Of a stretch of 64,000 bases of DNA, positions 1 to 64,000 are shown piece after piece. Below the pieces are notes generated by a model. It ran no database searches. It worked only from the letters and a program-made list of their open reading frames with translations, and was not told the origin of the DNA. Each line of letters opens with the position of its first letter. Positions within the stretch are counted from its first letter, which is position 1. The position numbers were made by a program, and so were the translations under genes. This DNA comes from an uncultured Polyangiaceae bacterium (GTDB lineage Bacteria > Acidobacteriota > Thermoanaerobaculia > Multivoradales > JAHEKO01), in NCBI GenBank assembly GCA_964195975.1, contig CAXMQZ010000037.1:23721-87720 (forward strand), given 5' to 3'.

Positions 1-966
1 GAAGTCGATGCGAGATGATTTTGGTGATCGGCACGCTCTCTTTGGGGATCAATCCGAGGGTGATGTCCAGGAAGTGTCTAGCCGAACAGCGTCCTATTTT
101 GAAAGTCAGGTTCTTGTCGTACGCCAGAATCGGAGAAAAAGCGAAGCTCGGCTCGGTATGCACCCCGACAACAGAGACGATTCCTCCTGGCCGCACCAGG
201 TCGACCGCCAGTCGACTAGCCGCTTGAGAGCCGACTGCTTCGAGCACGACGTCTGATCCTCGCGCTTCGGTCGCCTCCGCAACGATCTGGTGGGGCAGAT
301 GGGTCTCGAAATTGTAGACCTCAGCACCGAACAGCTCTGCTAGAGCGAGACGCTCAGCGATGCGATCAAAAGCGATGACCCGTTCAGCTCCCAGGAGTCG
401 AGCCGCCAGCGCCGCCATCAGGCCCACGGGACCGCACCCCAGAACCACGACGATTTTGCCTGGACCAACCTCTCCAGCCGCTGCGCCATAGTAGCCGGTC
501 GAGAAGACGTCTCCGGCCAGTAGAGCTTCTTCAGGCGTCACGCTCTCGGGGATTGCCACGAGGGTCGTATCCGCGATTGGCACTCGAACAAACTCAGCCT
601 GTGCACCATGAAGACCGCGACCTCGTTCTCGCCAACCAAAGAGCTCGCCCTGGACGCATCGCGCGGTAAGACCTCGCTGGCAGAAGAAGCATTCGCCGCA
701 ACTTGTTGTGAAAGGGCAAACGACCTTGTCGCCCGGTTTGAATCGGGTCACATCCGAACCGACAGCTAGAATCTCTCCGACAAATTCATGCCCCATGATT
801 GTTTCGAGGTCGAGGCCGGTCTCTCTACCGTGGTAGACGTGTAGGTCGGAGCCACAGACACCTGCTAGATGCACCTTGACGAGCGCATCGCCAGTCGCTT
901 CGATGGTCGGATCAGGGGCACCTTGGAAAGAGACCCTCTCGATGCCTTGAAATGTGATTGCTTTCA
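1..966 (-). CDS. Zn-dependent alcohol dehydrogenase (MDR superfamily), 3'-partial: C-terminus runs off the window start. Probable TTG/GTG start near 966
   Basis: Reverse translation gives ...KAITFQGIERVSF...DALVKVHLAGVCGSDLHVYHG...GHEFVGEILAVG...CGECFFCQ...VLGCGPVGLMA.... These are the GroES-like and Rossmann motifs of Zn-ADH. Absent from the ORF track because no stop lies inside the window. Confidence 0.7.
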
Positions 967-1093
967 AACCTTGGACCCGCAAATCTCTTCCCAGAGGATG
1001 CGCTGCGAGTTTACGGCCTCGGTCCGTCGGAAGCTAGCCTCGGTGGGGTAGAACCCACAGGGAGAGCTGAAATGGGCATGCTACACTGCCGCG

Positions 1094-2080
1094 ATGTTCA
1101 ACCTCGCTAGGACCATTGCTCTTACCGCACTCGGACTCTCAATAGTGGCTTGCGGCGAGAGCGACACCTCAGAGGCTCCCACTCCCTCTAGACAGTTCTT
1201 GAGTGTTGGAACCGCGCCGCCCGGAGGAGCTTTCTTCGTGGTTGGTGGAGCGTTGAGCGACGTAGTCCAACAAAACATGGCCGGCGAAGGATGGCAAGTC
1301 ACCGCCGAGGCGACCAAAGGAACCAAAGAGAATATTCGACGACTCTCTTCTGGGGAGCTCGACTTCGCATTGGCAAATGCGGCCATCACGTACTTTGCGG
1401 TTCGAGGTGAGGGCGATTGGGGTGCACCGCAGAAAGTCCAAACTGTGATGACGCTGGCTCCGAACGTAGCTCTTTTTATCTCTCCGAAAGGTAGCGGGAT
1501 CGAGCGGATAGGCGACCTGGCTGGAAAGCGAGTCGTGGTGGGTCCAGCCGGGGCAGGATTCGAATATTTTGTCGGGCCCATTCTCGAGGCCCATGGGGTG
1601 TCCTACGAGGATTTCAACCCGCTACATAATACCCAGGCCGGCGCGGTCGACATGTTGGCCGACAGGTCAGCGGCGGCGGCCTTCCTCGGTGGAGCGGTAC
1701 CCACAGCATCGATTACGCAAGCCTCGACGACTCAGGACATTCTCTTTGTACCGTTTGATTCTGAGGCGGTCGACTCACTCGTTGCCGAATACCCGTTCTT
1801 CGACAGGGTAACGGTACCAGCGGAAACCTACACCGGTCAGGATCAACCGTTTGACGGCATGAACGTCGGATCCATGCACTTGATAACCGCTGCAGACGCT
1901 GGCGAAGAGGTTGTCTATCAAGTCACGAAAACGATTTGGGAGCATCGCGACGAAGTGGTCGAGAGGCACGCTGCGGGGCGTGCGATCCAAGCTGGGGTGG
2001 TCGTTCGTGACACAGGAGTCGAGTTTCATCCGGGTGCGGTACGTTTCTATCGAGAGATAGGCATCTGGCCCGAGGACTGA
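1094..2080 (+). CDS. TRAP transporter solute receptor, TAXI family (lipoprotein)
   Basis: 328 aa. Lipobox-like signal LSIVAC. The overall architecture is consistent with TAXI-family periplasmic receptors, and it sits directly upstream of a fused TRAP permease. Confidence 0.8.
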   Translation: MFNLARTIALTALGLSIVACGESDTSEAPTPSRQFLSVGTAPPGGAFFVVGGALSDVVQQNMAGEGWQVTAEATKGTKENIRRLSSGELDFALANAAITYFAVRGEGDWGAPQKVQTVMTLAPNVALFISPKGSGIERIGDLAGKRVVVGPAGAGFEYFVGPILEAHGVSYEDFNPLHNTQAGAVDMLADRSAAAAFLGGAVPTASITQASTTQDILFVPFDSEAVDSLVAEYPFFDRVTVPAETYTGQDQPFDGMNVGSMHLITAADAGEEVVYQVTKTIWEHRDEVVERHAAGRAIQAGVVVRDTGVEFHPGAVRFYREIGIWPED

Positions 2081-2098
2081 GCTCCCCACCATTCAAAA

Positions 2099-4024
2099 AT
2101 GAGACTGGGGTCAAATCGGCAGGCCGTCGTGACGGCTTGTGCCGTAGTCTTGCCGATTTTTGTGCTCGTGGAGGTGAATTACCCCCACCTTTCTCCACAG
2201 TCCCAACTGGCTCTCTTTGCGCTATTGGGCTTTGTCTTGATCTATCTCGGCGGGGACTCCAGCCCGAAACGAAGCCTCGTGTCGCGGTCTGTCGATGTCA
2301 TATTTGCAATCGCTTCCGTCGTGACGTGTGGGTACATCGTTGTTCAAAATGAACCGTTGTTTTCGTCTTGGTGGTTTCAGGGCCAGTCGCTAGGCAACCG
2401 GGCTGGCGCAGAGGGCCCAGTCGACATTGCCATAGGGGTGGTCGGATTGGTGGTTGTTCTCGAGGCTGCACGGCGAGTTATGGGATGGACCTTGCCGATT
2501 CTGTCGAGTCTCTTTCTGATGTACGCCTGGCAGGGCTCGCTTCTACCCAATTGGTTGCTTCCACATCGGGGCTATTCGATCGAGAGGATTGTTTCCCAGA
2601 CGTTCCTTCACAGCCAGGGGGTCTTGGGCGTGGCGCTCAAGGTGATGTTCTCCTACGTCTTCCTATTCGTCCTGTTTGGTGCGATTCTCGAGGCTACCGG
2701 CGCCACTCGCTACATCATCGACATCGCAGGTCGTCTTTTTCGTAACACGGCAGGCGGACCGGCCAAGGTGGCCGTGCTGAGCAGTGGGCTCATGGGCTCG
2801 CTGTCTGGTAGCGCGGTCGCCAACACCGCTACGACTGGAACATTTACGATTCCGATGATGAAGAGTGCAGGTTTCCCGGCTCATCAGGCAGCGGGTCTGG
2901 AGGCCGCTGCCAGCTCTGGCGGCGCACTGGTGCCTCCGATCATGGGTGCCGGTGCTTACATGATGCTCGAGATCATCGATCCTCCTGTGACCTATCTGCA
3001 GATCATTCGTGCCGCGCTTCTTCCAGCGATGCTGTACTACCTGTCGATCTTTCTGATCGTGCATTTCAAGACCCGAGGTGTCGCGGGTCTGACCGCGAAC
3101 GACGATCCGGTGAAGCCTGTGAGGTGGCAGTGGGAGGGAGTCGTCTTCTTTTTCGGTCTTTGTAGTCTTGTCGGATTCATTATTGCTGGCCAGAGCATCT
3201 TCAGAGCTGTCTCTTTGGCGATGATAGTGGTCTTGCTTGCAAGCGCTGTCAACAACAGGACTCGAATAGGTCCTGGGGAGTTGCTCGAAGCCTTCAAGAA
3301 GTCTTCGCGGGGTGGAGTACCGCTTGTAGCTGCTGCATCGTGTGTCGGTGTAATCATCGGCGTCGTCACTCTGACAGGGATAGGAACCCGACTACCGGCT
3401 CTGATTCTTCCCTTGGCGCAACACCATTTGCTGTTGGCTTTGGGCGCGTTGATGGTTTCCTCGATTATTCTCGGAATGGGACTGCCGTCAGCGGTTTGCT
3501 ACCTGCTTCTCGCCACAATAGTCGGACCCGTCCTGGGCAAGCTGGGGGTGGCGCCGCTTGCCGCTCATCTATTCATCTTCTACTTCGGTCTGATGTCGAT
3601 GGTAACGCCACCGGTGGCGCTGGCGGCCTATGCTGCGAGCTCGCTGGCGGGTTCGAATTTTCTTCAAACCAGCTTTGCCGCGTTTCGCTTTGCCTTCGTA
3701 GGGATGCTCTTGCCCTACATCTTTGTTTATCGTCCTGAGCTGCTGATGATCGACAGTACAGGGGCGACCGCTACGCCGATGAGAATCGTGCTGGCATTTG
3801 CCATCGCGGCACTGGGACTGTTCCCATTTGCGGCCGCGATCGCTGGTCGGCTGAAGGGAACGTTGACAATGGGTGTCCGAGCTCTACTACTAGTCGCCGC
3901 CCTTGCAATCCTGTTCCCAGGGCCGCAGCAAGCTCAGATCGCCCCGGGGCTCTCAGGGATGGCCCTGGTAGGTCTCGCTTTGTTCGGTGCGGTGCTTTGG
4001 CAGCAGCGATCCGAGACAACCTAG
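2099..4024 (+). CDS. TRAP transporter fused 4TM/12TM permease
   Basis: 641 aa, highly hydrophobic polytopic membrane protein. It follows the TAXI receptor gene with an 18-bp gap. Confidence 0.85.
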   Translation: MRLGSNRQAVVTACAVVLPIFVLVEVNYPHLSPQSQLALFALLGFVLIYLGGDSSPKRSLVSRSVDVIFAIASVVTCGYIVVQNEPLFSSWWFQGQSLGNRAGAEGPVDIAIGVVGLVVVLEAARRVMGWTLPILSSLFLMYAWQGSLLPNWLLPHRGYSIERIVSQTFLHSQGVLGVALKVMFSYVFLFVLFGAILEATGATRYIIDIAGRLFRNTAGGPAKVAVLSSGLMGSLSGSAVANTATTGTFTIPMMKSAGFPAHQAAGLEAAASSGGALVPPIMGAGAYMMLEIIDPPVTYLQIIRAALLPAMLYYLSIFLIVHFKTRGVAGLTANDDPVKPVRWQWEGVVFFFGLCSLVGFIIAGQSIFRAVSLAMIVVLLASAVNNRTRIGPGELLEAFKKSSRGGVPLVAAASCVGVIIGVVTLTGIGTRLPALILPLAQHHLLLALGALMVSSIILGMGLPSAVCYLLLATIVGPVLGKLGVAPLAAHLFIFYFGLMSMVTPPVALAAYAASSLAGSNFLQTSFAAFRFAFVGMLLPYIFVYRPELLMIDSTGATATPMRIVLAFAIAALGLFPFAAAIAGRLKGTLTMGVRALLLVAALAILFPGPQQAQIAPGLSGMALVGLALFGAVLWQQRSETT

Positions 4025-4046
4025 TACTCCCGGCCGGGAGTACTAG
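4021..4046. terminator. Perfect palindrome TAGTACTCCCGG/CCGGGAGTACTA between convergent genes; candidate bidirectional intrinsic terminator
   Basis: Seen directly: ctagtactcccggccgggagtactag. The stem overlaps the TAG stop of the TRAP permease and the stop of rne on the opposite strand. Confidence 0.5.
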
Positions 4047-5977
4047 TCGCTACTCACGGGTTTTGAACCTGTTGGCGTCGCATCCGCCGCCGCTGTCTTC
4101 GACGGTCGCCGCGGTCGGCGTGGACGAGTTCGTCGACGTGGTTGCGCTTTCTTTTCTGGTGTCTTTTCTGGTGTCTTTTCTGGTGTCGAACTCGAATCGG
4201 GACCCGGGTCGAGGCGCTGGGTAGCCGATGCTTCAGAGGATTCAACGGGGACTGGGGTTGCAGGCTGTCGATCCGGGTCGGATTTGACCGCATCTGGCTT
4301 TTTCCCCCGTCTGGACCTACGGCGCGATCGAGGTGCTTCAGAAGGTTTTGGTTTGGTCTCCGAACGGTCGCTCGATTTGCGAGGAATTTGTGATTTCTGC
4401 GTTCGACTGCCTGAACCCGCCGAGTCTCCAATTGTCAGAGGCTGAGGATGCTTGCCTGTGGAGGGTTGATCGGGGCTTTCGAATTCCTTTGCAATCCACT
4501 CGACCTCTTCTTGAGAGCGATGAAGACTGGTCGAGGCAATTACCTCAATCCGGATACCAAACTCCCTTTCCAAGGAGACAAGCTCGAGGCGACGAGTGTT
4601 TTGAAAGGCATCGGCAAGCTCGGGGTGAAGTGAAATGCGAACAATTCCCTTGAAGCCTTCAGCAGCTCGGGCATCGATTCGCCGAAGAAGTCGAAGACTA
4701 ATCAGCTCAGGGCTGGCGATTCGACCGGTGCCTTCACAGGTCGGGCAGGATCTGTGAGTTCTGAGTAATAGAGCCTGTTGGACTCGCTGGCGATTGATCT
4801 CTAGCAGACCGTTCAGGCTGATCCGACTAATCGCGTGCCGAGCCTTGTCCGGCTTCATCGCCTCTTTCATCGATTTCTCGACCCGACTGCGGTTGCCACG
4901 CTTGTCCATATCGATGAAGTCGACAACAAGAAGGCCGCCCAGATCTCTCAAACGAAGCTGTCTGGCCACCTCCGCAGCAGCTTCTAGATTCGTGTTCAGA
5001 GCCGTCTCTTCTTGACTGGAGGCACGAGTCGAGCGCCCAGAGTTCACGTCGATTGCTGTCAGCGCCTCGGTTCGATCAATAACGATCGATCCGCCGCTCG
5101 GCAGGTCCACCTTTCTCTCGTAGATATTCTCGATCTGTGTGTCGAGGTCGTATCGAGCAAAAAGAGGTCTACGATCGGAATACCGGATCAAGCGAGTCTT
5201 GGTACGCGGCATGAAGGCTCGCATATACTCCTGTGCCTTTGTGTAGGCCTCATCGGTGTCGGTCAGGAGCTCTTGAACCGAGTTGTCCAGGTGGTCCCGC
5301 AACGCTCGAAGGATCAGGTCCTGATCGCTATAGAGCAACTGGATGTCTTGCCCCGTTCGAGCTTCGGTGCTGATTCTCTTCCAGAGACGAAGCAACGCGT
5401 TGAGGTCTTTGTTGAGGGCGGCCTTGTTCTGTCCAAGTGCATTGGTGCGAATAATGATGCCACTACCCTGGGGCCGGTCGAGCTTATTGACCAGGTCCTT
5501 TAGACGCCGACGGGTTTCCTCGTCTTCCACTTTCCGGGAGACTCCTTGCGAATCATTGAAGGGCGTCAGGACCATGTAACGGCCAGCGAGACTGAGGTTG
5601 GTAGTCAGAGCGGCTCCCTTGTTCCCCTCCGGTTCTCTTGTTGCCTGGACGACAATCGGGCGCCCGCGCTCGAGAACACCGTCGATACGTGGACGTATCG
5701 ACGGCTTTGGTTGTCGATAGTAGGCCGCCGGGACGACGTCCTGAATGGCGAGGAATCCATGGCGCTCGGCGCCGTAATCGATAAATGCTGCGTTCAGGCT
5801 CGGTTGAATCGAAACAATCGTGCCGCGATAGATATTGCCTCGTGTAAGTCCACGGTCGGCGACTTCAACTTGGTAGTTCTCGAGGGTCGATCCCTCGATA
5901 ATTGCAATGCGGATCTCTTCTGGAACCCGCGCATTGATAAGCATTCTTCTTGTCACAGTAACTCCATGATAAGTCAT
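4043..5977 (-). CDS. rne: Ribonuclease E/G family endoribonuclease with Pro/Glu/Lys/Thr/Arg-rich C-terminal tail
   Basis: 644 aa. N-terminus MLINARVPEEIRIAIIEG...RGNIYRGTIVSIQPSLNAAFIDYG is the S1 domain of RNase E/G, followed by a conserved catalytic core and a low-complexity basic tail. Confidence 0.85.
   Translation of the reverse strand: MTYHGVTVTRRMLINARVPEEIRIAIIEGSTLENYQVEVADRGLTRGNIYRGTIVSIQPSLNAAFIDYGAERHGFLAIQDVVPAAYYRQPKPSIRPRIDGVLERGRPIVVQATREPEGNKGAALTTNLSLAGRYMVLTPFNDSQGVSRKVEDEETRRRLKDLVNKLDRPQGSGIIIRTNALGQNKAALNKDLNALLRLWKRISTEARTGQDIQLLYSDQDLILRALRDHLDNSVQELLTDTDEAYTKAQEYMRAFMPRTKTRLIRYSDRRPLFARYDLDTQIENIYERKVDLPSGGSIVIDRTEALTAIDVNSGRSTRASSQEETALNTNLEAAAEVARQLRLRDLGGLLVVDFIDMDKRGNRSRVEKSMKEAMKPDKARHAISRISLNGLLEINRQRVQQALLLRTHRSCPTCEGTGRIASPELISLRLLRRIDARAAEGFKGIVRISLHPELADAFQNTRRLELVSLEREFGIRIEVIASTSLHRSQEEVEWIAKEFESPDQPSTGKHPQPLTIGDSAGSGSRTQKSQIPRKSSDRSETKPKPSEAPRSRRRSRRGKKPDAVKSDPDRQPATPVPVESSEASATQRLDPGPDSSSTPEKTPEKTPEKKAQPRRRTRPRRPRRPSKTAAADATPTGSKPVSSD
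4149..4190. repeat. 12-nt tandem repeat (about 3.5 copies) encoding (TPEK)n in the rne C-terminal tail
   Basis: Seen directly: tcttttctggtgtcttttctggtgtcttttctggtgtc. The translation contains TPEKTPEKTPEKK. Confidence 0.8.
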
Positions 5978-6632
5978 AACCAGCCGAGTTACGGCTGGCG
6001 GAGGCGAATTCTAGCGATTGAGGGATGGATGAGACGAATCGGGCCTCGCTCGACCTCCCGATCCTTGAATTCTAGCAGATCGATCGGGCAACGACACCCA
6101 AGCACCTCTCAATGGGAGTGCCAGGTTGCGCCAGCGGACTACGTCTAAGTATGCATGAGATGGGAAAAAACGGCTCTGGGGAAAGCCCAGAGGACGACCC
6201 AGGGTACGAAAAGAATCGAGCGGACTCGGATCTATCTGTCGCCGGTCTTCGTGGCAATCGCTCTATTTGGATTCGAATCGCAAAAGCCAGAAGAGGAGGT
6301 GTCGGTCGAGGAGCCGAGGCTCGTCATGGCAACGAGCAAAGGCCCATCCGAGCTTCTCAAACGCAAAATGCAGTGCTGGTACTGTCAATCTGAGGCGGTC
6401 CTATCGGAAATCAGGACTAGCTGGTCTGGTGTAGCCCTGGCGATTGGACAAGGAGGCAAGAATCGGATCGAGGAGCCTTGCCGCCGACTTCGAGCCGATG
6501 TCGATGCCTTGGTGGCTAGAGCACCTCCACCGGCACCCGATTCGATAACGCGGATTTACCTGTCGCGAGGTATCACACTGATTCGCAAGGCTACCGAGAA
6601 TTGTACGGAGAATCGGATCTTCGCGCTCTCGC
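5978..6632 (-). promoter_or_regulatory. Long intergenic region upstream of rne; candidate rne promoter and long structured 5' leader
   Basis: About 650 bp without a convincing gene between the rne start (5977) and rnd. In E. coli rne carries a long autoregulatory 5' UTR; conservation is not verifiable here. Confidence 0.3.
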
Positions 6633-6751
6633 ATGGCCTGTCGGAGGCTCGCCAGATGTTTAGAGAGGTCGACCACAGGCTGTCAGTTCTGGAGGCGGGA
6701 TCCTGCTACCTTTCGAGGGCGAACAGAGAGACTTGTGGCGAGTCTCGATAA
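6155..6751 (+). CDS. Hypothetical protein (one predicted TM segment); doubtful gene
   Basis: 198-aa ORF with no recognisable motifs. It overlaps the rne leader region and the 5' extension of the rnd ORF. Confidence 0.2.
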   Translation: MRWEKTALGKAQRTTQGTKRIERTRIYLSPVFVAIALFGFESQKPEEEVSVEEPRLVMATSKGPSELLKRKMQCWYCQSEAVLSEIRTSWSGVALAIGQGGKNRIEEPCRRLRADVDALVARAPPPAPDSITRIYLSRGITLIRKATENCTENRIFALSHGLSEARQMFREVDHRLSVLEAGSCYLSRANRETCGESR

Positions 6752-6785
6752 TCACCACCGCAGCACTGCTATTATCAGCGGCGCT

Positions 6786-7937
6786 TTGAAGCGTGCGCCA
6801 ACCTTTCCGGCAGACGGGCCGGTTTCGTTCGACTGGGTGAGCAGCCCACAGGCCTTGGAGAGTCTAGCCGAGATTCTCGGGGACTTGACGGAGTTTGCTC
6901 TTGATAGCGAATCCAATTCCGGGTTTGCCTACGAAGAAAAGCTCTGCCTGCTCCAAATCAATGCAGCCGATAGTCTTTGGCTTGTCGATCTGCGCGCGCT
7001 ACCGGCAGGGCAACAGGCCCTGGATCCCCTTCGAGCAATCATGGAGGATCCGAAGATCCGGGTGTATGTCCATGGTGGTGAGTTCGATGTCGGATGTTTC
7101 AAGCGTGATTACGACATAGGTCTGCGAGGCGTATGGGATTCCCAACAAGCGGCAAGCTATCTGGGCTGGGAAAAGACCGGCTATGGTGCGGTTGTCGAGA
7201 GAGTCCTGGGTCTGAAGCTGCCCAAGGAACATGCACACTACGACTGGAGCCGGCGGCCGATTGAAGGCGACGTGCTCAAGTATGCGCTCAACGATGTGCG
7301 GTTTCTACCTCGCGTATGTCACAGCTTGCAGCAGGAGATTCTCGAAGCCGATTTGGAGGAAGAAACCGACATCGCCTTTCGAGCGGTTGAAGAAGCAACG
7401 TGGAACGGTGGATACCAGCCGGCCGGCTTCTGGAGTCTCAAGGGGACCGGCAACATTCCAAGCGATTCAAAGCCGCTGCTTTTTGATCTGTACAGATGGC
7501 GTGATGACATTGGTCGTCGTTTGAACCTACCTCCTGGGAGGGCACTCCACACGGAGCTCATCCTGGCGCTGACCCGAAATCCCCCTTCGAACGCATCCGA
7601 GCTCAAACGCCTGGGTCTGCCGCGAAGGATAACGTCGAAGTGGTCTTCGGAGCTTCTCGATCGGATTGCCAAGGCCCGCCGCGAACCACCTGACTTGCCA
7701 GCGCGGCCGCCACGGCTCGTGTTGGGCCGAAGCCAGCAGAAGCGTGGAGATCGATTGAAACTATGGCGTCGACAAGAGGCCAAACACAGAACGGTTCCGT
7801 TGCAAGTTGTGTTACCTCTCGTGGCTCTGAAGTATCTGCAAAGAGAGGGTGCAGACGACCTCGAGGCTGTGCCTCAATTGGGTGCCAAGCGGATCGAGCT
7901 CTATGGCGACCAAATCAGGCAGCTCTGTAGAACTTGA
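6786..7937 (+). CDS. rnd: Ribonuclease D (DEDDy 3'-5' exonuclease plus HRDC); start uncertain (ORF opens at 6633, TTG near 6786 gives canonical length)
   Basis: ...FALDSESNSGFAYEEKLCLLQI...VYVHGGEFDVGCF...HYDWSRRPIEGDVLKYALNDVRFL shows the Exo I-III motifs. A C-terminal HRDC-like region is present. Confidence 0.8.
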   Translation: MKRAPTFPADGPVSFDWVSSPQALESLAEILGDLTEFALDSESNSGFAYEEKLCLLQINAADSLWLVDLRALPAGQQALDPLRAIMEDPKIRVYVHGGEFDVGCFKRDYDIGLRGVWDSQQAASYLGWEKTGYGAVVERVLGLKLPKEHAHYDWSRRPIEGDVLKYALNDVRFLPRVCHSLQQEILEADLEEETDIAFRAVEEATWNGGYQPAGFWSLKGTGNIPSDSKPLLFDLYRWRDDIGRRLNLPPGRALHTELILALTRNPPSNASELKRLGLPRRITSKWSSELLDRIAKARREPPDLPARPPRLVLGRSQQKRGDRLKLWRRQEAKHRTVPLQVVLPLVALKYLQREGADDLEAVPQLGAKRIELYGDQIRQLCRT

Positions 7938-7951
7938 TCTGCAGGCGATCT

Positions 7952-10900
7952 CTACTCGGCTTTGAGGGCTGGCAACAGTGGTATTCGGAGACTAGTGAGG
8001 ACGGCTCCGATACTGGCCAGGAGACCCACTCCGAACACTGTTGTCAGGATGGCGGCGAGAGACCGCCAGGGTACGGTGATATGACCTGTGATCAAGTGGG
8101 GCGCCACGGCCACAATGCCGGAGATTGCACCGATAAGTAGGCCGACGGCTAGTAAGAAAGCGTTTTCTGCCACGACCATCGAAGCAATCCTCGCCTTGCG
8201 ATATCCGAAGGCTCGCAGGGTAGCCAGCTCTCCTTGACGTTCGATCACATTTCGCAGCAGGACAACTGCAAGACCCAGGGTCCCCAGAATAAGACCGAGA
8301 CCACCAAGGGCTTCGAAGGTTGCGAGATACATGTTCTCAACAGCCTGGTAGCTGGCCAGTCGCTCAGAAGAAGATCCTGCATCGAAGCCAAAGGGTGTCA
8401 GAAGCTCTTCGAGATGATCGATGCTGCTCGACAGCTCGCTGTTCGGTGGAGAAGCCAGGAAATAGCCATATCCGGCCTGGCCCGGGAAGTGCTCTATGAA
8501 GTTATCTTCAGAAATCAATAGCTCGCTCTGAAAGATGCTGGCATCGAGAAGACCGACGATACGCAGATGAATCTCGGTGCCGCTGTCATCGTGCATGACG
8601 AGATCCTTGCCCAGGCCGAGATGGAGGATCCAAAGAACTGAGTTGTAGTCACCTACGGCGGGGATCGCCCCATCTTCGAACGTCGTCTGGAGCAGGGTCC
8701 ATGGATTGTCGACCTCCTCCAGTGAACTGCGGAATCGGAATGCATCCCGAGCCACAAAATCCTCGGGAACACCTAGTATGCGGGGCTTCTCGGGTTGGTA
8801 GAGATTGAGGCAGCTTACGTCCTCGCCCCGGAGTAGTCTCAGGCTCAAGACTTCGGGTGGAGGCTCAGGACTTTGTTGAGAATGGTCATCGGCAACGAGT
8901 CCTGTCCCCAGTTGTTCGAGATAGGTGGTCAGCTGAACGGGCAGCGAGATGTCGCTTTCGGCAACGAGAGTGAGTCCGCCGATCCCCGAGTGAAGATCGA
9001 GCGCGCCTGCCAGAGGGTTTTTGCGGTTGGCGGTGACGCTGACCAATACAAAAGAAGCGCTAGCCACGAGCGCCACGCTCAATAGGCTGCGACCAGAATG
9101 TCGGGCGCTATTTCTAGCGGCAATCTGAAGCATGGAGGTTCGACAAAAACGAGTCTCGGTTCGGCCCGACCTCCTACACCAAAGGGAGAAGCCAGCTATT
9201 CCGGCTGCGACCAGCGCCGCGCCGATGCCAAAAAACAGTGCTGGCGAGGAGTCTTGAGCAGCCGTGATGGAGGTGACAAAGAGACCCAGGGCGAGAGCCA
9301 GGCTGAGAGCCGTGACGATCAGGGGTCTGCGAGTTTGGCCAGATGTCTTCGTGGCAAGTTCGACCTCTCCAGCCAGAAGACGGCGGGCAGGAACTCGACT
9401 TATTCGGCGGACGGCCTTGAGGATCGCCGCAAGGACCAGCACGACGGATATCAAAGCTCCCATCAGTATGGTGACGGGCCGCACGTGAATCTCGAGAAAT
9501 GTGGATTCGACAACGGGCGCCCACCAGGTTTCCAGGCCCCTGAGCACCAGCCTGGCGTAGAAGAGCGCTAGGATTGCGCCACCCGCTGCCCCGATGGTTG
9601 CCAACAGTCCTCCCTCGAGCATCATTTTTCGCTGCAGCTGTCTGGGCTGATAACCAAGAGCCAACAGCAAGCCAGCCTCCCTACCTCGCTGTTCCACCAA
9701 GAGGGTGAACAGCAACACAACCAGTAGAACCGCAGCGACGATCAGAAACAGGCTGAAACCAGAGAAGAGGCCGGCAAAGTCGGAGGTGCCAGAGGCTGCA
9801 TCCAGGCCCTGTTGGCGGACTGGGAGCCAGCTGAATCCAGCCGCGATGGGCGAAAGGTCAGTCGGCAAGTCCCGTCGTAGGACTTGTTCGAGCTCGTCGA
9901 GTTTGGCACTGTCTCGAGGCAGCAGGCGAACCGAGGTGATCTGGCCATATCGACTCTTCCAGAGTTCCTGCCCCACGTCGATATCCACGAAGGCTTTGGG
10001 CGTGGCACCGTAGAGGTCCCAATACTCTTCGTCCTGAGGTCGGACAAGATCGAGATCGACCGGAAACGGTGGATCCCATGAGGCCATATCGTCCGCTCCA
10101 GTGACTCCAGGAACGTCGGGGGTGAGAGTTGAATCGGCTGCAAGACCCTCGAGCTCGACAATGGCCGTTACTTGAAAGGTGCGGGACTCGGTAACGAGCT
10201 CGTCCTTGGCACCCACCAGAAAATAGCTCATGCGGATTTCGTCACCGACATCAACATCGAGATCCTCAGCTGCCCACGTGTTGAGGACGATCTGATCTGG
10301 GGTCAGGACTATAGGCGAGGTTTCATCGGAGTATCGAAAAAGGCCAAGTGAGCTGGGCGCAGGTAGGGAAAGCGCCGTTACGGTGGAGTAGGGCAGGGTG
10401 TGCCCGGGTGACTCGATCTGGTTTGCCAGGTAGGTCAAAACGGGCCAGCTATCCGCCTCGGCCTCGGCAGCGAGACGATCGATCGCTGATGCAATACCGG
10501 GTCGGATCACGAGCTCACGACTCTCGATGGTCAGATAGGAATCCTGTTTCGTGATCTCGAGGCCCAGGTCTCCTACCTCCAGGACTCTCTCCAGAGCGGC
10601 GTCGAGAGCCGCGTGGATCTCTCGAGACTGTGAGACTGGAAGAAGTAGAGCATTGATCTGGTCGGGTCGATCCAGCCGGCGCTGCAACAGCGCGAGATCG
10701 ACAAATGCGTTGAGAGGTCGAGTCTGCTGCGGTCTTAGACCAAATCTTCCGGGCCCACGAGCTGGAATGACTCCGGCAACTGTGAGACGAAGCGTGTCCA
10801 AAAGGTCGGCGTCTTCTCGCCTTCCAAGCAGACTGACCCTGGGGACGTCGCTCGAGCGTCCAAAGGAGACAAGGACATCATCGCCAACCTCGACCCCCAA

Positions 10901-11350
10901 CTCTCGCTGCAAAGGCGCGTTGATCACCACCGACGGGAAGATCTGATCCAGCTGCTTTTCTAAAACGAAATTCGCGGTGGACCCGAAGTCGGGGAAGAGC
11001 TGCAGAAATTCTTCTTCGACCCCCAGGAGATCTACGCCTGATGCACGCCGCCCGGATGACGGGTTCTTGATCGATCCTCGAAGCAAGATCGAGCGCCCGA
11101 CCGATCCGGTCTCCAAATGGGACGAAACATCCGGCTGCTCGAGAATTCGGTCAACCAGAGCCACATCGAAGAAGCGATCATTGAGCAGAACCTGGTCTAT
11201 GTTCCCAAGCCTGTCGAGAGTAAGCCGGCGGAGACTCTCACGCATCGAATCGCCGACCAGAAGAGCGCCAGTTACCACCGCCGTCGTGATCGCCACTCCG
11301 GCAATCACTGCGAGATTCATCCGCCAGAAATAAATCAGATTTCTAAACAC
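7952..11350 (-). CDS. ABC transporter permease with two FtsX/MacB-type permease domains (YbbP-like)
   Basis: 1132 aa. Repeated blocks of four TM helices separated by large extracytoplasmic domains. It overlaps the upstream ATPase gene by 16 nt. Confidence 0.75.
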   Translation of the reverse strand: MFRNLIYFWRMNLAVIAGVAITTAVVTGALLVGDSMRESLRRLTLDRLGNIDQVLLNDRFFDVALVDRILEQPDVSSHLETGSVGRSILLRGSIKNPSSGRRASGVDLLGVEEEFLQLFPDFGSTANFVLEKQLDQIFPSVVINAPLQRELGVEVGDDVLVSFGRSSDVPRVSLLGRREDADLLDTLRLTVAGVIPARGPGRFGLRPQQTRPLNAFVDLALLQRRLDRPDQINALLLPVSQSREIHAALDAALERVLEVGDLGLEITKQDSYLTIESRELVIRPGIASAIDRLAAEAEADSWPVLTYLANQIESPGHTLPYSTVTALSLPAPSSLGLFRYSDETSPIVLTPDQIVLNTWAAEDLDVDVGDEIRMSYFLVGAKDELVTESRTFQVTAIVELEGLAADSTLTPDVPGVTGADDMASWDPPFPVDLDLVRPQDEEYWDLYGATPKAFVDIDVGQELWKSRYGQITSVRLLPRDSAKLDELEQVLRRDLPTDLSPIAAGFSWLPVRQQGLDAASGTSDFAGLFSGFSLFLIVAAVLLVVLLFTLLVEQRGREAGLLLALGYQPRQLQRKMMLEGGLLATIGAAGGAILALFYARLVLRGLETWWAPVVESTFLEIHVRPVTILMGALISVVLVLAAILKAVRRISRVPARRLLAGEVELATKTSGQTRRPLIVTALSLALALGLFVTSITAAQDSSPALFFGIGAALVAAGIAGFSLWCRRSGRTETRFCRTSMLQIAARNSARHSGRSLLSVALVASASFVLVSVTANRKNPLAGALDLHSGIGGLTLVAESDISLPVQLTTYLEQLGTGLVADDHSQQSPEPPPEVLSLRLLRGEDVSCLNLYQPEKPRILGVPEDFVARDAFRFRSSLEEVDNPWTLLQTTFEDGAIPAVGDYNSVLWILHLGLGKDLVMHDDSGTEIHLRIVGLLDASIFQSELLISEDNFIEHFPGQAGYGYFLASPPNSELSSSIDHLEELLTPFGFDAGSSSERLASYQAVENMYLATFEALGGLGLILGTLGLAVVLLRNVIERQGELATLRAFGYRKARIASMVVAENAFLLAVGLLIGAISGIVAVAPHLITGHITVPWRSLAAILTTVFGVGLLASIGAVLTSLRIPLLPALKAE

Positions 11351-12033
11351 CGGCCTTCTTGGAGCTCCATTCGGCGATCGAATCGGTTGGCTAGATCCAT
11401 GCTGTGGGTCACGACAAGGAGCATGTTGGACTCCCGACGGTGGAGATCGAACAGAAGGGTCGTGATCGAGTCGGCTGTGGTGCTATCGAGGCTCCCAGTG
11501 GGTTCGTCGCAGAGCAGCAAACGGGGTCGGGTCATCAAGGCCCTGGCGACGGCCACTCTCTGGCGCTCTCCGCCGGACAACTCGGCGGGCCGGTGATGCA
11601 GGCGATCCGACAGACCCACCCGTTCCACAAGGGATCGCGCCCAGTCGTCCTCTTCCTTGCTACAACGTCCGAAGGCGAGGGCGGGCATCAATACGTTTTC
11701 CAGAACGGAGTACTGAGGCAGGAGATGAGAATCCTGGAATACAAATCCAACCGTCCTGTTTCGAAAGTGGGCTAGATCGTAACCGGACAGGTCCGAGGTG
11801 TCTTGACCTGCAATCTCAACCCGACCCGAGGTCGCCGTATCGAGAGTCCCGATGATATGAAGCAGAGTGCTTTTTCCCGATCCTGAAGGACCGGTCAGTA
11901 CGACCTTTCCGGCGGCTTCGAGATCGAACGTGACTCCTCGGAGCACTTCAACCCTCTGAGATCCAAGCTCGAATGTTTTTGTGAGCTCCGAGATTCGAAG
12001 CCCAAGGTTTTCTTTCGATGGTTGTGTGTCCAT
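11335..12033 (-). CDS. ABC transporter ATP-binding protein (LolD/MacB/YbbA-like)
   Basis: Walker A GPSGSGKST, signature LSGGERQRVAVARAL, Walker B LLLCDEPTGSLD. Confidence 0.9.
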   Translation of the reverse strand: MDTQPSKENLGLRISELTKTFELGSQRVEVLRGVTFDLEAAGKVVLTGPSGSGKSTLLHIIGTLDTATSGRVEIAGQDTSDLSGYDLAHFRNRTVGFVFQDSHLLPQYSVLENVLMPALAFGRCSKEEDDWARSLVERVGLSDRLHHRPAELSGGERQRVAVARALMTRPRLLLCDEPTGSLDSTTADSITTLLFDLHRRESNMLLVVTHSMDLANRFDRRMELQEGRCLEI

Positions 12034-12349
12034 AGGACTATTTAGATCCTGAGGTCGAAAGTTGTTTCGGCCAGGGAGTCAAAGAGAGCGTATCGCCTGG
12101 GTTGGATGTTTTCCACTCGTCGAGTTGGACCTGTAGTCACCATCGCCTAGACGCCAATCCGATTTCTGTGGCCGTGACGCCAATGAGAGCTCCCTGCTGT
12201 GAGACTACCTACGGGTTTCGAGTGCGTGAGTTGCCTACCGCGCAGGCTATTCTTTTTCGATAAGATTCCCTACTTCCGTACCACAGATATCGGGCATACT
12301 AGGGGAACCCTCATTATCGCCAAATCTCGAAGCGAAAAACGGAACCATT

Positions 12350-14812
12350 ATGAACGCCCAGCAAGAGATTGAACCCTACGATCCTTCCTCGATCGAGTCG
12401 AAATGGCAGCAGCGGTGGGAAGAGCAGGGTCTGTATCACGCGAATGTCGACCCAGATCGTCCGAAGTTCTACGCTTTGACGATGCTGCCCTACCCGTCAG
12501 GTGAGCTTCATGTCGGGCATTGGTACTCCGTGACTCCGCCAGACGCTCGGGCGCGGTTCAAGCGGATGCAGGGTTTCAATGTGATGTTTCCGATGGGCTT
12601 CGATGCTTTTGGGCTGCCGGCGGAGAACGCTGCGATCCAAAGAAAGATTCACCCTCGAGAGTGGACCTACGGGAACATCGACCGCATGCGGGAGCAATTT
12701 CGCCGTATGGGAGCCATGATCGATTGGCGACGCGAAGCAGTGTCGGCCGATCCAGAGTACTTCCGCTGGACTCAGTGGTTCTTCTTGAAGCTGTTGGAGC
12801 ATGACCTGGTCTACCGGCAGAAAGCTCCGGTCGACTGGTGTCCGAGCTGCAATACGACGTTGGCTCGCGAACAGGTCTGGGGCGACGACCGGAGGTGTGA
12901 GCGCTGTCGAACGCCTGTGATCCGCAAGGAGCTGGAGCAGTGGTTTTTTCGCACTACCCGATATGCCGACGAGCTACTGGATTTTTCGGAGATCGACTGG
13001 CCGGAAAGAGTGCGAGTGCTACAGACAAACTGGATCGGTCGATCTGAGGGTGCCAATGTCGTCTTCCAGACTGAGACCGAGGACGAGATCGAGGTCTTTA
13101 CCACCCGACCCGACACCCTCTGGGGTGCAACCTTCATGGTGCTCGCACCAGAACATCCGTTGGTGCCCAGTCTTACCACCGAGGATCAGCGCGACGCTGT
13201 CGAAACCTATGTCCTTGATGCGAGTCGACAGACGGCTATTCAGCGTGAGTCGGCCGATCGGGAAAAGACCGGTATTTTTACCGGATCCTATGCCATCAAC
13301 CCGGTTACCGATGAGCGCATTCCTATCTGGATCGCCGATTATGTTCTGACCAGCTATGGCACCGGAGCGATCATGGCCGTGCCGGCCCACGATCAGAGAG
13401 ATTTCGAATTTGCTCGAAAGTACGATCTGGAGATTCGACCGGTGATTCAACCTGTCGATGAACCTCTCATCGACGGGCATCAGATGGAATTTGCCACGAC
13501 GCACCATGGAACCATGGTTCACTCTGGACCTCTCGATGGCACCCCAGCCAACGAGGCCGTGGAGGCCGCTATCACGTATTTGGAAGAGAAGGAAGCCGGA
13601 GTCGGGGCAGTGGGCTATCGACTTCGGGACTGGCTGATCTCACGACAGAGATACTGGGGCACTCCTATTCCGGTCATCTACTGCAAGAGCTGCGGACCTG
13701 TTGCGGTGCCCGAAGACGAGCTTCCTGTAGAGCTTCCGGAGGATGTCGAGTGGTTGCCCACTGGTGAGAGCCCACTCAAGCTTCATCCAAGCTGGAGATT
13801 CACCTCTTGCCCAAAATGTGGCGAAGAGGCAGAGCGCGAAACCGACACGATGGACACGTTTGTCTGTTCGTCTTGGTATCACCTGAGATATCTGAGCCCC
13901 CAGTATTCGGAGGGTCCATTTGATCCTCGGGAGTACGACTATTGGATGCCGGTGGACAGCTACACAGGAGGGATCGAGCACGCGACGATGCACCTGATCT
14001 ACACCCGTTTCTTTCATAAGGCTTGTAGGGACATGGGTATCGTCAAAGGCGATGAGCCGATGCAACAGCTCCGCAATCAAGGTCTGGTGCTCGGCGAGGA
14101 TTCCGAGAAGATGTCGAAGAGCCGCGGCAATGTCGTCGCGCCTGATGAGCTCGTCGACCGCTATGGCGCGGATGCGGTTCGCAGCTACTTGATGTTTTTT
14201 GCTCGTTGGGATCAGGGCGGACCTTGGAGCAGCTGTGGCATTGAAGGCACCTGGAGATGGCTCAAACGATTCTGGAACCTCGTGCTGGAGCCGGTCGAGG
14301 AATCTTCCGCCGATTCAGAGACGAGCCGGCAGCTGCGGAGAAAGGTCCATCAGACTCTGGCCCAAGTCACCCACGCCTTCGAGTCCTATCAGTTCAACAC
14401 GATCGTTGCTGCCCTGATGGAGCTGATGAACGAGATGATTCGCGCCCGCAGGGTGGGTGGAGCAGATAAGGAAGCATGGGATGAAGCTGTAGACATCTAC
14501 CTTCGAATGATGGCTCCCATTACTCCTCACATCTCGGAGGAGCTCTGGCAACGTTTGGGAAAATCAGGGTCGGTTCATGTCCAGAGTTGGCCTGAGGTCG
14601 ATGAGCTCGCACTCGTCGAAGACGAGATTACTCTAGTCGTTCAAGTAAACGGAAAGGTGCGAGATCGCCTCGTCATGCCTGTGTCGGCAACCGACGACGA
14701 AGCCAAGGAGAGGGCCCTTCAGAGTGAAGGAGCCCTGCGGTTTACCGATGGAAAGACCATTCGCAAGGTCATCGTGGTTCCAGGGCGCCTGGTCAACATC
14801 GTCGCCAACTGA
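12350..14812 (+). CDS. leuS: Leucine--tRNA ligase
   Basis: 820 aa. HIGH-type motif ELHVGHWYS, KMSKS motif EKMSKSRGN and the CP1 editing region are all present. Confidence 0.95.
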   Translation: MNAQQEIEPYDPSSIESKWQQRWEEQGLYHANVDPDRPKFYALTMLPYPSGELHVGHWYSVTPPDARARFKRMQGFNVMFPMGFDAFGLPAENAAIQRKIHPREWTYGNIDRMREQFRRMGAMIDWRREAVSADPEYFRWTQWFFLKLLEHDLVYRQKAPVDWCPSCNTTLAREQVWGDDRRCERCRTPVIRKELEQWFFRTTRYADELLDFSEIDWPERVRVLQTNWIGRSEGANVVFQTETEDEIEVFTTRPDTLWGATFMVLAPEHPLVPSLTTEDQRDAVETYVLDASRQTAIQRESADREKTGIFTGSYAINPVTDERIPIWIADYVLTSYGTGAIMAVPAHDQRDFEFARKYDLEIRPVIQPVDEPLIDGHQMEFATTHHGTMVHSGPLDGTPANEAVEAAITYLEEKEAGVGAVGYRLRDWLISRQRYWGTPIPVIYCKSCGPVAVPEDELPVELPEDVEWLPTGESPLKLHPSWRFTSCPKCGEEAERETDTMDTFVCSSWYHLRYLSPQYSEGPFDPREYDYWMPVDSYTGGIEHATMHLIYTRFFHKACRDMGIVKGDEPMQQLRNQGLVLGEDSEKMSKSRGNVVAPDELVDRYGADAVRSYLMFFARWDQGGPWSSCGIEGTWRWLKRFWNLVLEPVEESSADSETSRQLRRKVHQTLAQVTHAFESYQFNTIVAALMELMNEMIRARRVGGADKEAWDEAVDIYLRMMAPITPHISEELWQRLGKSGSVHVQSWPEVDELALVEDEITLVVQVNGKVRDRLVMPVSATDDEAKERALQSEGALRFTDGKTIRKVIVVPGRLVNIVAN

Positions 14813-14814
14813 GG

Positions 14815-15306
14815 ATGAAATTGGACAAGAATCGAGAACCGTCGCTTCAAGAGCGCTATGCGCCAAACAACAAGTGTTTTGGCTGCGGCCCCTCAAACGC
14901 GCAGGGTTTGAGAATACGCAGCTTTCCAATCGAGGGCTCTCCGCACAGCGAAGTCGTCGCCGAATGGACACCTCGGCCCTGCTACGAGGCATTCGACAAT
15001 ATTCTCAATGGCGGCATCATCGGAACGCTCATGGATTGCCATAGCAATTGGACCGCTATCTGGCATTTGATGTGTCGTGACGATCTGGATAAGGCACCTC
15101 ACACGGTCACAGCGGATTTTCACATCATGCTGAGACGCCCAACACCAACTGATCGTCCGGTCAGACTCATAGCTCAGGCTGTGGAATCCGATGGTCCTCG
15201 GGTGAGGGTCGAGTGCAAGCTGCTGTCGGGCGAGACGGTAACGGCCTCATGTACAGGGAATTTTGTAACGGTAGGGCCTGGTCATCCTGCATATCGGCGC
15301 TGGTAG
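14815..15306 (+). CDS. PaaI-family hotdog-fold thioesterase
   Basis: 163 aa. The N-terminal ...NNKCFGCGPSNAQGLRIRSF motif is, as far as I recall, characteristic of PaaI/4HBT-type thioesterases. It begins 2 nt after the leuS stop. Confidence 0.55.
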   Translation: MKLDKNREPSLQERYAPNNKCFGCGPSNAQGLRIRSFPIEGSPHSEVVAEWTPRPCYEAFDNILNGGIIGTLMDCHSNWTAIWHLMCRDDLDKAPHTVTADFHIMLRRPTPTDRPVRLIAQAVESDGPRVRVECKLLSGETVTASCTGNFVTVGPGHPAYRRW

Positions 15307-15316
15307 GCGAGATCGA

Positions 15317-15784
15317 TCAGATAGCAGTTTCGCTGCTGTTTTCCGACGCGACGATTTTGTCCGCAATAGAGGTTGGGATCGCTATCGGGCGTAGGCCCTC
15401 CGGATCGTCCATGACGCAGCAAACCGATGCTGTCTGACCACGCGCGATGAGTTCCCCGTCGACTGTGAAGGTGATCTCGTAGCTCATCGATCGGCGGCCT
15501 ACTTTGAGTATCTGGACCCGAATCTCCAGGACGTCGCCAAGTCGTGCCGGACGGAAGTACTGACACTTGGCCTCCACCCGAGGCCACCCGATATGAAGTC
15601 CATCGATCTCCATATGGACTTCGGCACCCAGGACGCGGAGAAGCTCGTGCTCGGCGGTCTCCATGAAGACGAAGAAACGGGAGAAGTGAACGATCCCGCC
15701 CATGTCGGTGTCGGCAAATTCGACTCTACGGGACGTGTGGATCTCCGATACAGGAAATACGACATCTCGATCGGAATCAGGCAT
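15317..15784 (-). CDS. YbgC/4HBT-family acyl-CoA thioesterase (hotdog fold); start at internal Met (MPDSDRD...)
   Basis: C-terminal 155 aa ...VVFPVSEIHTSRRVEFADTDMGGIVHFSRFFVFMETAEHELL... resembles YbgC-type thioesterases. The upstream 67 codons of the ORF are Arg/Ser-rich and overlap the GT4 gene, so the internal ATG is used. Its start overlaps the GT4 stop (ATGCCTGA). Confidence 0.55.
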   Translation of the reverse strand: MPDSDRDVVFPVSEIHTSRRVEFADTDMGGIVHFSRFFVFMETAEHELLRVLGAEVHMEIDGLHIGWPRVEAKCQYFRPARLGDVLEIRVQILKVGRRSMSYEITFTVDGELIARGQTASVCCVMDDPEGLRPIAIPTSIADKIVASENSSETAI

Positions 15785-17093
15785 GAATAGCCCCCTCCTT
15801 GCTACGGCTGAGAATGTGCTCGTAGACCGCGAGAGTACGGCGGGCCATCGCTTCAGCGTTGTAGATCTGCTCGACTGCACGTCGTCCCTGCTTCCCGAGC
15901 TCGAACCTCTGGAATTGATTGTCCCCGAGCTCGCGAATCGTCTCGGCCAGGGCCTCGCTGGAATTTGGCTGAACGAGGAGGCCACCTCCCGAATTCTCGA
16001 TCAGCTCGGTGAAGGCGCCATGATTTGGCTGGACCACCGGTGTGGAAGCGGCCCAGGCTTCGAGGACAAACAGACCCTTCGGCTCCCGGTAGGTCGTCGG
16101 GACGGACAAAATATCGATATCGTGCAGCATCGCAATCTTCTGGGCTCGGTCGACCTCGCCGAGACTCTCGACGCTACCGTCGGCGATCCAGGGAGACAGT
16201 TTGCTGAGCTGCTCCTCGAAATAGACTTTGTCTCTGCTGCTCAGATAGCCAGCCAGCTTGAGCTTGAAGCGTTCGCCGCCGGGTTCCCGCTTGATCTGGT
16301 CGAAGGCATCGCAAAGAAGATGCAGTCCTTTTTCCGGACACAGCCGAGCGAGGTACCCGATGGTTACCGTGTCGAGATCGGTCTCGGTCTCTTCGGCTAC
16401 TTCGAAGTCGTCCAGGTGGATTCCCAGAGGTACGACTTGAATCCGTTCTGATGGCACTTGGAGTAGCCTCGTCATTTCCGAGGCGTAGTAGCGACTCGTA
16501 GCGACAAAGCCATCGATCTGATTTGCGTGAGCAACCATCTCGCGATGGACTCCGCGACGAAAATCGTCGGTCAATTCGGCGAGGTAGAGATCTTCCCCGG
16601 TAAGCCCACAAACCACAGGAACATCGAGCTCCTGTCGAATTGCGCCGCCGATGCCAAGAAACATGGCGTTGGTAATTTGAACCAGATCCGGTTTGAAAGT
16701 CTCCACAAACTCGAGCAACCGATGCAATTCCTTCTGCTGATACCCATCCTCTGCTTGTAGCACCGATAGAGTGAGGGCTCCGAGCAACCCGGCATCGGTC
16801 GAGCCGGCAAATCGAGACACCCAGCGGAGTAAACCTGGGCGGTCGAGGAGCCTGTCGAGAAAGCGAGGCGACCGCCTGAATAGTGAAGATTTCTGTTGCA
16901 GATAGACGTTGACCGCTCCGTAGAAGACCGGTTCGAGGCTGACGTCCTTCTCATCAGTTTTCATCGGTGTATAGGTCGGGATGAGAGCGACATCATGGCC
17001 TTTGTCGATCAAGGCCGAGGCAAGAGTGTTGTCATGTAGACAACTCCCGCAATACATACCGGCCGCGCCGGCGGCTATGTAGGCAATCTTCAC
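15777..17093 (-). CDS. Glycosyltransferase family 4 (GT-B, group 1)
   Basis: 438 aa. The EX7E region ...EPKGLFVLEAWAASTPVV is present. An N-terminal Rossmann-like domain is present. Confidence 0.8.
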   Translation of the reverse strand: MKIAYIAAGAAGMYCGSCLHDNTLASALIDKGHDVALIPTYTPMKTDEKDVSLEPVFYGAVNVYLQQKSSLFRRSPRFLDRLLDRPGLLRWVSRFAGSTDAGLLGALTLSVLQAEDGYQQKELHRLLEFVETFKPDLVQITNAMFLGIGGAIRQELDVPVVCGLTGEDLYLAELTDDFRRGVHREMVAHANQIDGFVATSRYYASEMTRLLQVPSERIQVVPLGIHLDDFEVAEETETDLDTVTIGYLARLCPEKGLHLLCDAFDQIKREPGGERFKLKLAGYLSSRDKVYFEEQLSKLSPWIADGSVESLGEVDRAQKIAMLHDIDILSVPTTYREPKGLFVLEAWAASTPVVQPNHGAFTELIENSGGGLLVQPNSSEALAETIRELGDNQFQRFELGKQGRRAVEQIYNAEAMARRTLAVYEHILSRSKEGAIHA

Positions 17094-18568
17094 GATTTGG
17101 ACTTCGTCTCAGTCAATCCGTCTGAGAAAAACCTGTTCACCACTCGAGGTTCTGGCTTCGGGCTCAAAAGCGATCCCACAATCATCGCGACAATCGCGGC
17201 CGCGAGTATGACAGCCACGGGCATAATCCCTGTACTCGCAACGGTGTAGCCGGGAGTGGCCCAGGCTTGGGACAGGAAATAGGTCCAGAGGACTGCGACG
17301 GTCAAAAGGACCGCCCAGGCTCCTTGTTTGGTGCTTCGTCGCCAGTACAGGGCCGCGACTACGATCGGAAAGAGGGAGGCGAAACCGGTAAACGACCAAA
17401 TACCAAGACGAAAAATACTCCGGTTTGAGACGAGCGAAAGCAAGTAGGTAGCCACCAGGAGCGCTACCACGAACCAGCGGCCTGTTCGTACGACACTTCG
17501 TTCTTCCGCTCCCTCGGTGGAAGCATGTCTCTTCACGATGTCCTGAGTGAAGAGTGTGCTGAGCGATAGGATTTGCGAGTCCAATGACGACATCACGGCT
17601 GCAAAAACACCTGCACCGAGCAGTCCCGCGAGCACTTTTGGGGCGAACTCCGAAATCATACGCAAGAGAACGGCATTGGAGGCTGGACCTTGTAGGTCAG
17701 GTACTGCGGCGCTTCCGGCTACGCCCAGAAGCACGCTGGGCACCCAAACGATGGCGATGCAGATTGGGTAGGCCACGATCGCGAGCTTGAACGTTTCTAC
17801 TCGCTGGGCGGTGAGCCAGTGCATGAAAATGTGGGGAAACATTCCGATCGACAGAGGTATGAATGTATAGCTGATCAATGTAGTGGCCGGGATCCTGCTG
17901 CCGTGCATCAACAAGGCTGGATCGACGCTCTTCAGGGCGCCATCGAGACCGCCCAGGTGACGAAAGATGATGACAACGGAAACGGCACCCAGAGTCATGA
18001 AAACCAGTGCCTGGAGTGTGTTGGCCCATGAGGTCGATCGGACACCCCCAACGACGACATAGATTGCTACGACAAGACATATCAGCAGGCTGCCGAGCCA
18101 TTGCGGCACCAAACCGTCGGTGATCGCTTCGAAGGTAATACCGGCTCCCATGACACCGATGAGGAGGTAGGGAACCAAGAGGGCGACAAGCAGTACGAAG
18201 AGTCCGACCCCTAGGCTTGGAGAATCCCATCGCTCGCGAAAAAACTGAACTTGGGTCACGAAACCGTGACGTTTTCCGAGTACCCACAGGCGCGTACCGA
18301 CAAACATAAACACGACTGGCACGACGAAGGCGGAGCTCGAGGCCATCAGGCTAAATACTCCGATTCCCTGGTGATAAGCCTCGCCCGAAGCTCCTAGCAT
18401 GGCAAAGGCGGTCATGTGAGTGCCAAACAGAGTCATCAGGAGCACAAATGGACCGATGGTCCGACTTGCCAGGAAGTAGTCCTCGCCGGTGCCACGGAAG
18501 AGACGATGGCCGAGCAATCCGACGCTCAAGACGAGGACGAGATAGAGAACGAGAACTGCGAGAGTCAT
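17090..18568 (-). CDS. Sodium:solute symporter family (SSS) transporter
   Basis: 492 aa polytopic protein with SSS-like topology. A DUF3311-like small partner sits immediately upstream with a 4-nt overlap. Confidence 0.8.
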   Translation of the reverse strand: MTLAVLVLYLVLVLSVGLLGHRLFRGTGEDYFLASRTIGPFVLLMTLFGTHMTAFAMLGASGEAYHQGIGVFSLMASSSAFVVPVVFMFVGTRLWVLGKRHGFVTQVQFFRERWDSPSLGVGLFVLLVALLVPYLLIGVMGAGITFEAITDGLVPQWLGSLLICLVVAIYVVVGGVRSTSWANTLQALVFMTLGAVSVVIIFRHLGGLDGALKSVDPALLMHGSRIPATTLISYTFIPLSIGMFPHIFMHWLTAQRVETFKLAIVAYPICIAIVWVPSVLLGVAGSAAVPDLQGPASNAVLLRMISEFAPKVLAGLLGAGVFAAVMSSLDSQILSLSTLFTQDIVKRHASTEGAEERSVVRTGRWFVVALLVATYLLSLVSNRSIFRLGIWSFTGFASLFPIVVAALYWRRSTKQGAWAVLLTVAVLWTYFLSQAWATPGYTVASTGIMPVAVILAAAIVAMIVGSLLSPKPEPRVVNRFFSDGLTETKSKS

Positions 18569-18768
18569 CGATCGGCCGGTTCTGTGGCACCCAGGCGCCG
18601 GACCAAAAAGGCCATGGCGAGGGAGATCAAAAGACAGTAGCCGATATGATAGGCGAGACCGACAGGGATTCCACCTAGTACGGTGTCATATCTCCGCCAG
18701 AGCCAGAAATCGTTGTGAAGGAGGTAGAGCACCGCCAACATGAACGCAACAGTGAGACTTCTATTCAA
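18565..18768 (-). CDS. DUF3311-like small membrane protein (SSS-transporter partner; YhdT-like)
   Basis: 67 aa with two TM helices. ATGA overlap with the symporter gene. YhdT/PanF-like small subunits typically sit upstream of SSS transporters. Confidence 0.5.
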   Translation of the reverse strand: MNRSLTVAFMLAVLYLLHNDFWLWRRYDTVLGGIPVGLAYHIGYCLLISLAMAFLVRRLGATEPADR

Positions 18769-20030
18769 GACGTGGTCTCCGCCGCTGCCATCTGGGAAGT
18801 TGGCGAAACGGTCTCATCGAGCCCCTTGAGAAGGTCGTCCACCGGTCGGGTGAAGACATGCCCCATCAGTAGATCGACAAGTTGTCCCTTGCACTCAGGG
18901 TAGCGTCTCAAGAATTTTGAAAAACTGAAATCGGGATCGTAGAAAGCGGATACCAGCTTGCGCATCGCTTCGGCACCTCTTCTGAGCTCAGGCTCGAAAG
19001 CACGAAGCTTGTCGATATCGATCTCGGGCTCGGACAGAGCCGCGCAGATACATTCGGCAGCCATCGCGCCTGACTTGAGAGCGAGAAACACACCCGTGGA
19101 ATATATGGGATCGACAAAACCCCCTGCGTCGCCGACTAGGACCCAACTGTCACCAACCATGGACTCGACACTGTAGGAATAGTCCTTGGCTACCAAAACG
19201 GGTCGGGCCTGTCGCGCACCCTCGAGCCGTGGACTCAAGGCGGGGCACCGTTCCAGCTGGAGTTGGAAAACACTCTGTGGATCTCCGTTGGCCCCTCGTG
19301 CCAGGTAGTCGACAGGGCCTACCACCCCTACACTGACTCGATCGTCGGGTAGTGGGATGAACCAGAACCACGCCTTGTGGTCGGTCGTGTGGAGAATGAG
19401 GGTCGCCCCGGCATCGCGCCCGCAATCACGTTGCGCCCCTTCGAAATGAGTGTAGTAGGCGGCATGGCGTAGGGTGGGATCTGGAACCAGGAGCTCGAGC
19501 TGCCGAGCAAGGAGGGCTCTTTGACCGGTTGCATCTACAACGATTCGGGCGTCGAGCTCTCCTACGGTCCCGAATTCGTCTTCGAAGCGAACACCTGTGA
19601 TCCGATCATCCTTCTCCAGATAGCGTTTCGCCCAACAACCTCGTCGGATTTCTGCGCCTCTTGTTGCTGCCTGATTGATAAGCATTTGGTCGAAGCGGCT
19701 TCGCAACACTTGCCAGGTCCGTGAGCTCTCTACCGGATCGTGATCCTCGAAATAGAACGGTGTCGTTGCTTTGCCGTTGCCGGCAAAGAACTGGACACTA
19801 CCCTTGACTGGAAATGAGCTCGTTTTCATAGTCTCGAGAACTCCCAGCTTCTGAAAAATCTGATAACAGGCCGGCATCAGAGACTCACCTATGCTAAAGG
19901 TGGGCTGAGAAGAGCGTTCCAATACGACAACTCGGTAGCCTTGCTGAGCAACAAGATTTGCAACCGTGGCGCCTCCAGGACCGCCTCCGACAACGATTAC
20001 GTCATAGTTTTCGTGTGCTTCGATGGCCAT
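18765..20030 (-). CDS. FAD-dependent oxidoreductase of the flavin-dependent halogenase family (tryptophan-halogenase-like)
   Basis: GxGxxG VVGGGPGGA, GDAGGFVDPIYSTG and the halogenase signature WxWxIP (KAWFWFIPLPDD) are present. Confidence 0.65.
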   Translation of the reverse strand: MAIEAHENYDVIVVGGGPGGATVANLVAQQGYRVVVLERSSQPTFSIGESLMPACYQIFQKLGVLETMKTSSFPVKGSVQFFAGNGKATTPFYFEDHDPVESSRTWQVLRSRFDQMLINQAATRGAEIRRGCWAKRYLEKDDRITGVRFEDEFGTVGELDARIVVDATGQRALLARQLELLVPDPTLRHAAYYTHFEGAQRDCGRDAGATLILHTTDHKAWFWFIPLPDDRVSVGVVGPVDYLARGANGDPQSVFQLQLERCPALSPRLEGARQARPVLVAKDYSYSVESMVGDSWVLVGDAGGFVDPIYSTGVFLALKSGAMAAECICAALSEPEIDIDKLRAFEPELRRGAEAMRKLVSAFYDPDFSFSKFLRRYPECKGQLVDLLMGHVFTRPVDDLLKGLDETVSPTSQMAAAETTS

Positions 20031-20032
20031 GG

Positions 20033-22243
20033 TCAGAATTTGTACTGTAGCCCGAGAATCGCGGAGAAGGGGCGGCCCGGTATGACGGAGAAGCCGCCGA
20101 AACCTCTGGTTTCGTACTCGGTGTCGGCGACATTATCCAGATTCAGCGACAGACGCCAATCACCAAGCACATAGGCGGCAACCAGGTCCAGAAGCGCATA
20201 ATCATCAAGCTCTGTTTCGTTGTCCTCGGCAATAAATTGATTGCCGACATAGCGAATACCCCCGCCCACGGTGAGTCCGCTGTCAAACTTCTGCGTCATC
20301 CAGAGCTTGGCCAGATGCTCGGGTGAAAAGGTGCTTCTGTTACCTGACCGATCCACCGTTACAAAGGCTGGAGGAAACGTGGGGATCACTACAGTCTCTG
20401 CAAATCTCGTGAGCTCTGAGACCGAGTAGGCGTAGGAAAAGAGGCCGGTCAAGCCGCTGCTCAGATGCGCTGTGACCTCGAGCTCGATCCCTCGAGACCG
20501 TTGATCACCAGACTGTTGAGTAAATCCATTATCGTCCGGGATCGCGATGTTCTCGCGCTCGAGCTCATACAAAGCGATTGTCAGACGAGCACGTCCGTCG
20601 AACAGTTCGTTCCGAATGCCGACTTCGATCTCTTGACTCTCTTCGGCGCTGCGTTCTCCGACGACCCTGGGGGAAGGTGGGGCGAAGGCGCGCGAAAAGT
20701 TGCCGTACAGCGAGATCCTCTCGGTGGGTCGATAGACCGCTCCGAACATCGGACTGACCTGACCGTCGTTACGTGAAGTATCTGTCACGTCGTCCTCGAA
20801 ATCGATCGAGTCGTAGCGGGCGCCCAGAAGTAGTTGGAATTTGGAGTTGAAGGCCATCTCGTCGATGGCGTAGGGAGCGATAACTCGAGTCTGAGAGTTC
20901 CCCGACGCCGATACATTCGGCAGCTGAAAGAGAGGCTCCATCGCTGTCTCGATCGGATCGTTTATCGATATCGGCGGCAGCAGTGCCACATCGAGCCCAT
21001 AGATGTCGTCAAATCGCGACAGCTCGATCCCAGTCAGCAATCTGTGTCGAATTGGACCTGTTTGCGCCATGAGCACGGTCTCGAATTGATTGCCAAAAAA
21101 GTCCTGCTTGTCATCGAGCTGGAGCAGAGACCGTGTGACCAGGTCTGCGGATGGCACTTGGCCTGGAATCACGAAGCCCAGTAATGTGCCATCGGTATCC
21201 CAGTCGAGCTGCCGGAAGTAGGTCTTGTTTCGAATCGCGAACGTTTCCGAGAAGCGATGCTCGACATCCACTTGGCCCCGATGAATTTTTTGTTGGGAGA
21301 AATCGAAGGGAGATCCATAGGAGGTCTCTCGATCGACCTCCGATCGATCCAGAGCGGTGACAGGAATGCCTGCGTCTGGGCTGTAGTCGGAGTCGACGTA
21401 TTCGTAATTCACATTCAGAGTCGTGTTCGGGCCCGGTCTCCACGAAAAAGCTGGATTGAGAGCCCCCGTGCTGCCCTCGGTGTTGTCTCGGTAGCCGTCG
21501 GTGTCTCGATAGAGACCGTTGAACCGGAATGCGAACTCGCCGTTTTCCGAGGCACGGTTGATGTCTAGAGCCCCCTCGTAGGTGCTAAAACTTCCGGCCG
21601 AACCTGAAAAAGTTCCAAAGTTGGCCAGGGCGGGCTGTTTGCGCACAATGTTGACCGCTGCAGCAAGTGGGTTCGGACCGTACAAGAATCCAGCGGGCCC
21701 CTTGAGCATCTCGATTCGTTCAGTGTTGTAGAGCTGGTAGAAGGTGACTTCTGGCTCGGGCGCTCCATCAGTAAGAATCAGACTACTCGACAGCGAGTCG
21801 AATCCACGAACCACGAAGAAGTCGAAAACGCCCGAACCAGTCTGTGGGTTCACGCCACTGATGTTTTCTAGCGCATCTCCCAATACGATCGAGTTCTGCT
21901 CTTGCATCAGAGCTTTGCTGACCGCACCTACGTTGAATGGTGTCCAAACCAGATCGATCGGAAGCTTGGTCGAAATGGTATTCGATGAAGGGATCAGCGG
22001 CATTGGCGCTTCCACAACCACTGTCTCCTTCTGAGTCGCTACGGGCTCGTCCTCGGAGATGTTCCCGGAATCCTGATTCTCGGGAGCGATCTCGGCCGCA
22101 TCGGCCTCAACGGCACTTGCGAGAACCGAGTTGGCGAAAAGGACGCCGACTAGCGTACAGGTAACCAGAATCCTCAACAGGGATCCTGGTCCTCTGTAAA
22201 TACTCTGCGGAGATGATTCTGGGTTCATGATTTTTCTCTTCAA
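20033..22243 (-). CDS. TonB-dependent outer-membrane receptor
   Basis: 736 aa. N-terminal signal peptide, plug/barrel architecture, C-terminal ...LGLQYKF terminal aromatic. Its start lies 3 nt from the stop of the halogenase-like gene. Confidence 0.85.
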   Translation of the reverse strand: MKRKIMNPESSPQSIYRGPGSLLRILVTCTLVGVLFANSVLASAVEADAAEIAPENQDSGNISEDEPVATQKETVVVEAPMPLIPSSNTISTKLPIDLVWTPFNVGAVSKALMQEQNSIVLGDALENISGVNPQTGSGVFDFFVVRGFDSLSSSLILTDGAPEPEVTFYQLYNTERIEMLKGPAGFLYGPNPLAAAVNIVRKQPALANFGTFSGSAGSFSTYEGALDINRASENGEFAFRFNGLYRDTDGYRDNTEGSTGALNPAFSWRPGPNTTLNVNYEYVDSDYSPDAGIPVTALDRSEVDRETSYGSPFDFSQQKIHRGQVDVEHRFSETFAIRNKTYFRQLDWDTDGTLLGFVIPGQVPSADLVTRSLLQLDDKQDFFGNQFETVLMAQTGPIRHRLLTGIELSRFDDIYGLDVALLPPISINDPIETAMEPLFQLPNVSASGNSQTRVIAPYAIDEMAFNSKFQLLLGARYDSIDFEDDVTDTSRNDGQVSPMFGAVYRPTERISLYGNFSRAFAPPSPRVVGERSAEESQEIEVGIRNELFDGRARLTIALYELERENIAIPDDNGFTQQSGDQRSRGIELEVTAHLSSGLTGLFSYAYSVSELTRFAETVVIPTFPPAFVTVDRSGNRSTFSPEHLAKLWMTQKFDSGLTVGGGIRYVGNQFIAEDNETELDDYALLDLVAAYVLGDWRLSLNLDNVADTEYETRGFGGFSVIPGRPFSAILGLQYKF

Positions 22244-22282
22244 ACGGCTGAATAGCCCGGGAGGTACGGTGGTTGTGGTGGA

Positions 22283-23614
22283 TTAGGTGTATCTTCCGCC
22301 GCGGTGCTCTGGGTCATAGAACTCTGGCAGCAGCGTATCGACCCGGAGGAGCCCTTTTGTAGTCAGACAAATCTGGTCTCCGTCGACATACAACATCCCT
22401 CGGCTCTCAAAGCTGCGAAGCTGATCGGAGAAAGCATCGACAACATCGACGTCGAACTTGGAAGTGAAGTATTCGGCGTTCACACGACCAAGCTTGAGTT
22501 GCAGAATCAGCTCACGAATAAGCTGCTCTCTTGCGGAGGTCGAATAGGCCCGTGCTATCGGCAACTCAGGCACGTCGATCCGCGACAGATATTCACCCCA
22601 ACTGTCGACATTCTGAAAGTGGACTCCGCCGATGTGCGAAAACGAGGCTACTCCTGTGCCCAGCAAGTCGCATCCATGCCAGACCGAATCGCGATAAACA
22701 AAGCGGGCTCGCGCAGGGTCACGCACCATGGTGTAGGCGCTCGAGACCTGGTATCCGACCTTCGCCAGTTCCTGAAAGGCGTAGTCGTGCCAGGCTCGTT
22801 TGTCATCCCAGTCCGCCAGAGGTTGATCGAATGAGCCCTCGAGGATATTGCGCGAGTATCGGGTGTTGAAAGGCAGCTCCAACTGGTAGATGGTGACGCT
22901 GTCCGGTGCCAAGTCGACCGTTCTGGCCACCGAGTGGCGCCACGTATCCCAGGTTTCACCCACCATTCCCGCGATGAGATCGATATTGAGCTGATCGAAA
23001 TCGAGCTCATCGATCCAGGGGAGGCATCGGTCGATTTCCTTGGAGACGTGGGCACGCCCATTGGCGCTCAATATGGAGTCGTCAAAGCTCTCGATCCCGA
23101 GACTCAAGCGAGTTACACCGATGTCGCGAATTGCTTCCAGCTTGGAGCGAGTCAGAGTTCCCGGTTCGCACTCGAAAGTCACCTCTTCAACGCCAGTCCA
23201 GGGGATTGCTTCCTTGAGTCGAGCTGCCAAGGCTCGGAGGTGAGTGGAGCTTATGAACGACGGAGTTCCTCCTCCGAAATATACAAACTTGGGTTGTCTG
23301 TCGCGAATCGCGGTATGGGTGCTGAAAAGCTCGACTTCGGTAGCCAGGGCATCCAGGTAGCGACCAATCTCGTCGGAGCTCTTGTCGGTAAAGACCTTGA
23401 AGTAGCAGAATTTGCAGCGTTTGCGGCAAAACGGGATGTGGAGATAGAGACCGAAGTCTCTTGCAGTTTCTGGTTCGCGATCAAGGGCTTCAAGGGCCAC
23501 ATTCAGCCCATCATGGCGCCAATGGGAGTAGGGAGGATAATTCGACACGAAGACACTGCCGACCTCGGTCTCGGTGTGGGTAGGTGGCGTGGTCGCTGAC
23601 TCTGGTTGGCTCAT
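22283..23614 (-). CDS. Radical SAM enzyme of the HemN/HemW/HutW (coproporphyrinogen-III-oxidase-like) family
   Basis: CxxxCxxC as HIPFCRKRCKFCYF, followed by GGGTPS. Length 443 aa with a HemN C-terminal domain. Confidence 0.8.
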   Translation of the reverse strand: MSQPESATTPPTHTETEVGSVFVSNYPPYSHWRHDGLNVALEALDREPETARDFGLYLHIPFCRKRCKFCYFKVFTDKSSDEIGRYLDALATEVELFSTHTAIRDRQPKFVYFGGGTPSFISSTHLRALAARLKEAIPWTGVEEVTFECEPGTLTRSKLEAIRDIGVTRLSLGIESFDDSILSANGRAHVSKEIDRCLPWIDELDFDQLNIDLIAGMVGETWDTWRHSVARTVDLAPDSVTIYQLELPFNTRYSRNILEGSFDQPLADWDDKRAWHDYAFQELAKVGYQVSSAYTMVRDPARARFVYRDSVWHGCDLLGTGVASFSHIGGVHFQNVDSWGEYLSRIDVPELPIARAYSTSAREQLIRELILQLKLGRVNAEYFTSKFDVDVVDAFSDQLRSFESRGMLYVDGDQICLTTKGLLRVDTLLPEFYDPEHRGGRYT

Positions 23615-24738
23615 AATTTACGTACCGGTTCTGCGAAAGCGAAGAGAGTACCATCGACCGTGCCTATTATCAGATATCCCGCCGCGACGCTGGGCGAGGC
23701 GGTCATTGACTCGCCGGTGTCGAAGTTCCATACGACGGAACCGGTCTCCAGGTTTAGAGCCAGGAGCTGGCCGGCCTGGGTTGCGATGAATACTCGATCC
23801 CCTACAATTACGGGGGAAGAGTCAATCCGGTCGCCGGTTGTGTACGTCCATCGGATCTCTCCGGTCTTGGGGTTCAGGGCGTACACGTTCTTGTCGCGGC
23901 CACCGAGGACAGCCAGCTGCTGCGTAACTGCAGCCGAGGCGTAGAAGGGAAAGTCTCGTTCGGGATTGTCGTAGGTCCAGGCCAATTCGCCTTTCGCCAG
24001 ATCGATCCCCAGAATCTGGCTCTCGAAGTTGCCAACTACCGAGATATTTCCTACAACAGCTGAGCTAGCCCCTACATACCCGCCGAGAGATATTCGCTTG
24101 ATCTCCTGACCGTCGTTCAACCGCACGACCCGAAGATATCCGTCGCACCCAGCCGAGATTGCGTTCTGTTGCCAGATTGCGGGGGTCGCGTTTACATAGC
24201 CCTCGGTTTCAAGCCTCCAGCGCAGCTCTCCCGACTCGGGATCTAGGCAGTAGAGGTAGTTGTCATAGGAGCCAAAGAGCAGGCATCCGCTGCCGAGATT
24301 AGGCGAGGAGGTAATTCCAGCGTCGGTCTCGAAAACCCATTTTTTTGTGCCTGAGGTGGCGTCCAGGGCGTGGAGGAGTCCTGATTCGTTGCCAAAGAAG
24401 ATGGTGCCGTCGGACACCAGGGGTGAAGATTTGATTTCTGAATCGCTCTCGAATCGCCATCGCTCTCGGCCTGAGCGCAGATCCAACGCCCAGAGCGTTC
24501 CGTCCATGTCACCGGTGTAGACGCTGTTGCCAGAGATTGCGACTGTGGCTTCGAAACCGGACTCATCGTGAAAGACCCAGCGAGGCGCGAGATCTTCAGG
24601 CAGGTTGCTTTCGGTAAACCCGCTGAGCTGAGGGTTGTGGCGGAAACTGGCCCAGTCGCCTTCATTGCCGTGCTGAGCCTCGTCGGCAATCACCGAGTGG
24701 GCAGGACCCCCAAGGATGATGAGAGCCAATGTGAGCAT
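23611..24738 (-). CDS. PQQ-repeat beta-propeller protein (BamB-like), secreted; start at internal Met MLTLALIILGG
   Basis: Repeated ...G.l.AlD..tG...W modules (WALDLRSGRERW, LHALDATSGTKKW, LYCLDPESGELRW, VYALNPKTGEIRW, LLALNLETGSVVW). Confidence 0.7.
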   Translation of the reverse strand: MLTLALIILGGPAHSVIADEAQHGNEGDWASFRHNPQLSGFTESNLPEDLAPRWVFHDESGFEATVAISGNSVYTGDMDGTLWALDLRSGRERWRFESDSEIKSSPLVSDGTIFFGNESGLLHALDATSGTKKWVFETDAGITSSPNLGSGCLLFGSYDNYLYCLDPESGELRWRLETEGYVNATPAIWQQNAISAGCDGYLRVVRLNDGQEIKRISLGGYVGASSAVVGNISVVGNFESQILGIDLAKGELAWTYDNPERDFPFYASAAVTQQLAVLGGRDKNVYALNPKTGEIRWTYTTGDRIDSSPVIVGDRVFIATQAGQLLALNLETGSVVWNFDTGESMTASPSVAAGYLIIGTVDGTLFAFAEPVRKL

Positions 24739-24787
24739 CTTGAGGCTTTGCCTCGAGAGCAAGTATTGCCCACAGGTTTCGAGAAGG

Positions 24788-26002
24788 TCAGTATGCCGAT
24801 TCATAGATCTCGAAAAGCTCCGCCTGGCTCACGGGTCTGGGATTAAATCGTGCCGTCCACTCGAGGACGGCCGCCTCAGCCAGTGCTTCCAGATCCCCGC
24901 GCGAGACACCGAGATCGTGCAGGCTGTCCGGCAGCTCGAGAGTCTGACGAAGCTGCTCGATATAGGTAGCCAGGGTGTCTCCAGGTTCATCTTTTCGGTT
25001 CAGTCCGGCGAGGTCGTTTAGAGTTGAGTAGTCGTCGGCTACCACGCTGCTGTTAAAGCGGACGACATGCGGCAATAGAACACCAATAGCCTGTCCATGA
25101 GAAATTCCGTACGTCGCAGTCAATGGGTTTGCGCAGGCATGCGCGGCGCCGAGCATCGACTGCTCGATCGCGGCGCCCGCTAGGTGTGCCCCCAAGAGCA
25201 TCTCTCCTACATCTGCTAGGTCGGCTTCTTTCGACAGAGGCGATTGGAGGCTCGAATGGAGAAGCTCCCAGGCTCGCATCGACCAGACTCTCGAGATTGG
25301 GTTTCTACGTGTGCTGACATGACTTTCGATTGCATGGCTGAGGGCATCGATGCCGGCCGCGGCCGCCACTCGAGTGGGCGCGGAAGCGATCAATCCAGGA
25401 TCGAGGACCACTGTACGGAACAGGGCCTGCGGATCACCGCAGGCCATTTTGCGCCCCGATTCGGAGTCTGAGATCAGGGCAAACGACTGCGCTTCGCTGC
25501 CCGTTCCGGCGGTCGTCGGAATTCCGATCGAAGGCAACATTGAAGCATGGGTCTGGCCATAGCCCCAATAGTCGGTTATGGATCCGCCATTGGTGAGCAA
25601 GAAGTTGATGGCTTTGGCGCAGTCCATGCTACTGCCGCCGCCCAGTCCAACAATGCAGTCCGGCTCGAAGTCCGCAACCTGTCTCGCAGCGGCTTCTACC
25701 AGGTCGGTAGTAGGATTCTCGGTGGCACCATCATAAAGACGGACTTCAATCGAGCCTGTAGAGAGCGTTTCGAGTGCCCTTTGTACATGACCAGCCTGGT
25801 GCACCCCCTGGTCGGAAACGACCAGCACCCTCTTGGCGGCGAGATCCTCGACAATGGTTCCTAGCTCGCCTAGGCGACCCTCGCCAAAAAAAACCCGGAT
25901 AGCTCCCACATCGGCTTCCCAGTGGTACCGAGGACCGGTGCCGAGATAGCGGCTCCGCGCGGCCTCAGAATCGGTATCGAGACCGTTTCGTCGTTGTTTG
26001 TT
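24788..26002 (-). CDS. Iron-containing (group III) alcohol dehydrogenase; start at internal ATG 4 nt after the upstream stop (GAGG RBS)
   Basis: GGGSSMDCAK motif and ...RVLVVSDQGV.... The ORF-track N-terminal extension overlaps the upstream gene by 59 nt and is probably not translated. Confidence 0.8.
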   Translation of the reverse strand, partial: NKQRRNGLDTDSEAARSRYLGTGPRYHWEADVGAIRVFFGEGRLGELGTIVEDLAAKRVLVVSDQGVHQAGHVQRALETLSTGSIEVRLYDGATENPTTDLVEAAARQVADFEPDCIVGLGGGSSMDCAKAINFLLTNGGSITDYWGYGQTHASMLPSIGIPTTAGTGSEAQSFALISDSESGRKMACGDPQALFRTVVLDPGLIASAPTRVAAAAGIDALSHAIESHVSTRRNPISRVWSMRAWELLHSSLQSPLSKEADLADVGEMLLGAHLAGAAIEQSMLGAAHACANPLTATYGISHGQAIGVLLPHVVRFNSSVVADDYSTLNDLAGLNRKDEPGDTLATYIEQLRQTLELPDSLHDLGVSRGDLEALAEAAVLEWTARFNPRPVSQAELFEIYESAY

Positions 26003-26009
26003 CATTGCC

Positions 26010-27488
26010 TCAGACGCCGCCGCTCGCGGCTGAGTCGCCGACGTTTGTCGGCGACCCGCTGGATTCATGGGGTCCCTGAAGCGCTCTCTGACGGTAGAGA
26101 TGCTCGAACAGATTGCCTTCGTGCGGCTGATCCCAGGCGACTTCGCAGGTCGAGTAGGCGCCCAGGTTCAAGCGTTCGATGTTCGGTGCGGTCATCAACT
26201 CCTGTCGGAATTGGGGGTCCTCGGTGAGTGCGGTTACGACCAAGCTCGACCCCATGTTTTCGACGATGGCACTCTGTCTCATCTCGACTACTGTGACGAA
26301 AGGGAATAGGTATTCGGCCTTGGCCAGGGGGTGGTCTGGGTCGCTGCAATAGATCACGGTAGGCAGCAAGAAAGCGCAGCCATCTACGTGGGCGACACGA
26401 TCTCCGCGGCGAAGCTTGGAGGTAATGTCCTCGGCTCCCGGTTGTCGCAGCTGCGAATCGATCTGAGCCGACAAACGATCGGCGATCCGGGCGTCGGGAA
26501 AGGCCGCCAGCCGGGCGTCGGGGTCGTCGAGGGGGAGGGCCTGGATTTGGACCAGGCGCTCGGCCAGGGCTTCGGCTATCTCTCTGCCGGACTTCGCGGT
26601 CCAGACACCTGACGCGTTGATGCACGACCTACCACCGTTCTTGGCCACAGAATCAACCGTTAGATCGAGATACTCCTGCCAACGGTCCGCTCCATCCTCT
26701 CCCAAGATCACCTTGCTCCAGCCTGGGCCGTGAATTTGGACTCTCGGATCGCCTTCCCACGGCTCTACGGTTGCTCGGTCTCCGAACAGCATCGACCGAC
26801 CACATCGTAGAAGGATCTCACCGACCCCCGAGTAGTCTGTCGGGTAAAAACTGATGGCTTCGGGTGCGCAACCGGCCGCTAGAAACGACTGTGCTATCCG
26901 GAACGGGGACCACGGTTCACGGCTGCCAGGTTTGAGCACCAATGGGACTTTCAACGGGATGGCTGGAATCCAGAGCGAGTGAACTCCCGGTGAGTTGCTT
27001 GGCAGAATGACTCCGAGGGAGTCCGTTTCACGACGGAAGGAAAGACAGCGGCCTTCCTGTAGCGTCCACCCTTGATCTATGACCTCTGGCTCGATCCCCC
27101 TCGTCAGCCCACCCAAGACTGTCTCCATCTCGGCCATCACGAAACGGATCTTCTCCATATTCGATCGGACGAGCGCCTGTGGCATGCCGGTAGTCGAAGA
27201 AAGCTGCTCGACATAGAGATCGGGTGATTGAGACGATGTGCCGACTGGAAGCTCCGAGTCCATGAAGAATCCTGCCGCTTTGCGGCAGATTTCCAGGAGC
27301 TCTCTTGCGCTGAGACTTTCGAGTGCCTGCCTGTTGGATCGAGTCGATCCGAGATCTCGAGCTATCAGGCCCGAATTGGCCATGCTGACCTCAGCCACGA
27401 CGTCACCCGTTCGGACGTCTGTCAGGGAGTTGGTCGCAAGGCTCGTATAGGAGGTGCCTGCTCTGAGCAGCGGGATCTGGATCATCAA
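26010..27488 (-). CDS. Aldehyde-dehydrogenase-superfamily protein, LuxC-like acyl-CoA/acyl-protein reductase candidate
   Basis: 492 aa. ALDH-like core ...ILPSNSPGVHSLWIPAIPLKVPLVLKPGSREP... with a candidate catalytic Cys in NGGRSCINASG. It is paired with an adenylating enzyme immediately upstream. Confidence 0.5.
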   Translation of the reverse strand: MMIQIPLLRAGTSYTSLATNSLTDVRTGDVVAEVSMANSGLIARDLGSTRSNRQALESLSARELLEICRKAAGFFMDSELPVGTSSQSPDLYVEQLSSTTGMPQALVRSNMEKIRFVMAEMETVLGGLTRGIEPEVIDQGWTLQEGRCLSFRRETDSLGVILPSNSPGVHSLWIPAIPLKVPLVLKPGSREPWSPFRIAQSFLAAGCAPEAISFYPTDYSGVGEILLRCGRSMLFGDRATVEPWEGDPRVQIHGPGWSKVILGEDGADRWQEYLDLTVDSVAKNGGRSCINASGVWTAKSGREIAEALAERLVQIQALPLDDPDARLAAFPDARIADRLSAQIDSQLRQPGAEDITSKLRRGDRVAHVDGCAFLLPTVIYCSDPDHPLAKAEYLFPFVTVVEMRQSAIVENMGSSLVVTALTEDPQFRQELMTAPNIERLNLGAYSTCEVAWDQPHEGNLFEHLYRQRALQGPHESSGSPTNVGDSAASGGV

Positions 27489-28600
27489 TACACTCCAACC
27501 ACAACCGATTCTTCAAAACGGGAGAAGAGACGCAAGTTGCTGACACCGTCCCAAGGGTAGGGCTCGATCGGCTCGGCTCGCTCGCCCTCGTCTCGCTCCA
27601 GAAACCGAGGCATCAGAAACTCTTTGGTAAGAGTTGTCAGCATGACGCGGCCGGTCTGGCCATATGGGACCGTCTTGCCCGTGTCTTCAGGGTCGACCAA
27701 TTCAAAGACGGCTCGAGGCGAGGGCGGGTAGTAGGTGATCTTGTAGTCATCATGGCGGTCGAATGGCTTACAACAAGCCAAGCCCATAAGAGTATTTCCG
27801 TAGGTAGGGATGAAATCTACTCCTGGCACCAGCTCTTCACGTGCAAACCGGTGGAATTGAGCGTTCATCTCCGTGCCGCCACAGAAGATGCCGGTAATTC
27901 CCATCTTGGTGAGGGAGATTTTTTCGCAAACAGCTTCAAGCAGCTTTGGAGTCGTGAAAATGCAAGTGACGTTTTCATGGGATCTAAGAATCTTGAGTCC
28001 CTGGTCGACGATATGGTCCTTGTAGTCTTGGAGATCTTGATGACGGCCCAAACGGATCAACCGGTTTACCCAACGAGGGTCGAGATCGACATGAAAGGAA
28101 ACCCCACCCCGATGTTGAGCCAGATGTTCGATCGCCAATCTCAGCCGTCTTGGTCCGGTGGGTCCTAGCATCAGCCAATCGGCGCCAGATGGGAACGTAG
28201 TGCTGTCGAGGGTGTCACTGAACATCTCATAGTCGGTTTGGAAGTCCCGAATATTGATCCGTGACTTGGGAAGGCCGGTCGAGCCACCGGTTTCGAAGAC
28301 ATAGAGAGGCTCGTCTTGCAACGCCTTCGGCACCCATCTTCGAATCGGACCGCCACGGAGCCACTCGTCTTGAAAGTGTCCCAGAACCTTCAGATCGCCA
28401 TAGTTATGGATGACTTCCCGAGGGTCGAAATCTAGCTTGCCAGCAAAGTCGAGCCAGAAGGGACAACCTGTTTCCGGACCGAAATGCCAAAGAATCATCT
28501 CTCGTACATGCTCGTCGAGAGTCTTCTTTGCGGCCTCGATCCGAGTCTGGAGAGCCGTAGGATCCTTGTTCGTAGCGGGGTCACTGTGATGATCGGTCAT
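27485..28600 (-). CDS. LuxE/PaaK-like acyl-adenylate-forming enzyme (acyl-protein synthetase family candidate)
   Basis: 371 aa. The adenylation motif ETGGSTGLPK matches the (S/T)(S/G)G(S/T)TGxPK consensus. Its length fits LuxE rather than full ANL ligases. Confidence 0.5.
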   Translation of the reverse strand: MTDHHSDPATNKDPTALQTRIEAAKKTLDEHVREMILWHFGPETGCPFWLDFAGKLDFDPREVIHNYGDLKVLGHFQDEWLRGGPIRRWVPKALQDEPLYVFETGGSTGLPKSRINIRDFQTDYEMFSDTLDSTTFPSGADWLMLGPTGPRRLRLAIEHLAQHRGGVSFHVDLDPRWVNRLIRLGRHQDLQDYKDHIVDQGLKILRSHENVTCIFTTPKLLEAVCEKISLTKMGITGIFCGGTEMNAQFHRFAREELVPGVDFIPTYGNTLMGLACCKPFDRHDDYKITYYPPSPRAVFELVDPEDTGKTVPYGQTGRVMLTTLTKEFLMPRFLERDEGERAEPIEPYPWDGVSNLRLFSRFEESVVVGVY

Positions 28601-28687
28601 GGCGTGCAGAGTCCTCTAGTTTGAAATCCAAGATGCCAGTGTGATCACTGGGAGTGATTATTTCAAGCTGTGTGGCAGTTCCAGGGT

Positions 28688-30247
28688 TCACCCTTTTGCG
28701 GTAGCCCTGAGCTCCTCTTGAGTGACGACACGCTGGTAGGCAATGTAGTACTTGTAGATATTGCTGACGTACTGCACGGTTTCGCGACCGATGTCATGGG
28801 CGGCTGCGACCTCGACATTGCGGAACCATTTGTTCGGATCCAGGCCCATCTTGGCGGTTTTCGCTCTGACTTTCGCGATTCGACTCGGCCCTGCGTTGTA
28901 GGCCGCAAAGGCGAGCAGGGTGCGATTCACCTCGTTGATCTCGGGGTCGGAGAAGTAGCGGTCGGAGAGAAACCTAAGGTATTTGACCCCTGCGTGAACA
29001 TTATTCTCGATCTTGTCGATCTCCTCGACGCCGACGTTTGGATCGGAGGCAGTGCTCCTTAGCAGTTGCATGATTCCAATTGCGCCTGCACGACTCCGCT
29101 TGCTCTGGTCTAGACCCGATTCTTGGTAGGCCTGGGCAGTGATCATCAGGTGGTCAAACCCAAAACTGTCGGCGTATTTCTGAAACAGCCCGATTGTCTC
29201 GTCGAATTGGGCCATTTTCTCTGGTGTCAGAGAGTTTTCGACCCAGGAGGTATCTTTGAGGTAACGATTGAGGAGGATATTGCCTAGAAGTGTCCCCTTC
29301 TTTCGTACTTTTACGAAGTCGTTCATCAGGTGTTTCAGCTCCGGACTATCCTTACGGATCGCCCAACTGATCTGATCTCCGGAATGAATCGTGATTCCGG
29401 GGTGAACCTGAATATTATCGAGAACCTGTTTCCAAAAATCTGCCAGATAGCTATCCGCTATTGTTATATCAACCAATCCGGCGTTGACCATCTCGAGAAT
29501 GTCTTCGGTCTCGAGGAGCTCGTCGGCTGGCTTCAGACGGACCGGTTTCAGACCTGATTTCTCAAAGAATGACTCATTGAGCTCTACGAGGTGTTCCCAG
29601 TAGCTGCTCGAGCGTCGGATATAAACAGTTTTCCCGGCCAGGTCCTCGAGAGACTCCAGCGCCGGACCCCCAGGACCGGTCACTACGACTTCGCTGACGT
29701 CGGTTAGGAAAGGTTCCAGGAATTCGACGTGCTGCTTTCTCTCCGGTGTCGGGGTCAGATTTGTGGCAGCAATATCGCCTCGGCCCGCCACGAGATCGGG
29801 TATCACGCGATCGCGAGTTGTCGGTATCACGAGTACATAGATCTTTAGATTGCCTGTCTTTCTCTTTTTGTTGATCTCTTCCTCGAGCTGGGTAAGCAGC
29901 TCGTATGTCACTCCGCGTTGAGTGGCACCATCCAAGAAGTACGACATCTTGTTGGGAGTGACCAGAGCCCGGATAACCCGTCGTTCGACCATCCCTGGGA
30001 AGTCTCCCGCCCAGGAGGTTTTCATGACCTCACCGACGGGTAGATTGGAGCCGCCGGCCAGGTCTGCGATCGAGAGAAGCTCCCCGTCGGCTACCAACTC
30101 GGGGTGCTTGGTCAAAGATCGGTCCGAGTCGCTGGTCCCGGATTTCGAGCATGAAGTCGAGACCAGGAGGGTGAGGCAGAAGAGGAAAAGGGTCGAAAAC
30201 ACAGTTTTTGTCATTTGAACCCCGAGTTTGAGCCTGGTTTTTTCCAA
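28688..30247 (-). CDS. mltF: Membrane-bound lytic murein transglycosylase F-like (SBP_bac_3 domain plus SLT domain), lipoprotein
   Basis: 519 aa. Lipobox LVSTSC, an N-terminal family-3 solute-binding fold and a C-terminal SLT catalytic motif ...RAGAIGIMQLLRSTA... Confidence 0.8.
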   Translation of the reverse strand: MEKTRLKLGVQMTKTVFSTLFLFCLTLLVSTSCSKSGTSDSDRSLTKHPELVADGELLSIADLAGGSNLPVGEVMKTSWAGDFPGMVERRVIRALVTPNKMSYFLDGATQRGVTYELLTQLEEEINKKRKTGNLKIYVLVIPTTRDRVIPDLVAGRGDIAATNLTPTPERKQHVEFLEPFLTDVSEVVVTGPGGPALESLEDLAGKTVYIRRSSSYWEHLVELNESFFEKSGLKPVRLKPADELLETEDILEMVNAGLVDITIADSYLADFWKQVLDNIQVHPGITIHSGDQISWAIRKDSPELKHLMNDFVKVRKKGTLLGNILLNRYLKDTSWVENSLTPEKMAQFDETIGLFQKYADSFGFDHLMITAQAYQESGLDQSKRSRAGAIGIMQLLRSTASDPNVGVEEIDKIENNVHAGVKYLRFLSDRYFSDPEINEVNRTLLAFAAYNAGPSRIAKVRAKTAKMGLDPNKWFRNVEVAAAHDIGRETVQYVSNIYKYYIAYQRVVTQEELRATAKG

Positions 30248-30422
30248 TTTATGAGTGTAAATCTAGCAGACCGAGGCCTCGAGAGCTGGCGCGGAGCCCG
30301 TGATGTGACAAAACGGGTGGGTGAGATGCCTTTCACTGACCTGGGTGAGGACTTCGAGTAACATCCCACTTCTGAGAACGTGACAAGCAAGCCGACCGAC
30401 CGCGTCACTGAGAGCCCAGGCC

Positions 30423-31220
30423 ATGACCAAGAAATGCAAGATTTCGATTCGCAATGGACGGAAAGAGATTTCTCATTTGGCAGTGCGGATCGCTGAACCA
30501 GAGGGTGGTAGCGAGCTGCCAGTCGCACTGCTGTTTTTACATGGCTTCGGTTCGGGCCAGGAAGGCGACAAGGCCGGTTTCTTCCGGCAGAAGGCACTTC
30601 AAAGTGGTCTCACCTTCTGTTCCTTTGATTTTCAGGGACATGGTGATTCAGGTGGGGAGATGAACGGACTGACGCTGTCTCGTAATCTCGAAGACGTGCG
30701 GCGAGTCCATGCCGTTCTGAGATCACGTGGGCATCGTCGGATCGTTCTTCTCGGATCTTCGATGGGTGCTCTGACTGGCCTCTGGTATTCGGCCCTACAC
30801 CCCACGGAATTGGTCGCCGGACTTCATATTTCTCCGGCGCTCGGGCTCGAAGAGGGCCTGGCTGGTTGGGCCGGAGAAGAGGGGCTGAGACGATGGGAGG
30901 ACGACGGTAGTCTCGAAGTCGAGAACGAAAATGGCTCCTGGGATCTGGATTGGAGTTTCATGCTCGATCTCTGCTCCTACCACGATCATAAGCTCCTCGA
31001 TCTCTATCGCACCCCGTGCTTGATTTTGCAAGGCCAGCAGGACGATCGCGTCGATTGGACTCGAGTTCAAGACTTTGCTGCTGAATGTCCGTATCGAGAT
31101 ATCGAGTTCCATCTTTTTGCCGATGGAGACCACCGACTGGTAGATCGAAAAGATCGGCTGTGGGAGTTGATGGTCGGCTACCTACGTGGCAAGGGATATC
31201 TCAACGGCGAAGCCTACTGA
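30423..31220 (+). CDS. Alpha/beta hydrolase (dienelactone-hydrolase/peptidase S9-like fold)
   Basis: HGFGSG oxyanion region, nucleophile elbow GSSMG, C-terminal ...DGDHRL. Confidence 0.75.
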   Translation: MTKKCKISIRNGRKEISHLAVRIAEPEGGSELPVALLFLHGFGSGQEGDKAGFFRQKALQSGLTFCSFDFQGHGDSGGEMNGLTLSRNLEDVRRVHAVLRSRGHRRIVLLGSSMGALTGLWYSALHPTELVAGLHISPALGLEEGLAGWAGEEGLRRWEDDGSLEVENENGSWDLDWSFMLDLCSYHDHKLLDLYRTPCLILQGQQDDRVDWTRVQDFAAECPYRDIEFHLFADGDHRLVDRKDRLWELMVGYLRGKGYLNGEAY

Positions 31221-31249
31221 CGCCGAAACTGCCATTTGACAAGGTTTTC

Positions 31250-31999
31250 TTATTTGAGACGCAGGACAAGCTGACGGTTTTGTCTTTCGAGAACTACCTG
31301 TTGCGGGTCGATCTCGCGGACCATGAATCCGCTGATCGACTCGCCGATTCCAACCACACGGCCGTTTAGCAGCGCAAAAGGTCCGGACTCCGACCAGGCG
31401 ATGCCGCCGAGTTCGATCGAGACGTTCCCGCCAAGATCGACATATCGAATGTACGACTCGGTGATTGGATCCGTGTCGACCTGATAGGAAGTCGGTTCAG
31501 GTGCGCCGAGTGCTGTCGAGTCTTCGCCACTGAATTCCCTCGGTCGGGCGGAGCCATTTTCGGTGGTGGCCACGTCGCTTCGAGTGACAGAGTTCGTGGG
31601 AGACAGAGTCGGGGCCGTATCTGTTGCCGCCTTCGGAGAACTAGTGCTTTTGCCCGAAACATCTGCCGTCTGCGCGGTCGTCGCTGCGCCGGTTTCAATA
31701 GCTGGGCTCGAGGCTTCGATACCAGGCTGAACCCCAGACCCTAGAGCGTCATTGGATCCAGAGTCGGAGGGCTCCAAGAGAGCACTCTCGGTAGTAGCTG
31801 AAGGTAGTCGCCAGGCGAAACCCAGCAGGGCGATCACGCTGACTGCAAGAGCGACTGCCAGGACCAATACGGCGAGTGAAAGCCAGACACTCTTCTCTTT
31901 GGGTCGAGCAGCCGGCGCTAGGGGAACACCTTTCTTTGCCGCTTCTTGTCGAACCGCCTCCTCTCGTGCTCGCTGCAGGGCCTCATTGATCAAGCTCAC
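31250..31999 (-). CDS. GspB/ExeB-like protein (N-terminal MSLINEALQRA, single TM, low-complexity periplasmic region)
   Basis: The N-terminus resembles GspB MSYILDAL.... It is translationally coupled to the ExeA-like ATPase gene by a 4-nt overlap. Confidence 0.45.
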   Translation of the reverse strand: MSLINEALQRAREEAVRQEAAKKGVPLAPAARPKEKSVWLSLAVLVLAVALAVSVIALLGFAWRLPSATTESALLEPSDSGSNDALGSGVQPGIEASSPAIETGAATTAQTADVSGKSTSSPKAATDTAPTLSPTNSVTRSDVATTENGSARPREFSGEDSTALGAPEPTSYQVDTDPITESYIRYVDLGGNVSIELGGIAWSESGPFALLNGRVVGIGESISGFMVREIDPQQVVLERQNRQLVLRLK

Positions 32000-32808
32000 C
32001 GGAAGTGTCCCTCCAGCTCCTTGATGGCCCGACGAAGGTGTCGCGCGGTCAGGTGATCCTCGCCCTCGACATATCCACAGAGAAGAGCTTTGTCACAGAC
32101 GGCATTGATCAACCGAGGAACGCCCTCCGAGTAGCGATGAATTCGTCGGAGGGCAGACCGGCTGAAGGTGGGTCTGCCGTTAGCGCCGGCCACTCGCAGA
32201 CGATGCCAGATGTATTGTTCTGTCTCGGTGAGGTTTAGTGGCGTCAGGTGGTAGCGAACCGTGATGCGCTGGCGCAGTTGGCGCAGCCCTCGGTCGTCAA
32301 GCATCCTGCGGAGCTCGGGCTGACCGATCAATACGATTTGGAGTAGTTTTTGCCGGTCCGTCTCCAGGTTTGATAGAAGCCGCACTTGCTCCATGAGCTC
32401 GACGCTCAGATCTTGTGCTTCGTCTATCAGCAAGACGACATTGTGTTCCTCTTCGACTTGCTCGAGTAGGAACCGATTCAGGGTTTCGAGCCAAACTACG
32501 CGGTCGTTTCGTGAGGCTGACAGCCCGAATTCGGCCAGCACCGAGCGCAAAAGTTGAGGTCCAGTCATGCATGGGTTGAGGATGAGCGCAGTTCGATAAC
32601 CGTCGCCGAGCTCTTCGAGCAGCGCCCTGCACAGAGTCGTCTTTCCCGTTCCAACTTCACCGGTGATTTGGATAAAGCCCTTTCGCTCACGGATGCCAAA
32701 AACCAGGTGATCAAAAGCCTCCTGGTGACGTCCGCTGAAGAAAAGAAAGCGCGGATCGGGAGTGATATTGAATGGCGACTCGTAGAAGCCGTAAAACTGC
32801 TGGTACAT
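31996..32808 (-). CDS. ExeA/GspA-family AAA ATPase (short form without peptidoglycan-binding domain)
   Basis: Walker A GEVGTGKTT, Walker B LLIDEAQDL, and the family-typical N-terminus MYQQFYGFYESPFNITPDPRFLF. Confidence 0.75.
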   Translation of the reverse strand: MYQQFYGFYESPFNITPDPRFLFFSGRHQEAFDHLVFGIRERKGFIQITGEVGTGKTTLCRALLEELGDGYRTALILNPCMTGPQLLRSVLAEFGLSASRNDRVVWLETLNRFLLEQVEEEHNVVLLIDEAQDLSVELMEQVRLLSNLETDRQKLLQIVLIGQPELRRMLDDRGLRQLRQRITVRYHLTPLNLTETEQYIWHRLRVAGANGRPTFSRSALRRIHRYSEGVPRLINAVCDKALLCGYVEGEDHLTARHLRRAIKELEGHFR

Positions 32809-32991
32809 AGCTGAATGGTTGGGCCGGTCTGCAACTCGGCGCCGGGGTTCAGTCTAGCACCGAACACCGACGTGCTACTCTCGGCACTCGCCAGCCGCGC
32901 GACTTGACCCGCATGATTCACGAGCCGCGGGGCTCATGAATAAGGCGGGCTAGATATTCAGAACCACAAACGAAGTGTTGAGGCGACCAAG

Positions 32992-33561
32992 ATGACTCGA
33001 TATTCCGCATCGAAGCTTTGTGGAACGATTTTTGTGCTGCTCATCCTGGCTGCGTACGGGTCACCTGCGGTCGGCGCCGTAGCCCAGTCCTCCGGTGACG
33101 ACTACGACCCTGAGGGGCGTATCGAGGAGCTGGGGCTCGTCCTACCTGAGCTTCCCCCTTCGATCGCGAACTACGTCAGGACCGTGCGTACGGGCAATTT
33201 GGTCTTTACCGCCGGCCACGGCCCATTGCAAGCCGATGGCACCTATTTGAGCGGGAAGCTTGGGAGCAATTTGGATGTTGAACAGGGCTATGGCGCGGCT
33301 CGGCTGACGGCTGTTGCGCTTCTCTCATCGCTAAAGGCTGAGATTGGTGATTTGAACCGAGTTCGGCGAATCGTGAAGGTGACCGGGATGGTCAACTCGA
33401 CCCCCGATTTCACAGATCAGTCCAAGGTGATAAACGGTTGTTCGGATTTACTGGTAGAGATCTTCGGAGATCGTGGTCTCCATGCTCGTGCGGCGGTGGG
33501 TATGGCGTCTCTGCCAAGGGGGTTTGCGGTAGAGATCGAAATGATTGTCGAGGTGGAATAG
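32992..33561 (+). CDS. RidA/YjgF-family protein with N-terminal signal peptide
   Basis: 189 aa. The C-terminal 130 aa ...GNLVFTAGHGPLQADG...AARLTAVALL...AVEIEMIVEVE has the chorismate-mutase-like RidA fold. A predicted signal peptide precedes it. Confidence 0.7.
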   Translation: MTRYSASKLCGTIFVLLILAAYGSPAVGAVAQSSGDDYDPEGRIEELGLVLPELPPSIANYVRTVRTGNLVFTAGHGPLQADGTYLSGKLGSNLDVEQGYGAARLTAVALLSSLKAEIGDLNRVRRIVKVTGMVNSTPDFTDQSKVINGCSDLLVEIFGDRGLHARAAVGMASLPRGFAVEIEMIVEVE

Positions 33562-33566
33562 GGCTG

Positions 33567-34985
33567 ATGCCAATGAAATTCGCCTGGATGACGGACATGC
33601 CCATTTCCTGTTCGAGACGGGTTTCTGTTGCTTTGCTGCTTATTTGCGCCGCTAGCGCGGGGTTTCCTCTATCGTTGAGAGGCGAAGACCAGGACGTCCG
33701 ACAGGGTCGCGTGATCAAGGGCCCTGGACAAGTCATTCCGTGGAGAGAGAGGGTTCAGGTAGTCAATGACTCATTAGCCGAGCGGCTGAGCTCGTTGCTG
33801 CCCGTCCTGATGAGAGAGGTCGGCATCGACATGTGGCTGGTCGTAAACCGGGAGTACGCAGAGGATCCGGTCTATTTCAGTCTCGTGCCGGCACCGGTCT
33901 TTGCGGCGCGCCGGACAACGATGCTGGTTTTCTTCGATCGAGGTGATGGGCAAGAGATCGAGCGTCTCACAGTGAATCGATATCCTCTTGGGGAGCTTTA
34001 CCAACCCGCCTGGGAAGGGGGAGATCTCGAGGAGCAGTGGAATCGTTTGGCGCAGATCATTCGCGAGCGTGATCCGAAAAGGATCGGTATCAATGTCAGT
34101 CGTCATTGGCCGGTAGCAGATGGTCTGACTGCCGGCCTACGGGTCCGGCTTGAAGAGGCTGTGGGTCCGGATATCGAGTCTCGTTTCGTCAGCAGCGAAA
34201 ATCTTGTAATTCGTTGGCTGGAGTCCAGATCGGATCTCGAGTTGCAGCGTTATCCGCACATTGTCGAGCTCGCCAGAGGCGTAATTTCCGAAGCCTTCTC
34301 TGGAAGTGTGATCACGCCAGGCGTTACGACCACGGATGATGTCGCTTGGTATATCCGCCAACGCTTTTCAGATCTGAATCTCCCGATTTGGTTCATGCCA
34401 GATGTCAACGCGCAACGATCCTCGATCGCCTGTGAGCGGGACTCGCCTTTTTGTGGGATCCAAGACACGGTGATTCGCCCGGGAGACGTCTTGCACACCG
34501 ATGTTGGTATCTGCTACCTGAGGCTGTGCACCGATACTCAAGAGATGGGGTATGTGTTGCGTCTGGGGGAGAGCACGGTTCCGGAGGGGCTTGCAAAGGC
34601 CCTCGCCGTAGGGAATCGATGGCAGGATCTACTTACCCGGGAGTTCGTCACTGGCCGCACCGGGAACGAGATTTTGGCAGCGGCAAAGGGCTCGGCAGAG
34701 GCGGAAGGGATCCACTCGGCAGTCTACTCCCATCCATTAGGAGTGTTTGGGCATGCTCCAGGCCCTACGATCGGAATGTGGGATAACCAAGGACCCGTCG
34801 CAGATAGAGGCGATTGGAAGCTGTTGCCGAGCACTGTCTACGCTATCGAAGGCAATGTGATGGTGGGCGTACCCGAGTGGGACGGGCATCTGGTTCAAAT
34901 CAAGCTCGAACAGAGCGCGGTGTTCAACGGCGAGGCTGTGGACTACCTCGCAGGCCGACAGACAGAGTGGCATCTGGTGCATTGA
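33567..34985 (+). CDS. M24-family metallopeptidase (Xaa-Pro aminopeptidase/creatinase-like), secreted; start at internal ATG after the RidA stop
   Basis: Signal peptide MPMKFAWMTDMPISCSRRVSVALLLICAASAG followed by a pita-bread fold (...HTDVGICY..., ...HPLGVFGHAPGP...). The ORF-track start at 33438 overlaps RidA. Confidence 0.7.
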   Translation: MPMKFAWMTDMPISCSRRVSVALLLICAASAGFPLSLRGEDQDVRQGRVIKGPGQVIPWRERVQVVNDSLAERLSSLLPVLMREVGIDMWLVVNREYAEDPVYFSLVPAPVFAARRTTMLVFFDRGDGQEIERLTVNRYPLGELYQPAWEGGDLEEQWNRLAQIIRERDPKRIGINVSRHWPVADGLTAGLRVRLEEAVGPDIESRFVSSENLVIRWLESRSDLELQRYPHIVELARGVISEAFSGSVITPGVTTTDDVAWYIRQRFSDLNLPIWFMPDVNAQRSSIACERDSPFCGIQDTVIRPGDVLHTDVGICYLRLCTDTQEMGYVLRLGESTVPEGLAKALAVGNRWQDLLTREFVTGRTGNEILAAAKGSAEAEGIHSAVYSHPLGVFGHAPGPTIGMWDNQGPVADRGDWKLLPSTVYAIEGNVMVGVPEWDGHLVQIKLEQSAVFNGEAVDYLAGRQTEWHLVH

Positions 34986-35047
34986 GTTCCAAGGAATCCG
35001 ATCGTTCGTCACCTTCTTCGTCTGGGGTTTCTGGACGAAGCGACCCG

Positions 35048-37231
35048 ATGTTGGATCTTCCCCTGAGTCCCGGGTCATCGTCGGAGGACTCTCCCCCTGG
35101 CTTCCCACCTGCGCCAACGACCCAAAGGGCTCGAACCAGGAAAACTGGTCGTCAGAGAGGCAGGAGAAGGCTCGGCCGCCCAGTCAACAAGAAGAAGCGG
35201 GTCTTGATTGTAGGGCTGGTTGCCTTAGCAGTCGCGGCAGCGTATCTCGTGTTCTGGCCCAAGCCACCACAGGCTGCTTTCTCGCCAGTACCGTTTTCCT
35301 CCGGTCCTCAGCGAGTGTCCATAGGTGGAGACATGAAGGAGATCACCCTATCCAATATCGGTGAGCGACCGATGGCGATCTCGTTGGTGACAATCACGGA
35401 TGATCCCGGGACCGAGTTCGAGCTCGTTAATGACACCTGTACCGATCGGCTGCTGGAACCCCAGCAGAGCTGCGTAGCCGCAGTGGTTTTTAGCCCGGGA
35501 GAGATGGGGGACAGAGGCGCTGCTCTCGAAGTCCATGCCGAGATGCCGGACTCACCCGCTCGTCTCGAGCTTACCGGAGAGGGGGTTGCGCCGCTTGTTG
35601 AGCTGTCTCCGTCGACTCTGTCTTTTGGCTCTCAGGATGTTGGTACAACATCGGGTGCCAAGACTATTACGGTGAGCAACTCCGGGACAGCGCCCCTCGA
35701 GATCGAGGGGTTGAGTCTCGAGGGTGGCGGCGCCAGAGACTTTCGTCGCCGGAGCGACAAATGCTCGAAACAGACGCTGCAGCCCGGGTCAGAGTGTACG
35801 GTTCAGTTTGCGTTCGCCCCGCGGGCGGCGGGTGCGCGATCAGTGGAGTTGAGGATCAGTAGCGATGCGCTCCATCCTCCACCGGCTTTGGCTATCTCGG
35901 GTGAAGGGATATGGACCGGCGCAGCCTTTGCTGTCGATCCCAAGAGCCTCCAATTCGGAGATCACATTGTCGGATCAGGTCTGGAGAGGCAGAAGGTCGT
36001 GGTTACAAACCGTCAAAGCTCAGTCCTGCGTGGTCTTGAAGTCGAGCTGGTAGGAGAGAATGCCGGTTTTTCCGTGACCAAGGAGTCGTGCTCGGGACGG
36101 TCGATTGATCCAGGTGAAAGCTGTGTGATCCAGGTCGGGTTCGCCGCTCCAGAAGAAGGTGATTTCAACGGCTTGTTGCAGCTCGGTAATGATCGTCTTG
36201 GACTCCTGGGACTCGAGGTCGAAGGACGTGGTGTGGCACCTCGATGGGTTTTGAGTACGGACGCTCTGGATCTTGGCCAAGTAAGAGTCGGTTCTAAGAG
36301 TGATCCGCTTGGAGTCGAGCTGGCGAACGAAGGAAGTGCAGCGGCAAAGGTGTCCAAGGTGGAGATCATAGGAGCAGATGCCAAGCAATTCAAAAAAGGG
36401 AGTGATTCCTGCACGGAGAAATCGATCGAGCCCGGAAGCTCATGCTTGGTCGAAATTGCATTTCTTGGTGATAGAGAGGGACCGCACCATGCAGAAGTTC
36501 GCATCCATACTGCTGCCGGTATCAGTCCCCAGACATTCGTTCTGTCTGCGTTGGCGGCAGCTCCTCGTTTGACTCTCGATCTCGAAATGGCCGAGTTCGG
36601 TCAGGTTCACCGCACGACTCTTCAAGAGCTGATCGTGACCGCGTCCAACCCTGGAACTGCTCCGCTCCAGCTCGACAGCTTCACAATAGAGGGTGAATCG
36701 GCCGGCAGTTTCAGGATTTTGGGTGGAACTTGCTTCCCTCAGGCTACGGTTCCACCGCGGCAGCGCTGCACCGTTAGAATTGGTTTCGATCCGGTGACCA
36801 AAGGACGTAGTACAGCTCGTCTCGAGATTCAGCATGACGGTTTTTCCGGACCTAGGTCTGTTCCTTTGTCAGGTACCGGGCTACCTCCTCCAGCGCCTGA
36901 GATCTATCTCTCGACGCGACGGTTGGATTTCGGTCCTGAGCCCGTCAGAGAACGCAGCCCGATTCTGACGGTTACGATAAATAGCGCCGGAACAGGCCAA
37001 CTTCGACTCGAAGACTTCCTGGTCGATGGGGACGATGCCGGCAGTTTTCAGATCATTCCGGCCACCTGCCATGCGGCGCCATCGCTTCTGCCAGGAAGTA
37101 GCTGTGCGGTTGGCGTTCGGATGACTCCAGCAACTGCGGGACCGAAGAGGGCTCGGCTGGTTGTTCGACACAATGCGGGGCCAAGAGCCAGCACCGTAGA
37201 CCTGGTTGGTGAAGGTCTTGGTGGTTCCTAG
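35048..37231 (+). CDS. Large surface/periplasmic protein with about six tandem choice-of-anchor-D-like beta-sandwich repeats, each with a conserved Cys pair. N-terminal Arg-rich cytoplasmic tail plus a single TM anchor
   Basis: Repeating ...F...VG..S.......N.G...L.I..........F........C....L.PG.SC.V.V.F.P...G...A.L.I... modules. Anchor KKKRVLIVGLVALAVAAAYLVFW. The ORF-track start (34814) overlaps the M24 gene. Confidence 0.55.
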   Translation: MLDLPLSPGSSSEDSPPGFPPAPTTQRARTRKTGRQRGRRRLGRPVNKKKRVLIVGLVALAVAAAYLVFWPKPPQAAFSPVPFSSGPQRVSIGGDMKEITLSNIGERPMAISLVTITDDPGTEFELVNDTCTDRLLEPQQSCVAAVVFSPGEMGDRGAALEVHAEMPDSPARLELTGEGVAPLVELSPSTLSFGSQDVGTTSGAKTITVSNSGTAPLEIEGLSLEGGGARDFRRRSDKCSKQTLQPGSECTVQFAFAPRAAGARSVELRISSDALHPPPALAISGEGIWTGAAFAVDPKSLQFGDHIVGSGLERQKVVVTNRQSSVLRGLEVELVGENAGFSVTKESCSGRSIDPGESCVIQVGFAAPEEGDFNGLLQLGNDRLGLLGLEVEGRGVAPRWVLSTDALDLGQVRVGSKSDPLGVELANEGSAAAKVSKVEIIGADAKQFKKGSDSCTEKSIEPGSSCLVEIAFLGDREGPHHAEVRIHTAAGISPQTFVLSALAAAPRLTLDLEMAEFGQVHRTTLQELIVTASNPGTAPLQLDSFTIEGESAGSFRILGGTCFPQATVPPRQRCTVRIGFDPVTKGRSTARLEIQHDGFSGPRSVPLSGTGLPPPAPEIYLSTRRLDFGPEPVRERSPILTVTINSAGTGQLRLEDFLVDGDDAGSFQIIPATCHAAPSLLPGSSCAVGVRMTPATAGPKRARLVVRHNAGPRASTVDLVGEGLGGS

Positions 37232-37238
37232 AAGAGAA

Positions 37239-37270
37239 GAGGGCCACCCTTCGCAAAAAGGATGGCCCGT
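37239..37270. terminator. Imperfect hairpin GGGCCACCC-N11-GGATGGCCC between convergent genes (anchor-D protein and cspA); candidate bidirectional terminator
   Basis: Seen directly: 9-bp stem with one mismatch, located between the stops at 37231 (+) and 37295 (-). Confidence 0.35.
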
Positions 37271-37294
37271 GGAACTGAAGTGCTGACCTGGAGA

Positions 37295-37507
37295 TCAGTC
37301 GGCGACCCGGACCACGTTGCTTGCGGCCGGGCCCTTGTCTGCTTGGACGATCTCGAACTGCACCCGCTCACCCTCGGCCAGGGTCCGGAAACCCTCCGAG
37401 ACGATCGAGCTGTGATGCACAAAGCAATCCTGATCACCTTCCTCGGGCGTGATGAATCCAAAGCCCTTTGCATCGTTGAACCACTTGACTCTTCCGTAAA
37501 TAGTCAC
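37295..37507 (-). CDS. cspA: Cold-shock protein (CspA family), GTG start preceded by AAGGAG
   Basis: [35 protein letters not shown]... contains the RNP1/RNP2 motifs. The upstream part of the listed ORF is not CSD-like. Confidence 0.9.
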
Positions 37508-37835
37508 ACTACTGCTCCTTCGGGTTCGTTGTCGCTTCGGCGGGTCCCATGCCCGCCGTGCAGCAACGGTTTCGGCTGATCGGCGTTCCTGGGCGATGCT
37601 CGAGGGACGAACGCCATCTACAAATCCCCCTTCGCTCACAAACACCCTGCTAGCTAGGCGAACCTACTTTCGATTGTTGGGGTTCAATTCTTAGGAATAT
37701 CGGTTGGCTGTGCCACGAGCGGCTTGCCAAAAGACTTTTGAACGGTAGCAGATCCGACAAGGGTAGTCGAGGCCTGTTTTGGCACGTCTCGGCTGGATGT
37801 CGAGCGTTGAGTGGCTAGATGTGGCATCGTGTCGA

Positions 37836-38420
37836 TCACGGATAAAGACGTTGAACCGACCAGCCCTCGCAGCCCTTTTTATATAGAAATCGATCGTGTA
37901 GCCGATGTAGTTGATTGTGCCAAACCTCCATCCTCTCCGGTACGAGTCGGTATCCGCCCCAGAACTCAGGCCGGGGGATCGCTTTGTTGAGAAAGCGGGT
38001 CTTGATCTTGAGATAACGAGCCAGCAATTCTTGTCGGGAGCTCAACGGCTGACTCTGTTTGGATGTCCAAGCGGCGACCTGACTCCCGCGTGGTCTTGAA
38101 TCGAAGTATGCGTCTGATTCCTCATCACTGACTCGCTCGATACCTCCCTCGATTCTGACCTGAGTGTCCATCCATGGCCAATAGATACATAACGCGGCAC
38201 GGGGGTTGGCATCGATGTCGCGGGCCTTTCGACTCTCGAAGTTGGTGAAGAAGACAAAACCGCGATGGTCTACGTGCTTTAGAAGAACGGCTCGTGCAGA
38301 AGGTCGAGCTTCAGTGTTTGCGGTCGCGAGGGTAGCAACCGTTGCATCGGCACCGTCGTGTCGTTGGGCCCTCTCGAAGAGGTCAATAAACTCTTGAATT
38401 GGATCCGGAGGGGCGCGCAT
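37836..38420 (-). CDS. pdxH: Pyridoxamine 5'-phosphate oxidase
   Basis: ...TLATANTEARPSARAVLLKHVDHRGFVFFTNFESRKARDIDANPRAALCIYW...RIEG...FWGGYRLVPERMEVWH..., ending in the characteristic ...RLYP. Confidence 0.85.
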   Translation of the reverse strand: MRAPPDPIQEFIDLFERAQRHDGADATVATLATANTEARPSARAVLLKHVDHRGFVFFTNFESRKARDIDANPRAALCIYWPWMDTQVRIEGGIERVSDEESDAYFDSRPRGSQVAAWTSKQSQPLSSRQELLARYLKIKTRFLNKAIPRPEFWGGYRLVPERMEVWHNQLHRLHDRFLYKKGCEGWSVQRLYP

Positions 38421-38564
38421 CTCGTGCTCGAGCTTGGTTCGCGAGCACAAGGCTCGAATTCGAGCTTCGAGGCTAACACAGCCAAATACGCCCAGCTGGG
38501 TTCGGTTTCGGGTCCGAAGTCACTCGGGCTGGGCGTACCGCAAATACTGAGGATGTTCAGGGCG

Positions 38565-39068
38565 TTATCCACCGCCTGGGTCAATGCGAGGCGGTTTGCT
38601 ACCTCTGTGGTGTTTCGGGCCGGAGAAATCTCTAGCCGCCTGCAGGGCCTCGAAACGCTCCCGCTGTTCGGCGGTCAGAATCGAGTCGAGATCCGACGTG
38701 ACTTGGTCTCTCTCCAGTCGGGAGGCTTCGAGCTCAGTGTAGATATCGAGCGCTATCTGTCCTAGAACCTCCAGGTCGGGAGAGCTTTGATCAGCTATCT
38801 CCTTGAACCGAGCTCGCAGTTCCATGATCTGATCCCGCCTCGAGGTTCTACGATTTTGTTGGTCATCGATGATCTGAAGCCATTGCTCGGTTTGGATTGC
38901 GTCAAGCTCCAGATACTGAGTAATTCTCTCGAGCCTCCGAGAGTGGTTCCAATCGCCGGTCCACTCTTGATCAAAAGCTCTGTCGAGCGGCTGAGCCGAT
39001 AGGACGTATGCAACACAGCCGATCATCAATGCGGCGATCGCTCCGAGGATGATTGATCTCTTGGTCAT
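38565..39068 (-). CDS. Spy/CpxP/ZraP-like periplasmic protein (LTxxQ motif), start at internal Met MTKRSIILG
   Basis: Signal peptide, then a helical protein with LTAEQRERFEALQ (LTxxQ). The upstream 44 codons of the ORF lack an RBS context. Confidence 0.45.
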   Translation of the reverse strand: MTKRSIILGAIAALMIGCVAYVLSAQPLDRAFDQEWTGDWNHSRRLERITQYLELDAIQTEQWLQIIDDQQNRRTSRRDQIMELRARFKEIADQSSPDLEVLGQIALDIYTELEASRLERDQVTSDLDSILTAEQRERFEALQAARDFSGPKHHRGSKPPRIDPGGG

Positions 39069-39262
39069 TTCCTGGTCTCCTTTGTATTCACGTTCTGAGA
39101 GTCTGAGTTTTGTCTTGATAAGGTCACTCCAACGCTTCTGATAGATGAAACCCGGAGGATTCGAGTTTCTTGCGCAGCAGGGCTGTCGAGGGAAACTCAC
39201 TCCGATAAACTACCTGGCAGGTTCAGTCGGGTAGTCAAACTGACAAGAGATCAATTTTAGAG

Positions 39263-40648
39263 ATGAAGCAATCAGAGATGGCTCGCGAGCGTATGTCGTC
39301 GGTCGATCGGGCGTGGTTGGGGATGGATCATCCGACCAACCTGATGATGATCAACGGCCTCCTCTTTTTTGATCGGTCGCTGAGCCGCGAGGAAGTGCAG
39401 CCGGTGCTGGAGGAACGATTGCTCGTCGTGTCGAGATTTTCGCATCGCGTCACCGCAGCCACAGGACGGTCGGGTCACGAGTGGGAGTCTGTGTCGCCAG
39501 ACATGAGCTATCACCTTGTCGAGCATGAGCTCGACGCACCGGGTGATGATCGCCATCTCCAGGACCTGGTCAGCGGTTGGATGAGCACGTCTCTGGATCG
39601 ATCGAAGCCGCTATGGCGTCTTCACCTGGTACACGGTTATCAACAGGGTGCAGTGCTGCTTTGGCGACTTCATCACTGCATCGGTGATGGTCTGGCGCTC
39701 ATGCTGGTGCTCCTGTCGCTGACAGAGCCGTCCCCAGATGGACAACCCAGCATGGATTCGAATCCCTTGCGGCGTTTTTTTGGTCCCGAGCCCCTCAGTC
39801 CTGAAACTGCAAAGGGGATTCTCCAAGAGGTCATGCCTGCGGCAGCCAAAATCCTTACGGCTCCGGCCGAGCAGCTTGGCACCCTGAGCTGGTGGAAAAA
39901 AGGCGGAGCCTCGGTCCCTGCTCTGAGTCGACTCGTTTTGAGACCTCCAGACTCGAAGACTCTTTTCAAGGGCGAACTCGGAGCCGAGAAAAGTGCGGTC
40001 TGGTCCGATTCCATACCTTTGAGCGATGTCAACCGTATCCGTGGGGCGTTAGGCGGCACAGTCAACGACATCCTCACCAATGCCGTTGCTGGTGGCTTGA
40101 GACGCTACCTCGAATCTCGCGGTGGTCTTAGAAATCGCCTGAACATAAGGGCCGTCGTGCCGGTGAGTCTGAGGCCGGTGGAGGGAATGGCATCTTTGGG
40201 GAATCAGTTTGGTCTGGTTTTCCTATCGCTGCCCGTGGGTATAGCCGATCCCCGCGAGCGGTTGGCAGAGCTGGGTCGTCGTATGAATCGACTGAAGCGC
40301 TCTTTCGAGCCGGTTGTAGCCCTCAAGCTCCTGGGCTTGATCGGCTCGCTCCCACCCACTCTTCGGGAATTGGCAATCAGAAATTTTGGCGCCAAGGCCA
40401 CCGCAGTGCTTACCAATGTTCCGGGTCCTCTGAAAACCATGTACTTCGCCGGTAAACCCATCAGGAGCTTCTTGTTTTGGGTCCCCGGGAGATTTGGTAT
40501 CGGGATCAGTATCGGGAGCTATGACGGTCAGGTGCGCGTCGGCATCGCCACTGATACGGGTCTGGTCCCAGATCCTGAAGCGATCGTTGCTGGATTTCAC
40601 CAGGAGTTCAGCGCCATGCTGCGACTCGCTGCAACCCAGGAGGTCTGA
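39263..40648 (+). CDS. Wax ester synthase/acyl-CoA:diacylglycerol acyltransferase (WS/DGAT)
   Basis: Catalytic HHxxxDG motif LHHCIGDG about 130 aa from the N-terminus. 461 aa with a C-terminal DUF1298-like region. Confidence 0.8.
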   Translation: MKQSEMARERMSSVDRAWLGMDHPTNLMMINGLLFFDRSLSREEVQPVLEERLLVVSRFSHRVTAATGRSGHEWESVSPDMSYHLVEHELDAPGDDRHLQDLVSGWMSTSLDRSKPLWRLHLVHGYQQGAVLLWRLHHCIGDGLALMLVLLSLTEPSPDGQPSMDSNPLRRFFGPEPLSPETAKGILQEVMPAAAKILTAPAEQLGTLSWWKKGGASVPALSRLVLRPPDSKTLFKGELGAEKSAVWSDSIPLSDVNRIRGALGGTVNDILTNAVAGGLRRYLESRGGLRNRLNIRAVVPVSLRPVEGMASLGNQFGLVFLSLPVGIADPRERLAELGRRMNRLKRSFEPVVALKLLGLIGSLPPTLRELAIRNFGAKATAVLTNVPGPLKTMYFAGKPIRSFLFWVPGRFGIGISIGSYDGQVRVGIATDTGLVPDPEAIVAGFHQEFSAMLRLAATQEV

Positions 40649-40690
40649 CTCGATCGAATCGAGTCATCTCGACGACTTCTCGAATACCGT

Positions 40691-41921
40691 GATAGAGACA
40701 CTCAGCAGTATTGAGTTCTGGAAGCACCTGAGCATCCCGTTTGTGGCTGCTCTGGTCGGGTGGAGCACCAACTGGGTGGCCATCAAGTTGACTTTTCTTC
40801 CTTTGGAGTTCAGGGGAATTCGACCGATATTTGGTTGGCAGGGGATCATTCCTTCCAAAGCCGAAAAGATGGCGTCCACCTTCGCTGAGTCCACCATGTT
40901 CCGACTCGGAACCCTCAGTGAGATCTTCCATCAAATGGATCCCGATGCCATCGCCGACCATATCGCTGAGGAGATCTCCCCACATCTGGACGCCTATATC
41001 GAAGAGGTTCTCTTCTACGGCGGCAATGGAACGATCTGGCGGGCACTTCCTGAGATCGTCCGAAGGCGAATCTTCGATCGAGTCCGAGCTCAAATGCCAC
41101 AGCTGGTGCACGATCTGATGATCGATGTCGATGAGCAGGTCGATGACCTGTTGGATTTCAAGCATATGCTGGTGACGCAGTTGGTCGAAGACAAAGCTCT
41201 TTTGAATCGGTTGTTTCTCGAGGCTGGCAGTGAGGAGTTCAAGTTCATTATCAGGTCAGGCCTATATTTCGGTTTCCTGTTTGGTCTGGTGCAGGTTGCA
41301 GTGTGGTGGATCTACAAGGGTTGGTGGGTTCTGCCACTGTTTGGTGGCTTGGTCGGATTCCTCACGAACTGGATCGCCATCAACTTGATTTTCCGTCCCT
41401 TGAATCCCAAGAAGATCGGTCCATGGACCGTGCAGGGTTTGTTTCTCAAGCGCCAATCCGAAGTCGCCGCAGTCTGGTGTCGCCTCGTAACTAGGGAAAT
41501 TGTCACAATTCGACAGATCATCGAATCGATGCTGTACGGGCCTCGGTCGGATGCGACGCAAGCCCTGATCAGGCGCCACATCCAAAGTGTCGCCGACGAA
41601 GCGTTGGGAGCTCTTCGCCCGGCAGCTCGGCTCACGGTCGGCAGCGAGAGACTCGAAAGTATTCGCGAAGATGTGGGCGATAAGGCCGTCGAGATATCGA
41701 TCGAACCCTTCAAGAACTGGAGATTTATCGAGGACCGTGCGAGCCTCCTGGAGACTCTTCTCAACGAACGCATGGCGAGTTTGCCACCCGAAGAGTTCCA
41801 GGATCTGCTCAGACCCTGCTTTCAGGAAGATGAGTGGAAGCTGATCCTGATGGGTGGTGTATTGGGTTTGCTCGCGGGAACAGCGCAGCTGATACTCGTA
41901 TTTGGAGGCTTTGCGTCTTAG
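40691..41921 (+). CDS. DUF445-family membrane protein; start uncertain (ORF opens at 40494, overlapping WS/DGAT; GTG near 40691 proposed)
   Basis: TM helices at both ends flanking a helical cytoplasmic domain (...LPLFGGLVGFLTNWIAINLIFRP...). The architecture is typical of DUF445. Confidence 0.5.
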
Positions 41922-41923
41922 GT

Positions 41924-44011
41924 TCAGCTGGACGGTGTCTCTGATTTGGGCTTGCGGCGAAGAATCCATAACAGCATCGATGCGGCGCCAATCAAAAGCA
42001 TCACACCGCGCCGCGGACTGCCCAGGATCAGGTCTCCTGTGCCGGCCAGCGAACCGAATAGGACGAAGAGGGCGGCTCCAAACCTCAACGCAGTACCAGC
42101 CATCGACTCGGGAGGTGTTGGACTCCAACGGGCCCAGGCCTTTGAAGGGGGTCGTACCAGAGTGGCAAATCGCCTCAGCGTAGCGTCGTCGTTTCGAGGG
42201 CCGAAAAGCGAGACTGGAATCCATGTGGCCAAACTGACTCCGGCGATCATCATGATCTTGCTCCATCCCGGCACTGCGGTTACGAAGAACGGATTGGGCC
42301 CTCCAAACAGGGTTTCGGTGCCAAAGACTTCGAGCCCCACACCAAGAAGCGTCGTGACACCCATGGCTGCGAGCTCGGCATAGGCAGTCACTCGTGGCCA
42401 GAACCATCTCAGGGCGCTCACCGAACCCAGCCCTGCACCGAGCGTGACCAGAAACCGCCAAACGGAAGCGATATTTTGAATCTGCAGTGCGACCAGCCCT
42501 GCGATGACCGCGATCAGGAGCACGCTGAGTCTCGAGACAAAAACGTAGTGTTGTTGACTCTGATCCGGGCGAATAAAGCGACGATAGAGGTCCTGGACGA
42601 GATACGAGGCGCCCCAGTTCACATGCGTGTCAATGGTGCTCATGAAGGCAGCCAACAGACTTGCCACGACAAGGCCGAGGAGGCCACTCGGAAGCACCTC
42701 TCTCATCACGAGAGGGTAGGCCATCTCGCGATCGAGCAACTCGATGCGGAAGCCGGAGAAGTGCACTCCCGGATCCTGGCCCGGACATGAAAGGCGAAGA
42801 TCGAAGACTCCGGTGTCATCGAAGCCGCGAAAGGACGCCATGTGTTTGCCTGGGCCGACTTTCTCGAGCGGTCGGCTCTGTCCTGCCAGATCCGCGTCGC
42901 AGTTGTCAGGTAGCCCAAGAAAGACCAGTGTGCCACCGGTCGCGAGATCGAGGGTCGATGGGGAAACCAGGGCAGTGTGGGTACCCTCAGGATCGATGGG
43001 CCCTTGAATCTCCAGTCTTGCATCGGGGTTCCCGGGCAGTTGGGGGAACAAGATCAATGATCCCAGTCCAATCAAGATCCACGGCCAGGGTCTGAACGCG
43101 TTGTGCACCACCGCGAACCAGATCATGGCGCCTTCGGCCTGAGCCTCGTCGCGGCATGCTGCCATTCGCTGTACGAAGTATCCGACGCCTTCTGCCCATC
43201 GCCACCAACCCGCAATGAGTAGAGTCAAGAAAAATATCGGGGGAAGGGTAGGGTGATCCGAGGGCGGTATCAGGTCCAGAACGTCGGCCAGCGATCGATC
43301 GCCGGTGGTCTCGACCGCTGTAGCGACTGCGCCCAAGAGGCCTGAGGGTGCCTCTGTTTCTGTTGGTGCATTACCGAGACCGCCGAATTGACTGACCAGC
43401 AAGACCGCTAGAACTATGGCTCCGACGGCGCTGAGTCCAAACTGAACGAGATCGGTGACCACAACACTTCTGAATCCACCCATCAGCGTGTAGCTCACCG
43501 AAACCGCAATACAGATAGAGATGACGACGATGGGCTCGACCTCGAAAAAGGCTCGACTGATCTTTACCATGGCGGCGATGACCCAGGCCATGGTCAGACA
43601 GTTGATGAAGAGACCGAAGTACAGAGCTTTGATCATGCGAAGTGCCGCCGCGGGTCTTCCGCTGTAGCGAATCTCGGTTATCTCGGCATCTGTAATGACA
43701 CCGGAGCGACGCCACATTCGCGCGAAGAAAAAAGCCGCTGTCAGATGAGCGATAGCGACGGCCCACCAGATCCAATTTCCGCTGACTCCGTCTGTTGCAA
43801 CTATGCCGGTAACCAGCAGCGGCGTGTCAGCTGCGAAGGTCGTTGCGACCATCGAGGTGCCCGCGACCCACCAGGCGAGTTTCCGATCGCCAACAAAAAA
43901 GCTTTCGGTACTCCGGCCAGCTTGCTTTGAGAAGAAGACCCCGGCACCAAGGGCGAAGGCCATATAGGCGGCTATGATCGAGAGATCGAGAAGGGATAGG
44001 CCGTCGGGCAC
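41924..44011 (-). CDS. Sodium:solute symporter family transporter with a large (about 150 aa) soluble insertion
   Basis: 695 aa. SSS-like N-terminal helices, an inserted hydrophilic segment ...FPQLPGNPDARLEIQGPIDPEGTHTALVSPSTLDLATGG...RLSCPGQDPGVHFSGFRIELLDREMAYP..., then further helices. Confidence 0.7.
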   Translation of the reverse strand: MPDGLSLLDLSIIAAYMAFALGAGVFFSKQAGRSTESFFVGDRKLAWWVAGTSMVATTFAADTPLLVTGIVATDGVSGNWIWWAVAIAHLTAAFFFARMWRRSGVITDAEITEIRYSGRPAAALRMIKALYFGLFINCLTMAWVIAAMVKISRAFFEVEPIVVISICIAVSVSYTLMGGFRSVVVTDLVQFGLSAVGAIVLAVLLVSQFGGLGNAPTETEAPSGLLGAVATAVETTGDRSLADVLDLIPPSDHPTLPPIFFLTLLIAGWWRWAEGVGYFVQRMAACRDEAQAEGAMIWFAVVHNAFRPWPWILIGLGSLILFPQLPGNPDARLEIQGPIDPEGTHTALVSPSTLDLATGGTLVFLGLPDNCDADLAGQSRPLEKVGPGKHMASFRGFDDTGVFDLRLSCPGQDPGVHFSGFRIELLDREMAYPLVMREVLPSGLLGLVVASLLAAFMSTIDTHVNWGASYLVQDLYRRFIRPDQSQQHYVFVSRLSVLLIAVIAGLVALQIQNIASVWRFLVTLGAGLGSVSALRWFWPRVTAYAELAAMGVTTLLGVGLEVFGTETLFGGPNPFFVTAVPGWSKIMMIAGVSLATWIPVSLFGPRNDDATLRRFATLVRPPSKAWARWSPTPPESMAGTALRFGAALFVLFGSLAGTGDLILGSPRRGVMLLIGAASMLLWILRRKPKSETPSS

Positions 44012-44047
44012 GATGCGATCATTCCTGGCGATTGGAACAGGACGGGC

Positions 44048-45568
44048 TCACTGCGGTCGAGCCCGCCCCCGTCGGATCCCGACAAGACTTGCCAGGAACC
44101 GCCAGTCTTTTCGTCCAGCGAGCCCGGTCAGGGTCGCCAGGGTTGCGAAAACCGGAAGATAAATCGCGACCTTGATCAGAAGATCGAAGGCGGCCGAGGC
44201 ATCGATCATTCTTGCCGCCAACAGTGCCGGGATGCTGGCCAGAGCGGCAACCGTGAGTGTGCGGCAGTAGAAACCAAAAGGGAACACCTCTCTCAGCGGT
44301 ACGTTTAGAACTTGACTGAGAGCAAGCAGGACATAGAGCCAGGCTATGAACGTTGCGATCAAGGTAGATATGGCGGCACCGACCATTCCCAGCCAGAGGA
44401 CAAAAGGCACACTCAAGATCAGATTTATGACGGCTGATAGTCCTGCCCAAGCCGTAATGACACGAGTCTTGTTGATCGCTTTTAGGACTGCACTGTAGTC
44501 AGCCACTCGCTGAAAGAGGGTCAGAGAATAAATGCTGAACACGATTGCTGCGCCTTCGTACTCCCGTGAAAAGAGCAGCACGATGAGCTCCCGCGAAATC
44601 AGAACGAACATCACCATCAGAGGTAGGACCATCACGCTCACCTTGGTGATCGACTTCGTCCAAAGTGACAAAAGCTCCTCTTTGTTGCCTTCCAAGTAGG
44701 AGGTGACCAAAGGGATCATCATCACCGAGGCGACCGAGGTGGCAATCATCGGTACGAGAGGTATCTCCCAGGCCCCAACTGAGTATTCCGCAAACACGAC
44801 CACCGGGAGCAGAAACATTACGACGTACTTGTCGATGAATTGGTTGATCTTCCAAAGCAGGTCTGCGATTCCAAGGGGCACCGAGTAGCCCAGGACCTGC
44901 CAAACCATATCGCCGGGTAGAGTTGCACCTGTCTTCTCGAGCTCATGCGAGAAACAGATACTGGTCACGATGACCCGAAAGACGCCATAACCAACGAGTG
45001 CATAGCAGACAGTCTGTATTGGCCGACCTAGGGCAGCAGGAACGACCATGGCTGCAAACAACACAAAACTGAACAAAATCGTAACTCGGGCCGCCTGCTT
45101 GGTCTTTCCGAGTGCGATCAGAACGTTTTGGATGGGATAGGTGGGCAGCTCAATGATGACCAGAAAGGCCAACGGGATCATCAGCCCGACAACGTCGTAG
45201 CCCCGTGAGGAAGCGATCAGGCCGATCAGCAAGAGCAGCAGAGCACCACCGACCGCGATGTAGAATAGGATCCTGCTGATCAAGAAAACGAAAGCGCGAT
45301 GTGCATCCTCCTTCACGATCCCGAGGTAGTAGAAGACACTACCGGGTAGACCGAGTTGGGCCAAAGAGGTGACTGCCAAATAAGTCAGGAGAGCAAAGCT
45401 GAGCAGGCCAAAATCTGGTTTGGGCAGCAACCGGGCGAGAATAGCGATCCCAGCGATACGCGTGATCCCACCGACCGCTTTGCTGACAACGAGAATGCTG
45501 GCTTTCGAGGCGAGCGCGGTCTTCTCCGAGGGACCTGAGCTCTGATCAGCTGGGGACGAAGTGGTCAA
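44048..45568 (-). CDS. MOP-superfamily flippase (Wzx/polysaccharide biosynthesis protein family)
   Basis: 506 aa with about 14 TM helices. N-terminus ...ASILVVSKAVGGITRIAGIAILARLL... is typical of the Wzx/PST family. Confidence 0.7.
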   Translation of the reverse strand: MTTSSPADQSSGPSEKTALASKASILVVSKAVGGITRIAGIAILARLLPKPDFGLLSFALLTYLAVTSLAQLGLPGSVFYYLGIVKEDAHRAFVFLISRILFYIAVGGALLLLLIGLIASSRGYDVVGLMIPLAFLVIIELPTYPIQNVLIALGKTKQAARVTILFSFVLFAAMVVPAALGRPIQTVCYALVGYGVFRVIVTSICFSHELEKTGATLPGDMVWQVLGYSVPLGIADLLWKINQFIDKYVVMFLLPVVVFAEYSVGAWEIPLVPMIATSVASVMMIPLVTSYLEGNKEELLSLWTKSITKVSVMVLPLMVMFVLISRELIVLLFSREYEGAAIVFSIYSLTLFQRVADYSAVLKAINKTRVITAWAGLSAVINLILSVPFVLWLGMVGAAISTLIATFIAWLYVLLALSQVLNVPLREVFPFGFYCRTLTVAALASIPALLAARMIDASAAFDLLIKVAIYLPVFATLATLTGLAGRKDWRFLASLVGIRRGRARPQ

Positions 45569-45651
45569 CGCGGGGCGGCCTCTTGGGCTCGCTTTTCAGC
45601 TGCATGTAGGGGAGAAGTGTCGCTAGGCTCGATGCTCCCCATTCGAACCAC

Positions 45652-46629
45652 CTACCTCGCCTCGAGGGCGTTGCGGTCACAAGTATACCAAGCATGGGTT
45701 CTGCCAAGACCTTCATTCAAATTCACCTGCGCCGTGAAATCCGTGGCCTTTTGTAGCTTCTTCGGGCTGCACACGAACCCCTCCGACAGGATCTCGCGAT
45801 ACTTCGATGGTGTCAGCAACGGGTTGAGACCGAGCTTCGCAGCGGGTACTCCAAGGGCCATGACCAACCAAAGAATGTTTCGAGGCACCCGAGTTGGCCG
45901 GTAGGTTTTATGGCAGGTCCGTGCCAGCACGCTTAGGAAGTCGTCGGCTGTGTGTGGCTCGTTGTGAGCGACAAAAAACACCTCCGACAGGGCCTGTGGG
46001 TGACAACCGACGATCTCGATAGCTCGAACCAGATCGCTGATGTAGAGGAATGAGAACGCCGAGTCAGGCTTGGCCAGCACCGGGAAGAAGCCACGCCAGG
46101 CGCAGCGGAAAAGAGAGAGAAAGTCCCGATCGCCGGGACCGTATACTGCGCTGGGTCGCAGGATCGTATAGGCGAGGCCGTCGATTCTGCGGACTGCCTG
46201 CTCACCGGCCAGCTTACTCTTGCCGTAGTCAGTTATCGGGTCAGGGATATCTGTTTCGGTCCGAGGCTTTTGTAGAGTTCCGGTGCCGGCAGCGGCCTGA
46301 CTCGATACATGGACGAGTCGAGCTCCGCTAGCCCGAGCCGCCAGCGCCACTTGTTCTGCTGCCCCCGCATTTGCGGGCAGATAGTCCTTCAAGCTCGGCG
46401 CACGGGTTTTCCCGGCTAGGTGAATCACCAGGTCGCAGCCATTGAAGGCCACGGTCAGCTCGTTGCGCTGCAGCGGGCTGACGACAGGCTCCGACTCTGC
46501 CGGAGGCGCTCTTGTGGTCTCGGGCCGCAGAATCGCGCGAACCTGCCAACCAGCTCTCGCCAGATGCAGAGAGAGGTGTCGCCCAATAAAGCCGGTCGAG
46601 CCCGTGACAGCAACTTTGCCTTCCATCAC
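45652..46629 (-). CDS. NAD-dependent epimerase/dehydratase-family (extended SDR) protein
   Basis: Rossmann motif VAVTGSTGFIGRHL. 325 aa with a YxxxK region. In this context it is a candidate 3-ketosphinganine-type reductase (inference). Confidence 0.8.
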   Translation of the reverse strand: MMEGKVAVTGSTGFIGRHLSLHLARAGWQVRAILRPETTRAPPAESEPVVSPLQRNELTVAFNGCDLVIHLAGKTRAPSLKDYLPANAGAAEQVALAARASGARLVHVSSQAAAGTGTLQKPRTETDIPDPITDYGKSKLAGEQAVRRIDGLAYTILRPSAVYGPGDRDFLSLFRCAWRGFFPVLAKPDSAFSFLYISDLVRAIEIVGCHPQALSEVFFVAHNEPHTADDFLSVLARTCHKTYRPTRVPRNILWLVMALGVPAAKLGLNPLLTPSKYREILSEGFVCSPKKLQKATDFTAQVNLNEGLGRTHAWYTCDRNALEAR

Positions 46630-46689
46630 AGCTGTTCTTGAAAGATCCGATAGGTTTTGTAGACAATGCCACCCGCGACCCTGATTTCG

Positions 46690-47913
46690 CTAGATGACAC
46701 CCAAGGACTTCCCGACGCGGTCGAAGGCGAACAGGATCTCTTCGATGTCGTCGTGGCTATGTCTGGCAGTAATGCTCGTCCGGACAATACACTCACCGTC
46801 GGGCACGCCTGGTGGTACTGCAGGCGACGTGAAGATCCCCTCGTCCCACAGCGCTTGCCAGAAGCGAAATGTCTTTGATTCCTCGCCTATCAGAACCGGC
46901 ACAATCGGGGTCTCGGAACCGAGGGTGTCGAAACCCAGTTCATGCATGCTTTTGCGGTAGAACTTGACATTCTGCTGTAGCTTTTCGCGTCGCCAGGTCT
47001 CTTTTTGAATTAATTCGAGGGCCTTGGTAGTGGCAGCGATCTGCATTCCGGGGAGCGCAGCCGTAAACATGAAGGGTCGCGCGACGCAGCGAACATAGCC
47101 CACGATATCGGTGTCTCCGCCGATAAACCCTCCTACCGAGCCGAATGCCTTGGAGAAGGTGCCCACGACGAGGTCTACACCCTGTTCCTGACCAAGATGC
47201 TCCGCAGTGCCACGACCTGCCTTGCCAAGGACTCCGGTTCCGTGTGCATCGTCGACTAGAAGGCCAGCATCGTACCGCTCGGCCAGCTCTACGAGTCGAT
47301 CCAACGGCGCGATGTGACCGCTCATGGAGAAGACACCATCGGTGACGATGAGCCGCCCACCGGGGCGATCGGAGTCCTTCTCGAGGAGGTGCGCGAGCTG
47401 GTCTATGTCGTTGTGTCGATATTTTCGGATCTTCGAGAATGAGAGTCTCGAGCCGTCGTAAAGACTGGCATGATTCTCACGATCAAAGTAGAGAATATCC
47501 TTTCGACCTCCGAGGGCGCTCAAGGCGCTCAGGCAGCCTTGAAATCCGGTGCTGAAGGTGAGAACACTCTCGACCTGAAGAAACTCGGCCAACTGTTCTT
47601 CTAGACGGTCATGCAACACCAGGGTTCCGGTGAGAAACCGTGAGCCGGTACAGCTCGTGCCATAGCGATCGAGAGCGCGGCGTGCGGCGGCCTTGACTCT
47701 CTCATCGCAAGCCAGGCCAAGATAGTCGTTGGAGCATGCAACAAGCTTCTCCTCTCCTTCGACCATCCATCGAACACCAGCATTGGTTTCGACTTGGCGA
47801 AAGTAGGGTTTGAAACCGGCCGCGGCAAGGTCTGCCAAGCGGACGTACTGCTGTGCTTTCTCGAACACGGCCTTGGGCCGTCTCGAGTCGTCGACTGTCT
47901 CAGGAATCACCAT
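46690..47913 (-). CDS. Alpha-oxoamine synthase family PLP enzyme, serine-palmitoyltransferase-like
   Basis: 407 aa. The PLP-lysine region GTFSKAFGSVGGFIGG is FSK...GGF as in SPT, unlike GTLGKA of BioF/Kbl. Confidence 0.7.
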   Translation of the reverse strand: MVIPETVDDSRRPKAVFEKAQQYVRLADLAAAGFKPYFRQVETNAGVRWMVEGEEKLVACSNDYLGLACDERVKAAARRALDRYGTSCTGSRFLTGTLVLHDRLEEQLAEFLQVESVLTFSTGFQGCLSALSALGGRKDILYFDRENHASLYDGSRLSFSKIRKYRHNDIDQLAHLLEKDSDRPGGRLIVTDGVFSMSGHIAPLDRLVELAERYDAGLLVDDAHGTGVLGKAGRGTAEHLGQEQGVDLVVGTFSKAFGSVGGFIGGDTDIVGYVRCVARPFMFTAALPGMQIAATTKALELIQKETWRREKLQQNVKFYRKSMHELGFDTLGSETPIVPVLIGEESKTFRFWQALWDEGIFTSPAVPPGVPDGECIVRTSITARHSHDDIEEILFAFDRVGKSLGVI

Positions 47914-47961
47914 TGGACACCACCCTTGTTCTATGTTTTCACTAATAAACGTCGGGAGAGA

Positions 47962-48585
47962 CTAGCTGTCAGCCTCCAGTGCGTCGATTCGATTCCTGAG
48001 ACGCTCGATGACAGTTTCTACCGACGAGACTCTCAACATTCTCGCAAATTGTTTTCGATAATTCTTAATCGTATCCACTCCATCCACAACGTAGTTGGTG
48101 ATCACCCAACTATCTTCGGATGGAATCAAATAGTAGTCGAGCTCAATGTCATCCTCACCATAGCGCGCGATCGTTCGCACAGTTGCTGTCTCGCCATCGA
48201 TATCCTCGCCTACGTACTCAAAACTATCGGCGCGATACCTTCCAAGTTTTCTTACCGACGAGACTCGAAGAAGCTCCCTGAAGACCTCTTTGAAGGTCTC
48301 GCAATCATCGCCAGCGGCAGGATCACAGAGACCGTCGATCGCCTCATTCGCAATGGTCGAAAAAGAGGTCATCTGATCCATAACATCGAAAACCTGTTCG
48401 TTCACGTCCGAGTCGGCTCTGCCGGAGTCTTTCGAATAGAGATCCAGGATCTCATCGTTCGACTCTCGAATTACCTGTAATGGTCCTTCTTGGGCAACAG
48501 CCGGAGAAATTGAGACCAACAGGAGAGTTACCGTGGCGGCATACCGCAACAGATCTACAATTTTAGCTGATTTCGACCGTTTCAT
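47962..48585 (-). CDS. Secreted hypothetical protein, possibly MlaC/Ttg2D-like lipid-binding periplasmic protein
   Basis: Signal peptide MKRSKSAKIVDLLRYAATVTLLLVSISPAVAQ. About 200 aa of mixed alpha/beta composition. Context only; no diagnostic motif. Confidence 0.35.
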   Translation of the reverse strand: MKRSKSAKIVDLLRYAATVTLLLVSISPAVAQEGPLQVIRESNDEILDLYSKDSGRADSDVNEQVFDVMDQMTSFSTIANEAIDGLCDPAAGDDCETFKEVFRELLRVSSVRKLGRYRADSFEYVGEDIDGETATVRTIARYGEDDIELDYYLIPSEDSWVITNYVVDGVDTIKNYRKQFARMLRVSSVETVIERLRNRIDALEADS

Positions 48586-49981
48586 GATCAATCCACTCCA
48601 GGTAGAGCTCAATGCGCCCCAATGTCAACGCTATGCGGGCCAGGGCGAGCTGATACTGAGCTTCTTGCTCGATGACTATCGCACCGAGCTCGTAGTATTG
48701 GCCGTAGGCGTCTACCAGCCGGTCGACGCTACCAAGACCGAGGTCCCAATTATCACCGCTTAGTCTCAGCCAGCGTTTTGCCGCCTTCTTGGATCTCTTG
48801 GCAGCATCGAGTAAATCTGAGAGAGCCTTTGCTTCCGCATAGGCTCGGGTGACCTCGATAATCAGTCGATCTTCGAGAACCGACAGTTGCTCGATGGCTT
48901 CCTGCCGCTCGACAGATGATTGGCTGATGGCCAGTCGGTGATCGGCAAACTTGAGGTTCCACCGAAGACCCAAGAAACCACCGATTGTCCGCAGGTTGAA
49001 TGGATCCAGAATGAAAGGATTTCTGATATCGGTTCGGTTTGGAGCGCGAGCGTAGGCCCCACCCAAAGCGAGAAAGATGTCGGGCCACCTGGACGCCTCG
49101 GCTAGCGCCAATTTACTATCGAGTGCGCCGAGGCCGGCACGGGCTTGTTGGATCGGCGGACTCGAATCCATTGCCATTGTGATTAGTGAGTCCAACATGT
49201 CCTCGTCTGGTAGCCCCGGTGTCCCCGCAGGAGCGAAGCTATCCGAATCGAGCTTGCCCCAGTCGAGCAGGACCTCCAACGATGCACCCGCAATCTCCTG
49301 ATTCTTGACACTCTGTCTGCCCGCGGCTCTAATCCCGTACTCGAAGCTCTGCACTTCGAATAGGCGTGTGTCATCTACGTCGGAGTCGGGGTCATTCGCA
49401 GCTCGCTCGACCTCCTCGAGCAATCTCTCGTAGTCCTTTTGCAAATCCTCGGCCAGATTGACACCACGATTTGCCGATTCAAACCCCCAAAACGCCTGCA
49501 CGACTTGGAATCCGAGCTTCGCAGCTGTGAAATCTCTACCGAACTCCCGTACGAGAACACCCTGCTCGGCCGCGGCTCGAGCGGAGGCGATCTTTCCAAA
49601 AGTCGTAAGCGGCTGGGCGATCCTAAGGTCGAATCGATAAAATACCCCCAGATTGTTGAGGTCTTCGTTGGAGTCCGGTGACTCGAAGATGTTTCCTTTT
49701 GCTTGCGGGACCAAACCCGTCTTGAAGTCGAGATCGATACTGGGTAGTTTTGTGTTCTTGACTTCCTTGACGTCGAGCTCGGCACGCTGCACTTTGTAGC
49801 GCTCGGCCTGAACGACTGGATGGGTCGCAAGGGCGTGTTCGACGGCTTCGCGTAGGGTATGGCGTGCGGAGTCGTCAACCGCGTCGGTCGTCTGGCTGTG
49901 GGTCACTTCGGGGATTAAAAGGCACAAGAACAGTACTGTCCACGGTAGCGACCGCGGGCTGTTTGACAATGAATTGTGCAC
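48563..49981 (-). CDS. TolC-family outer-membrane efflux channel
   Basis: 472 aa. Signal peptide plus an internally duplicated helical/beta structure. The N-terminal ...LREAVEHALATHPVVQAERYKVQRAELDVKEVK is the typical OEP start. Confidence 0.75.
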   Translation of the reverse strand: MHNSLSNSPRSLPWTVLFLCLLIPEVTHSQTTDAVDDSARHTLREAVEHALATHPVVQAERYKVQRAELDVKEVKNTKLPSIDLDFKTGLVPQAKGNIFESPDSNEDLNNLGVFYRFDLRIAQPLTTFGKIASARAAAEQGVLVREFGRDFTAAKLGFQVVQAFWGFESANRGVNLAEDLQKDYERLLEEVERAANDPDSDVDDTRLFEVQSFEYGIRAAGRQSVKNQEIAGASLEVLLDWGKLDSDSFAPAGTPGLPDEDMLDSLITMAMDSSPPIQQARAGLGALDSKLALAEASRWPDIFLALGGAYARAPNRTDIRNPFILDPFNLRTIGGFLGLRWNLKFADHRLAISQSSVERQEAIEQLSVLEDRLIIEVTRAYAEAKALSDLLDAAKRSKKAAKRWLRLSGDNWDLGLGSVDRLVDAYGQYYELGAIVIEQEAQYQLALARIALTLGRIELYLEWIDHETVEIS

Positions 49982-50080
49982 TCTTAGGACGGACCCTGGA
50001 CTTAGTTCAACACTTGGAGTCGAGCGGGGTGGCTCAGATCTTCTACGAGCGGGACGGCGTTCCAGCTTCGCGCGATCGGA

Positions 50081-50764
50081 TCACCGTGTGGTCCGTACTC
50101 TTCGTTCCCTGGAGATACGGGTTCCAAACGCCATGTCCCAGATGACGCTGCTGACACCGAACCCGCGGTCGGGATCATGGTAATGGTGCACCACATGGTG
50201 TTCTTGGAGACGCTTCCAGATAGGGTGGCGAAGCGGCGCATGATAAACGGCGTAATGGATCATGTCGTAGGCTAGATAGCCGACCAGAAACCCGGCTGAT
50301 GCAGCATAAAAGACACCACCATTTCCGAGGGTCAGCCGAAATAGCAGGTAGAAAGGAATCACCAGAATCACTGCCAGGAGCGGTGGCATCACAAGCCGTT
50401 TCTGATCGTTTGGGTAGTCGTGGTGAATACCGTGTAGCAGGAAGTGCCACCTTTTCCCCAGATCGCTCGAGGGTTCGTAGTGAAATACGAACCGGTGAAG
50501 CAAGTATTCGGACAAGGTCCAAAAGAAGACGCCACCCGTAAAGAAGAGAAGCAGCTGCGCGGGCTGGTTGCCTGAAAATTGTGCGGCTTTATACAGACAA
50601 AAGCCGACTATCGGAACCCAAAAAATCAGAGGGTAGGACCAGTGGACGTATGACTGAGCGTCGAGCGTTGGGTTTTTGAAGAGTCGGATCGACTCCTTCG
50701 CGTTTGAAACATACATTTTGGACACTTGGATCTCACCTCCGCGGAGACCGGCGCATCCCTCCAC
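50081..50764 (-). CDS. Fatty-acid hydroxylase superfamily (sterol desaturase/FA2H-like di-iron membrane enzyme)
   Basis: Four His boxes: HRFVFHY, HGIHHDYP, HYAVYH, HHVVHHYH. Confidence 0.8.
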   Translation of the reverse strand: MEGCAGLRGGEIQVSKMYVSNAKESIRLFKNPTLDAQSYVHWSYPLIFWVPIVGFCLYKAAQFSGNQPAQLLLFFTGGVFFWTLSEYLLHRFVFHYEPSSDLGKRWHFLLHGIHHDYPNDQKRLVMPPLLAVILVIPFYLLFRLTLGNGGVFYAASAGFLVGYLAYDMIHYAVYHAPLRHPIWKRLQEHHVVHHYHDPDRGFGVSSVIWDMAFGTRISRERRVRTTR

Positions 50765-50841
50765 AAACGCGCCCTACTTTGCCGTCTTATGCCTGGACAA
50801 AACGGCTGACAACGTCGAAGTATACTGTACTCGATGAGAGG

Positions 50842-51813
50842 CGAACCGTGTTAGAGATCCTGACCCGGCTCAAAGCGGACCTGCAGCGTGTAGGGAAGCC
50901 TCGAGAGGTTGAAGGTGTTCTGGATCGCTTTCTCATCCGACCTTGCGGGTATGTAATAGCGCGATGGCTGACGCCGAGTTGGGTAAGCCCCAATTTTCTG
51001 TCGTTGTTGGCCTTAGCCTTCGGATGGCTCACCGCTTACTGTCTCTTTGAAACGGCCAGATTGGGAAACCTTCCCGTCTACTCCGGGCTTGCCGCTCTGT
51101 CGATGGTACTTCACTCTGCTTTCGACAGCGCCGACGGTCAGCTGGCCCGTGCTAGAGGGACGACCAGTGAGTTTGGCCGCATACTCGATGGGATATGTGA
51201 CTATCTCAGTTTTGCAGCTATCTATCTGGCTATCGGTCTCGGTCTGGGAGTCAGAGCAGGAACGGGAATGACTCCCTTCGTTCTTTCAGCGGTGGCGGCG
51301 GGTCTATCGCATGGCCTTCAGTGCGCTGTGGTCGAGAATCAACGCAATCTGTACCGACACTACGTACATGGCGCCGAGCTTCCCTTCGACGCTTCAGAGC
51401 CCGAACCAGGTGCGCAGATCGAGAGCGAGTTGGGCTTCCTACAACTCATACACGGGGCCTACTCCAAGCTTCAGATGGTTTTTGGGGGCTCGAGTCTTCG
51501 CTTGTGGCGCAAGGTCGACGGCTGGCAGCAGAGCCATTCTAGCGACTCGGATCGAATCGTTGGCCTGATAGTTGCTAATAACTTGAAGCGATTGCCTTTG
51601 TGGGCCCTGCTGGCGCCAAATTCTCACAAAGTAGGGATGATCGTCGGAGCTTTTATTCCAGTAGGAAGCAGTACGGTTTTCGGAGAACTGGGTCTGTTTT
51701 GGTACTTTCTCTATGTCGTTGTAGGTCTGAATCTACTGATGATCGTAATGATTTTCACCCAATCATTGGTAGATCGCCGAACCTGGGTTGCGCTAATGGA
51801 AGATTCCCACTGA
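50842..51813 (+). CDS. CDP-alcohol phosphatidyltransferase family protein; start uncertain (ORF opens at 50704, overlapping the hydroxylase; GTG near 50842 with GAGAGG upstream)
   Basis: Signature D-x2-DG-x2-AR-x8-G-x3-D-x3-D as DSADGQLARARGTTSEFGRILDGICD. Confidence 0.75.
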   Translation, partial: RTVLEILTRLKADLQRVGKPREVEGVLDRFLIRPCGYVIARWLTPSWVSPNFLSLLALAFGWLTAYCLFETARLGNLPVYSGLAALSMVLHSAFDSADGQLARARGTTSEFGRILDGICDYLSFAAIYLAIGLGLGVRAGTGMTPFVLSAVAAGLSHGLQCAVVENQRNLYRHYVHGAELPFDASEPEPGAQIESELGFLQLIHGAYSKLQMVFGGSSLRLWRKVDGWQQSHSSDSDRIVGLIVANNLKRLPLWALLAPNSHKVGMIVGAFIPVGSSTVFGELGLFWYFLYVVVGLNLLMIVMIFTQSLVDRRTWVALMEDSH

Positions 51814-51814
51814 A

Positions 51815-53152
51815 GTGCTCGGGCGCGATGGCTCGACTAGCCGGAACAAGTCTCGGACGATGAGATCAATCGTCACTGTTACAACTCCCCGTGCCTTCGA
51901 CGAGCTCGGCGGACTCATGTTGTGGCAACGTGTGATCAGGACTCTGGGACATCTAGGCTCAGAGTCGGTTCAACTGATCATCGTTCCCGAATTGTCTGAG
52001 TTGGGATTGAAAGAGAGTGTGTGGCAAGAGTCGTATCTCGATGATGGCGATATCCAGGCCGTTGCGGGGAAGTCTCTGACTTCGGTCGATCTCCTCGAGA
52101 TGGCCGGGGAGGGCGAGGGGCCGATTCTTGTCGTGCCCGGAGAATCCGTTTTTGACCCGCGGATCCTCGAATTCTGTTTGAACCAGACCGCTCCGGTTGC
52201 CTGCGTCGACCGAGATCCGCCGGCAGAGTGGCGAGCACTGGTGGAAAACGCCCCACGGGTCGGCGATGCTCGATTCTGTGGTCCCGTGGTAGTAACAGAT
52301 GAATGGCTGAATCGGTATCCAGGGGACTTTCCTGACGCTGTCGCAAAGACTATTGCGCATGGATCACTGCCGACAGTTGACGTCGACTCCTTGCCGACAA
52401 GAGCAGGGAATCTACGACGAGATGTCAGACCCTTTTGGTTCCCAGCGCCAGATTCCAAAGACAGAAGCTTGGCAAGGCGTCTGCTGTTGTCTTCGACTCA
52501 GAAGGGCTCACTCGACCTTCCTGCAATGGTTCATGCTCCGATTGAGAAGCTCGTGGCCTGGAGCCTGGCGGGGACCAAGATCACTCCCAACATGGTCACT
52601 GTTCTGACTACTCTGGTTGCCTGGGTTGCCACCGTCATGTTTATCCGGGGCCATCTTGTCACCGGTCTCGTACTTGCTCTGATGGTTGGAGTATTGGATG
52701 GTGTTGACGGCAAACTGGCGCGTCTACGATTCGAGTTCTCCAGATTCGGCGAGCTCGAGCACTGGCTGGATTTTCTGTACGAATGGTCGTGGTGGGTCGC
52801 GCTGGCCTACTACTTCTCGAGCTCTGGTCTGCTCCCACAAGCCTGGCGCGTTCTTGGACTGCTAGCCTTCTTCGAAGTTGTCGATGGCTTGGCCAAGGCG
52901 ATCAGTATTGTCTCGTTTGGGCGTCTCATCGACGAAATATCTCCGTTTGAAAGGATGGTGCGAATCTTTGGTGGTAGGCGTAACGTATATATTTGGCTCA
53001 TGGTTCTCGGAACGGTCTTGGGAAAGCCTGCAGCGGCCTTTGAGATTTTGCCAATCTGGCAGGGAGCTACCGCGATTCTTCACTGGATAAGACTCCCCTG
53101 GCTTTTTGCCAATTCTCGTAAAGAGCAGCGGATAGGTGGAATCACCGGATGA
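51815..53152 (+). CDS. Two-domain protein: N-terminal ~230-aa soluble domain (possibly degenerate nucleotidyltransferase-like) fused to a CDP-alcohol phosphatidyltransferase membrane domain
   Basis: C-terminal domain has LDGVDGKLARLRFEFSRFGELEHWLD (CDP-OH_P_transf-like). The N-terminal domain lacks a clear GxGTR motif. Confidence 0.6.
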   Translation: MLGRDGSTSRNKSRTMRSIVTVTTPRAFDELGGLMLWQRVIRTLGHLGSESVQLIIVPELSELGLKESVWQESYLDDGDIQAVAGKSLTSVDLLEMAGEGEGPILVVPGESVFDPRILEFCLNQTAPVACVDRDPPAEWRALVENAPRVGDARFCGPVVVTDEWLNRYPGDFPDAVAKTIAHGSLPTVDVDSLPTRAGNLRRDVRPFWFPAPDSKDRSLARRLLLSSTQKGSLDLPAMVHAPIEKLVAWSLAGTKITPNMVTVLTTLVAWVATVMFIRGHLVTGLVLALMVGVLDGVDGKLARLRFEFSRFGELEHWLDFLYEWSWWVALAYYFSSSGLLPQAWRVLGLLAFFEVVDGLAKAISIVSFGRLIDEISPFERMVRIFGGRRNVYIWLMVLGTVLGKPAAAFEILPIWQGATAILHWIRLPWLFANSRKEQRIGGITG

Positions 53153-55563
53153 TGGACCGGTTGTGGCGGATTGTCTCGCGGGTCTCAGCAGAACATACCT
53201 GGTGGGTGCTGGGCATGACCCTGTTGGTCAGTATTCCTGCCTTCTTGTCGGTAAAGAATATCGGGCTCGACACCAACCTGAAGCGACTTCTTCCTGAGCA
53301 TGCGCCGTCGGTCCGGTGGAGCCGCGAGCTCGAGGAGTCGGTCGGAGACGGGGGGTACTTCGCGATCCTAATAGAGGGAGATGATCGTCAAGTATTGATC
53401 ACTACGATCGAAGAAATAGCCGACAGGGTAGGGGATCTCCCCTCGATTCAATCAGTTGATTATCGAAACCCCAAAGAGTTTGTCGACGAGTATCGCTACA
53501 CCCTGCTACCCAACTCACTTCTCGAGGAGCTCAGAGACGAGATCGAGCGGTGGGAGATCGAAGTCAATCCGTTTCTACTCGACCTGGATGCCCCCGAGAC
53601 CTCCGATACCCAAGCTGATGACGACGAGGAGGATGCCGATCGCTTGGAGAAATTCCTGACTCACTACGTGCATATGGACGAATATCAGGCCGACTCGGAG
53701 GGTCGTATTTTTGGCATGATCATTAGACCCAAGGAAGGTATCTCGAATCTAGCCAGCCTGAGAGAGCTGTACGGTGAGCTTCAGAGGATCACTGCCGAAT
53801 CGGTCGAGGGGAAGGGGTTGTGGTGGGGCATCGGAGGTAATCTTCGTACGCGGGTCGACGAGTTCGATCTGATCGTCTCGGATCTAGGAAGGGCCGGATG
53901 GGTCTCGGCAATAGCGATTCTGCTGACTTTGGCGATCAGCTTTCGGTCCTTCAAAGTCCTGCCAGTTATCCTCTACCCTTTGGCGATGGGTCTTCTGTGG
54001 TCGTTCTGCTTTGTCCCGACTTTGGTGGGAGATCTGAATACTATTACCGCGTTTCTCTTGTTGGTGTTGTTTGGCATGGGCGTGGACTATGCAATCCACC
54101 TCGTGAGCCGATTTGAGGTCGAATTGACCTCGCGGTCTCCCGAAGAGGCGCTAGAGGAGACCCTTCGATCGACAGGTAGATCGGTAGCGACCTCCGGTGC
54201 GACTACGGCCATAGCTCTACTGATTCTGTCGGTGTCCGATTTTAGGGGTTTTTCGGACTTTGGCATCATCGGCGGAACCTCGATCGGAGTCATCACATTG
54301 GCAATGCTTTTTGTATGGCCGGCCTGTGCCGTCGCCGGCGTCAAGCTCGGACTCGTCTCGGCGGGAAAGCCCTCGACCGAGGGATGGGCTCTACCGCTCC
54401 CAGGGCCTATCGTAATAGTTGGGGTGTTAACGCTTGTTGGCCTATCGATATTCGCCGCTCGGGAGTACCTTCAGTTCGACTACGACTTCACCAAATTAAG
54501 CGCCACTATCCCGGGCAAGGAAGAGATCAACGAGAAACAGAGAAAGGTCTATCCTGCCACCTCTGCACCTGCGGCTCTCTATGTAGCCAGAGACCTCGAA
54601 GCTCTCGATCAGATTATGGCTTTGCTGGAGAAAAAGCGCGACGAAGCAGCCGATTCCCCGACTATTGGCACGATCAACAGCATCAGAAATTTCGCTCCGA
54701 GCCGTTCGCAGTTCGACCGTCGACTCGAGACTATCGCCGAGATGCGGGATTCACTCCAAGGTCGGTGGGTAAGAAAGATCGACGATCCTGATCGAAAGGA
54801 GATCATTGAAGACTTTCTGGCATTCGAGCCACCGAACAACCCCCCACGCATCGACGAGGTTCCAGTATCGATCAGCCGAGAGCTGATGGCTCGCGATGGC
54901 TCTGGAGCGTTGGTGACCGTCGACACCGATGGGCGCAGTCGGGATGGCAGGATGGCCATGGCGTTTACCAGGGACCTTTATGAGATCGACCTTCCTGAGG
55001 GCGTGCGGGGACCCACAGGTGAAAAACTCGTACTTGCGGAGATACTTTTCCTGGTCACCGGCGAGAGTGCCTGGATTGTGGCTCTCACTTTTGGAGGGAT
55101 TTTTATCCTGGTCCTCCTGGATCGGAGATCGGTCATCCAGACAGTCTGGGTCTTGGTGCCGCTGGCGGCTGGCATTCTTCTGACTCTGGGAGCCATGGTA
55201 GTACTCGGCTGGAAGCTGAATTTCTTCAATCTGGTCGTACTGCCAACGATGTTAGGAGTTGGGGTGGATCATGGTGTGCACTACTACCGGCGATGGCGGG
55301 AGGTCGACGGCGACACCCGTTCGACCCACTACGAGTTGTTTGGACCCATCACGATCGCGTCGGTAACCACGATGATGGGTTATCTCGGCATGGTGCTCGC
55401 ACACCACCCAGGCTTGCGCTCGATCGGACTGCTCGCGCTTGTCGGATTGACGGCTACCTGGTTTACAGCTCTGGTGCTGCTACCGGGTCTTCTTTGCTGG
55501 CAGAGGGGTTGTATGCCAGGTCTTCTTCGATTGCAGAAGAGTCCTAGGACTGAAAGTTCGTAA
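53149..55563 (+). CDS. MMPL/RND-superfamily exporter (HpnN/MmpL-like lipid transporter)
   Basis: 804 aa with two 6-TM bundles, each preceded by a large periplasmic domain. 4-nt overlap with the upstream gene. Confidence 0.8.
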   Translation: MMDRLWRIVSRVSAEHTWWVLGMTLLVSIPAFLSVKNIGLDTNLKRLLPEHAPSVRWSRELEESVGDGGYFAILIEGDDRQVLITTIEEIADRVGDLPSIQSVDYRNPKEFVDEYRYTLLPNSLLEELRDEIERWEIEVNPFLLDLDAPETSDTQADDDEEDADRLEKFLTHYVHMDEYQADSEGRIFGMIIRPKEGISNLASLRELYGELQRITAESVEGKGLWWGIGGNLRTRVDEFDLIVSDLGRAGWVSAIAILLTLAISFRSFKVLPVILYPLAMGLLWSFCFVPTLVGDLNTITAFLLLVLFGMGVDYAIHLVSRFEVELTSRSPEEALEETLRSTGRSVATSGATTAIALLILSVSDFRGFSDFGIIGGTSIGVITLAMLFVWPACAVAGVKLGLVSAGKPSTEGWALPLPGPIVIVGVLTLVGLSIFAAREYLQFDYDFTKLSATIPGKEEINEKQRKVYPATSAPAALYVARDLEALDQIMALLEKKRDEAADSPTIGTINSIRNFAPSRSQFDRRLETIAEMRDSLQGRWVRKIDDPDRKEIIEDFLAFEPPNNPPRIDEVPVSISRELMARDGSGALVTVDTDGRSRDGRMAMAFTRDLYEIDLPEGVRGPTGEKLVLAEILFLVTGESAWIVALTFGGIFILVLLDRRSVIQTVWVLVPLAAGILLTLGAMVVLGWKLNFFNLVVLPTMLGVGVDHGVHYYRRWREVDGDTRSTHYELFGPITIASVTTMMGYLGMVLAHHPGLRSIGLLALVGLTATWFTALVLLPGLLCWQRGCMPGLLRLQKSPRTESS

Positions 55564-55603
55564 CGAGATTCTCTGTTCGGGACGGGGACCTGGCACAGTT
55601 CGA

Positions 55604-56554
55604 CTATTCGGATTCTTGCCGTCGAAAGGAATCCGTAGCTGATGCCCTCCGCACGCACGAGATCGTGCACCGGTCTTCGCAGCCCTTTCGAGTATAGAAC
55701 TCTCTCAGGCGATGATCTTTGGTGTACTCGCTCAACGGGATACCAGGATCATTTCGTCGCTGACTGCAGTATGAGACGATCCCGTCCTCATCTACATAGA
55801 GATACCGGGCGCCAGCGCGGCATTTCCAGGGAGCCGAACCGTCTCTAATGATCTTCGACTCCCAGCCTTCACCAACGTGGTGGAGAAGGCTCTTACGGCT
55901 TCGCCCATGAATCTCTTGATAGAAATCCGCCAGACTGTCGCCGAGAAGACCGGGGTCGAGTTGGCCCTCCTGGTCATGCATCAGGCCGACGGTCATATAA
56001 AAGCCCATTTCTTGAACACCCTGCACGACCTCACGTGTTTCCTCGAGGTTGCTGGATCCGAGCACGGCGTTGACGGTCACCTTGAACTTGGCATGATCGC
56101 GCAGCAGGGCCAGACGCTCCTTTAGACTCGACCAGGATTTTTCGGAAACTTCGTTGGGCTCCAGGTTGTCGATTGAGACCTGTAGGATCGTGAGCCCGGA
56201 GTCGTTGAGTCGCTCGATCCAGCGTGAAGTCAAGGTGTATCCGTTCGTGATCGACGTACAAACCATCCCGCGCGATACTGCGTAGCGGATCAATTCGTCC
56301 AACATTGGATGGAGAAGAGGCTCACCGCCCGTCAGGGTCAATACAACTGTGCCTGCATCGGCAATTTGATCGATGCGCTCGATCAAGTCTCTGGTGTCGA
56401 CTGGCGGAGAAACGTGGTCAAACTCGTTACAGTACCCGCAGGCAAGATTGCAGCGACGGGTGACAACTAGTTGGACAAGGACAGGTTTTGAAGGCGAAAG
56501 TATTGCCGCGCCCGCTCGGGCCAGGGAGCGAATAGGTGGGTTGGGTAGAAGCAT
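55604..56554 (-). CDS. Radical SAM enzyme with C-terminal Cys-rich (twitch/SPASM-like) region, function unknown
   Basis: CNLACGYC (CxxxCxxC) and GGEPLL. C-terminal cysteines ...WKCRAGARY...SYCSQ...KGCEDRCTISC. Confidence 0.75.
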   Translation of the reverse strand: MLLPNPPIRSLARAGAAILSPSKPVLVQLVVTRRCNLACGYCNEFDHVSPPVDTRDLIERIDQIADAGTVVLTLTGGEPLLHPMLDELIRYAVSRGMVCTSITNGYTLTSRWIERLNDSGLTILQVSIDNLEPNEVSEKSWSSLKERLALLRDHAKFKVTVNAVLGSSNLEETREVVQGVQEMGFYMTVGLMHDQEGQLDPGLLGDSLADFYQEIHGRSRKSLLHHVGEGWESKIIRDGSAPWKCRAGARYLYVDEDGIVSYCSQRRNDPGIPLSEYTKDHRLREFYTRKGCEDRCTISCVRRASATDSFRRQESE

Positions 56555-56569
56555 CGGTGGTAGGTCTGG

Positions 56570-57343
56570 CTAGTCTGAGGTCGATCGAACGGATAGCTCG
56601 GTCAACAGATCGCGGGCGTCGGATGTTGCCAGGCGAAGATCGTCCGGTGTGTCGATATCGATCCACATGCGTGGTCCAGGGAGAGTCGCAGCCAGGACCA
56701 ATCCCTTGGAAGCGCAGTGCCGAACACCGTCGGAGAGTGAGAACCGGGAATTTGCCTGTGCGGTCTCGAGACCCTCTGCAAGAGTTTTGGTGCAATAGAA
56801 AAGCCCGGAATCACCGGCATCCCACGACGTAAGCTCTTTACCGATGGCGACTACGTGACCGGCTTCGGTTTGTACTTTTGTCAGATCATCGAGATCGACG
56901 ATCGATCCCGGAAAGGGATCCACGGCCAGAGTGATCTTGTCTGCGTCCATGTCAAAATCGATCAGGTACCTGATCATCTGGGGAGAGAACAAGTGGTCAG
57001 CCATAGAAAGTAGGAACGGTCGCGGCGAGAAGGATCGAGCGAGGGCCAAAGCCGTGACACCGTTTCCCTTCTCCCAACCCTGGACGGTCACGAACTCGAT
57101 ATCGATCCCAAGTCGTTCAGCAATATCCAAGTAGTTATTACGCACCATGTCGGCTTTGAACCCGAGCCCGACTCGGAACTCGCGCACTCCGGCGGCGTAG
57201 AATGCATTCAGACTCCACTCCGCAATGGTTGCCCCATGAAGTGGCATGCATGGCTTCGGTAGTTTCTCGTCCACTCCTCGCAGCCGGGTGCCTTCACCGG
57301 CAGCGAGAATGGAGACGGGTAGGGGTAGAGCAGTCTCCATCAC
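56570..57343 (-). CDS. Nucleotidyltransferase (sugar/alcohol-phosphate cytidylyl-/guanylyltransferase fold); candidate CTP:inositol-1-phosphate cytidylyltransferase
   Basis: ILAAGEGTRL (GxGTRL) motif near the N-terminus. 257 aa. Adjacent to inositol-3-phosphate synthase. Confidence 0.65.
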   Translation of the reverse strand: MMETALPLPVSILAAGEGTRLRGVDEKLPKPCMPLHGATIAEWSLNAFYAAGVREFRVGLGFKADMVRNNYLDIAERLGIDIEFVTVQGWEKGNGVTALALARSFSPRPFLLSMADHLFSPQMIRYLIDFDMDADKITLAVDPFPGSIVDLDDLTKVQTEAGHVVAIGKELTSWDAGDSGLFYCTKTLAEGLETAQANSRFSLSDGVRHCASKGLVLAATLPGPRMWIDIDTPDDLRLATSDARDLLTELSVRSTSD

Positions 57344-57445
57344 GCGATTACCTGCCCTTCCAGCTTTTCGCTGGTGGTGGCTTGGGCCTTCGGCGATTCA
57401 AAATCGGTCTCGCCTATTAGCCCGCGCGGTCGTGAATCATGCGCG

Positions 57446-58591
57446 CTAGGACTCTTTGACGTCTACGAGAGGTGTGGCCTGCACTGCTGTTTCGATGACA
57501 TCATCCGCCAGAAAATCCTCCAGAGCTCGTTTTGCTTCAGAGTCTGAGATTTGCTGGGGCGGATGCTTCATCGTGTAAGCAGACGCTGCGATGAGAGGAC
57601 CCGATATCCCTCTGTCCAGAGCCACCTTGGCGCAGCGGATAGCGTCGACTACCACACCCGCTGAGTTAGGTGAGTCTTCGACACTGAGCCTGGCCTCCAA
57701 GTGCATTGGAACGCCGCCAAATCCTCTTCCCTCGACCCGGATAAAACAGACTTTGTTGTCCTTTTGCCAGGGAACATAGTCCGATGGGCCGATGTGGATT
57801 TGATCGTCGGGGAGCCGGATTGCAAGCTCCGCCTGAACCGACTCGGTCTTGGATTCCTTCTTGCTTCGCAACCGAGTCCTCTCGAGCATATTGAGGAAGT
57901 CGGTGTTGCCGCCGGTGTTGAGCTGATAGGTACGATCGATCCGCACTCCTCGATCTCCCATCATCTTCGCCAGGGTACGATGCATGATAGTCGCACCGAA
58001 CTGGCTCTTGATGTCATCACCAACGATTGGAATACCCTTTTCGCTAAACCGGGCGGCGTACTCTGGATCCGAGGCGATAAAGACCGGAACACAGTTGACC
58101 ATGGCAACGCCGGCCTCCAGACATGCTTCGGCATAGGCCCGAACGGCCTGCTCTGAGCCCACCGGCAAATACGAGATGAGAACCTCGGCGCCTGACTCCT
58201 TCAGGGCTTTGGCTACATCTACGGGTTCGGCATCTGCCACCCGAAAGGCCTGGTTCTCCGGATAGTTCGCCATGTGGTCTGCGACGCCATCCAAGACTGG
58301 GCCCATCTGGACCATGATTTCCTGCGAATTGACGGATGGCTCGAAGACCGTCGTGCAATTCGGCTCAGCGAATACGGCTTGATTGATGGATCGACCAACC
58401 TTTCTTCGATCAACATCGAAGGCAGCAACAGGTCGAATACTCCCGACGCTGTAGGAACCAATTACTTCACGCATCAGTCCGATCGGTTCTTCGTTGTTGT
58501 TCTTTTTGTAGTGGTCGATTCCCTGCAGGAGGGCGCTAGCGCAGTTTCCAACACCAGCGACTGCAATACGTACGTCGTTCTTCATCTTCAA
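57446..58591 (-). CDS. ino1: myo-Inositol-1-phosphate (inositol-3-phosphate) synthase, archaeal/bacterial type
   Basis: NAD-binding IAVAGVGNCASALLQG, ...NGSPQNTF-like core ...YQLNTGGNTDFLNML.... 381 aa. Confidence 0.85.
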   Translation of the reverse strand: MKMKNDVRIAVAGVGNCASALLQGIDHYKKNNNEEPIGLMREVIGSYSVGSIRPVAAFDVDRRKVGRSINQAVFAEPNCTTVFEPSVNSQEIMVQMGPVLDGVADHMANYPENQAFRVADAEPVDVAKALKESGAEVLISYLPVGSEQAVRAYAEACLEAGVAMVNCVPVFIASDPEYAARFSEKGIPIVGDDIKSQFGATIMHRTLAKMMGDRGVRIDRTYQLNTGGNTDFLNMLERTRLRSKKESKTESVQAELAIRLPDDQIHIGPSDYVPWQKDNKVCFIRVEGRGFGGVPMHLEARLSVEDSPNSAGVVVDAIRCAKVALDRGISGPLIAASAYTMKHPPQQISDSEAKRALEDFLADDVIETAVQATPLVDVKES

Positions 58592-58741
58592 GTCACCTGT
58601 TGTCGATTTCTATCGGAGTGGCCGGCCCCCACGACCACCGGCTTTGCCCTCAGGAGCCCAGTTGGAATCCAGAGTGCGACGGTAAAGACTACCACGGAGT
58701 GAGCTCTTCGCGCTGGGAATGTCGCTTTCTCCACATTGCGA

Positions 58742-61729
58742 CTAGAACTTGGGCTTCAATATGATTCCTTCGCCATGGCGTCCATCGAGAGCGATCGTCA
58801 GCGGCGAATTCAGCCTTAGATGTTTGAGGTGAGTCGTCTCGGTTTCTGCTTGGCACTCATCGAGCCAGCTCCAGTCGAGAAACTGACCGTTTTTTTCACT
58901 AGATTCTTCCGCACCTGGTGGCAAAGTGAGGTATCCGATCCTTAAGGACGAAATGTTTTGAAAGAAATGAGTTCCCTGAGACGGCTCGACATCGTATCCC
59001 TCTGGTGATGCTTCTACGATTGCGCCGACATTTGAGATCTGTCCCCACTGTACCGGAATTCCGAGCCATGGATCTGCTGTCCCCCAGCGTCCGGGACCAA
59101 TCAGCAAATAACGACGGTTTTCGGTTTCGAGCATCTTGTTGATATGGCCTACTTGCGCCGCGATGTCCTTGTTCTGTGCAGCTTCCCAGTTTTCGCGTCG
59201 GACATAGACGATATCCTCGATCTCGTCCTCGATCCCATGCCCTAGGCTCGAGTGTGAAACACAGAGCTCCTGACCTGGGTCATAGGACAGCTGCGCGATC
59301 TCCTTTTCGGCAGACCGGCTTACAAAGGGTCGTACCTGCAGAAGATAGAGTACGGGGCGCTTCCTGGGGTGGCCCGGAAGCACAGGTTTGCCCCAATCAC
59401 CCATGTCGCAAGCGAACTCGATCTCGACTGGAGATCCTAGTCCCAGTTGCGAGATCATGAGGAGGTGCTCGAGAGCGTCCGCCAATGGGATTGCCCCGTG
59501 GCGCAGGATGTTGTTGAAGGTGACGACTCGGGGCCCAGAGTGCTGCAGGTCGTCACGGATGGTCTGATCTTCGGGGCTGTACACGCTTCCAACAACCTGG
59601 AGAGTCCCGTCATCTTCAGCCTGGGCCAGGTCGTGGAACTTGATGTTGGCATAAGGATCGGTCAGCGGTAGACAACAAGTCGAATCAACATCGAGGGCGT
59701 AGAACCCCCGTTGGGTGGTGTCGAGAAACGTCTTTGAAGTGGCGTCCTGAGCCAGAACTCGTGGATATCTAGGGCTGAACCGCAAGGCAAGTCCACCGTC
59801 GACAACCAACCGACCGAGCCCCAGTCCGACATGGGCTACACCATCTTCCGGACTCTGAGGCCCTATGGGGTAGAAATTGTGAGACTGTGCGACGCCGGCG
59901 AAATGCGGATAGAAAAGAGAACCATGCTGCTGGCCGACAAGACGCTGGACAATGACGGCCATTTTCTCTTCCTCGAGCCGGTGACCCGTGCTGGCCAGAT
60001 ACGCATTGGCGTTGCCATAAAACGTCGATGCGTAGACGAGCTTGATTGCACTGCAAAGCTCAGCCAAGCGCTGCTCCGGATCTCGGCTCTGATTTGGGAT
60101 CATTACGGTTGTGTAGATCCCCGCGAGCGGCTGATGCATCGAGTCTTCGAGAAGGCTTGATGACCGTATCGCAAGCGGCCCACCCATGTGGTGGGCCACA
60201 TAAGTGAGATCGTTTCTCAGGTCATCGTCGAGTCGACCTGCAACAAACCGCTTAGCGATCTCAAGATCATCATCGCTCGCGTAGGCGAATTCCCTGAGGT
60301 TGTTGTTCTCGACGAATTCATCGAAGAATTCAGTGGTGATGATTACGCTTTTGGGTATGTGTATTTCGAGACCCTCGATCTCTGCAGAGCCGCTTTTGGC
60401 GAGGGTCATGTTCAGAAACGCGAGTCCGCGAGCCTTGCCGCCGATCGAGCCTTGGCCGATTCTCGAGATGATGTCGCGATCGAACTCTTTCCGGTTGAAG
60501 TCCGCGATGACTCGTCGGTAGGTGCTGTGGTAGGACTCTTTGAGCGCGTTGGTCAGATACTTACGCAAATCCTCGGTTGAGCCGAACTCGGACGCCTGAC
60601 GTGGCCTCAGACGTTCGGCCAGTTCGAATTCACTACGGGCCATCAGCCAAATTGAGAAATGATTGTGGGCAGCGTGATACTTGAGACACTCCTCTGGAAC
60701 GACCGCCAGATGGCGTTCCAAGTCACGGACATCCTTGGCGCGAGCAATCTCCTCGCTGCCATCCGATGAACGGAAGACAAAATCGCCAAATCCGAGGTTA
60801 CTCCTGAAGAAACTGCGGATGTCGGCTAGCAGGCTCTCGGAATTCTTGTCGACAAAGATAGCGCCGAGCTCCTTTGCTCGGGCGGCATTGCTCTTCTCGG
60901 CTGACTGGAGCAGGATGGGTAGATCCCGATCATGCTCTCGCGTAAAGCGGGCGAAATCGAGACCCCCGACAGGGTCGAGTTTTCCCTCGCGCGGAATTCG
61001 AATATCGCTTACGATGCCCAGAATATTTCGACGGTAGCGTTTGAACAGTTGTACACCCTGCTCATACGAAGTGGCGTGAAGAATCTTTGGACGCGATCGC
61101 ATGTACATTCGACGATGAAGCTCGTTGACACCTTCGGCGTAGAGCGAGTGAGACTGAGCCATCAACTCCTTGTACAGCATCCCCAGAAGAGCGGAGTAGT
61201 ACCTGGGCGAGTCTTCCAGAACCAGAATGACCCGGACATGACCATGTTGAATATCGTGATCGACGTTTTGTCGATCTTCAAAATACTTGATGATTGCCAC
61301 CAAGATCTGGGAGTCTCCAGACCACAGAAAGACTCCATCGACAGCGTCTCGATCGAGAGCACTGTGTGCCAGGTCGAGCTCGCGACGGTCGAGTGCCAAC
61401 AACACGACGGGTCGCCCCGGGCGGAGCTCCTTGATCTTGCGGGCAAGTGCATTGACCCCCATGTCGATCACACTCGTCATAACCAGAATCAGATCGAACC
61501 TCTGGTCATCGAGCCTTTTCAAGGCTTGCTCACCCGAGGGCACGTGGGTCACCCGAGGAGGGCCGGACAGGCTTACATCGCGATACTCGAAGAAGACCTG
61601 TTCTGTGAGTTGCCCGTCTTCCTCGAGAATAAAGGCATCGTACGGCGAAGACACGAGCAGCACCTCACGCACTCGAAAGGGCATGAGGTCGTGAAACCGG
61701 CGGTGTTGAAAAGTGCGTTGTAGCGGCAT
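58742..61729 (-). CDS. Multidomain protein: pseudo-receiver + receiver (REC) + PEP-synthase/PPDK-type N-terminal ATP-grasp (PPDK_N) domain + degenerate swivel-like C-terminal region
   Basis: REC2: ILVLEDS...IVSDIRIP...PILLQSAE. PPDK_N: GGKARGLAFL, AIRSSSLLEDS, MAVIVQRLV, GVAHVGLGLG. The C-terminal LLIGPGRWGTADPWLGIPVQWG resembles the PEP-utilising mobile domain but lacks the His. Confidence 0.65.
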   Translation of the reverse strand: MPLQRTFQHRRFHDLMPFRVREVLLVSSPYDAFILEEDGQLTEQVFFEYRDVSLSGPPRVTHVPSGEQALKRLDDQRFDLILVMTSVIDMGVNALARKIKELRPGRPVVLLALDRRELDLAHSALDRDAVDGVFLWSGDSQILVAIIKYFEDRQNVDHDIQHGHVRVILVLEDSPRYYSALLGMLYKELMAQSHSLYAEGVNELHRRMYMRSRPKILHATSYEQGVQLFKRYRRNILGIVSDIRIPREGKLDPVGGLDFARFTREHDRDLPILLQSAEKSNAARAKELGAIFVDKNSESLLADIRSFFRSNLGFGDFVFRSSDGSEEIARAKDVRDLERHLAVVPEECLKYHAAHNHFSIWLMARSEFELAERLRPRQASEFGSTEDLRKYLTNALKESYHSTYRRVIADFNRKEFDRDIISRIGQGSIGGKARGLAFLNMTLAKSGSAEIEGLEIHIPKSVIITTEFFDEFVENNNLREFAYASDDDLEIAKRFVAGRLDDDLRNDLTYVAHHMGGPLAIRSSSLLEDSMHQPLAGIYTTVMIPNQSRDPEQRLAELCSAIKLVYASTFYGNANAYLASTGHRLEEEKMAVIVQRLVGQQHGSLFYPHFAGVAQSHNFYPIGPQSPEDGVAHVGLGLGRLVVDGGLALRFSPRYPRVLAQDATSKTFLDTTQRGFYALDVDSTCCLPLTDPYANIKFHDLAQAEDDGTLQVVGSVYSPEDQTIRDDLQHSGPRVVTFNNILRHGAIPLADALEHLLMISQLGLGSPVEIEFACDMGDWGKPVLPGHPRKRPVLYLLQVRPFVSRSAEKEIAQLSYDPGQELCVSHSSLGHGIEDEIEDIVYVRRENWEAAQNKDIAAQVGHINKMLETENRRYLLIGPGRWGTADPWLGIPVQWGQISNVGAIVEASPEGYDVEPSQGTHFFQNISSLRIGYLTLPPGAEESSEKNGQFLDWSWLDECQAETETTHLKHLRLNSPLTIALDGRHGEGIILKPKF

Positions 61730-61736
61730 CCAGAGC

Positions 61737-63203
<1,467 letters not shown>

Positions 63204-63278
63204 TTAGACATCGGTAGGGTAGTGGTAGAGGCGAAAATTGTTGCTTGTAATCAGGGTGCCAGGGGTCGAGATTTTGTG

Positions 63279-64000
63279 ATGATACGAAGGATCGTCGACA
63301 CGTGTGGGGTTTGGACAGTGGTACCCGTCTCAGTGTTGCTTCTGGCCAGCTGTCAATCCGACGGGGAGAGGTCTGTAGAGCCGTCGATCTCTCCTACGGC
63401 TCGGATCGATATCGTCGAGGCTTTGCGAGCCGATCTTGCCGCCAAGCGTAGTCCATCCGACGGTGGGGGAACGGTCCGGTTCGACGGCGAACCGGAGGTG
63501 GCCACGGTCGGTGTCCCGGGACAGTGGAAGTTCGTATTCAACGTAGGTCCCGAAGGCATCGAAGAGGGCGGTCACATTCTCTTCCAGGTGCCTCCGTTCT
63601 GGGGATGGAGCACGCCCCAGGTTCTGTCGCCTGACCGCCTCGGCTACACCACTGTGTCTGACGGACCAGAGGACGTCGATCTGGACCTAGCCACGATCGA
63701 TCAGGGCTTGCTCTCAATCGAGGTGCAAAACGAGCCACTGGTGGAGGGTGATCGCATCGAAATTCATTATGGCGCAGGGCCCGCTGGCGCCATGCCCGAC
63801 TCCTACTCTGAAAGTCGGTCTTGTTTCTTTCTGGGAGTCGATGGGGATGGTGATGGCATCCGAGCACTGCTGGATGATCAGCCATGTCTCGAGGTCGCGC
63901 CAGGACCGGCATCTGTCCTTGTCCTGACCCTTCCAACTACGGCTACGGTGGGAGAGACCGTCGGTTTGGCGATAGCCATACTCGACCAACGAGGTAATCG
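63279..64000 (+). CDS. Hypothetical lipoprotein, 5'-partial view (continues past the window end)
   Basis: MIRRIVDTCGVWTVVPVSVLLLASCQSDGE... has a signal peptide and lipobox. No stop before the window end, hence absent from the ORF track. Confidence 0.4.
   Translation, partial: MIRRIVDTCGVWTVVPVSVLLLASCQSDGERSVEPSISPTARIDIVEALRADLAAKRSPSDGGGTVRFDGEPEVATVGVPGQWKFVFNVGPEGIEEGGHILFQVPPFWGWSTPQVLSPDRLGYTTVSDGPEDVDLDLATIDQGLLSIEVQNEPLVEGDRIEIHYGAGPAGAMPDSYSESRSCFFLGVDGDGDGIRALLDDQPCLEVAPGPASVLVLTLPTTATVGETVGLAIAILDQRGN

Follow-up and report, generated by a model that had tools for sequence, protein, structure and literature searches.

A probable inositol-phosphoceramide-type sphingolipid island with a deleted bCerS-like gene in an Acidobacteriota-like bacterium

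Can a locus that combines a serine palmitoyltransferase (SPT)-like enzyme with inositol-phosphate genes direct the synthesis of inositol-phosphoceramides when no bacterial ceramide synthase (bCerS) is encoded beside them? This question is raised by a 64-kb stretch of DNA (the window), for which an initial annotation had proposed a sphingolipid-like core, made up of an alpha-oxoamine synthase (AOS), an epimerase-family reductase and a fatty-acid hydroxylase, next to an inositol module. All three ORFs were found where it had placed them, on the minus strand (Table 1). Our analysis makes it probable that the window, from an Acidobacteriota-like diderm, holds the core genes of a sphingolipid island for the biosynthesis of inositol-phosphoceramide-type lipids, and the sphingolipid assignment is well supported by ancestry. 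The island would serve sphingolipid synthesis, inositol-phosphate decoration, and export, and the gene for the step that adds the second fatty acid was cleanly deleted in this lineage. Beyond the core, its members are a myo-inositol-1-phosphate synthase (MIPS) gene, an inositol-1-phosphate cytidylyltransferase (IPCT)-like gene, two CDP-alcohol transferase genes, a radical SAM gene, a MOP flippase gene, and an MmpL/MlaC/TolC-like set.

Table 1. Features of the island, in order of their position in the window
Feature	Position	Strand	Evidence
Member of the sodium:solute symporter family, in synteny with the island	41924..44011	-	Pfam SSF, E 2e-35
MOP-family (Polysacc_synt) flippase, encoded immediately after the SDR	44048..45568	-	Pfam Polysacc_synt_3, E 3.9e-12
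Extended SDR, NAD-dependent epimerase/dehydratase family, 324 aa	45652..46626	-	Pfam Epimerase, E 3.3e-27
Relic of bCerS-like tandem-GNAT gene, last 20 codons (EIRVAGGIVYKTYRIFQEQL) and stop	46626..46688	-	tblastn
SPT-like alpha-oxoamine synthase, 407 aa, PLP lysine K255	46690..47913	-	Pfam Aminotran_1_2, E 3.8e-55
MlaC-like periplasmic lipid-binding protein	47962..48612	-	Pfam MlaC, E 4.5e-22
TolC-like outer-membrane efflux protein	48563..49981	-	Pfam OEP, E 6.9e-33
Scs7/FA2H-type fatty-acyl 2-hydroxylase, without cytochrome b5	50081..50725	-	Pfam FA_hydroxylase, E 2.4e-18
CDP-alcohol phosphotransferase 1	50848..51813	+	Pfam CDP-OH_P_transf, E 8e-13
CDP-alcohol phosphotransferase 2	51815..53152	+	Pfam CDP-OH_P_transf, residues 256-361
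MMPL/HpnN-like RND (HAE3) lipid transporter	53149..55563	+	Pfam MMPL, E 4e-32
Radical SAM enzyme, conserved within the inositol module	55604..56554	-	Pfam Radical_SAM, E 2e-20
Nucleotidyltransferase, inositol-1-phosphate cytidylyltransferase-like	56570..57343	-	Pfam NTP_transf_3, NTP_transferase
Myo-inositol-1-phosphate synthase (MIPS)	57446..58591	-	Pfam Inos-1-P_synth, E 6.9e-36

Gene order is stronger evidence for an SPT-like AOS than the sequence of the enzyme itself. In six related contigs, one of which (125 kb) is collinear with window positions 37264-56556, the AOS gene is followed by a gene for a 368-aa tandem-GNAT protein and then by the SDR gene; the order AOS, 368/369-aa gene, SDR is found in L002/L003, L004, L007, L008, L009, and L010, and is that expected of spt-bcerS-cerR. 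Among 80 genome loci with the GNAT family, an AOS homologue lies within 6 kb in 63 and directly upstream on the same strand in 53, and an SDR homologue is found in 48. The trio recurs across many phyla, and its loci include those of Myxococcus, Corallococcus, and Pyxidicoccus; Myxococcus is known to produce ceramide phosphoinositol, which has been reported for M. xanthus (PMC9246714). AOS orthologues at 61 to 89% identity co-localize with both GNAT and SDR genes, the criterion by which "Spt-like" proteins were defined in PMC11334938, whereas in the window itself the SDR is the one intact partner and 20 codons are left of the GNAT gene as a relic.

The SDR was previously proposed to abut the AOS and to belong to the family that includes the ceramide reductase CerR. 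The abutment is real, with 63 nt between the AOS stop and the SDR start, the latter being the ATG at 46626 (maximal ORF, 45652-46629) according to two independent gene calls, on the identical contig L001 and on L094. The protein has intact TGSTGFIG (TGxxGxxG) and YGKSK (YxxxK) motifs and no obvious signal peptide. It also matches Pfam RmlD_sub_bind, 3Beta_HSD, and NAD_binding_4, and it reaches no NCBIfam model cutoff, HpnA and OleD being the best models but scoring far below theirs. Its PDB matches include NDUFA9, a weak similarity (E ~1.6e-7, residues 7-250) that has also been reported for CerR (PMC11087976). In relatives, the GNAT gene is followed immediately by the SDR gene. The SDR thus occupies the reductase position in AOS-GNAT-SDR operons across phyla, and this conserved place is its one link to Caulobacter CerR, of which it is a putative counterpart.

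The 63-nt spacer between AOS and SDR retains the end of the missing gene. The C terminus of a 369-aa Trueperaceae protein has its match precisely within this spacer (tblastn, 19 residues), the relic aligns to the C terminus ...AIEASGSTLYKTYRIFQKQL and stop of the L007 copy, and the letters TGATG hold both its stop and the SDR start. In this lineage, a single 1,077-bp deletion took the GNAT gene from between AOS and SDR, and the relic now leads into the SDR gene; collinearity with L010 extends over 19 kb and is interrupted at this point alone (blastn). Pfam scans of selected non-overlapping window ORFs, which took in nearly all of those of at least 110 aa, gave no GNAT match, and a tblastn search of the 64 kb with two bCerS-like proteins returned only the relic. 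The caveat that bCerS is absent from the window was thus correct, and the deletion explains it. In the protein database, all GNAT homologues of at least 60% identity are in-operon copies from lineages that retain the gene, and none was seen outside an operon. The intact gene in relatives encodes a 368-aa tandem GNAT, for which the AlphaFold2 model (pLDDT 90.5) has tandem-GNAT amine N-acyltransferases as its closest solved folds. The tandem-GNAT fold, the placement of the gene between those for AOS and SDR, and its presence in Myxococcus lend indirect support to a putative homology of the deleted gene with the Caulobacter bCerS.

The deletion junction is common to L001, L094, and L095; the 89%-identical L093 retains the gene. 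In the second deletion lineage (L094), the AOS is 90% identical to that of the window, and between the two lineages its dN/dS is 0.09 at a dS of 0.59, which makes the deletion an old one, with the remaining genes still under selection. In the same comparison, omega is 0.17 for the MlaC-like gene and 0.28 over the first 80 codons of the SDR. Given the shared junction and the purifying selection between the two lineages, we infer that the AOS-SDR pair is still in use.

N-acylation is most likely provided from another locus or by a nonorthologous acyltransferase, and ceramide-type lipids would thus still be made. An unlikely alternative, although one that deserves consideration, is that N-acylation has been dispensed with or is performed by a nonhomologous acyltransferase such as the WS/DGAT-family enzyme at 39263-40648. 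Were N-acylation lost, SPT and SDR would make free sphinganine-type bases, which would receive a phospho-inositol head group (yielding lyso-type lipids) or be put to another use. This alternative is favored by the presence of the deletion in two lineages, with purifying selection since then on the AOS, on the MlaC-like gene, and on the N terminus of the SDR, as well as by the confinement of close GNAT homologues to operons of retaining lineages and by the lack of a GNAT in the 64 kb. Moreover, phyla exist in which Spt-like genes are never near bCerS or CerR, and nonhomologous replacement has been raised (PMC11334938). The WS/DGAT gene is syntenic and scores above its NCBIfam cutoff (332 versus 310 bits), but it is equally present in L010, which keeps bCerS, and is therefore no lineage-specific replacement. 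In addition, the view taken here spans 64 kb, and bCerS is usually distant from spt in Bacteroidota and Rhodobacteria (PMC11334938, PMC11324152).

The hydroxylase also speaks against a loss of N-acylation, since its characterized Scs7-like relatives hydroxylate amide-linked acyl chains, which argues that ceramide is still made. As judged by alignment with relatives, it starts at 50725, 13 codons inside the maximal ORF (to 50764). Its sole PDB matches are yeast Scs7p structures (4zr0 and 4zr1; E 2e-35, residues 25-218, His motifs aligned), and the likeness to Scs7p and FA2H is that of the di-iron His-motif membrane hydroxylase domain, over ~190 residues. The representative of its 90%-identity cluster is named "dihydroceramide fatty acyl 2-hydroxylase" in IMG. 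While the yeast and mammalian forms carry an N-terminal cytochrome b5 domain, none was found by Pfam in the window hydroxylase (214 to 227 aa), and its match begins at residue 182 of full-length Scs7p. Plant FAH1/2 and myxobacterial Fah are not known to carry a cytochrome b5 domain either. The initial annotation had seen four His boxes and left the choice between 2-hydroxylation and C4-hydroxylation; the boxes are present (HRFVFH, HFLLHGIHH, HYAVYH, and HHVVHH), and 2-hydroxylation is favored over the C4 reaction because the only solved relative, Scs7p, is a ceramide fatty-acyl 2-hydroxylase. The intact state of this acyl 2-hydroxylase is consistent with continued production of ceramide-type lipids.

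The AOS had been read as SPT-like rather than BioF/Kbl-like from its PLP-lysine block, which we confirm as GTFSKAFGSVGGF at residues 250-262, with K255 as the lysine. Its top NCBIfam model is SerpalmtaseCFB (412 bits, under the cutoff of 640), followed by bioF (384), BioF/Kbl-related (378), and Kbl (360); the SPT score is thus ~7% above the bioF score, and no curated NCBIfam cutoff is reached. In the PDB, Sphingobacterium SPT is the best match (346 bits versus 288 for the Thermus BioF/Kbl enzyme, 215 for cysteate acyltransferase, and 119 for CqsA), and the identity is 44% to SmSPT and 42% to the Thermus enzyme. In the active site, 21 of 23 SmSPT residues are kept, the changes being S53D and A79T (serine- and acyl-pocket list from PMC10196870). 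K255, H148, D221, and H224 correspond to SmSPT K244, H138, D210, and H213, the fold-type I lysine and the His/Asp/His triad, and the SmSPT-L-Ser residues N52, Y54, G80, S81, F83, L84, S243, M271, F272, Y27, and F28 are conserved. G80-S81-R82, S243, A274, and R-x-S (SmSPT numbering) occur in the AOS and in both characterized SPTs but not in the Thermus enzyme or in BioF/Kbl of E. coli. In a neighbor-joining tree, the AOS falls in a clade of 100% bootstrap, whose members adjoin a bCerS-like gene and an SDR; both reference SPTs lie inside the AOS ingroup, while the split from BioF/Kbl has 62% bootstrap with three non-SPT references only.

Its sequence alone separates the AOS from BioF/Kbl only weakly; the SPT-like assignment is upheld chiefly by the conserved synteny, together with the active-site residues and the top HMM and PDB matches. 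It is very improbable that the enzyme is another alpha-oxoamine synthase (BioF/Kbl-like, a sulfonolipid cysteate acyltransferase, or CqsA-like) that makes a different amino-lipid or a signal. The closeness of the bioF and Kbl scores, the similar identities to SmSPT and the Thermus enzyme, and the weak backbone bootstrap would allow it, but the SPT-specific residues are in place, cysteate acyltransferase and CqsA score well below SPT, and no bio, tdh, or cysteate-synthase gene was found in Pfam scans of the window ORFs. Furthermore, linkage of the AOS with a 3-keto-type SDR, a GNAT N-acyltransferase, and an Scs7-like hydroxylase has been conserved, and Myxococcus, which makes sphingolipids, is among the cases. 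Least credible is an inactivation of the pathway by the deletion, with the remaining genes as decaying passengers: the locus lacks a step that is essential in the known ceramide pathway of bacteria, but the remaining genes are all full-length and keep their catalytic motifs, the AOS omega between the deletion-sharing lineages is 0.09 at a dS of 0.59, and the divergence of AOS and SDR from outgroups is not in excess of that of the bCerS-retaining L010, relative to which the SDR shows no rate acceleration.

The inositol-phosphoceramide-type reading, as first proposed, gains from the physical linkage of the inositol module to the ceramide core in the window, in close relatives, and, independently, a second time in a Luteitalea locus (L030). 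Phosphotransferase 1 (maximal ORF from 50704, start set by alignment) has the canonical DxxDGxxAR...GxxxDxxxD motif, and its best NCBIfam matches, which are weak, are archaetidylinositol-phosphate and PIP synthases. In phosphotransferase 2, the transferase domain is C-terminal and the third Asp of the motif is replaced by His, a variant kept in four relatives; its N-terminal domain of ~220 aa has no family match. This protein scores 45 bits against the C-terminal half of the bifunctional NCBIfam IPCT/DIPPS model, and the N-terminal IPCT half of that model is the best match of the nucleotidyltransferase (94 bits). The radical SAM enzyme is 84% identical to the L010 copy and is found in the Luteitalea cluster too. 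The inositol-phosphate head-group chemistry is predicted purely from family membership.

The module resembles the putative CDP-inositol route of the "alternative" cluster of Bacteroides vulgatus and Prevotella, in which MIPS, an NTP-transferase, and a CDP-alcohol phosphatidyltransferase are clustered as in the window (PMC9246714). In that functionally unconfirmed pathway, the NTP-transferase is predicted to make CDP-inositol, an HAD hydrolase was proposed to convert PI-DAG to PI-ceramide, and the proposed product is inositol-phosphoryl dihydroceramide (PMC9246714). The window differs in having no HAD-family match in any scanned ORF, an additional conserved radical SAM gene, and two CDP-alcohol transferases, one with the motif His and an extra N-terminal domain. 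Moreover, its inositol module forms one physical unit with the ceramide core and the exporter set.

The MlaC-like gene is syntenic in all close relatives and the TolC-like gene in relatives, the MMPL gene is syntenic in L002 and L010, and the flippase (a candidate lipid flippase) and symporter genes hold the same positions in L009 and L010. MMPL genes also adjoin the operon in Myxococcus and in the Acidobacteriota loci L033 and L057, and the Myxococcus AOS-GNAT-SDR operon is likewise flanked by an MlaC gene and adjoined by a TolC-like (OEP) gene, so that the Myxococcus locus has the window's set of families. Identities between the two are 47% for AOS, 32 to 34% for SDR, and 24 to 29% for the transport proteins; the Myxococcus loci have no inositol module within 6 kb and retain bCerS. 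Independently, a 2026 preprint has proposed that the MmpL adjacent to spt in M. xanthus is a sphingolipid exporter (10.64898/2026.04.12.717747). The combination of an HAE3/MMPL transporter, an MlaC-like carrier (compare HpnM), and an outer-membrane component is reminiscent of HpnN, MmpL3, and BstA exporters. However, the window proteins score far under the HpnN, HpnM, and BstA cutoffs (225 bits for HpnN and 163 for BstA with the MMPL transporter), no hopanoid or sterol synthesis genes lie nearby, and the cargo would be a sphingolipid.

The core shares its enzyme classes with the Spt-bCerS-CerR system of Caulobacter crescentus (Stankeviciute et al. 2022, as cited in PMC11087976 and PMC11334938; for the ceramide pathway, Olea-Ozuna et al. 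2021, as cited in PMC11324152), namely, a PLP alpha-oxoamine synthase, a GNAT-type N-acyltransferase, and an NDUFA9-like extended SDR. All three form one operon in relatives of the window, which itself lacks bCerS through deletion. This likeness is one of enzyme class and gene order, and the deleted GNAT gene and the SDR are putative counterparts of bCerS (CCNA_01212/CC_1154) and CerR. The window differs further in that it has no Rhodobacteria-type acyl carrier protein or acyl-ACP synthetase, its SDR has no obvious signal peptide, and its AOS belongs to a clade with Trueperaceae and Actinomycetota, not to the alphaproteobacterial type.

From homology and synteny, a possible pathway can be proposed. 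The AOS would form 3-ketosphinganine by condensing serine and a long-chain acyl thioester; the bCerS-type tandem-GNAT N-acyltransferase of the ancestral operon would add the amide-linked acyl chain, and the downstream SDR, in the CerR position, would reduce the 3-keto group. The Scs7-like enzyme would 2-hydroxylate the N-acyl chain, and the inositol-phosphate head group may be supplied by MIPS, the IPCT-like cytidylyltransferase, and the CDP-alcohol phosphotransferases. The lipid could then reach the outer membrane via the MOP flippase and the MmpL/MlaC-like/TolC-like set. The core is ancestrally complete, with its acylation step now absent at the locus and an inositol-phosphoceramide-type sphingolipid as the predicted end product.

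The island appears to combine a sphingolipid-type core with an inositol head-group module, an overall reading proposed in the initial annotation and supported by the residues and matches of the alpha-oxoamine synthase (AOS), by conserved synteny and by the linked module. On the minus strand, the SSF symporter and MOP flippase genes are followed by those of the epimerase-family reductase (SDR), the AOS, the MlaC-like protein, the TolC-like OEP and the fatty-acid hydroxylase, from which two CDP-alcohol phosphotransferase genes diverge. The hydroxylase and the first transferase have maximal open reading frames (ORFs) that overlap at their 5' ends (50704-50764); alignment with relatives places their starts at 50725, the likely hydroxylase start, and 50848, leaving a 122-bp divergent intergenic (promoter) region. 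Farther out, a WS/DGAT-family acyltransferase gene adjoins a DUF445 gene, both being syntenic with the island in L010, a 125-kb JGI contig of a relative. Their maximal ORFs share an overlap of ~150 nt, which makes an internal start likely for one of them, and the acyltransferase is a candidate enzyme for extra O- or N-acylation.

Genes of the island and its surroundings (window positions)
Feature	Position	Strand	Remarks
TonB-dependent receptor and FAD halogenase-like gene	18765-22243		Adjoin the following run
HemN-like radical SAM, beta-propeller, iron alcohol dehydrogenase, aldehyde-dehydrogenase-family and short AMP-binding proteins	22283-28600	-	Possibly LuxC/LuxE-like fatty acyl reduction
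805-aa protein	34814-37231	+	ASH/HYDIN/Cep192-type Ig-like domains, of the kind typically found in large proteins that are secreted or surface-exposed
WS/DGAT-family acyltransferase (region)	39263-41921	+	Passes NCBIfam cutoff (332 bits)
SSF symporter	41924-44011	-	
MOP flippase	44048-45568	-	
NAD-dependent epimerase/dehydratase-family extended SDR	45652-46629	-	Pfam E 3.3e-27; likely start, ATG at 46626
Relic of GNAT gene	46626-46688	-	
AOS	46690-47913	-	407 aa; class I/II aminotransferase fold, Pfam E 3.8e-55
MlaC-like	47962-48612	-	
TolC-like OEP	48563-49981	-	
FA_hydroxylase-family protein	50081-50764	-	Pfam E 2.4e-18; four His motifs
CDP-alcohol phosphotransferase, first	50848-51813	+	Divergent from minus-strand block
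CDP-alcohol phosphotransferase, second	51815-53152	+	Divergent
MMPL/HpnN-like RND transporter	53149-55563	+	
Radical SAM enzyme	55604-56554	-	
Inositol-phosphate-cytidylyltransferase-like NTP transferase	56570-57343	-	
Myo-inositol-1-phosphate synthase (MIPS)	57446-58591	-	
995-aa protein, beside MIPS	58742-61729	-	Response-regulator receiver, weak DUF5752, PPDK_N (PEP-utilising, ATP-binding domain)

The AOS, which contains the GTFSKAFGSVGGF block cited in the initial annotation, had been read there as a serine palmitoyltransferase (SPT) rather than a BioF or Kbl enzyme, and its active-site residues, its best profile and structure matches and the synteny of its operon all favor that assignment. 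Among NCBIfam models, it scores highest with the Cytophaga-Flavobacterium-Bacteroides-type SPT (412 bits, under the 640-bit cutoff), followed by bioF (384), a BioF/Kbl-related subfamily (378), the beta-proteobacterial SPT (375) and Kbl (360). Among solved structures, the SPT of Sphingobacterium multivorum is the closest (346 bits), ahead of a Thermus BioF/Kbl enzyme (288), the sphingomonad SPTs (246-260), cysteate acyltransferase (215) and CqsA (119). When the S. multivorum residues touching PLP, L-serine and the acyl pocket (PMC10196870) were mapped by alignment, 21 of 23 were identical in the AOS, which is also SPT-like at all of the positions where SPTs depart from E. coli BioF/Kbl and the Thermus enzyme (G80-S81-R82, S243, A274 and the R-x-S after the carboxylate arginine). 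In a neighbor-joining tree of 50 AOS sequences built on Kimura distances, the protein falls in a clade with other Acidobacteriota, Trueperaceae and Rubrobacter/Actinomycetota proteins (100% bootstrap). Both characterized SPTs lie within the ingroup, but its split from the three non-SPT references has only 62% bootstrap. Pfam scans of other selected ORFs in the window returned no GNAT, acyl carrier protein or tdh, and no bio genes. The AOS sequence thus points toward SPT, albeit not decisively, and synteny is the stronger argument.

Examination of contigs carrying close and distant AOS homologs revealed a 368/369-aa gene between AOS and SDR in every relative inspected except the deletion carriers described below: L093 (AOS identity, 89%), L006/L007 (88%), L010 and the Acidobacteriota MAG L009 (GCA_037388185.1; 87% each), L002/L003 (68%), L008 (66%) and L004, from Trueperaceae (61%). 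In L009, which retains this gene, the SDR is split between two called ORFs (148 and 158 aa; 3030-3975), whether by a frameshift or through faulty assembly. The 368/369-aa protein gives weak C-terminal Acetyltransf_1 matches and bears the IMG name "GNAT superfamily N-acetyltransferase"; its confident AlphaFold model (pLDDT, 90.5) has glucosamine N-acetyltransferase, MAB_4324 and mycothiol synthase as nearest solved folds in a PDB Foldseek search, so that by predicted structure it is closest to tandem-GNAT amine N-acyltransferases. A genome-collection scan with the GNAT-family alignment found at least 80 loci in many phyla, Myxococcus, Corallococcus and Pyxidicoccus among those listed. An AOS homolog lies within 6 kb in 63 of the 80 listed loci (directly upstream on the same strand in 53), and a homolog of the window SDR is present in 48. 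Myxococcus xanthus is reported to produce ceramide phosphoryl-inositol (PMC9246714). The AOS-GNAT-SDR order matches that described for spt, bcerS (ceramide synthase) and cerR (ceramide reductase), whose colocalization defined "Spt-like" proteins in about 40 phyla (PMC11334938). The SDR, assigned in the initial annotation to the protein family that supplies CerR, occupies the cerR position in the relatives' operons and is weakly similar to NDUFA9, as reported for CerR (PMC11087976). We infer that the GNAT protein and the SDR are homologous to the characterized Caulobacter enzymes.

The initial annotation saw no bCerS in the window; indeed, the gene has been deleted from between AOS and SDR, leaving a relic. 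A tblastn search of the window with the Trueperaceae 369-aa protein gave a single suggestive match, of its last 19 residues, in the 63-nt AOS-SDR spacer. This spacer encodes EIRVAGGIVYKTYRIFQEQL-stop, the GNAT-family C terminus in L007 being AIEASGSTLYKTYRIFQKQL-stop, and the relic stop shares bases with the start codon of the SDR, just as where the operon is intact. L010 is collinear with the window from 56556 to 37264, at 68-75% nucleotide identity and with 14 shared genes in unchanged order, and the sole break opposes L010 9961-11072 to window 46692-46661. Since 1,140 nt separate the AOS stop from the SDR start in L007 and L010, as against 63 nt in the window, the deletion amounts to 1,077 bp. 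An identical junction occurs in L001, a 5.3-kb contig from an independent Logan assembly, and the ENA contigs L094 and L095 (AOS 90% identical) share this junction, their relic differing by 10 substitutions, which rules out an assembly artifact. A recent strain lesion is likewise ruled out, as the junction is common to lineages about 10% apart in AOS protein, and the deletion thus predates that divergence. A metagenome scan with a relic 20-mer returned five unrelated chance matches and no further carriers. Across 64 positions, the relic shows 10 differences from L094 1882-1947, fewer than the AOS synonymous divergence (pS, 0.41) predicts, and most changes between deletion lineages are nonsynonymous in the old frame; it may be under constraint not as a peptide but as a 5' leader or coupling segment for the SDR gene.

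Between the two deletion-bearing lineages, omega (dN/dS) is 0.09 for the AOS (dS, 0.59; dN, 0.054), 0.17 for the MlaC-like gene and 0.28 for the first 80 codons of the SDR. Measured against the outgroups L002 and L008, the window AOS and SDR have diverged no further than their counterparts in L010, where bCerS is retained. A relative-rate check for loosened constraint on the SDR or the hydroxylase since the loss of the synthase gene gave no significant excess divergence; the hydroxylase copy of the window lies 6 points further from L002 than that of L010, within sampling error. Together with catalytic motifs that are all intact, the low omega values and the lack of excess divergence argue that these genes are still in use.

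The four-His hydroxylase also fits the role in ceramide hydroxylation first proposed for it. Its only solved relatives are two yeast Scs7p entries (E 2e-35, residues 25-218, all His motifs aligned), Scs7p being a ceramide very-long-chain fatty-acid 2-hydroxylase, and the representative of its 90%-identity cluster is named "dihydroceramide fatty acyl 2-hydroxylase" in IMG. It carries no cytochrome b5 domain. These matches favor 2-hydroxylation of the amide-linked acyl chain, rather than C4-hydroxylation of the base, as its probable reaction.

For the product made without an adjacent bCerS, our preferred reading is that N-acylation comes from elsewhere in the genome, to which we assign about an even chance within the main explanation. 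The synthase normally lies apart from spt in Bacteroidota and in alpha-, beta- and gamma-proteobacteria (PMC11334938, PMC11324152). GNAT homologs of at least 60% identity in the database are all in-operon copies from retaining lineages, and no relocated copy appears among the genome-collection matches listed, none of which exceeds 48% identity; a more distant copy may lie elsewhere in the genome. A genuine pathway change seems unlikely to us. If no bCerS were present elsewhere, the reductase could act directly on 3-ketosphinganine, the cells then making sphingoid-base inositol-phosphate lipids of a non-acylated (lyso) type, or a non-homologous, third type of ceramide synthase could operate, a scenario that we also hold to be improbable. 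The clean deletion by which this Acidobacteriota clade would have lost its only cognate bCerS gene, with purifying selection maintained on the genes for SPT, the reductase of CerR type and the exporter component MlaC, speaks for such a change; the intact acyl 2-hydroxylase, however, is the main argument for ceramides still being made in the deletion lineage.

The link between an inositol module and the sphingolipid core, also anticipated in the initial annotation, is borne out by the gene order of the window, its relatives and a Luteitalea MAG (L030), although the head-group chemistry, deduced from family membership and synteny, stays putative. The NTP transferase scores 94 bits against the inositol-phosphate cytidylyltransferase (IPCT) half of IPCT/DIPPS, and MIPS, this transferase and the CDP-alcohol transferases resemble the putative CDP-inositol route of Bacteroides vulgatus and Prevotella (PMC9246714). 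Unlike that route, the window has two transferases and a conserved radical SAM gene and lacks a HAD hydrolase. The second transferase carries His instead of the third conserved Asp of its motif, which reads DGxDGxxAR...GxxxHxxxD in each of four lineages (the window and three relatives), and its N-terminal domain of ~220 aa has no Pfam or NCBIfam match. In the 68%-identity relative L002, a 383-aa gene (4910-6061, minus strand) without a window counterpart lies between the two transferase genes, and its product gives a weak match (E 2e-4) to the lipocalin-like Svf1_C domain. The radical SAM enzyme (316 aa) is the second most conserved island gene, with 84% amino acid identity to L010 (142-1092); its best NCBIfam matches (PqqE, viperin-like, MoaA and HpnH) are all far under cutoff. 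In Luteitalea, two CDP-alcohol transferase genes, the radical SAM gene (3741-4781, between the transferase genes and a bCerS-like gene) and the NTP transferase are fused to a ceramide core whose AOS is of a different, sphingomonad type. The same module beside a ceramide core supports functional coupling of the two.

In the window and its close relatives the operon is bordered by MMPL, MlaC-like and OEP genes, as it also is in two further Acidobacteriota MAGs and Myxococcus (loci compared: L028, L029, L032, L033 and L057). Independently, a 2026 preprint names the MmpL gene adjoining M. xanthus spt as a candidate sphingolipid exporter, as opposed to the Lpt paralogs of Caulobacter (10.64898/2026.04.12.717747). 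By family membership and synteny, the MMPL, MlaC-like and OEP set suggests that sphingolipids have an export route of their own, separate from LptC2F2G2, the system put forward for Caulobacter. A hopanoid function was rejected: the best NCBIfam matches of the SDR (HpnA, 68 bits versus a cutoff of 368), the MlaC-like protein (HpnM, 41 versus 160) and the MMPL protein (HpnN, 225 versus 752) denote family-level similarity, and no hopanoid genes were found near the island.

The closest described analogs are the Spt-bCerS-CerR pathway, the Scs7-type hydroxylases and the alternative inositol cluster. New here are the excision of the ceramide synthase gene in this lineage, with its neighbors kept under purifying selection, and the physical linkage of the core to a CDP-inositol module and an MmpL/MlaC/OEP set. 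Bacterial sphingolipid synthesis by Spt, bCerS and CerR has been worked out only recently, and the order of acylation and reduction is disputed (PMC11087976 versus PMC11324152). A second open question is the sphingolipid route to the outer membrane, and the island bears on both. The loss of bCerS from between spt and the reductase gene, both still selected, constitutes a natural experiment that allows one to ask whether the reductase uses 3-ketosphinganine or another acyltransferase exists. The MmpL/MlaC-like/TolC-like linkage to the ceramide operon in Acidobacteriota and Myxococcota strengthens the MmpL-exporter idea relative to the Lpt paralogs of Caulobacter. Finally, the island predicts that abundant uncultured soil and sediment bacteria would make inositol-phosphoceramide-type lipids via a CDP-inositol route, which would be relevant for reading environmental lipidomes.

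Follow-up and report, generated by a model that had tools for sequence, protein, structure and literature searches.

A predicted CDP-inositol-dependent head-group module in a putative bacterial sphingolipid biosynthesis and export cluster

The genes located between positions 50842 and 58591 of the window, i.e., the whole 64,000-nucleotide stretch of DNA analysed here, appear on balance to be the head-group half of a cluster for the biosynthesis and export of a sphingolipid, extending from 44048 to 58591. It is somewhat probable that this cluster makes CDP-inositol, uses it to add inositol phosphate to a membrane lipid of the sphingolipid type and exports the product to the outer membrane. The best reading is a predicted Kennedy-type, CDP-inositol-dependent pathway for sphingolipid head groups in bacteria. 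The identity of the genes, their folds and motifs, and their conserved synteny are the basis on which we infer which substrates are used, in what order the steps run, which acceptor and product are involved and what part the transport genes play. A preliminary description had proposed a CDP-inositol lipid route, and the proposal survives testing in an enlarged form. All five gene types that it listed are present at or near the coordinates it gave, yet the unit spans ~14.5 kb rather than 7.7 kb, as the cluster runs leftwards into sphingolipid and transport genes (44048-50764), and a radical-SAM gene within the original interval (55604-56554) had been overlooked. The inositol itself is deduced from gene adjacency.

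Gene organization and conservation

The two operons of the head-group half, already described as facing each other, converge with stop codons at 55563 and 55604, leaving 40 nt between them. The genes for the myo-inositol-3-phosphate synthase (MIPS), the nucleotidyltransferase (NTP transferase) and the radical-SAM enzyme (rSAM-A) all lie on the minus strand, separated by gaps of 102 and 15 nt, and this tight one-strand spacing is common to the window and the related locus L001. The same entire gene order is present, at 56-88% amino-acid identity, in L001 and again in L086. Judged from sequence, the arrangement is not due to chance, since this order recurs in both loci and, across dozens of loci, the family of the second CDP-alcohol phosphotransferase (PT2) is syntenic with the NTP transferase, the first phosphotransferase (PT1) and sphingolipid genes. 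Next to MIPS, a response-regulator receiver and PPDK_N (ATP-grasp) protein (58742-61729, minus strand; PF00072, PF01326) may act as a regulator or kinase at the periphery of the cluster; its adjacency to MIPS is kept only in L001, at 84% identity.

Co-occurrence was counted in 43 well-flanked PT2 loci, mostly from soil Verrucomicrobiota and Acidobacteriota. PT2 is accompanied by the NTP transferase in 39/43, a bCerS-like GNAT acyltransferase in 37/43, a PT1-like gene in 36/43, a serine palmitoyltransferase-like gene (Spt) in 33/43, a flippase in 27/43 and a hydroxylase homologue in 25/43, while the chance expectation for any single-copy gene within +/-10 kb is, by our estimate, well under 1%. 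Desaturase genes, like those for Spt, GNAT and the hydroxylase, also co-occur with PT2 in most loci. The route had been described as rare in bacteria; it is in fact widespread in metagenome-assembled genomes of soil Verrucomicrobiota, Acidobacteriota and Myxococcota.

Inositol synthesis and activation

The MIPS gene (57446-58591, minus strand) encodes an Ino1-type enzyme (PF01658, 123 bits) that aligns over its full length (residues 5-361) with M. tuberculosis Ino1 (1GR0, 408 bits), in agreement with its initial assignment. The nucleotidyltransferase recognized beside it by its GxGTRL motif (56570-57343, minus strand) is a stand-alone IPCT-like cytidylyltransferase carrying the motifs ILAAGEGTRL and PKP. 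Its best three PDB matches are all CTP:inositol-1-phosphate cytidylyltransferases (IPCTs; 2xme at 66 bits, 4mnd and 4jd0), which score twice as high as the fourth match (35 bits), align end to end and have the EKGNG, (M)xDH and DxG(F/L)F motifs in common with it. The protein scores 94 bits against NF041135, over the IPCT half of IPCT/DIPPS. A mannose-1-P guanylyltransferase identity was rejected, the corresponding model reaching 35 bits.

MIPS lies within 10 kb of PT2 in 10/43 loci; in 10 Verrucomicrobial loci, it adjoins the cluster or lies within 3-8 kb. Because some three quarters of wider-family loci have no MIPS nearby, the case for inositol as the head group across that family is one of gene adjacency, and the family as a whole may handle other CDP-alcohols. 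In the analogous L088 cluster, genes for a flippase, MIPS, GT4, MMPL, NTP transferase, phosphotransferase and rSAM-A are found together, but the MIPS is of a different, non-orthologous type (PF07994+PF01658, 437 aa), so MIPS was recruited to the module at least twice. Another MIPS is encoded ~10 kb from rSAM-A in L087.

The two CDP-alcohol phosphotransferases

Both transferases of the preliminary description belong to the CDP-alcohol phosphotransferase family (PF01066, 49.5 bits for PT1 and 34.8 bits for PT2). PT1 (50848-51813, plus strand) is choline/ethanolamine-phosphotransferase-like and carries the canonical motif DSADGQLAR...GRILDGICD. Its start, formerly placed at 50842, which is a CGA codon, is likely the GTG at 50848; the resulting 321 aa fit the 319-aa orthologue in L001. 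Its best PDB sequence matches are CHPT1 (39 bits) and CEPT1 (37 bits). These closest solved relatives use soluble CDP-alcohol donors and a lipid acceptor, diacylglycerol (DAG).

PT2 (51860-53152, plus strand) combines a degenerate nucleotidyltransferase-fold domain (residues 1 to ~200) with a CDP-alcohol phosphotransferase domain. Its start is likely the ATG at 51860, also the start in P0001 (99% identical), rather than 51815 as first proposed; this gives a protein of 430 aa. In a Foldseek comparison, the AF2 model (pLDDT 89) matches the IPCT-DIPPS structure 4MND (E 1.8e-14) and AF2299 (TM 0.79) over both domains. The suggested resemblance to IPCT/DIPPS therefore holds for the two-domain architecture of the predicted structure but not for bifunctionality: the GxGTR loop is absent from the N-terminal domain of PT2, where the P-loop and Lys are lost, and PT2 is predicted not to be a bifunctional enzyme because this domain lacks the cytidylyltransferase signature. 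The family-invariant motif is DGxDGKxAR-x8-GxxEHWxDxxxE, whose second acidic part departs from the canonical GxxxDxxxD.

Housekeeping PgsA or PssA identities were also rejected, as the PgsA and PssA models give PT1 only 18 and 26 bits, respectively, and do not match PT2 at all. Against inositol-type synthases, PT1 and PT2 score 48-50 bits.

Sphingolipid genes

The Spt-like gene (46690-47913, minus strand) encodes a serine palmitoyltransferase-like alpha-oxoamine synthase, for which NF047600 SerpalmtaseCFB is the best model at 412 bits, under its 640 cut-off (BioF, 384 bits). A CerR-like candidate (45652-46629, minus strand), an NAD-dependent epimerase/dehydratase-family reductase (PF01370, 96 bits), shares 41% identity with the epimerase encoded by L081 in its canonical Spt/ACP/acyl-ACP-synthetase/GNAT cluster. 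The third gene encodes a fatty-acid (sphingolipid-type) hydroxylase (50081-50764, minus strand; PF04116, 67 bits); its start is likely the ATG at 50716, the homologue alignment beginning at 50713. Because the unit holds these three genes, the lipid acceptor is most likely a sphingolipid.

The bCerS-like GNAT gene is reduced to a 3' remnant of its last 14-22 codons (46629-46694, minus strand), the rest being deleted. The translation, ending in VYKTYRIFQEQL before the stop codon, fits the end of the 368-aa protein of L001. This remnant is the best window match of three independent homologues (L001, L002 and L081), each via its C-terminus, and an intact gene occupies the equivalent position in L001, L003, L086 and L081. 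In L001 and L086, close relatives that retain the whole gene, Spt is 85-87% identical. Ceramide may hence not come from the window's own locus, the bCerS-like gene being only a stub.

Export genes and the radical-SAM enzyme

The MMPL exporter, an HpnN/BstA-like MMPL/HAE3 RND transporter (53149-55563, plus strand; PF03176, 112 bits), is coupled to PT2 by a 4-nt ATGA overlap with the PT2 stop, as reported earlier. It scores 225 bits against TIGR03480 HpnN and 163 bits against BstA, and its gene is syntenic in L001, L004, L031 and L086. The leftward extension adds three transport genes on the minus strand. A flippase candidate of the Polysacc_synt (Wzx/MOP-type) family (44048-45568; PF13440, PF01943) is 76% identical in L001, and the family is also represented in L080, L088 and L090. 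An MlaC/HpnM-like periplasmic lipid-binding protein with a hydrophobic segment at its N-terminus (47962-48612; PF05494, 79 bits; TIGR03481 HpnM, 41 bits) and a TolC-like outer-membrane efflux protein with two PF02321 repeats (48563-49981) are both syntenic in L001, L003, L086 and L031.

rSAM-A (55604-56554, minus strand, MIPS operon) is a radical-SAM enzyme whose C-terminal part contains auxiliary-cluster (twitch/SPASM-like) cysteines. Conserved at 60-75% identity across phyla, it is a core cluster member. It reached no curated family, and its identity to the twitch/SPASM enzymes BlsE, DesII, BtrN and viperin, which act on sugars, cyclitols and cytidine nucleotides, is only 16-21%.

Proposed pathway

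In the proposed route, MIPS would convert glucose-6-phosphate into L-myo-inositol-1-phosphate, from which the stand-alone cytidylyltransferase would form CDP-inositol. With CDP-inositol as donor, PT1 and PT2 would then pass phospho-inositol to hydroxyl groups of lipid acceptors, releasing CMP. The acceptor would most likely be a ceramide-type lipid produced by the neighbouring sphingolipid genes (Spt-like, CerR-like and hydroxylase), yielding inositol-phosphoceramide. The presence of two transferases suggests two sequential additions, and PT2 could extend the first inositol phosphate by another; there is precedent in DIPPS, which joins two inositols, and in Caulobacter CpgA, which adds a second phosphoglycerate. 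Alternatively, PT1 and PT2 could act on two different acceptors. rSAM-A would modify either the cyclitol, its CDP-activated form or, possibly, the completed lipid. Transport of the lipid to the outer membrane would be the task of the flippase, the MMPL pump, the MlaC-like carrier and the TolC-like channel.

Alternative explanations

The same CDP-inositol core could instead serve DAG or another glycerolipid, giving phosphatidylinositol without a PIP intermediate, with an inositol sphingolipid only as a secondary product or not at all. We regard this as fairly unlikely. The loss of the bCerS-like gene from the window would fit it, as would the use of DAG by the closest solved relatives of PT1 and the proposal of Heaver et al. 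that DAG is the first acceptor in B. vulgatus (PMC9246714). Moreover, the L088 module has no Spt within 10 kb, and a glycerolipid acceptor is therefore possible for the core module. However, Spt or the bCerS-like GNAT stands beside PT2 in 37/43 loci, interleaved in one operon-like block; PT1 of the window is divergently paired with the sphingolipid-type hydroxylase gene, with the Spt operon adjoining; and an enzyme for head-group transfer from PI to ceramide (HAD or PAP2) was not found in the window. It is unlikely that the NTP transferase activates another phospho-alcohol, such as phosphoglycerate, as in CpgD, or glycerol phosphate, with MIPS serving a different product. CpgD, the CDP-glycerate synthase of Caulobacter, also has T. 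maritima IMPCT as its nearest structural neighbour (PMC12275187), so IPCT-likeness alone leaves the substrate unfixed; MIPS is absent within 10 kb of PT2 in 33/43 loci; and in L080, an APH-family kinase and a further NTP transferase accompany the module, a gene set that suggests other head groups. Against this stand the close spacing of MIPS, NTP transferase and rSAM in the window and L001, the ten Verrucomicrobial loci, the MIPS genes of L088 and L087, and the full-length IPCT matches of the NTP transferase.

Decay of the cluster would mean that the pathway broke when the ceramide-synthase-like gene was lost and that the remaining genes are a relic. This reading fits the stub here and the whole gene kept by L001 and L086 but is quite improbable: the other 13 genes are full-length intact ORFs with conserved catalytic motifs, and a second bCerS copy beyond the 64-kb window, or an assembly variant, is possible. 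Synthesis of a soluble compatible solute, di-myo-inositol phosphate or a related phosphodiester made by MIPS, IPCT and a DIPPS-like PT2 next to unrelated lipid genes, is highly improbable. The three activities are nominally there, A. fulgidus IPCT-DIPPS is the best structural match of PT2, and many PT2 homologues are auto-annotated as IPCT/DIPPS; yet PT2 reaches 45 bits against a DIPPS equivalog cut-off of 580, is translationally coupled to a lipid pump, co-occurs with sphingolipid genes in most loci and has a second, lipid-type transferase nearby in 36/43. In addition, the window yielded no gene for an inositol-phosphate phosphatase, and the cluster is carried by metagenome-assembled genomes of soil Verrucomicrobiota and Acidobacteriota, while di-myo-inositol phosphate is known from (hyper)thermophiles.

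Comparison with known systems

The window NTP transferase aligns end to end with archaeal and thermophile IPCTs (A. fulgidus AF0263, 4MND/2XME; T. maritima IMPCT, 4JD0) and retains their GxGTR and PKP motifs, while PT2, next to MIPS, shares with IPCT-DIPPS and AF2299 (4O6M) the predicted fold of a nucleotidyltransferase-fold domain joined to a six-helix CDP-alcohol transferase. In the window, however, the cytidylyltransferase is a separate gene, the N-domain of PT2 has lost its P-loop and Lys, GxxEHWxDxxxE replaces GxxxDxxxD, and the setting is that of lipid and sphingolipid genes in mesophilic bacteria rather than solute synthesis in thermophiles.

The PIP-synthase route of mycobacteria and Bacteroides thetaiotaomicron (PgsA1, BT_1523 and a PIP phosphatase) likewise begins with MIPS and relies on a transferase of the CDP-alcohol family for the synthesis of an inositol lipid. 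There, the donor is CDP-DAG, the acceptor is inositol phosphate and a PIP phosphatase is needed, whereas the window has a head-group cytidylyltransferase, and PT1 and PT2 score 38-39 bits against the PIP-synthase equivalog (cut-off 170). For export, HpnN/HpnM (hopanoid) and BstA (sterol) similarly place an RND/MMPL pump and an MlaC-like periplasmic carrier beside genes for outer-membrane lipids. The window proteins score far under the HpnN and HpnM equivalog cut-offs (225 vs 752 and 41 vs 160), a TolC-like channel is added, and no hopanoid or sterol genes were found within the window.

In the ceramide-diphosphoglycerate pathway of Caulobacter crescentus, the cytidylyltransferase CpgD and the CDP-alcohol transferase CpgA make a sphingolipid head group (PMC12275187, PMC11324152). 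As in the window, an IMPCT-like enzyme provides a CDP-activated head group, both genes lie within a sphingolipid locus, and the tandem phospho-head-group units recall the two transferases. In Caulobacter, the head-group units are phosphoglycerate, the first of them is added via the ceramide kinase CpgB and the CDS-like CpgC, families not found in the window, and the system has neither MIPS nor a reported radical-SAM member. Finally, the putative cluster of Bacteroides vulgatus and Prevotella, for which Heaver et al. proposed a CDP-inositol route in 2022 (PMC9246714), contains the same gene types, MIPS, NTP transferase and CDP-alcohol phosphotransferase, in a Kennedy-like route to inositol sphingolipids without a PIP intermediate, as suggested here. 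The window differs in lacking the HAD hydrolase, in its phylum, and in having a pair of transferases, of which one carries a fused degenerate nucleotidyltransferase domain, together with a radical-SAM enzyme and an MMPL/MlaC/TolC export set.

Organization of the gene cluster

ORF listing and Pfam/NCBIfam scans located all five genes that the preliminary description had read, over 50842-58591, as a CDP-inositol lipid module: a myo-inositol-3-phosphate synthase (MIPS), a nucleotidyltransferase (NTP), two CDP-alcohol phosphotransferases (PT1 and PT2) and an MMPL exporter. PT1, PT2 (both PF01066) and MMPL (53149-55563) form a plus-strand operon, in which MMPL indeed begins 4 nt ahead of the PT2 stop codon, as described. 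Both transferase starts required correction. PT1, formerly begun at 50842 on a CGA codon, plausibly starts at GTG 50848, giving 321 aa in agreement with the 319-aa orthologue of the metagenome locus L001, and for PT2 the most likely start is ATG 51860, which yields 430 aa, as for its homologue P0001; an exact-sequence look-up of PT2 returned no match, only the 99%-identical fragments P0001 and P0121. Converging on this operon, with 40 nt between the stop codons, is a minus-strand operon of MIPS (57446-58591), the 257-aa NTP (56570-57343) and, 15 nt downstream of NTP, a 316-aa radical-SAM protein, rSAM-A (55604-56554), which lies inside the interval and had been overlooked. Also overlooked, beside the interval and left of PT1, was a minus-strand block of seven genes encoding a fatty-acid hydroxylase, a TolC-like outer-membrane protein, an MlaC/HpnM-like protein, an Spt-like alpha-oxoamine synthase, an NAD-dependent epimerase-family reductase (CerR-like), a Polysacc_synt flippase and a sodium:solute symporter. 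These transcription units were called from spacing and strand only; between 41500 and 59000, a promoter consensus scan gave nine promoter-like sites, which is shuffle level (mean 7.1), and a terminator consensus scan gave no terminator-like match at the operon boundaries. The full gene order recurs in L001 at 56-88% identity and, in part, in four other related loci (L086, L003, L004 and L031), the closest named relatives being metagenome-assembled genomes of Acidobacteriota and Thermoanaerobaculia (44-68% identity).

The surroundings of the cluster hold further genes. The 695-aa sodium:solute symporter that closes the minus-strand block (41924-44011, minus strand) is conserved in L001; the SSF family includes Na+/myo-inositol transporters, and inositol uptake is conceivable. 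Directly upstream of MIPS, a 995-aa protein combining a response-regulator receiver with a PPDK_N ATP-grasp domain (58742-61729, minus strand) is conserved only in L001 (84% identity); it may regulate the cluster or serve it as a kinase. Just upstream of the cluster, a gene for a WS/DGAT wax-ester synthase/diacylglycerol acyltransferase (39263-40648, plus strand) places another neutral-lipid function nearby. Farther off, a co-directional run with no obvious common function (17090-28600, minus strand) holds a second SSF symporter, a Trp-halogenase-like flavoprotein, a TonB-dependent receptor, a HemN-like radical-SAM protein, a PQQ-type beta-propeller, an Fe-alcohol dehydrogenase, an aldehyde-dehydrogenase-like protein and a short AMP-binding protein.

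Inositol phosphate synthase and a putative cytidylyltransferase

The MIPS assignment is based on full-length homology to a characterised enzyme, M. tuberculosis Ino1 (1GR0; residues 5-361, 408 bits), together with an Inos-1-P_synth domain (PF01658) at 123 bits, above its cut-off of 27; the actinobacterial equivalog TIGR03450 gives 442 bits, under its 638-bit cut-off. The NTP protein carries the GxGTR(L) loop (ILAAGEGTRL) and the PKP lysine, and its three best solved relatives in a PDB sequence search, all aligned end to end, are CTP:inositol-1-phosphate cytidylyltransferases, namely A. fulgidus IPCT (2xme, 66 bits), the IPCT-DIPPS fusion (4mnd, 64 bits) and T. maritima IMPCT (4jd0, 56 bits), with the next match at 35 bits. 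Among NCBIfam models, the IPCT half of the Thermococcales IPCT/DIPPS model NF041135 comes first (94 bits), followed by a model at 64 bits; the mannose-1-phosphate guanylyltransferase model, the alternative named in the preliminary description, reaches 35 bits. NTP is thus closer, over its full length, to characterised IPCTs than to other sugar-phosphate nucleotidyltransferases. Membership of the IPCT fold family leaves the substrate unfixed, because Caulobacter CpgD, a proven CDP-glycerate synthase, also has IMPCT as its nearest structural neighbour (PMC12275187), and it is the operon link to MIPS, and that link only, that supports inositol as the probable substrate.

This link recurs in other genomes. 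MIPS, NTP and the radical-SAM gene form one tight co-directional unit in both the window and L001, and in ten Verrucomicrobial loci MIPS is either immediately next to the cluster or 3-8 kb off. The most telling example, L088 (1463-11014), was found via the radical-SAM enzyme. It combines a flippase with a MIPS of another type (437 aa; PF07994 plus PF01658), a GT4 glycosyltransferase, MMPL, an NTP transferase, a CDP-alcohol transferase of 318 aa and rSAM-A, but has no Spt within 10 kb; in L087, a MIPS of that second type lies some 10 kb from rSAM-A. That two MIPS types were recruited to one module speaks for inositol phosphate being a true substrate for at least part of the family. As a separate observation, the GT4 enzyme of L088 may point to glycosylated inositol lipids. 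Most PT2 loci have no MIPS nearby, and one locus (L080) contains an APH-family kinase and a second nucleotidyltransferase, so that other members of the family are likely to use other head groups.

Two CDP-alcohol phosphotransferases

PT1 carries the canonical DxxDGxxAR-x8-GxxxDxxxD motif, and the solved proteins closest to it in sequence are CHPT1 and CEPT1, eukaryotic choline/ethanolamine phosphotransferases whose substrates are a soluble CDP-alcohol and a lipid acceptor. For PT2, an AF2 model built from a 77-sequence alignment (pLDDT 89) shows an N-terminal nucleotidyltransferase fold followed by a C-terminal CDP-alcohol phosphotransferase membrane domain. Foldseek retrieved the A. fulgidus IPCT-DIPPS structure 4MND first (E 1.8e-14), with AF2299 next (TM-score 0.79), and the N-domain alone matched the nucleotidyltransferases MurU, RmlA and IPCT. 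The arrangement previously called reminiscent of bifunctional IPCT/DIPPS enzymes is therefore correct as regards the two domains, but the likeness does not extend to an active cytidylyltransferase half. Indeed, the glycine-rich GxGTR loop (about 12 residues) is missing in all 77 PT2-family sequences and the PKP lysine is also gone; the N-domain consensus reads ILADxPxALxELCGIS, and PGDxVFDxR is the only nucleotidyltransferase motif retained. Judging from these losses, it is very unlikely that the PT2 N-domain is active as a cytidylyltransferase, which fits the presence of a separate, intact gene. The PT2-family and stand-alone NTP profiles show no significant similarity to each other (E 0.27), so that the evidence for N-domain homology is the structure search, and the profile alignment was used only to place the missing loop. 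PT2 would represent a natural case of an IPCT-DIPPS-type fusion in which the cytidylyltransferase half has degenerated and a separate gene supplies the activity.

The transferase motif of PT2, DGxDGKxAR-x8-GxxEHWxDxxxE, is invariant in the family. Its first half is exact (DGVDGKLAR), while the second reads GxxEHWxDxxxE instead of GxxxDxxxD, and HMMER sets E300 and D304 against two canonical Asp residues with a one-residue deletion. Neither transferase reaches a curated NCBIfam equivalog: PT1 and PT2 score 39 and 38 bits with the PIPSynth model (cut-off 170) and 17 and 21 bits with the BT1523-type model (cut-off 350), and PT2 gives 45.5 bits with the IPCT/DIPPS equivalog NF041135 (cut-off 580). 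Nor do they resemble PgsA or PssA housekeeping enzymes, the possibility raised previously, since PT1 obtains 18 bits with pgsA (cut-off 109) and 26 with pssA (cut-off 107) and PT2 matches neither model. In some Verrucomicrobial loci (L046, L061 and L078), two PT2 paralogues are adjacent or a few kb apart.

A conserved neighbourhood with a radical-SAM enzyme

The PT2 family is modest in size: of 1.84 billion representatives, 171 clusters (50% identity) match it at E <= 1e-30. When species-representative genomes were scanned, 184 relatives emerged, from which 77 distinct loci were kept and analysed with L001 and L002 (79 in all); they belong mostly to Verrucomicrobiota (Chthoniobacterales, Ca. 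Udaeobacter) and some to Acidobacteriota. For the 43 loci in which PT2 is flanked on each side by 6 kb or more, the genes lying within 10 kb were tallied. A nucleotidyltransferase and a KDS-reductase-like SDR are each present in 39 of these, a 370-aa GNAT acyltransferase in 37, a PT1-like transferase in 36 and Spt in 33; rSAM-A (28/43), a hydroxylase (25/43), the paralogous radical-SAM protein rSAM-B (24/43) and MIPS (10/43) follow. By our own estimate, well under 1% of genomes should have a single-copy gene within 10 kb on either side of another specified gene, and these associations are therefore far beyond chance.

The strongly conserved rSAM-A provides a further lead. It has the CX3CX2C motif, a C-terminal cysteine set for at least one auxiliary cluster and fold similarity to known Twitch/SPASM members. 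Between the window and metagenome-assembled genomes of Myxococcota, Vicinamibacterales, 'Deltaproteobacteria' and Eiseniibacteriota, it is 60-75% identical, and thus much more conserved than the transferases (25-40% identical). Among seven rSAM-A contexts on unrelated contigs, a CDP-alcohol transferase lies within about 1.3 kb in five (L080, L081, L083, L088 and L090) and an NTP transferase nearby in four (L080, L081, L088 and L090), and two (L081 and L090) are canonical sphingolipid clusters. The radical-SAM enzymes BlsE, DesII, BtrN and viperin have sugars, cyclitols or cytidine nucleotides as substrates; by analogy, it is chemically plausible that rSAM-A would tailor inositol phosphate or CDP-inositol. 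Since nine of the 43 well-flanked PT2 loci have no radical-SAM gene, rSAM-A looks like an accessory enzyme, not one obligatory for the transfer step. A literature search returned no radical-SAM enzyme tied to CDP-inositol, CDP-alcohol transferases, bacterial inositol sphingolipids or such clusters.

Two side observations concern these enzymes. The paralogue rSAM-B (for example L002 11323-12342 and L080 8008-9045) is absent from the window; its identity to rSAM-A is about 30%, yet the Verrucomicrobiota and Myxococcota copies share 60%. CarboxypepD_reg proteins adjoin rSAM-A clusters in four loci (L081 11177-13678, L090 12560-15070, L083 5049-5777 and L087 5474-6784), two of them fused to TonB-type beta-barrels; a carboxypeptidase-regulatory-like protein, BT_1527, lies beside both Bacteroides inositol clusters (Heaver et al., PMC9246714).

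Sphingolipid and transport genes

In the window, NTP, PT1 and PT2 lie within 10 kb of Spt-like and CerR-like genes, the best NCBIfam model for the Spt-like protein being serine palmitoyltransferase (412 bits, below the 640 cut-off). Likewise, in L081 and L090, the NTP and transferase genes accompany canonical sets of Spt, ACP, acyl-ACP-synthetase (ligase), GNAT and epimerase genes, and the 370-aa GNAT found there is therefore a candidate for bCerS. The ceramide core set (Spt, bCerS, CerR) is incomplete in the window, where the bCerS-like GNAT is reduced to a 3′ stub. Only 61 nt separate the Spt stop codon from the reductase start codon; they encode ...VYKTYRIFQEQL, matching the C-terminus of the L001 bCerS-like protein (...HYKTYRIFQKKL), so that the last 14-22 codons of the gene remain (46629-46694, minus strand). 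The best window match of three independent bCerS-like homologues falls exactly on this stub, and no second copy was detected anywhere in the 64 kb, even at E = 50. The full gene occupies this position in L081 and in the close relatives L001, L003 and L086, where it encodes about 370 aa.

The export genes gave weak matches to hopanoid proteins: MMPL scores 225 bits with TIGR03480 (HpnN; cut-off 752) and 128 with NF052374 (cut-off 1100). A hopanoid role, suggested by HpnN-, HpnM-, HpnA- and HpnH-like matches, was rejected because all of these fall far under their cut-offs and no squalene-hopene cyclase or other hopanoid gene was found in the window. The flippase, MMPL, MlaC-like and TolC-like proteins are candidate movers of bacterial sphingolipids to the outer membrane, which is noteworthy because such transporters have been explicitly described as unidentified (PMC11087976).

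Proposed pathway and alternatives

Given the observed gene identities, folds, motifs and synteny, the best-supported reading of the cluster is a Kennedy-type head-group pathway, for which we propose the following substrates, order of steps and product. MIPS would provide inositol phosphate, from which the IPCT-like enzyme would form CDP-inositol; PT1 and PT2 would then transfer phospho-inositol to lipid hydroxyls, the acceptor being most likely of the ceramide type. A second addition is possible by analogy to DIPPS and Caulobacter CpgA (PMC11324152, PMC12275187). The product would reach the outer membrane via the flippase, the HpnN-like MMPL pump, the MlaC-like carrier and the TolC-like channel.

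The bCerS lesion bears on the acceptor. Possibly, the gene was deleted in the lineage of the window and its function is supplied elsewhere; it is also possible that the stub is an assembly variant, or that the pathway in the window ends in a different acceptor, for which a glycerolipid is the rival to the ceramide suggested by the neighbouring Spt-like and CerR-like genes. Less probably, the stub could be taken as the mark of a decaying cluster; all remaining cluster genes are intact. As to the head group, a non-inositol alcohol is a less likely rival, left by the CDP-glycerate activity of CpgD, set beside the MIPS operon link. The IPCT-DIPPS-like architecture of PT2 also recalls the synthesis of the solute di-myo-inositol phosphate (DIP), in which PT2 would use L-myo-inositol-1-phosphate as acceptor and release soluble DIP-phosphate, but the lipid gene context of PT2 speaks against it.

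The Kennedy-type reading would make the cluster a concrete, testable gene set for an inositol-phosphosphingolipid pathway, with homologues frequent among metagenome-assembled genomes of such soil lineages as Ca. Udaeobacter and further Chthoniobacterales. To our knowledge, the PIP-synthase route is the only characterised bacterial route to inositol lipids, and the literature searched held no explanation of ceramide phosphoinositol synthesis in organisms such as Myxococcus. A more ambitious version, rather doubtful as a whole, is that the IPCT-like cytidylyltransferase, the short CPT-like transferase, the long transferase and rSAM-A constitute a hitherto undescribed pathway, widely distributed among Verrucomicrobiota (Ca. 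Udaeobacter among them), Acidobacteriota and Myxococcota. Here, rSAM-A would remodel the cyclitol or CDP-cyclitol (e.g., by oxidation, dehydration or epimerisation), the product would be an exported outer-membrane sphingolipid with a modified, possibly tandem, cyclitol-phosphate head group new to any organism, and the flippase, MMPL, MlaC-like and TolC-like proteins would be the missing bacterial sphingolipid transport route.

Comparison with known systems

Tannerella forsythia produces inositol phosphoceramides and encodes a distant PT1 homologue (P0319), whose operon (L085 6745-9736) also contains a CTP_transf_like cytidylyltransferase, an SDR and an acyltransferase. This operon has no MIPS and was therefore set aside as evidence for inositol; it may instead be a module of the Kennedy type that serves the phosphoglycerol or phosphoethanolamine dihydroceramides of that group.

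The closest described idea is the 'alternative' cluster proposed for B. vulgatus and Prevotella, which comprises MIPS, an NTP transferase, a CDP-alcohol transferase and a HAD hydrolase, the latter proposed to convert PI-DAG to PI-DHC (PMC9246714); no test of this Bacteroides CDP-inositol proposal was found in the literature searched. The present cluster shares the grouping of the first three genes but occurs in other phyla, and no HAD or PAP2 domain was seen in any scanned ORF of the window. New to it are a further transferase, whose nucleotidyltransferase domain is degenerate, a radical-SAM enzyme and the export genes. Among analogues with experimental support, the closest is Caulobacter CpgD/CpgA, where an IMPCT-like cytidylyltransferase and a CDP-alcohol transferase are likewise encoded in a sphingolipid locus. 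The Caulobacter system, however, uses phosphoglycerate and needs a ceramide kinase (CpgB) and the CDS-like CpgC for the first head-group unit, whereas no kinase or CDP-DAG-synthase-like domain was found in the cluster or elsewhere in the window. In view of these likenesses and differences, the finding is classed as a probable Kennedy-type CDP-alcohol head-group addition to a bacterial membrane lipid, accompanied by the conserved rSAM-A.

Follow-up and report, generated by a model that had tools for sequence, protein, structure and literature searches.

[quoted passage not shown] This proposal is made because members of its family in several phyla adjoin, or are fused with, enzymes that build the head groups of inositol phospholipids. 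The enzyme very likely belongs to the bacterial inositol-phospholipid pathway, and whether it acts on the head group rather than on the tail is close to an even call. The reading we favor is tailoring of the inositol-phosphate head group by a radical SAM enzyme of the twitch type, and we tentatively put its probability at about 0.4.

The radical SAM gene in a probable inositol-lipid and export gene cluster

The gene and its neighbors in the window are as follows.

44048..45568, minus strand: Wzx/MurJ-type flippase (Polysacc_synt), 506 aa (Pfam Polysacc_synt_3, Polysacc_synt)
45652..46629, minus strand: NAD-dependent epimerase/dehydratase-family SDR, 325 aa (Pfam Epimerase)
46690..47913, minus strand: alpha-oxoamine synthase, serine palmitoyltransferase-like, 407 aa (Pfam Aminotran_1_2)
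47962..48612, minus strand: MlaC-like periplasmic lipid-binding protein, 216 aa (Pfam MlaC, E 4.5e-22)
48563..49981, minus strand: TolC-like outer membrane efflux protein, 472 aa (Pfam OEP, E 6.9e-33)
50081..50764, minus strand: fatty acid hydroxylase family protein, 227 aa (Pfam FA_hydroxylase, E 2.4e-18)
50704..51813, plus strand: CDP-alcohol phosphotransferase "type A", 369 aa (Pfam CDP-OH_P_transf)
51815..53152, plus strand: CDP-alcohol phosphotransferase "type B", 445 aa (CDP-OH_P_transf at residues 256-361)
53149..55563, plus strand: MMPL/HpnN-like RND lipid exporter, 804 aa (Pfam MMPL)
55604..56554, minus strand: radical SAM enzyme, 316 aa, ATG start (ORF list, Pfam PF04055)
56570..57343, minus strand: nucleotidyltransferase, likely CTP:inositol-1-phosphate cytidylyltransferase, 257 aa (Pfam NTP_transf_3, NTP_transferase)
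57446..58591, minus strand: myo-inositol-1-phosphate synthase (MIPS), 381 aa (Pfam Inos-1-P_synth, E 6.9e-36)

The initial annotation had described a 316-residue radical SAM reading frame with the motif CNLACGYC, located between the MMPL exporter and the nucleotidyltransferase and MIPS genes. The ORF list, the translation and the match to PF04055 Radical_SAM (residues 30-176, E 2e-20, 74.1 bits against a Pfam cutoff of 29.5) confirm the former, and the ORF positions together with the Pfam matches the latter. The start codon is taken to be right, since homologues are collinear from residue 1 (MLLP/MFLP...). The MMPL exporter gene, whose product matches the HpnN-like NCBIfam model at E 1.4e-66, under the cutoff, is convergent to the radical SAM gene with 40 nt between them. 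On the minus strand, the NTP transferase gene lies 15 nt upstream of the radical SAM gene and the MIPS gene another 102 nt upstream, the radical SAM gene being the last of a MIPS-nucleotidyltransferase-radical SAM array. Between the three genes, the minus strand shows no terminator-like site. The order NTP transferase-radical SAM is kept in the related loci L086 and L087 (88% and 73% identity), and the order MIPS-NTP-flippase-radical SAM in L176 (67% identity). We infer that the three genes are co-transcribed. An Rfam scan of the window for riboswitches and rRNA found nothing. The closest named relatives of the MIPS belong to Acidobacteriota (74%), and those of the radical SAM enzyme to Vicinamibacterales or Myxococcota (about 64%).

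The genes for MIPS, NTP transferase and CDP-alcohol phosphotransferase lie together within 8 kb, and the same trio is found in L167, L176 and Acetobacteraceae loci, which implies a Kennedy-like route through CDP-inositol. In such a route, MIPS (441.8 bits and E 1.8e-132 against TIGR03450, cutoff 638) would form L-myo-inositol-1-phosphate, the IPCT-like nucleotidyltransferase would convert it to CDP-inositol, and the CDP-alcohol phosphotransferases would transfer phosphoinositol to ceramide or diacylglycerol as the lipid alcohol. Outward movement of the product could then fall to the flippase and to the MMPL, MlaC and TolC-like proteins, and the radical SAM enzyme would be a dedicated accessory enzyme of the pathway. 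MIPS and NTP transferase are also known as fusion proteins of 627 aa. The type A protein is a distant member of a neighbor cluster (c2) that directly adjoins the radical SAM gene in 21 of 24 cases, and is 27% identical to the type A protein of L167. The type B protein is extended at its N-terminus by about 210 aa and is related to u388 of L004 and to a 376-aa protein of L001; its best NCBIfam matches are AIP synthase, DIPPS and PIP synthase, all under cutoff. The flippase is 27% identical to that of L167 (E 6.5e-38) and 52-53% identical to those of L040 and L044.

The lipid acceptor is uncertain, since homologues of ceramide synthase, ACP and acyl-ACP synthetase were not found in the window; nor were those of PAP2 and GDPD. 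The alpha-oxoamine synthase matches serine palmitoyltransferase best in NCBIfam (411.9 bits against 640), with BioF and Kbl close behind, so that its assignment as a serine palmitoyltransferase is tentative. The SDR, possibly a ketosphinganine reductase, is 41% identical to the SDR of the sphingolipid-type clusters in L001 and L081.

Two known systems resemble this gene set. In Bacteroides vulgatus and Prevotella, a predicted CDP-inositol "alternative" inositol-lipid cluster likewise groups MIPS, NTP transferase and CDP-alcohol phosphotransferase, and its HAD hydrolase is the proposed PI-to-IPC transferase (Heaver et al. 2022, PMC9246714). That cluster has no radical SAM gene, whereas the window has one and no HAD hydrolase matched among the scanned ORFs between 44 and 62 kb. 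The window differs further in phylum, in its two CDP-OH paralogues and in its MMPL, MlaC, OEP and flippase export genes. The second system is the IPCT/DIPPS of hyperthermophiles, which serves di-myo-inositol phosphate synthesis. The NTP transferase, whose best NCBIfam match is the N-terminal half of this model, and the two CDP-OH proteins all match it (E 7.6e-27, 5.1e-12 and 4.8e-06), and type B, as in the fused enzyme, has an extra domain before its CDP-OH domain. However, all scores are far under the cutoff of 580, the genes of the window are separate, and their lipid-export context points to a lipid rather than to a compatible solute. We know of no radical SAM enzyme in DIP synthesis.

Motifs, fold and relation to characterized radical SAM enzymes

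Three elements of the radical SAM enzyme carry its classification.

56429..56452, minus strand: CX3CX2C (C35, C39, C42) within CNLACGYC, residues 35-42 (read from the sequence)
56318..56329, minus strand: GGEP (G76-G77-E78-P79), the usual SAM-binding "GGE" element, invariant in alignments
55655..55822, minus strand: twitch-like C-terminal cysteine region, a C245-X12-G258-X4-C263 hairpin followed by C292-X3-C296-X3-C300

Both hallmarks of the superfamily are present, namely CX3CX2C together with PF04055, and GGE together with a partial (beta/alpha)6 barrel. The CX3CX2C motif, which is invariant in an alignment of 167 family members, is predicted to bind the SAM-cleaving [4Fe-4S] cluster. The AF2 model (pLDDT 85.7) has six beta/alpha units forming the partial barrel, then a hairpin and helices, with the hairpin strands at residues 251-254 and 259-261 according to DSSP. 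The protein is soluble (GRAVY -0.35, with no hydrophobic segment), and residues invariant in the 167-member alignment are polar or charged (R33, K139, H193, R246, R250, R267, K290 and several Asp/Glu).

No variation is seen at C245, C263, C292, C296 and C300 among 24 diverse homologues, and their conservation is at least 98% among the 167 family members. The first four are also kept in a GT2-fused sister subfamily, from which C300 is absent, and are common to every subfamily. The C245-C263 segment has the CX9-15GX4C pattern of twitch/SPASM hairpins and is matched to the twitch hairpin of SkfB in a HMMER alignment. The seven-cysteine SPASM motif with CX2CX5CX3C is absent: there are five C-terminal cysteines, the second block being CX3CX3C. 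Five cysteines, and four in the sister subfamily, fit one auxiliary cluster in a twitch arrangement. Judging from these motifs, the enzyme in all likelihood holds one auxiliary Fe-S cluster in a twitch-like C-terminal hairpin-helix domain, and the auxiliary site that the initial annotation had suggested from its C-terminal cysteines gains from their invariance and from the alignment with SkfB. The twitch hairpin is there as a motif; neither Pfam SPASM (PF13186) nor a twitch model matched any of 24 members even at E <= 1, the Pfam matches of the family being the generic Radical_SAM and Fer4_12 only, and no NCBIfam equivalog could be assigned.

The function had initially been left unassigned, and this stands. 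NCBIfam gives 70 matches, of which PqqE and then MoaA are the best; none is near its cutoff and the alignments are confined to the N-terminal core. The rejected identities include BlsE (54.5 bits against 400) and HpnH (50.7 against 225). Orthology to MoaA or PqqE, which would have spoken against a new function, was checked and is negative in view of scores far below the NCBIfam cutoffs: 71.6 bits against 381.35 for PqqE (TIGR02109, residues 22-180 only), and 61.8 against 284 and 51.7 against 325 for MoaA (TIGR02666 and TIGR02668, residues 28-183 only). AhbD (63.4 against 500) and NirJ (55.4 against 515) were rejected likewise. It is therefore hardly credible that a housekeeping cofactor enzyme of the MoaA, PqqE or AhbD/NirJ kind is located here by chance, even though these are the generic top NCBIfam matches and the JGI name is "MoaA/NifB/PqqE/SkfB family". 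The alignments end near residue 185, there are no moa, pqq or heme genes nearby (pqq genes were absent among the scanned neighboring ORFs), and the family forms a tight, sharply bounded group of its own with about 130 clusters at 50% identity. Moreover, CX3CX3C does not match what we take to be the C-terminal three-cysteine auxiliary-cluster motif of MoaA.

No close sequence relative was found among solved structures, and fold matches peak at a TM of about 0.6 (Foldseek). The best structure is BlsE (7vob; TM 0.62, sequence E 1.9e-13). The nearest relatives by sequence or fold, BlsE, viperins, AbmM, DesII, MoaA, BtrN and SpeY, act on nucleotides or sugars. Among them, BlsE, viperin/pVip, AbmM, DesII and MoaA are the best sequence and structure matches, and their substrates are phosphorylated or nucleotide-linked and polar, which fits the Arg/Lys-rich invariant set of the window enzyme. 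They differ from it in that identity is 15-21%, the alignment ends after the core, the C-terminal domain has its own motif, and NCBIfam scores are put at 4-8 fold below cutoffs.

The parallel with BtrN drawn in the initial annotation extends to the predicted layout and is weak in similarity. BtrN and SpeY, twitch dehydrogenases acting on aminocyclitols, share this layout in being small and soluble, with a single auxiliary-cluster domain at the C-terminus on a Cys-hairpin-Cys element, and their substrates are cyclitols. However, BtrN ranks only 47th in the fold search (TM 0.42, E 2.4e-7) with no sequence match at E <= 1e-3, SpeY reaches a TM of 0.44, and their setting is aminoglycoside rather than lipid synthesis. 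The C245-C263 spacing of 17 residues equals what we take to be the C169-C187 spacing of BtrN, and the second cysteine pair is CX3C(X3C) as compared with, presumably, CX2C in BtrN.

Viperin structures occupy ranks 2-10 of the fold search, PADLOC pVip gives the best single family matches (75 bits, E 1.5e-21), the NCBIfam prokaryotic viperin model matches at E 2.4e-18, and a kinase-like APH gene adjoins the radical SAM gene in L169. The enzyme might accordingly modify a nucleotide, for instance to a dehydrated CTP or CDP analogue, and have its role in regulation or phage defense instead of in lipids. We regard this as very improbable. The pVip match covers only profile positions 2-153 of 257, the viperin model (NF038283) gives 66.3 bits against a cutoff of 180, and both were rejected as identities. 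The lipid context and the synteny, stable within lineages, are unlike mobile defense islands, and no homologue was found in a plasmid collection. In addition, the five invariant auxiliary-type cysteines of the family are lacking in viperins, to our knowledge of their structures.

Similarity in sequence and fold to SkfB, PqqE, SuiB, CteB and anSME, together with the hairpin shared with SkfB, could also suggest a maturase of the SPASM/twitch type, with a peptide or a neighboring protein as its substrate. There is, however, no conserved small ORF, sulfatase or RiPP-type partner among the conserved neighbor clusters, and no RRE/PqqD-like domain was detected. The conserved neighbors come from different families (CDP-OH, GT4, MMPL), which is a poor fit to a single protein substrate, and we give a maturase very little chance.

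Gene context across the family and the choice of substrate

The family is highly conserved; identity between phyla is about 60%, and eight cysteines are invariant. Members abound in acidobacterial subdivisions 1, 3, 4 and 6, where the gene is a core, stand-alone gene, and are also found in Acetobacteraceae, Sphingomonas, Nitrospirillum and Polyangiales. Gene context was surveyed in 170 related loci, 43 of which make up the clade of the window (clade I). A CDP-OH transferase gene adjoins the radical SAM gene (within 350 nt) in 24 of the 43, and a GT4 gene in six further ones; several clade I loci, L169 and L170 among them, have housekeeping neighbors only. The best matches of the neighboring CDP-OH transferases are all inositol-phosphate enzymes (AIP synthase, PIP synthase, DIPPS), below cutoffs. 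Recurrent neighbors in at least four separate lineages are genes for MIPS, an IPCT-like nucleotidyltransferase, a GT4, an MMPL protein and a Wzx-like flippase. A MIPS gene is found no more than 10 kb from the radical SAM gene in L086, L166, L176, L167, L168, L165, Nitrospirillum, five Acetobacteraceae loci and the window itself, and MMPL genes recur in L003, L006, L040, L044, L086 and L167. In L167, the order GT-flippase-MIPS-GT4-MMPL-NTP-CDP-OH is divergent from the radical SAM gene, and in L176 the radical SAM gene is followed by one for an FkbM-type methyltransferase. Overall, the recurrent partners are head-group enzymes: CDP-OH and GT4 proteins, GT2 proteins and methyltransferases. The link to inositol, claimed initially for the window, is more than a local coincidence: it recurs in the window's clade, L167/L168, Acetobacteraceae, Nitrospirillum and a small deep clade. 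The initial reading is supported in each part that was checked.

One member is a DedA/VTT-radical SAM fusion with all invariant residues kept. It adjoins a CDP-OH transferase and a PAP2_3 protein that matches nothing in the PDB other than yeast AUR1 IPC synthase (E 4.7e-17), which suggests that the enzyme accompanies inositol lipids of another route as well, membrane-tethered in that case.

About 108 of the 170 loci, with all invariant residues kept, have no inositol, CDP-OH or GT neighbor within 10 kb, and the reaction may therefore not be inositol-specific. These loci are mostly acidobacterial (Acidobacteriaceae/Terriglobia, Bryobacterales, Pyrinomonadales), plus Kibdelosporangium. The neighbors in clade III (ACT-domain, adenosine deaminase, racemase, CPBP, permease, UvrD, DinB-like, Yip1, EamA and deformylase proteins) were rejected as a functional clue, being uninformative.

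The enzyme could instead tailor a sugar, acting generally on head groups in the assembly of membrane glycolipids or lipid-linked glycans, with glycosyltransferases as its partners and inositol genes as one of several contexts. GT4 is the immediate neighbor in 12 of 19 proteobacterial loci as well as in the six clade I loci, L168 contains a radical SAM-GT4 operon, GT2-radical SAM fusions occur in the sister subfamily, and Wzx-type flippases recur. The Kibdelosporangium locus, comprising GT4, a PlsC-type acyltransferase, the radical SAM enzyme and a CFA-synthase-like protein, has no inositol genes, and clade III has no inositol context. We nevertheless consider sugar tailoring unlikely. The cluster of the window has no GT4, the nearest lying at 15.8-16.5 kb, about 28 kb beyond the cluster edge; the commonest immediate neighbor in the window's clade is an inositol-phosphate-type CDP-OH transferase; and MIPS, which is rare in bacteria, recurs near the radical SAM gene in those four or more lineages. 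As for the GT2-fused proteins, they lack the family-invariant H193, S264, Q265, R267 and C300, and may therefore catalyze a different reaction.

Action on the hydrophobic part of the lipid, such as tail-to-tail C-C coupling or ether/C-C formation in the manner of archaeal Tes or bacterial Mss, is improbable in our view. Acidobacterial subdivisions 1, 3, 4 and 6, in which the family abounds, are reported to make iso-diabolic acid without mss (PMC13159169), and the enzyme would then perhaps be the missing iso-diabolic acid synthase. Remote homology to Tes can be detected (NF045702, E 9.8e-12; 7tol, E 1e-7), one member is fused to a membrane domain, and the neighbors include lipid exporters. On the other hand, Tes was rejected as an identity at 44.2 bits against 450 with the core alone covered, the enzyme is a small soluble protein whose invariant residues are polar and rich in Arg and Lys, and the neighbors work on head groups rather than on fatty acids. 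Members are also known from Acetobacteraceae, Sphingomonas, Nitrospirillum and Polyangiales, for which we know of no reports of membrane-spanning lipids. That the family is the long-sought oxygen-tolerant acidobacterial enzyme that joins two fatty-acid tails to form iso-diabolic acid, from which the brGDGT palaeoclimate biomarkers derive, has only a slim chance; if it were true, the inositol-lipid clusters in other phyla would be explained by the coupling of lipids with their head group already in place.

Candidate chemistry on the inositol head group

The preference for the head group over the tail follows from the solubility of the protein, its polar invariant residues, its nucleotide- and sugar-acting relatives and its head-group partner enzymes. 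In tailoring the inositol-phosphate head group, the enzyme would most likely take a hydrogen atom from a ring carbon of inositol phosphate, before or after attachment to the lipid. The outcome could be oxidation to an inosose, or a 1,2-diol dehydration of the viperin/AprD4 type; any one reaction type, taken singly, is doubtful. A conceptual precedent for a radical SAM enzyme and a glycosyltransferase acting on the polar head of a lipid is HpnI-HpnK-HpnJ, which remodels a lipid-bound sugar in the synthesis of the hopanoid cyclitol ether, and adjacency or fusion of GT and radical SAM genes is seen here too. HpnJ, however, is of the B12-binding-domain type with about 470 aa and is unrelated to the window enzyme beyond the core, and hopanoid genes are absent from the window.

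We know of no modified-inositol bacterial lipid that would require a radical SAM step. In the open-access literature, no paper was found that links radical SAM with CDP-inositol, or with MIPS, sphingolipid or gene-cluster terms, and a search on "PF14378" found nothing. The mapping of inositol lipids and sphingolipids in bacteria has only recently begun, and the CDP-inositol "alternative" route is still a prediction. The family accompanies inositol head-group enzymes in both the CDP-inositol and the AUR1-like routes, and such company, whichever the route, implies a missing chemical step. Soil and marine Myxococcota, Acidobacteriota, Alpha- and Gammaproteobacteria probably contain a modified inositol lipid that has yet to be described. 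If so, twitch radical SAM enzymes would gain a new reaction or, at the least, a new class of substrate. Cultured carriers of the gene exist in Acidisoma (A. cellulosilyticum), Gluconacetobacter (G. tumulicola LMG 27725), Nitrospirillum (N. amazonense) and Kibdelosporangium (K. aridum).

The radical SAM gene and its cluster

The initial annotation had described a minus-strand radical SAM gene, encoding a 316-aa protein with the motif CNLACGYC, between the MMPL exporter gene and the nucleotidyltransferase and myo-inositol-1-phosphate synthase (MIPS) genes. The ORF list and quoted sequence match this description, and the coordinates confirm the placement:

55604-56554, minus strand: radical SAM enzyme, 316 aa, ATG start
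56570-57343, minus strand: nucleotidyltransferase, 257 aa, 15 nt upstream of the radical SAM gene
57446-58591, minus strand: MIPS, 102 nt upstream of the nucleotidyltransferase gene
53149-55563, plus strand: MMPL exporter, convergent with the radical SAM gene, 40 nt between their ends
50704-51813 and 51815-53152, plus strand: two CDP-alcohol phosphotransferase (CDP-OH) paralogues, side by side
47962-49981, minus strand: MlaC and TolC-like OEP, in the same cluster as the MMPL exporter
45652-47913, minus strand: serine-palmitoyltransferase (SPT)-like enzyme and SDR

The start codon is fixed, since homologues align from the first residues. A single minus-strand unit with MIPS had also been suggested; a minus-strand scan inside the three-gene array found no terminator-like site, so that co-transcription is likely.

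The wider cluster (44-58.6 kb) further encodes a Wzx-type flippase and an FA hydroxylase. The best NCBIfam matches of the nucleotidyltransferase and both CDP-OH proteins are inositol-phosphate enzymes (IPCT/DIPPS, archaetidylinositol-phosphate synthase and PIP synthase), every score being below cutoff. The 445-aa CDP-OH protein (51815-53152) carries a ~210-aa N-terminal extension ahead of its CDP-OH domain, a layout recalling fused IPCT/DIPPS. The SPT-like protein is an alpha-oxoamine synthase that reaches none of the cutoffs for SPT, BioF and Kbl, and no homologue of ceramide synthase, ACP or acyl-ACP synthetase was found anywhere in the 64-kb window; the lipid base could therefore be ceramide or diacylglycerol. 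MlaC, the TolC-like OEP and MMPL look like a dedicated route taking the lipid to the outer membrane. The window's arrangement agrees with the CDP-inositol route that PMC9246714 predicts in certain Bacteroidetes, but has the radical SAM and export genes in place of the HAD hydrolase of that route.

Three further features were observed. A sodium:solute symporter family protein (41924-44011, minus strand, 695 aa) directly adjoins the flippase and might import inositol or another solute. On the MIPS strand and 151 nt upstream of it, 58742-61729 (minus) encodes a 995-aa protein with response-regulator receiver and PPDK_N (PEP-utilising, ATP-grasp) domains, 86% conserved at the equal position in the related locus L086; is it a cluster regulator or a phosphotransferase? 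The annotated starts of the divergent FA hydroxylase (GTG) and first CDP-OH (TTG) ORFs overlap by 61 nt (50704-50764), so both genes probably begin at more internal codons.

Protein anatomy and comparison with known families

Pfam Radical_SAM spans residues 30-176 (E 2e-20), with CNLACGYC at residues 35-42. The AlphaFold2 model, for which 24 homologues served as input, has high confidence (pLDDT 85.7, pTM 0.88): six beta/alpha units come first, then helices, a beta-hairpin and finally two helices. At a threshold of ≥98% in 167 family members, the conserved residues are the cluster cysteines C35, C39 and C42, G76-P79, five further cysteines (C245, C263, C292, C296, C300) and a strikingly polar set (R33, E44, D46, N104, Q125, S127, D129, K139, H193, R246, R250, Y251, Y253, E256, S264, Q265, R267, K290, D308). 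C245-X12-G-X4-C263 is the hairpin motif common to twitch and SPASM domains, and the HMMER alignment pairs it with the corresponding SkfB hairpin. Only C245, C263, C292 and C296 are retained in a GT2-fused sister subfamily, which points to a single predicted auxiliary Fe-S cluster with four cysteines in the twitch arrangement. The C-terminal cysteines behind the auxiliary site proposed initially hold up, the cluster itself being a prediction. Pfam SPASM matched no member examined, so twitch membership is read from motif and fold; a twitch-type radical SAM enzyme is the best-supported assignment.

A Foldseek search of the PDB placed BlsE first (TM 0.62), then viperins, SkfB, PqqE, SuiB, DesII, AbmM, MoaA and anSME, with SpeY and BtrN (TM 0.42) lower down; searching every PDB sequence with a profile returned BlsE (E 1.9e-13), PqqE, SkfB, viperin-like enzymes, MoaA and AbmM. 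NCBIfam contributed 70 matching models, each covering only about residues 22-190 and each far under cutoff: PqqE (71.6 vs 381), viperin (66.3 vs 180), AhbD (63.4 vs 500), MoaA (61.8 vs 284), BlsE (54.5 vs 400), HpnH (50.7 vs 225) and Tes (44.2 vs 450). PADLOC pVip models gave 75 bits, again on the core only. A viperin-like nucleotide role is very improbable, as is a peptide or protein maturase. Clear MoaA/PqqE orthology, chosen beforehand as the finding that would speak against a pathway enzyme, was not found, and a housekeeping cofactor enzyme is scarcely credible. None of the curated models, solved structures and literature searched covers this family, and "radical SAM" together with "CDP-inositol" was not found in the open-access literature.

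Relatives, gene neighbours and fusions

Only 130 of 1.84 billion cluster representatives match at E ≤ 1e-30, marking a sharp family boundary. At least 523 stretches in one-genome-per-species data encode a relative, in Polyangiales and other Myxococcota, Acidobacteriota (Terriglobia, Bryobacterales, Pyrinomonadales, Vicinamibacterales), Acetobacteraceae, Nitrospirillum, Sphingomonas, gammaproteobacterial MAGs and Kibdelosporangium; Vicinamibacterales, Myxococcota and Eiseniibacteriota are among the named relatives with ~60-64% identity. Neighbours of 170 loci were mapped by tblastn and de novo clustering, and a neighbour-joining tree gave three large clades and a small one. A sister family (P0195, P0231, P0247, P0265; ~30-32% identity) keeps the eight cysteines. 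In L003 the CDP-OH gene is also flanked by a second, paralogous radical SAM gene (345 aa, 29% identical; pair at 8008-9045 and 10001-10975, both plus).

In clade I, that of the window (≥58% identity), a CDP-OH gene, often divergently transcribed, lies ≤350 nt away in 24 of 43 loci, and GT4 is adjacent in 6 more; some loci have neutral contexts. In clade II (Alpha- and Gammaproteobacteria), GT4 is directly upstream in 12 of 19 loci, an SPT-like gene is nearby in three, and Acetobacteraceae have a MIPS-NTP transferase-CDP-OH operon 2.5-4.5 kb off. General sugar tailoring together with glycosyltransferases is unlikely, though the least so of the alternatives. In the small deep clade, L165 has MIPS and CDP-OH. 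Among other individual loci, L167 reads GT-flippase-MIPS (long type)-GT4-MMPL-NTP transferase-CDP-OH with a divergent radical SAM gene, and L176 MIPS-NTP transferase-flippase-radical SAM-FkbM methyltransferase. The CDP-OH proteins encoded beside the radical SAM gene in many loci fall into two subfamilies, type A (~320-346 aa) and type B, which carries an additional N-terminal domain; each type is represented once in the window, whose 445-aa protein groups with type B proteins flanking radical SAM genes elsewhere (L004, 388 aa; L001, 376 aa).

L001 (Vicinamibacterales) has radical SAM, CDP-OH and NTP transferase genes beside ACP, AMP-binding, SPT-like, GNAT-like and SDR genes, a group resembling the bacterial ceramide gene set. 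Between the SPT-like and SDR genes of this sphingolipid-type cluster, 3401-4798 (minus) encodes a 465-aa B12-binding radical SAM protein that may be a lipid methylase.

The CDP-inositol step is supported by natural 627-aa MIPS-NTP transferase fusions (P0311, P0351, P0369, P0389, P0391, P0397), which speak for inositol phosphate being channelled straight into CDP-inositol. The radical SAM protein is itself found fused:

L174, 5999-9764: DedA/VTT-radical SAM fusion (P0137) beside AUR1-like PAP2_3 and CDP-OH
L175, 2609-6390: methyltransferase-radical SAM fusion (P0153) after a PAP2_3-methyltransferase fusion
L171, 8001-9785: GT2-radical SAM fusion, of the sister subfamily, beside 990-aa B12-binding radical SAM and SPASM radical SAM proteins

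P0137 keeps every invariant residue and is tethered to the membrane. Its gene is divergently adjacent to those for CDP-OH and PAP2_3, the latter matching only yeast IPC synthase AUR1 in the PDB (E 4.7e-17); the radical SAM protein thus accompanies inositol-phospholipid synthesis via CDP-inositol or AUR1-type transfer.

The association with inositol lipids is strong, spans several phyla and is testable in cultured strains. The best-supported reading is a dedicated accessory of an inositol-phospholipid pathway, a new functional variant among twitch radical SAM enzymes on a pathway itself only predicted. We propose that its most probable target is the polar inositol-phosphate head group, not the acyl chains, as suggested by a protein that is soluble (no hydrophobic segment; GRAVY -0.35), its charged invariant residues, nucleotide- and sugar-handling relatives and head-group-enzyme partners. 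Oxidation, 1,2-diol dehydration and epimerisation are candidate reactions, among which the sequence does not choose.

Loci without inositol genes

As evidence against the inositol link, clade III (~108 loci) conserves all invariant residues among unrelated housekeeping neighbours (≤10 kb) in Acidobacteriaceae and other Terriglobia, Bryobacterales, Pyrinomonadales and Kibdelosporangium. Acidobacteria subdivisions 1, 3, 4 and 6 are reported to produce iso-diabolic acid without mss (PMC13159169), and the family's acidobacterial spread (loci L017-L085) matches these producers; tail chemistry of the Tes or Mss kind is nonetheless improbable, given the features favouring head-group action. Kibdelosporangium is a partial exception to the housekeeping contexts: its radical SAM gene is surrounded by genes for a GT4, a PlsC-type acyltransferase and a CFA-synthase-like protein. 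In L054 (Kibdelosporangium aridum, 6069-12246) the gene lies between the acyltransferase and the cyclopropane-fatty-acid-synthase-like methyltransferase genes, and the nearby GT4 resembles GlcNAc-phosphatidylglycerol synthase, a lipid context without inositol genes.
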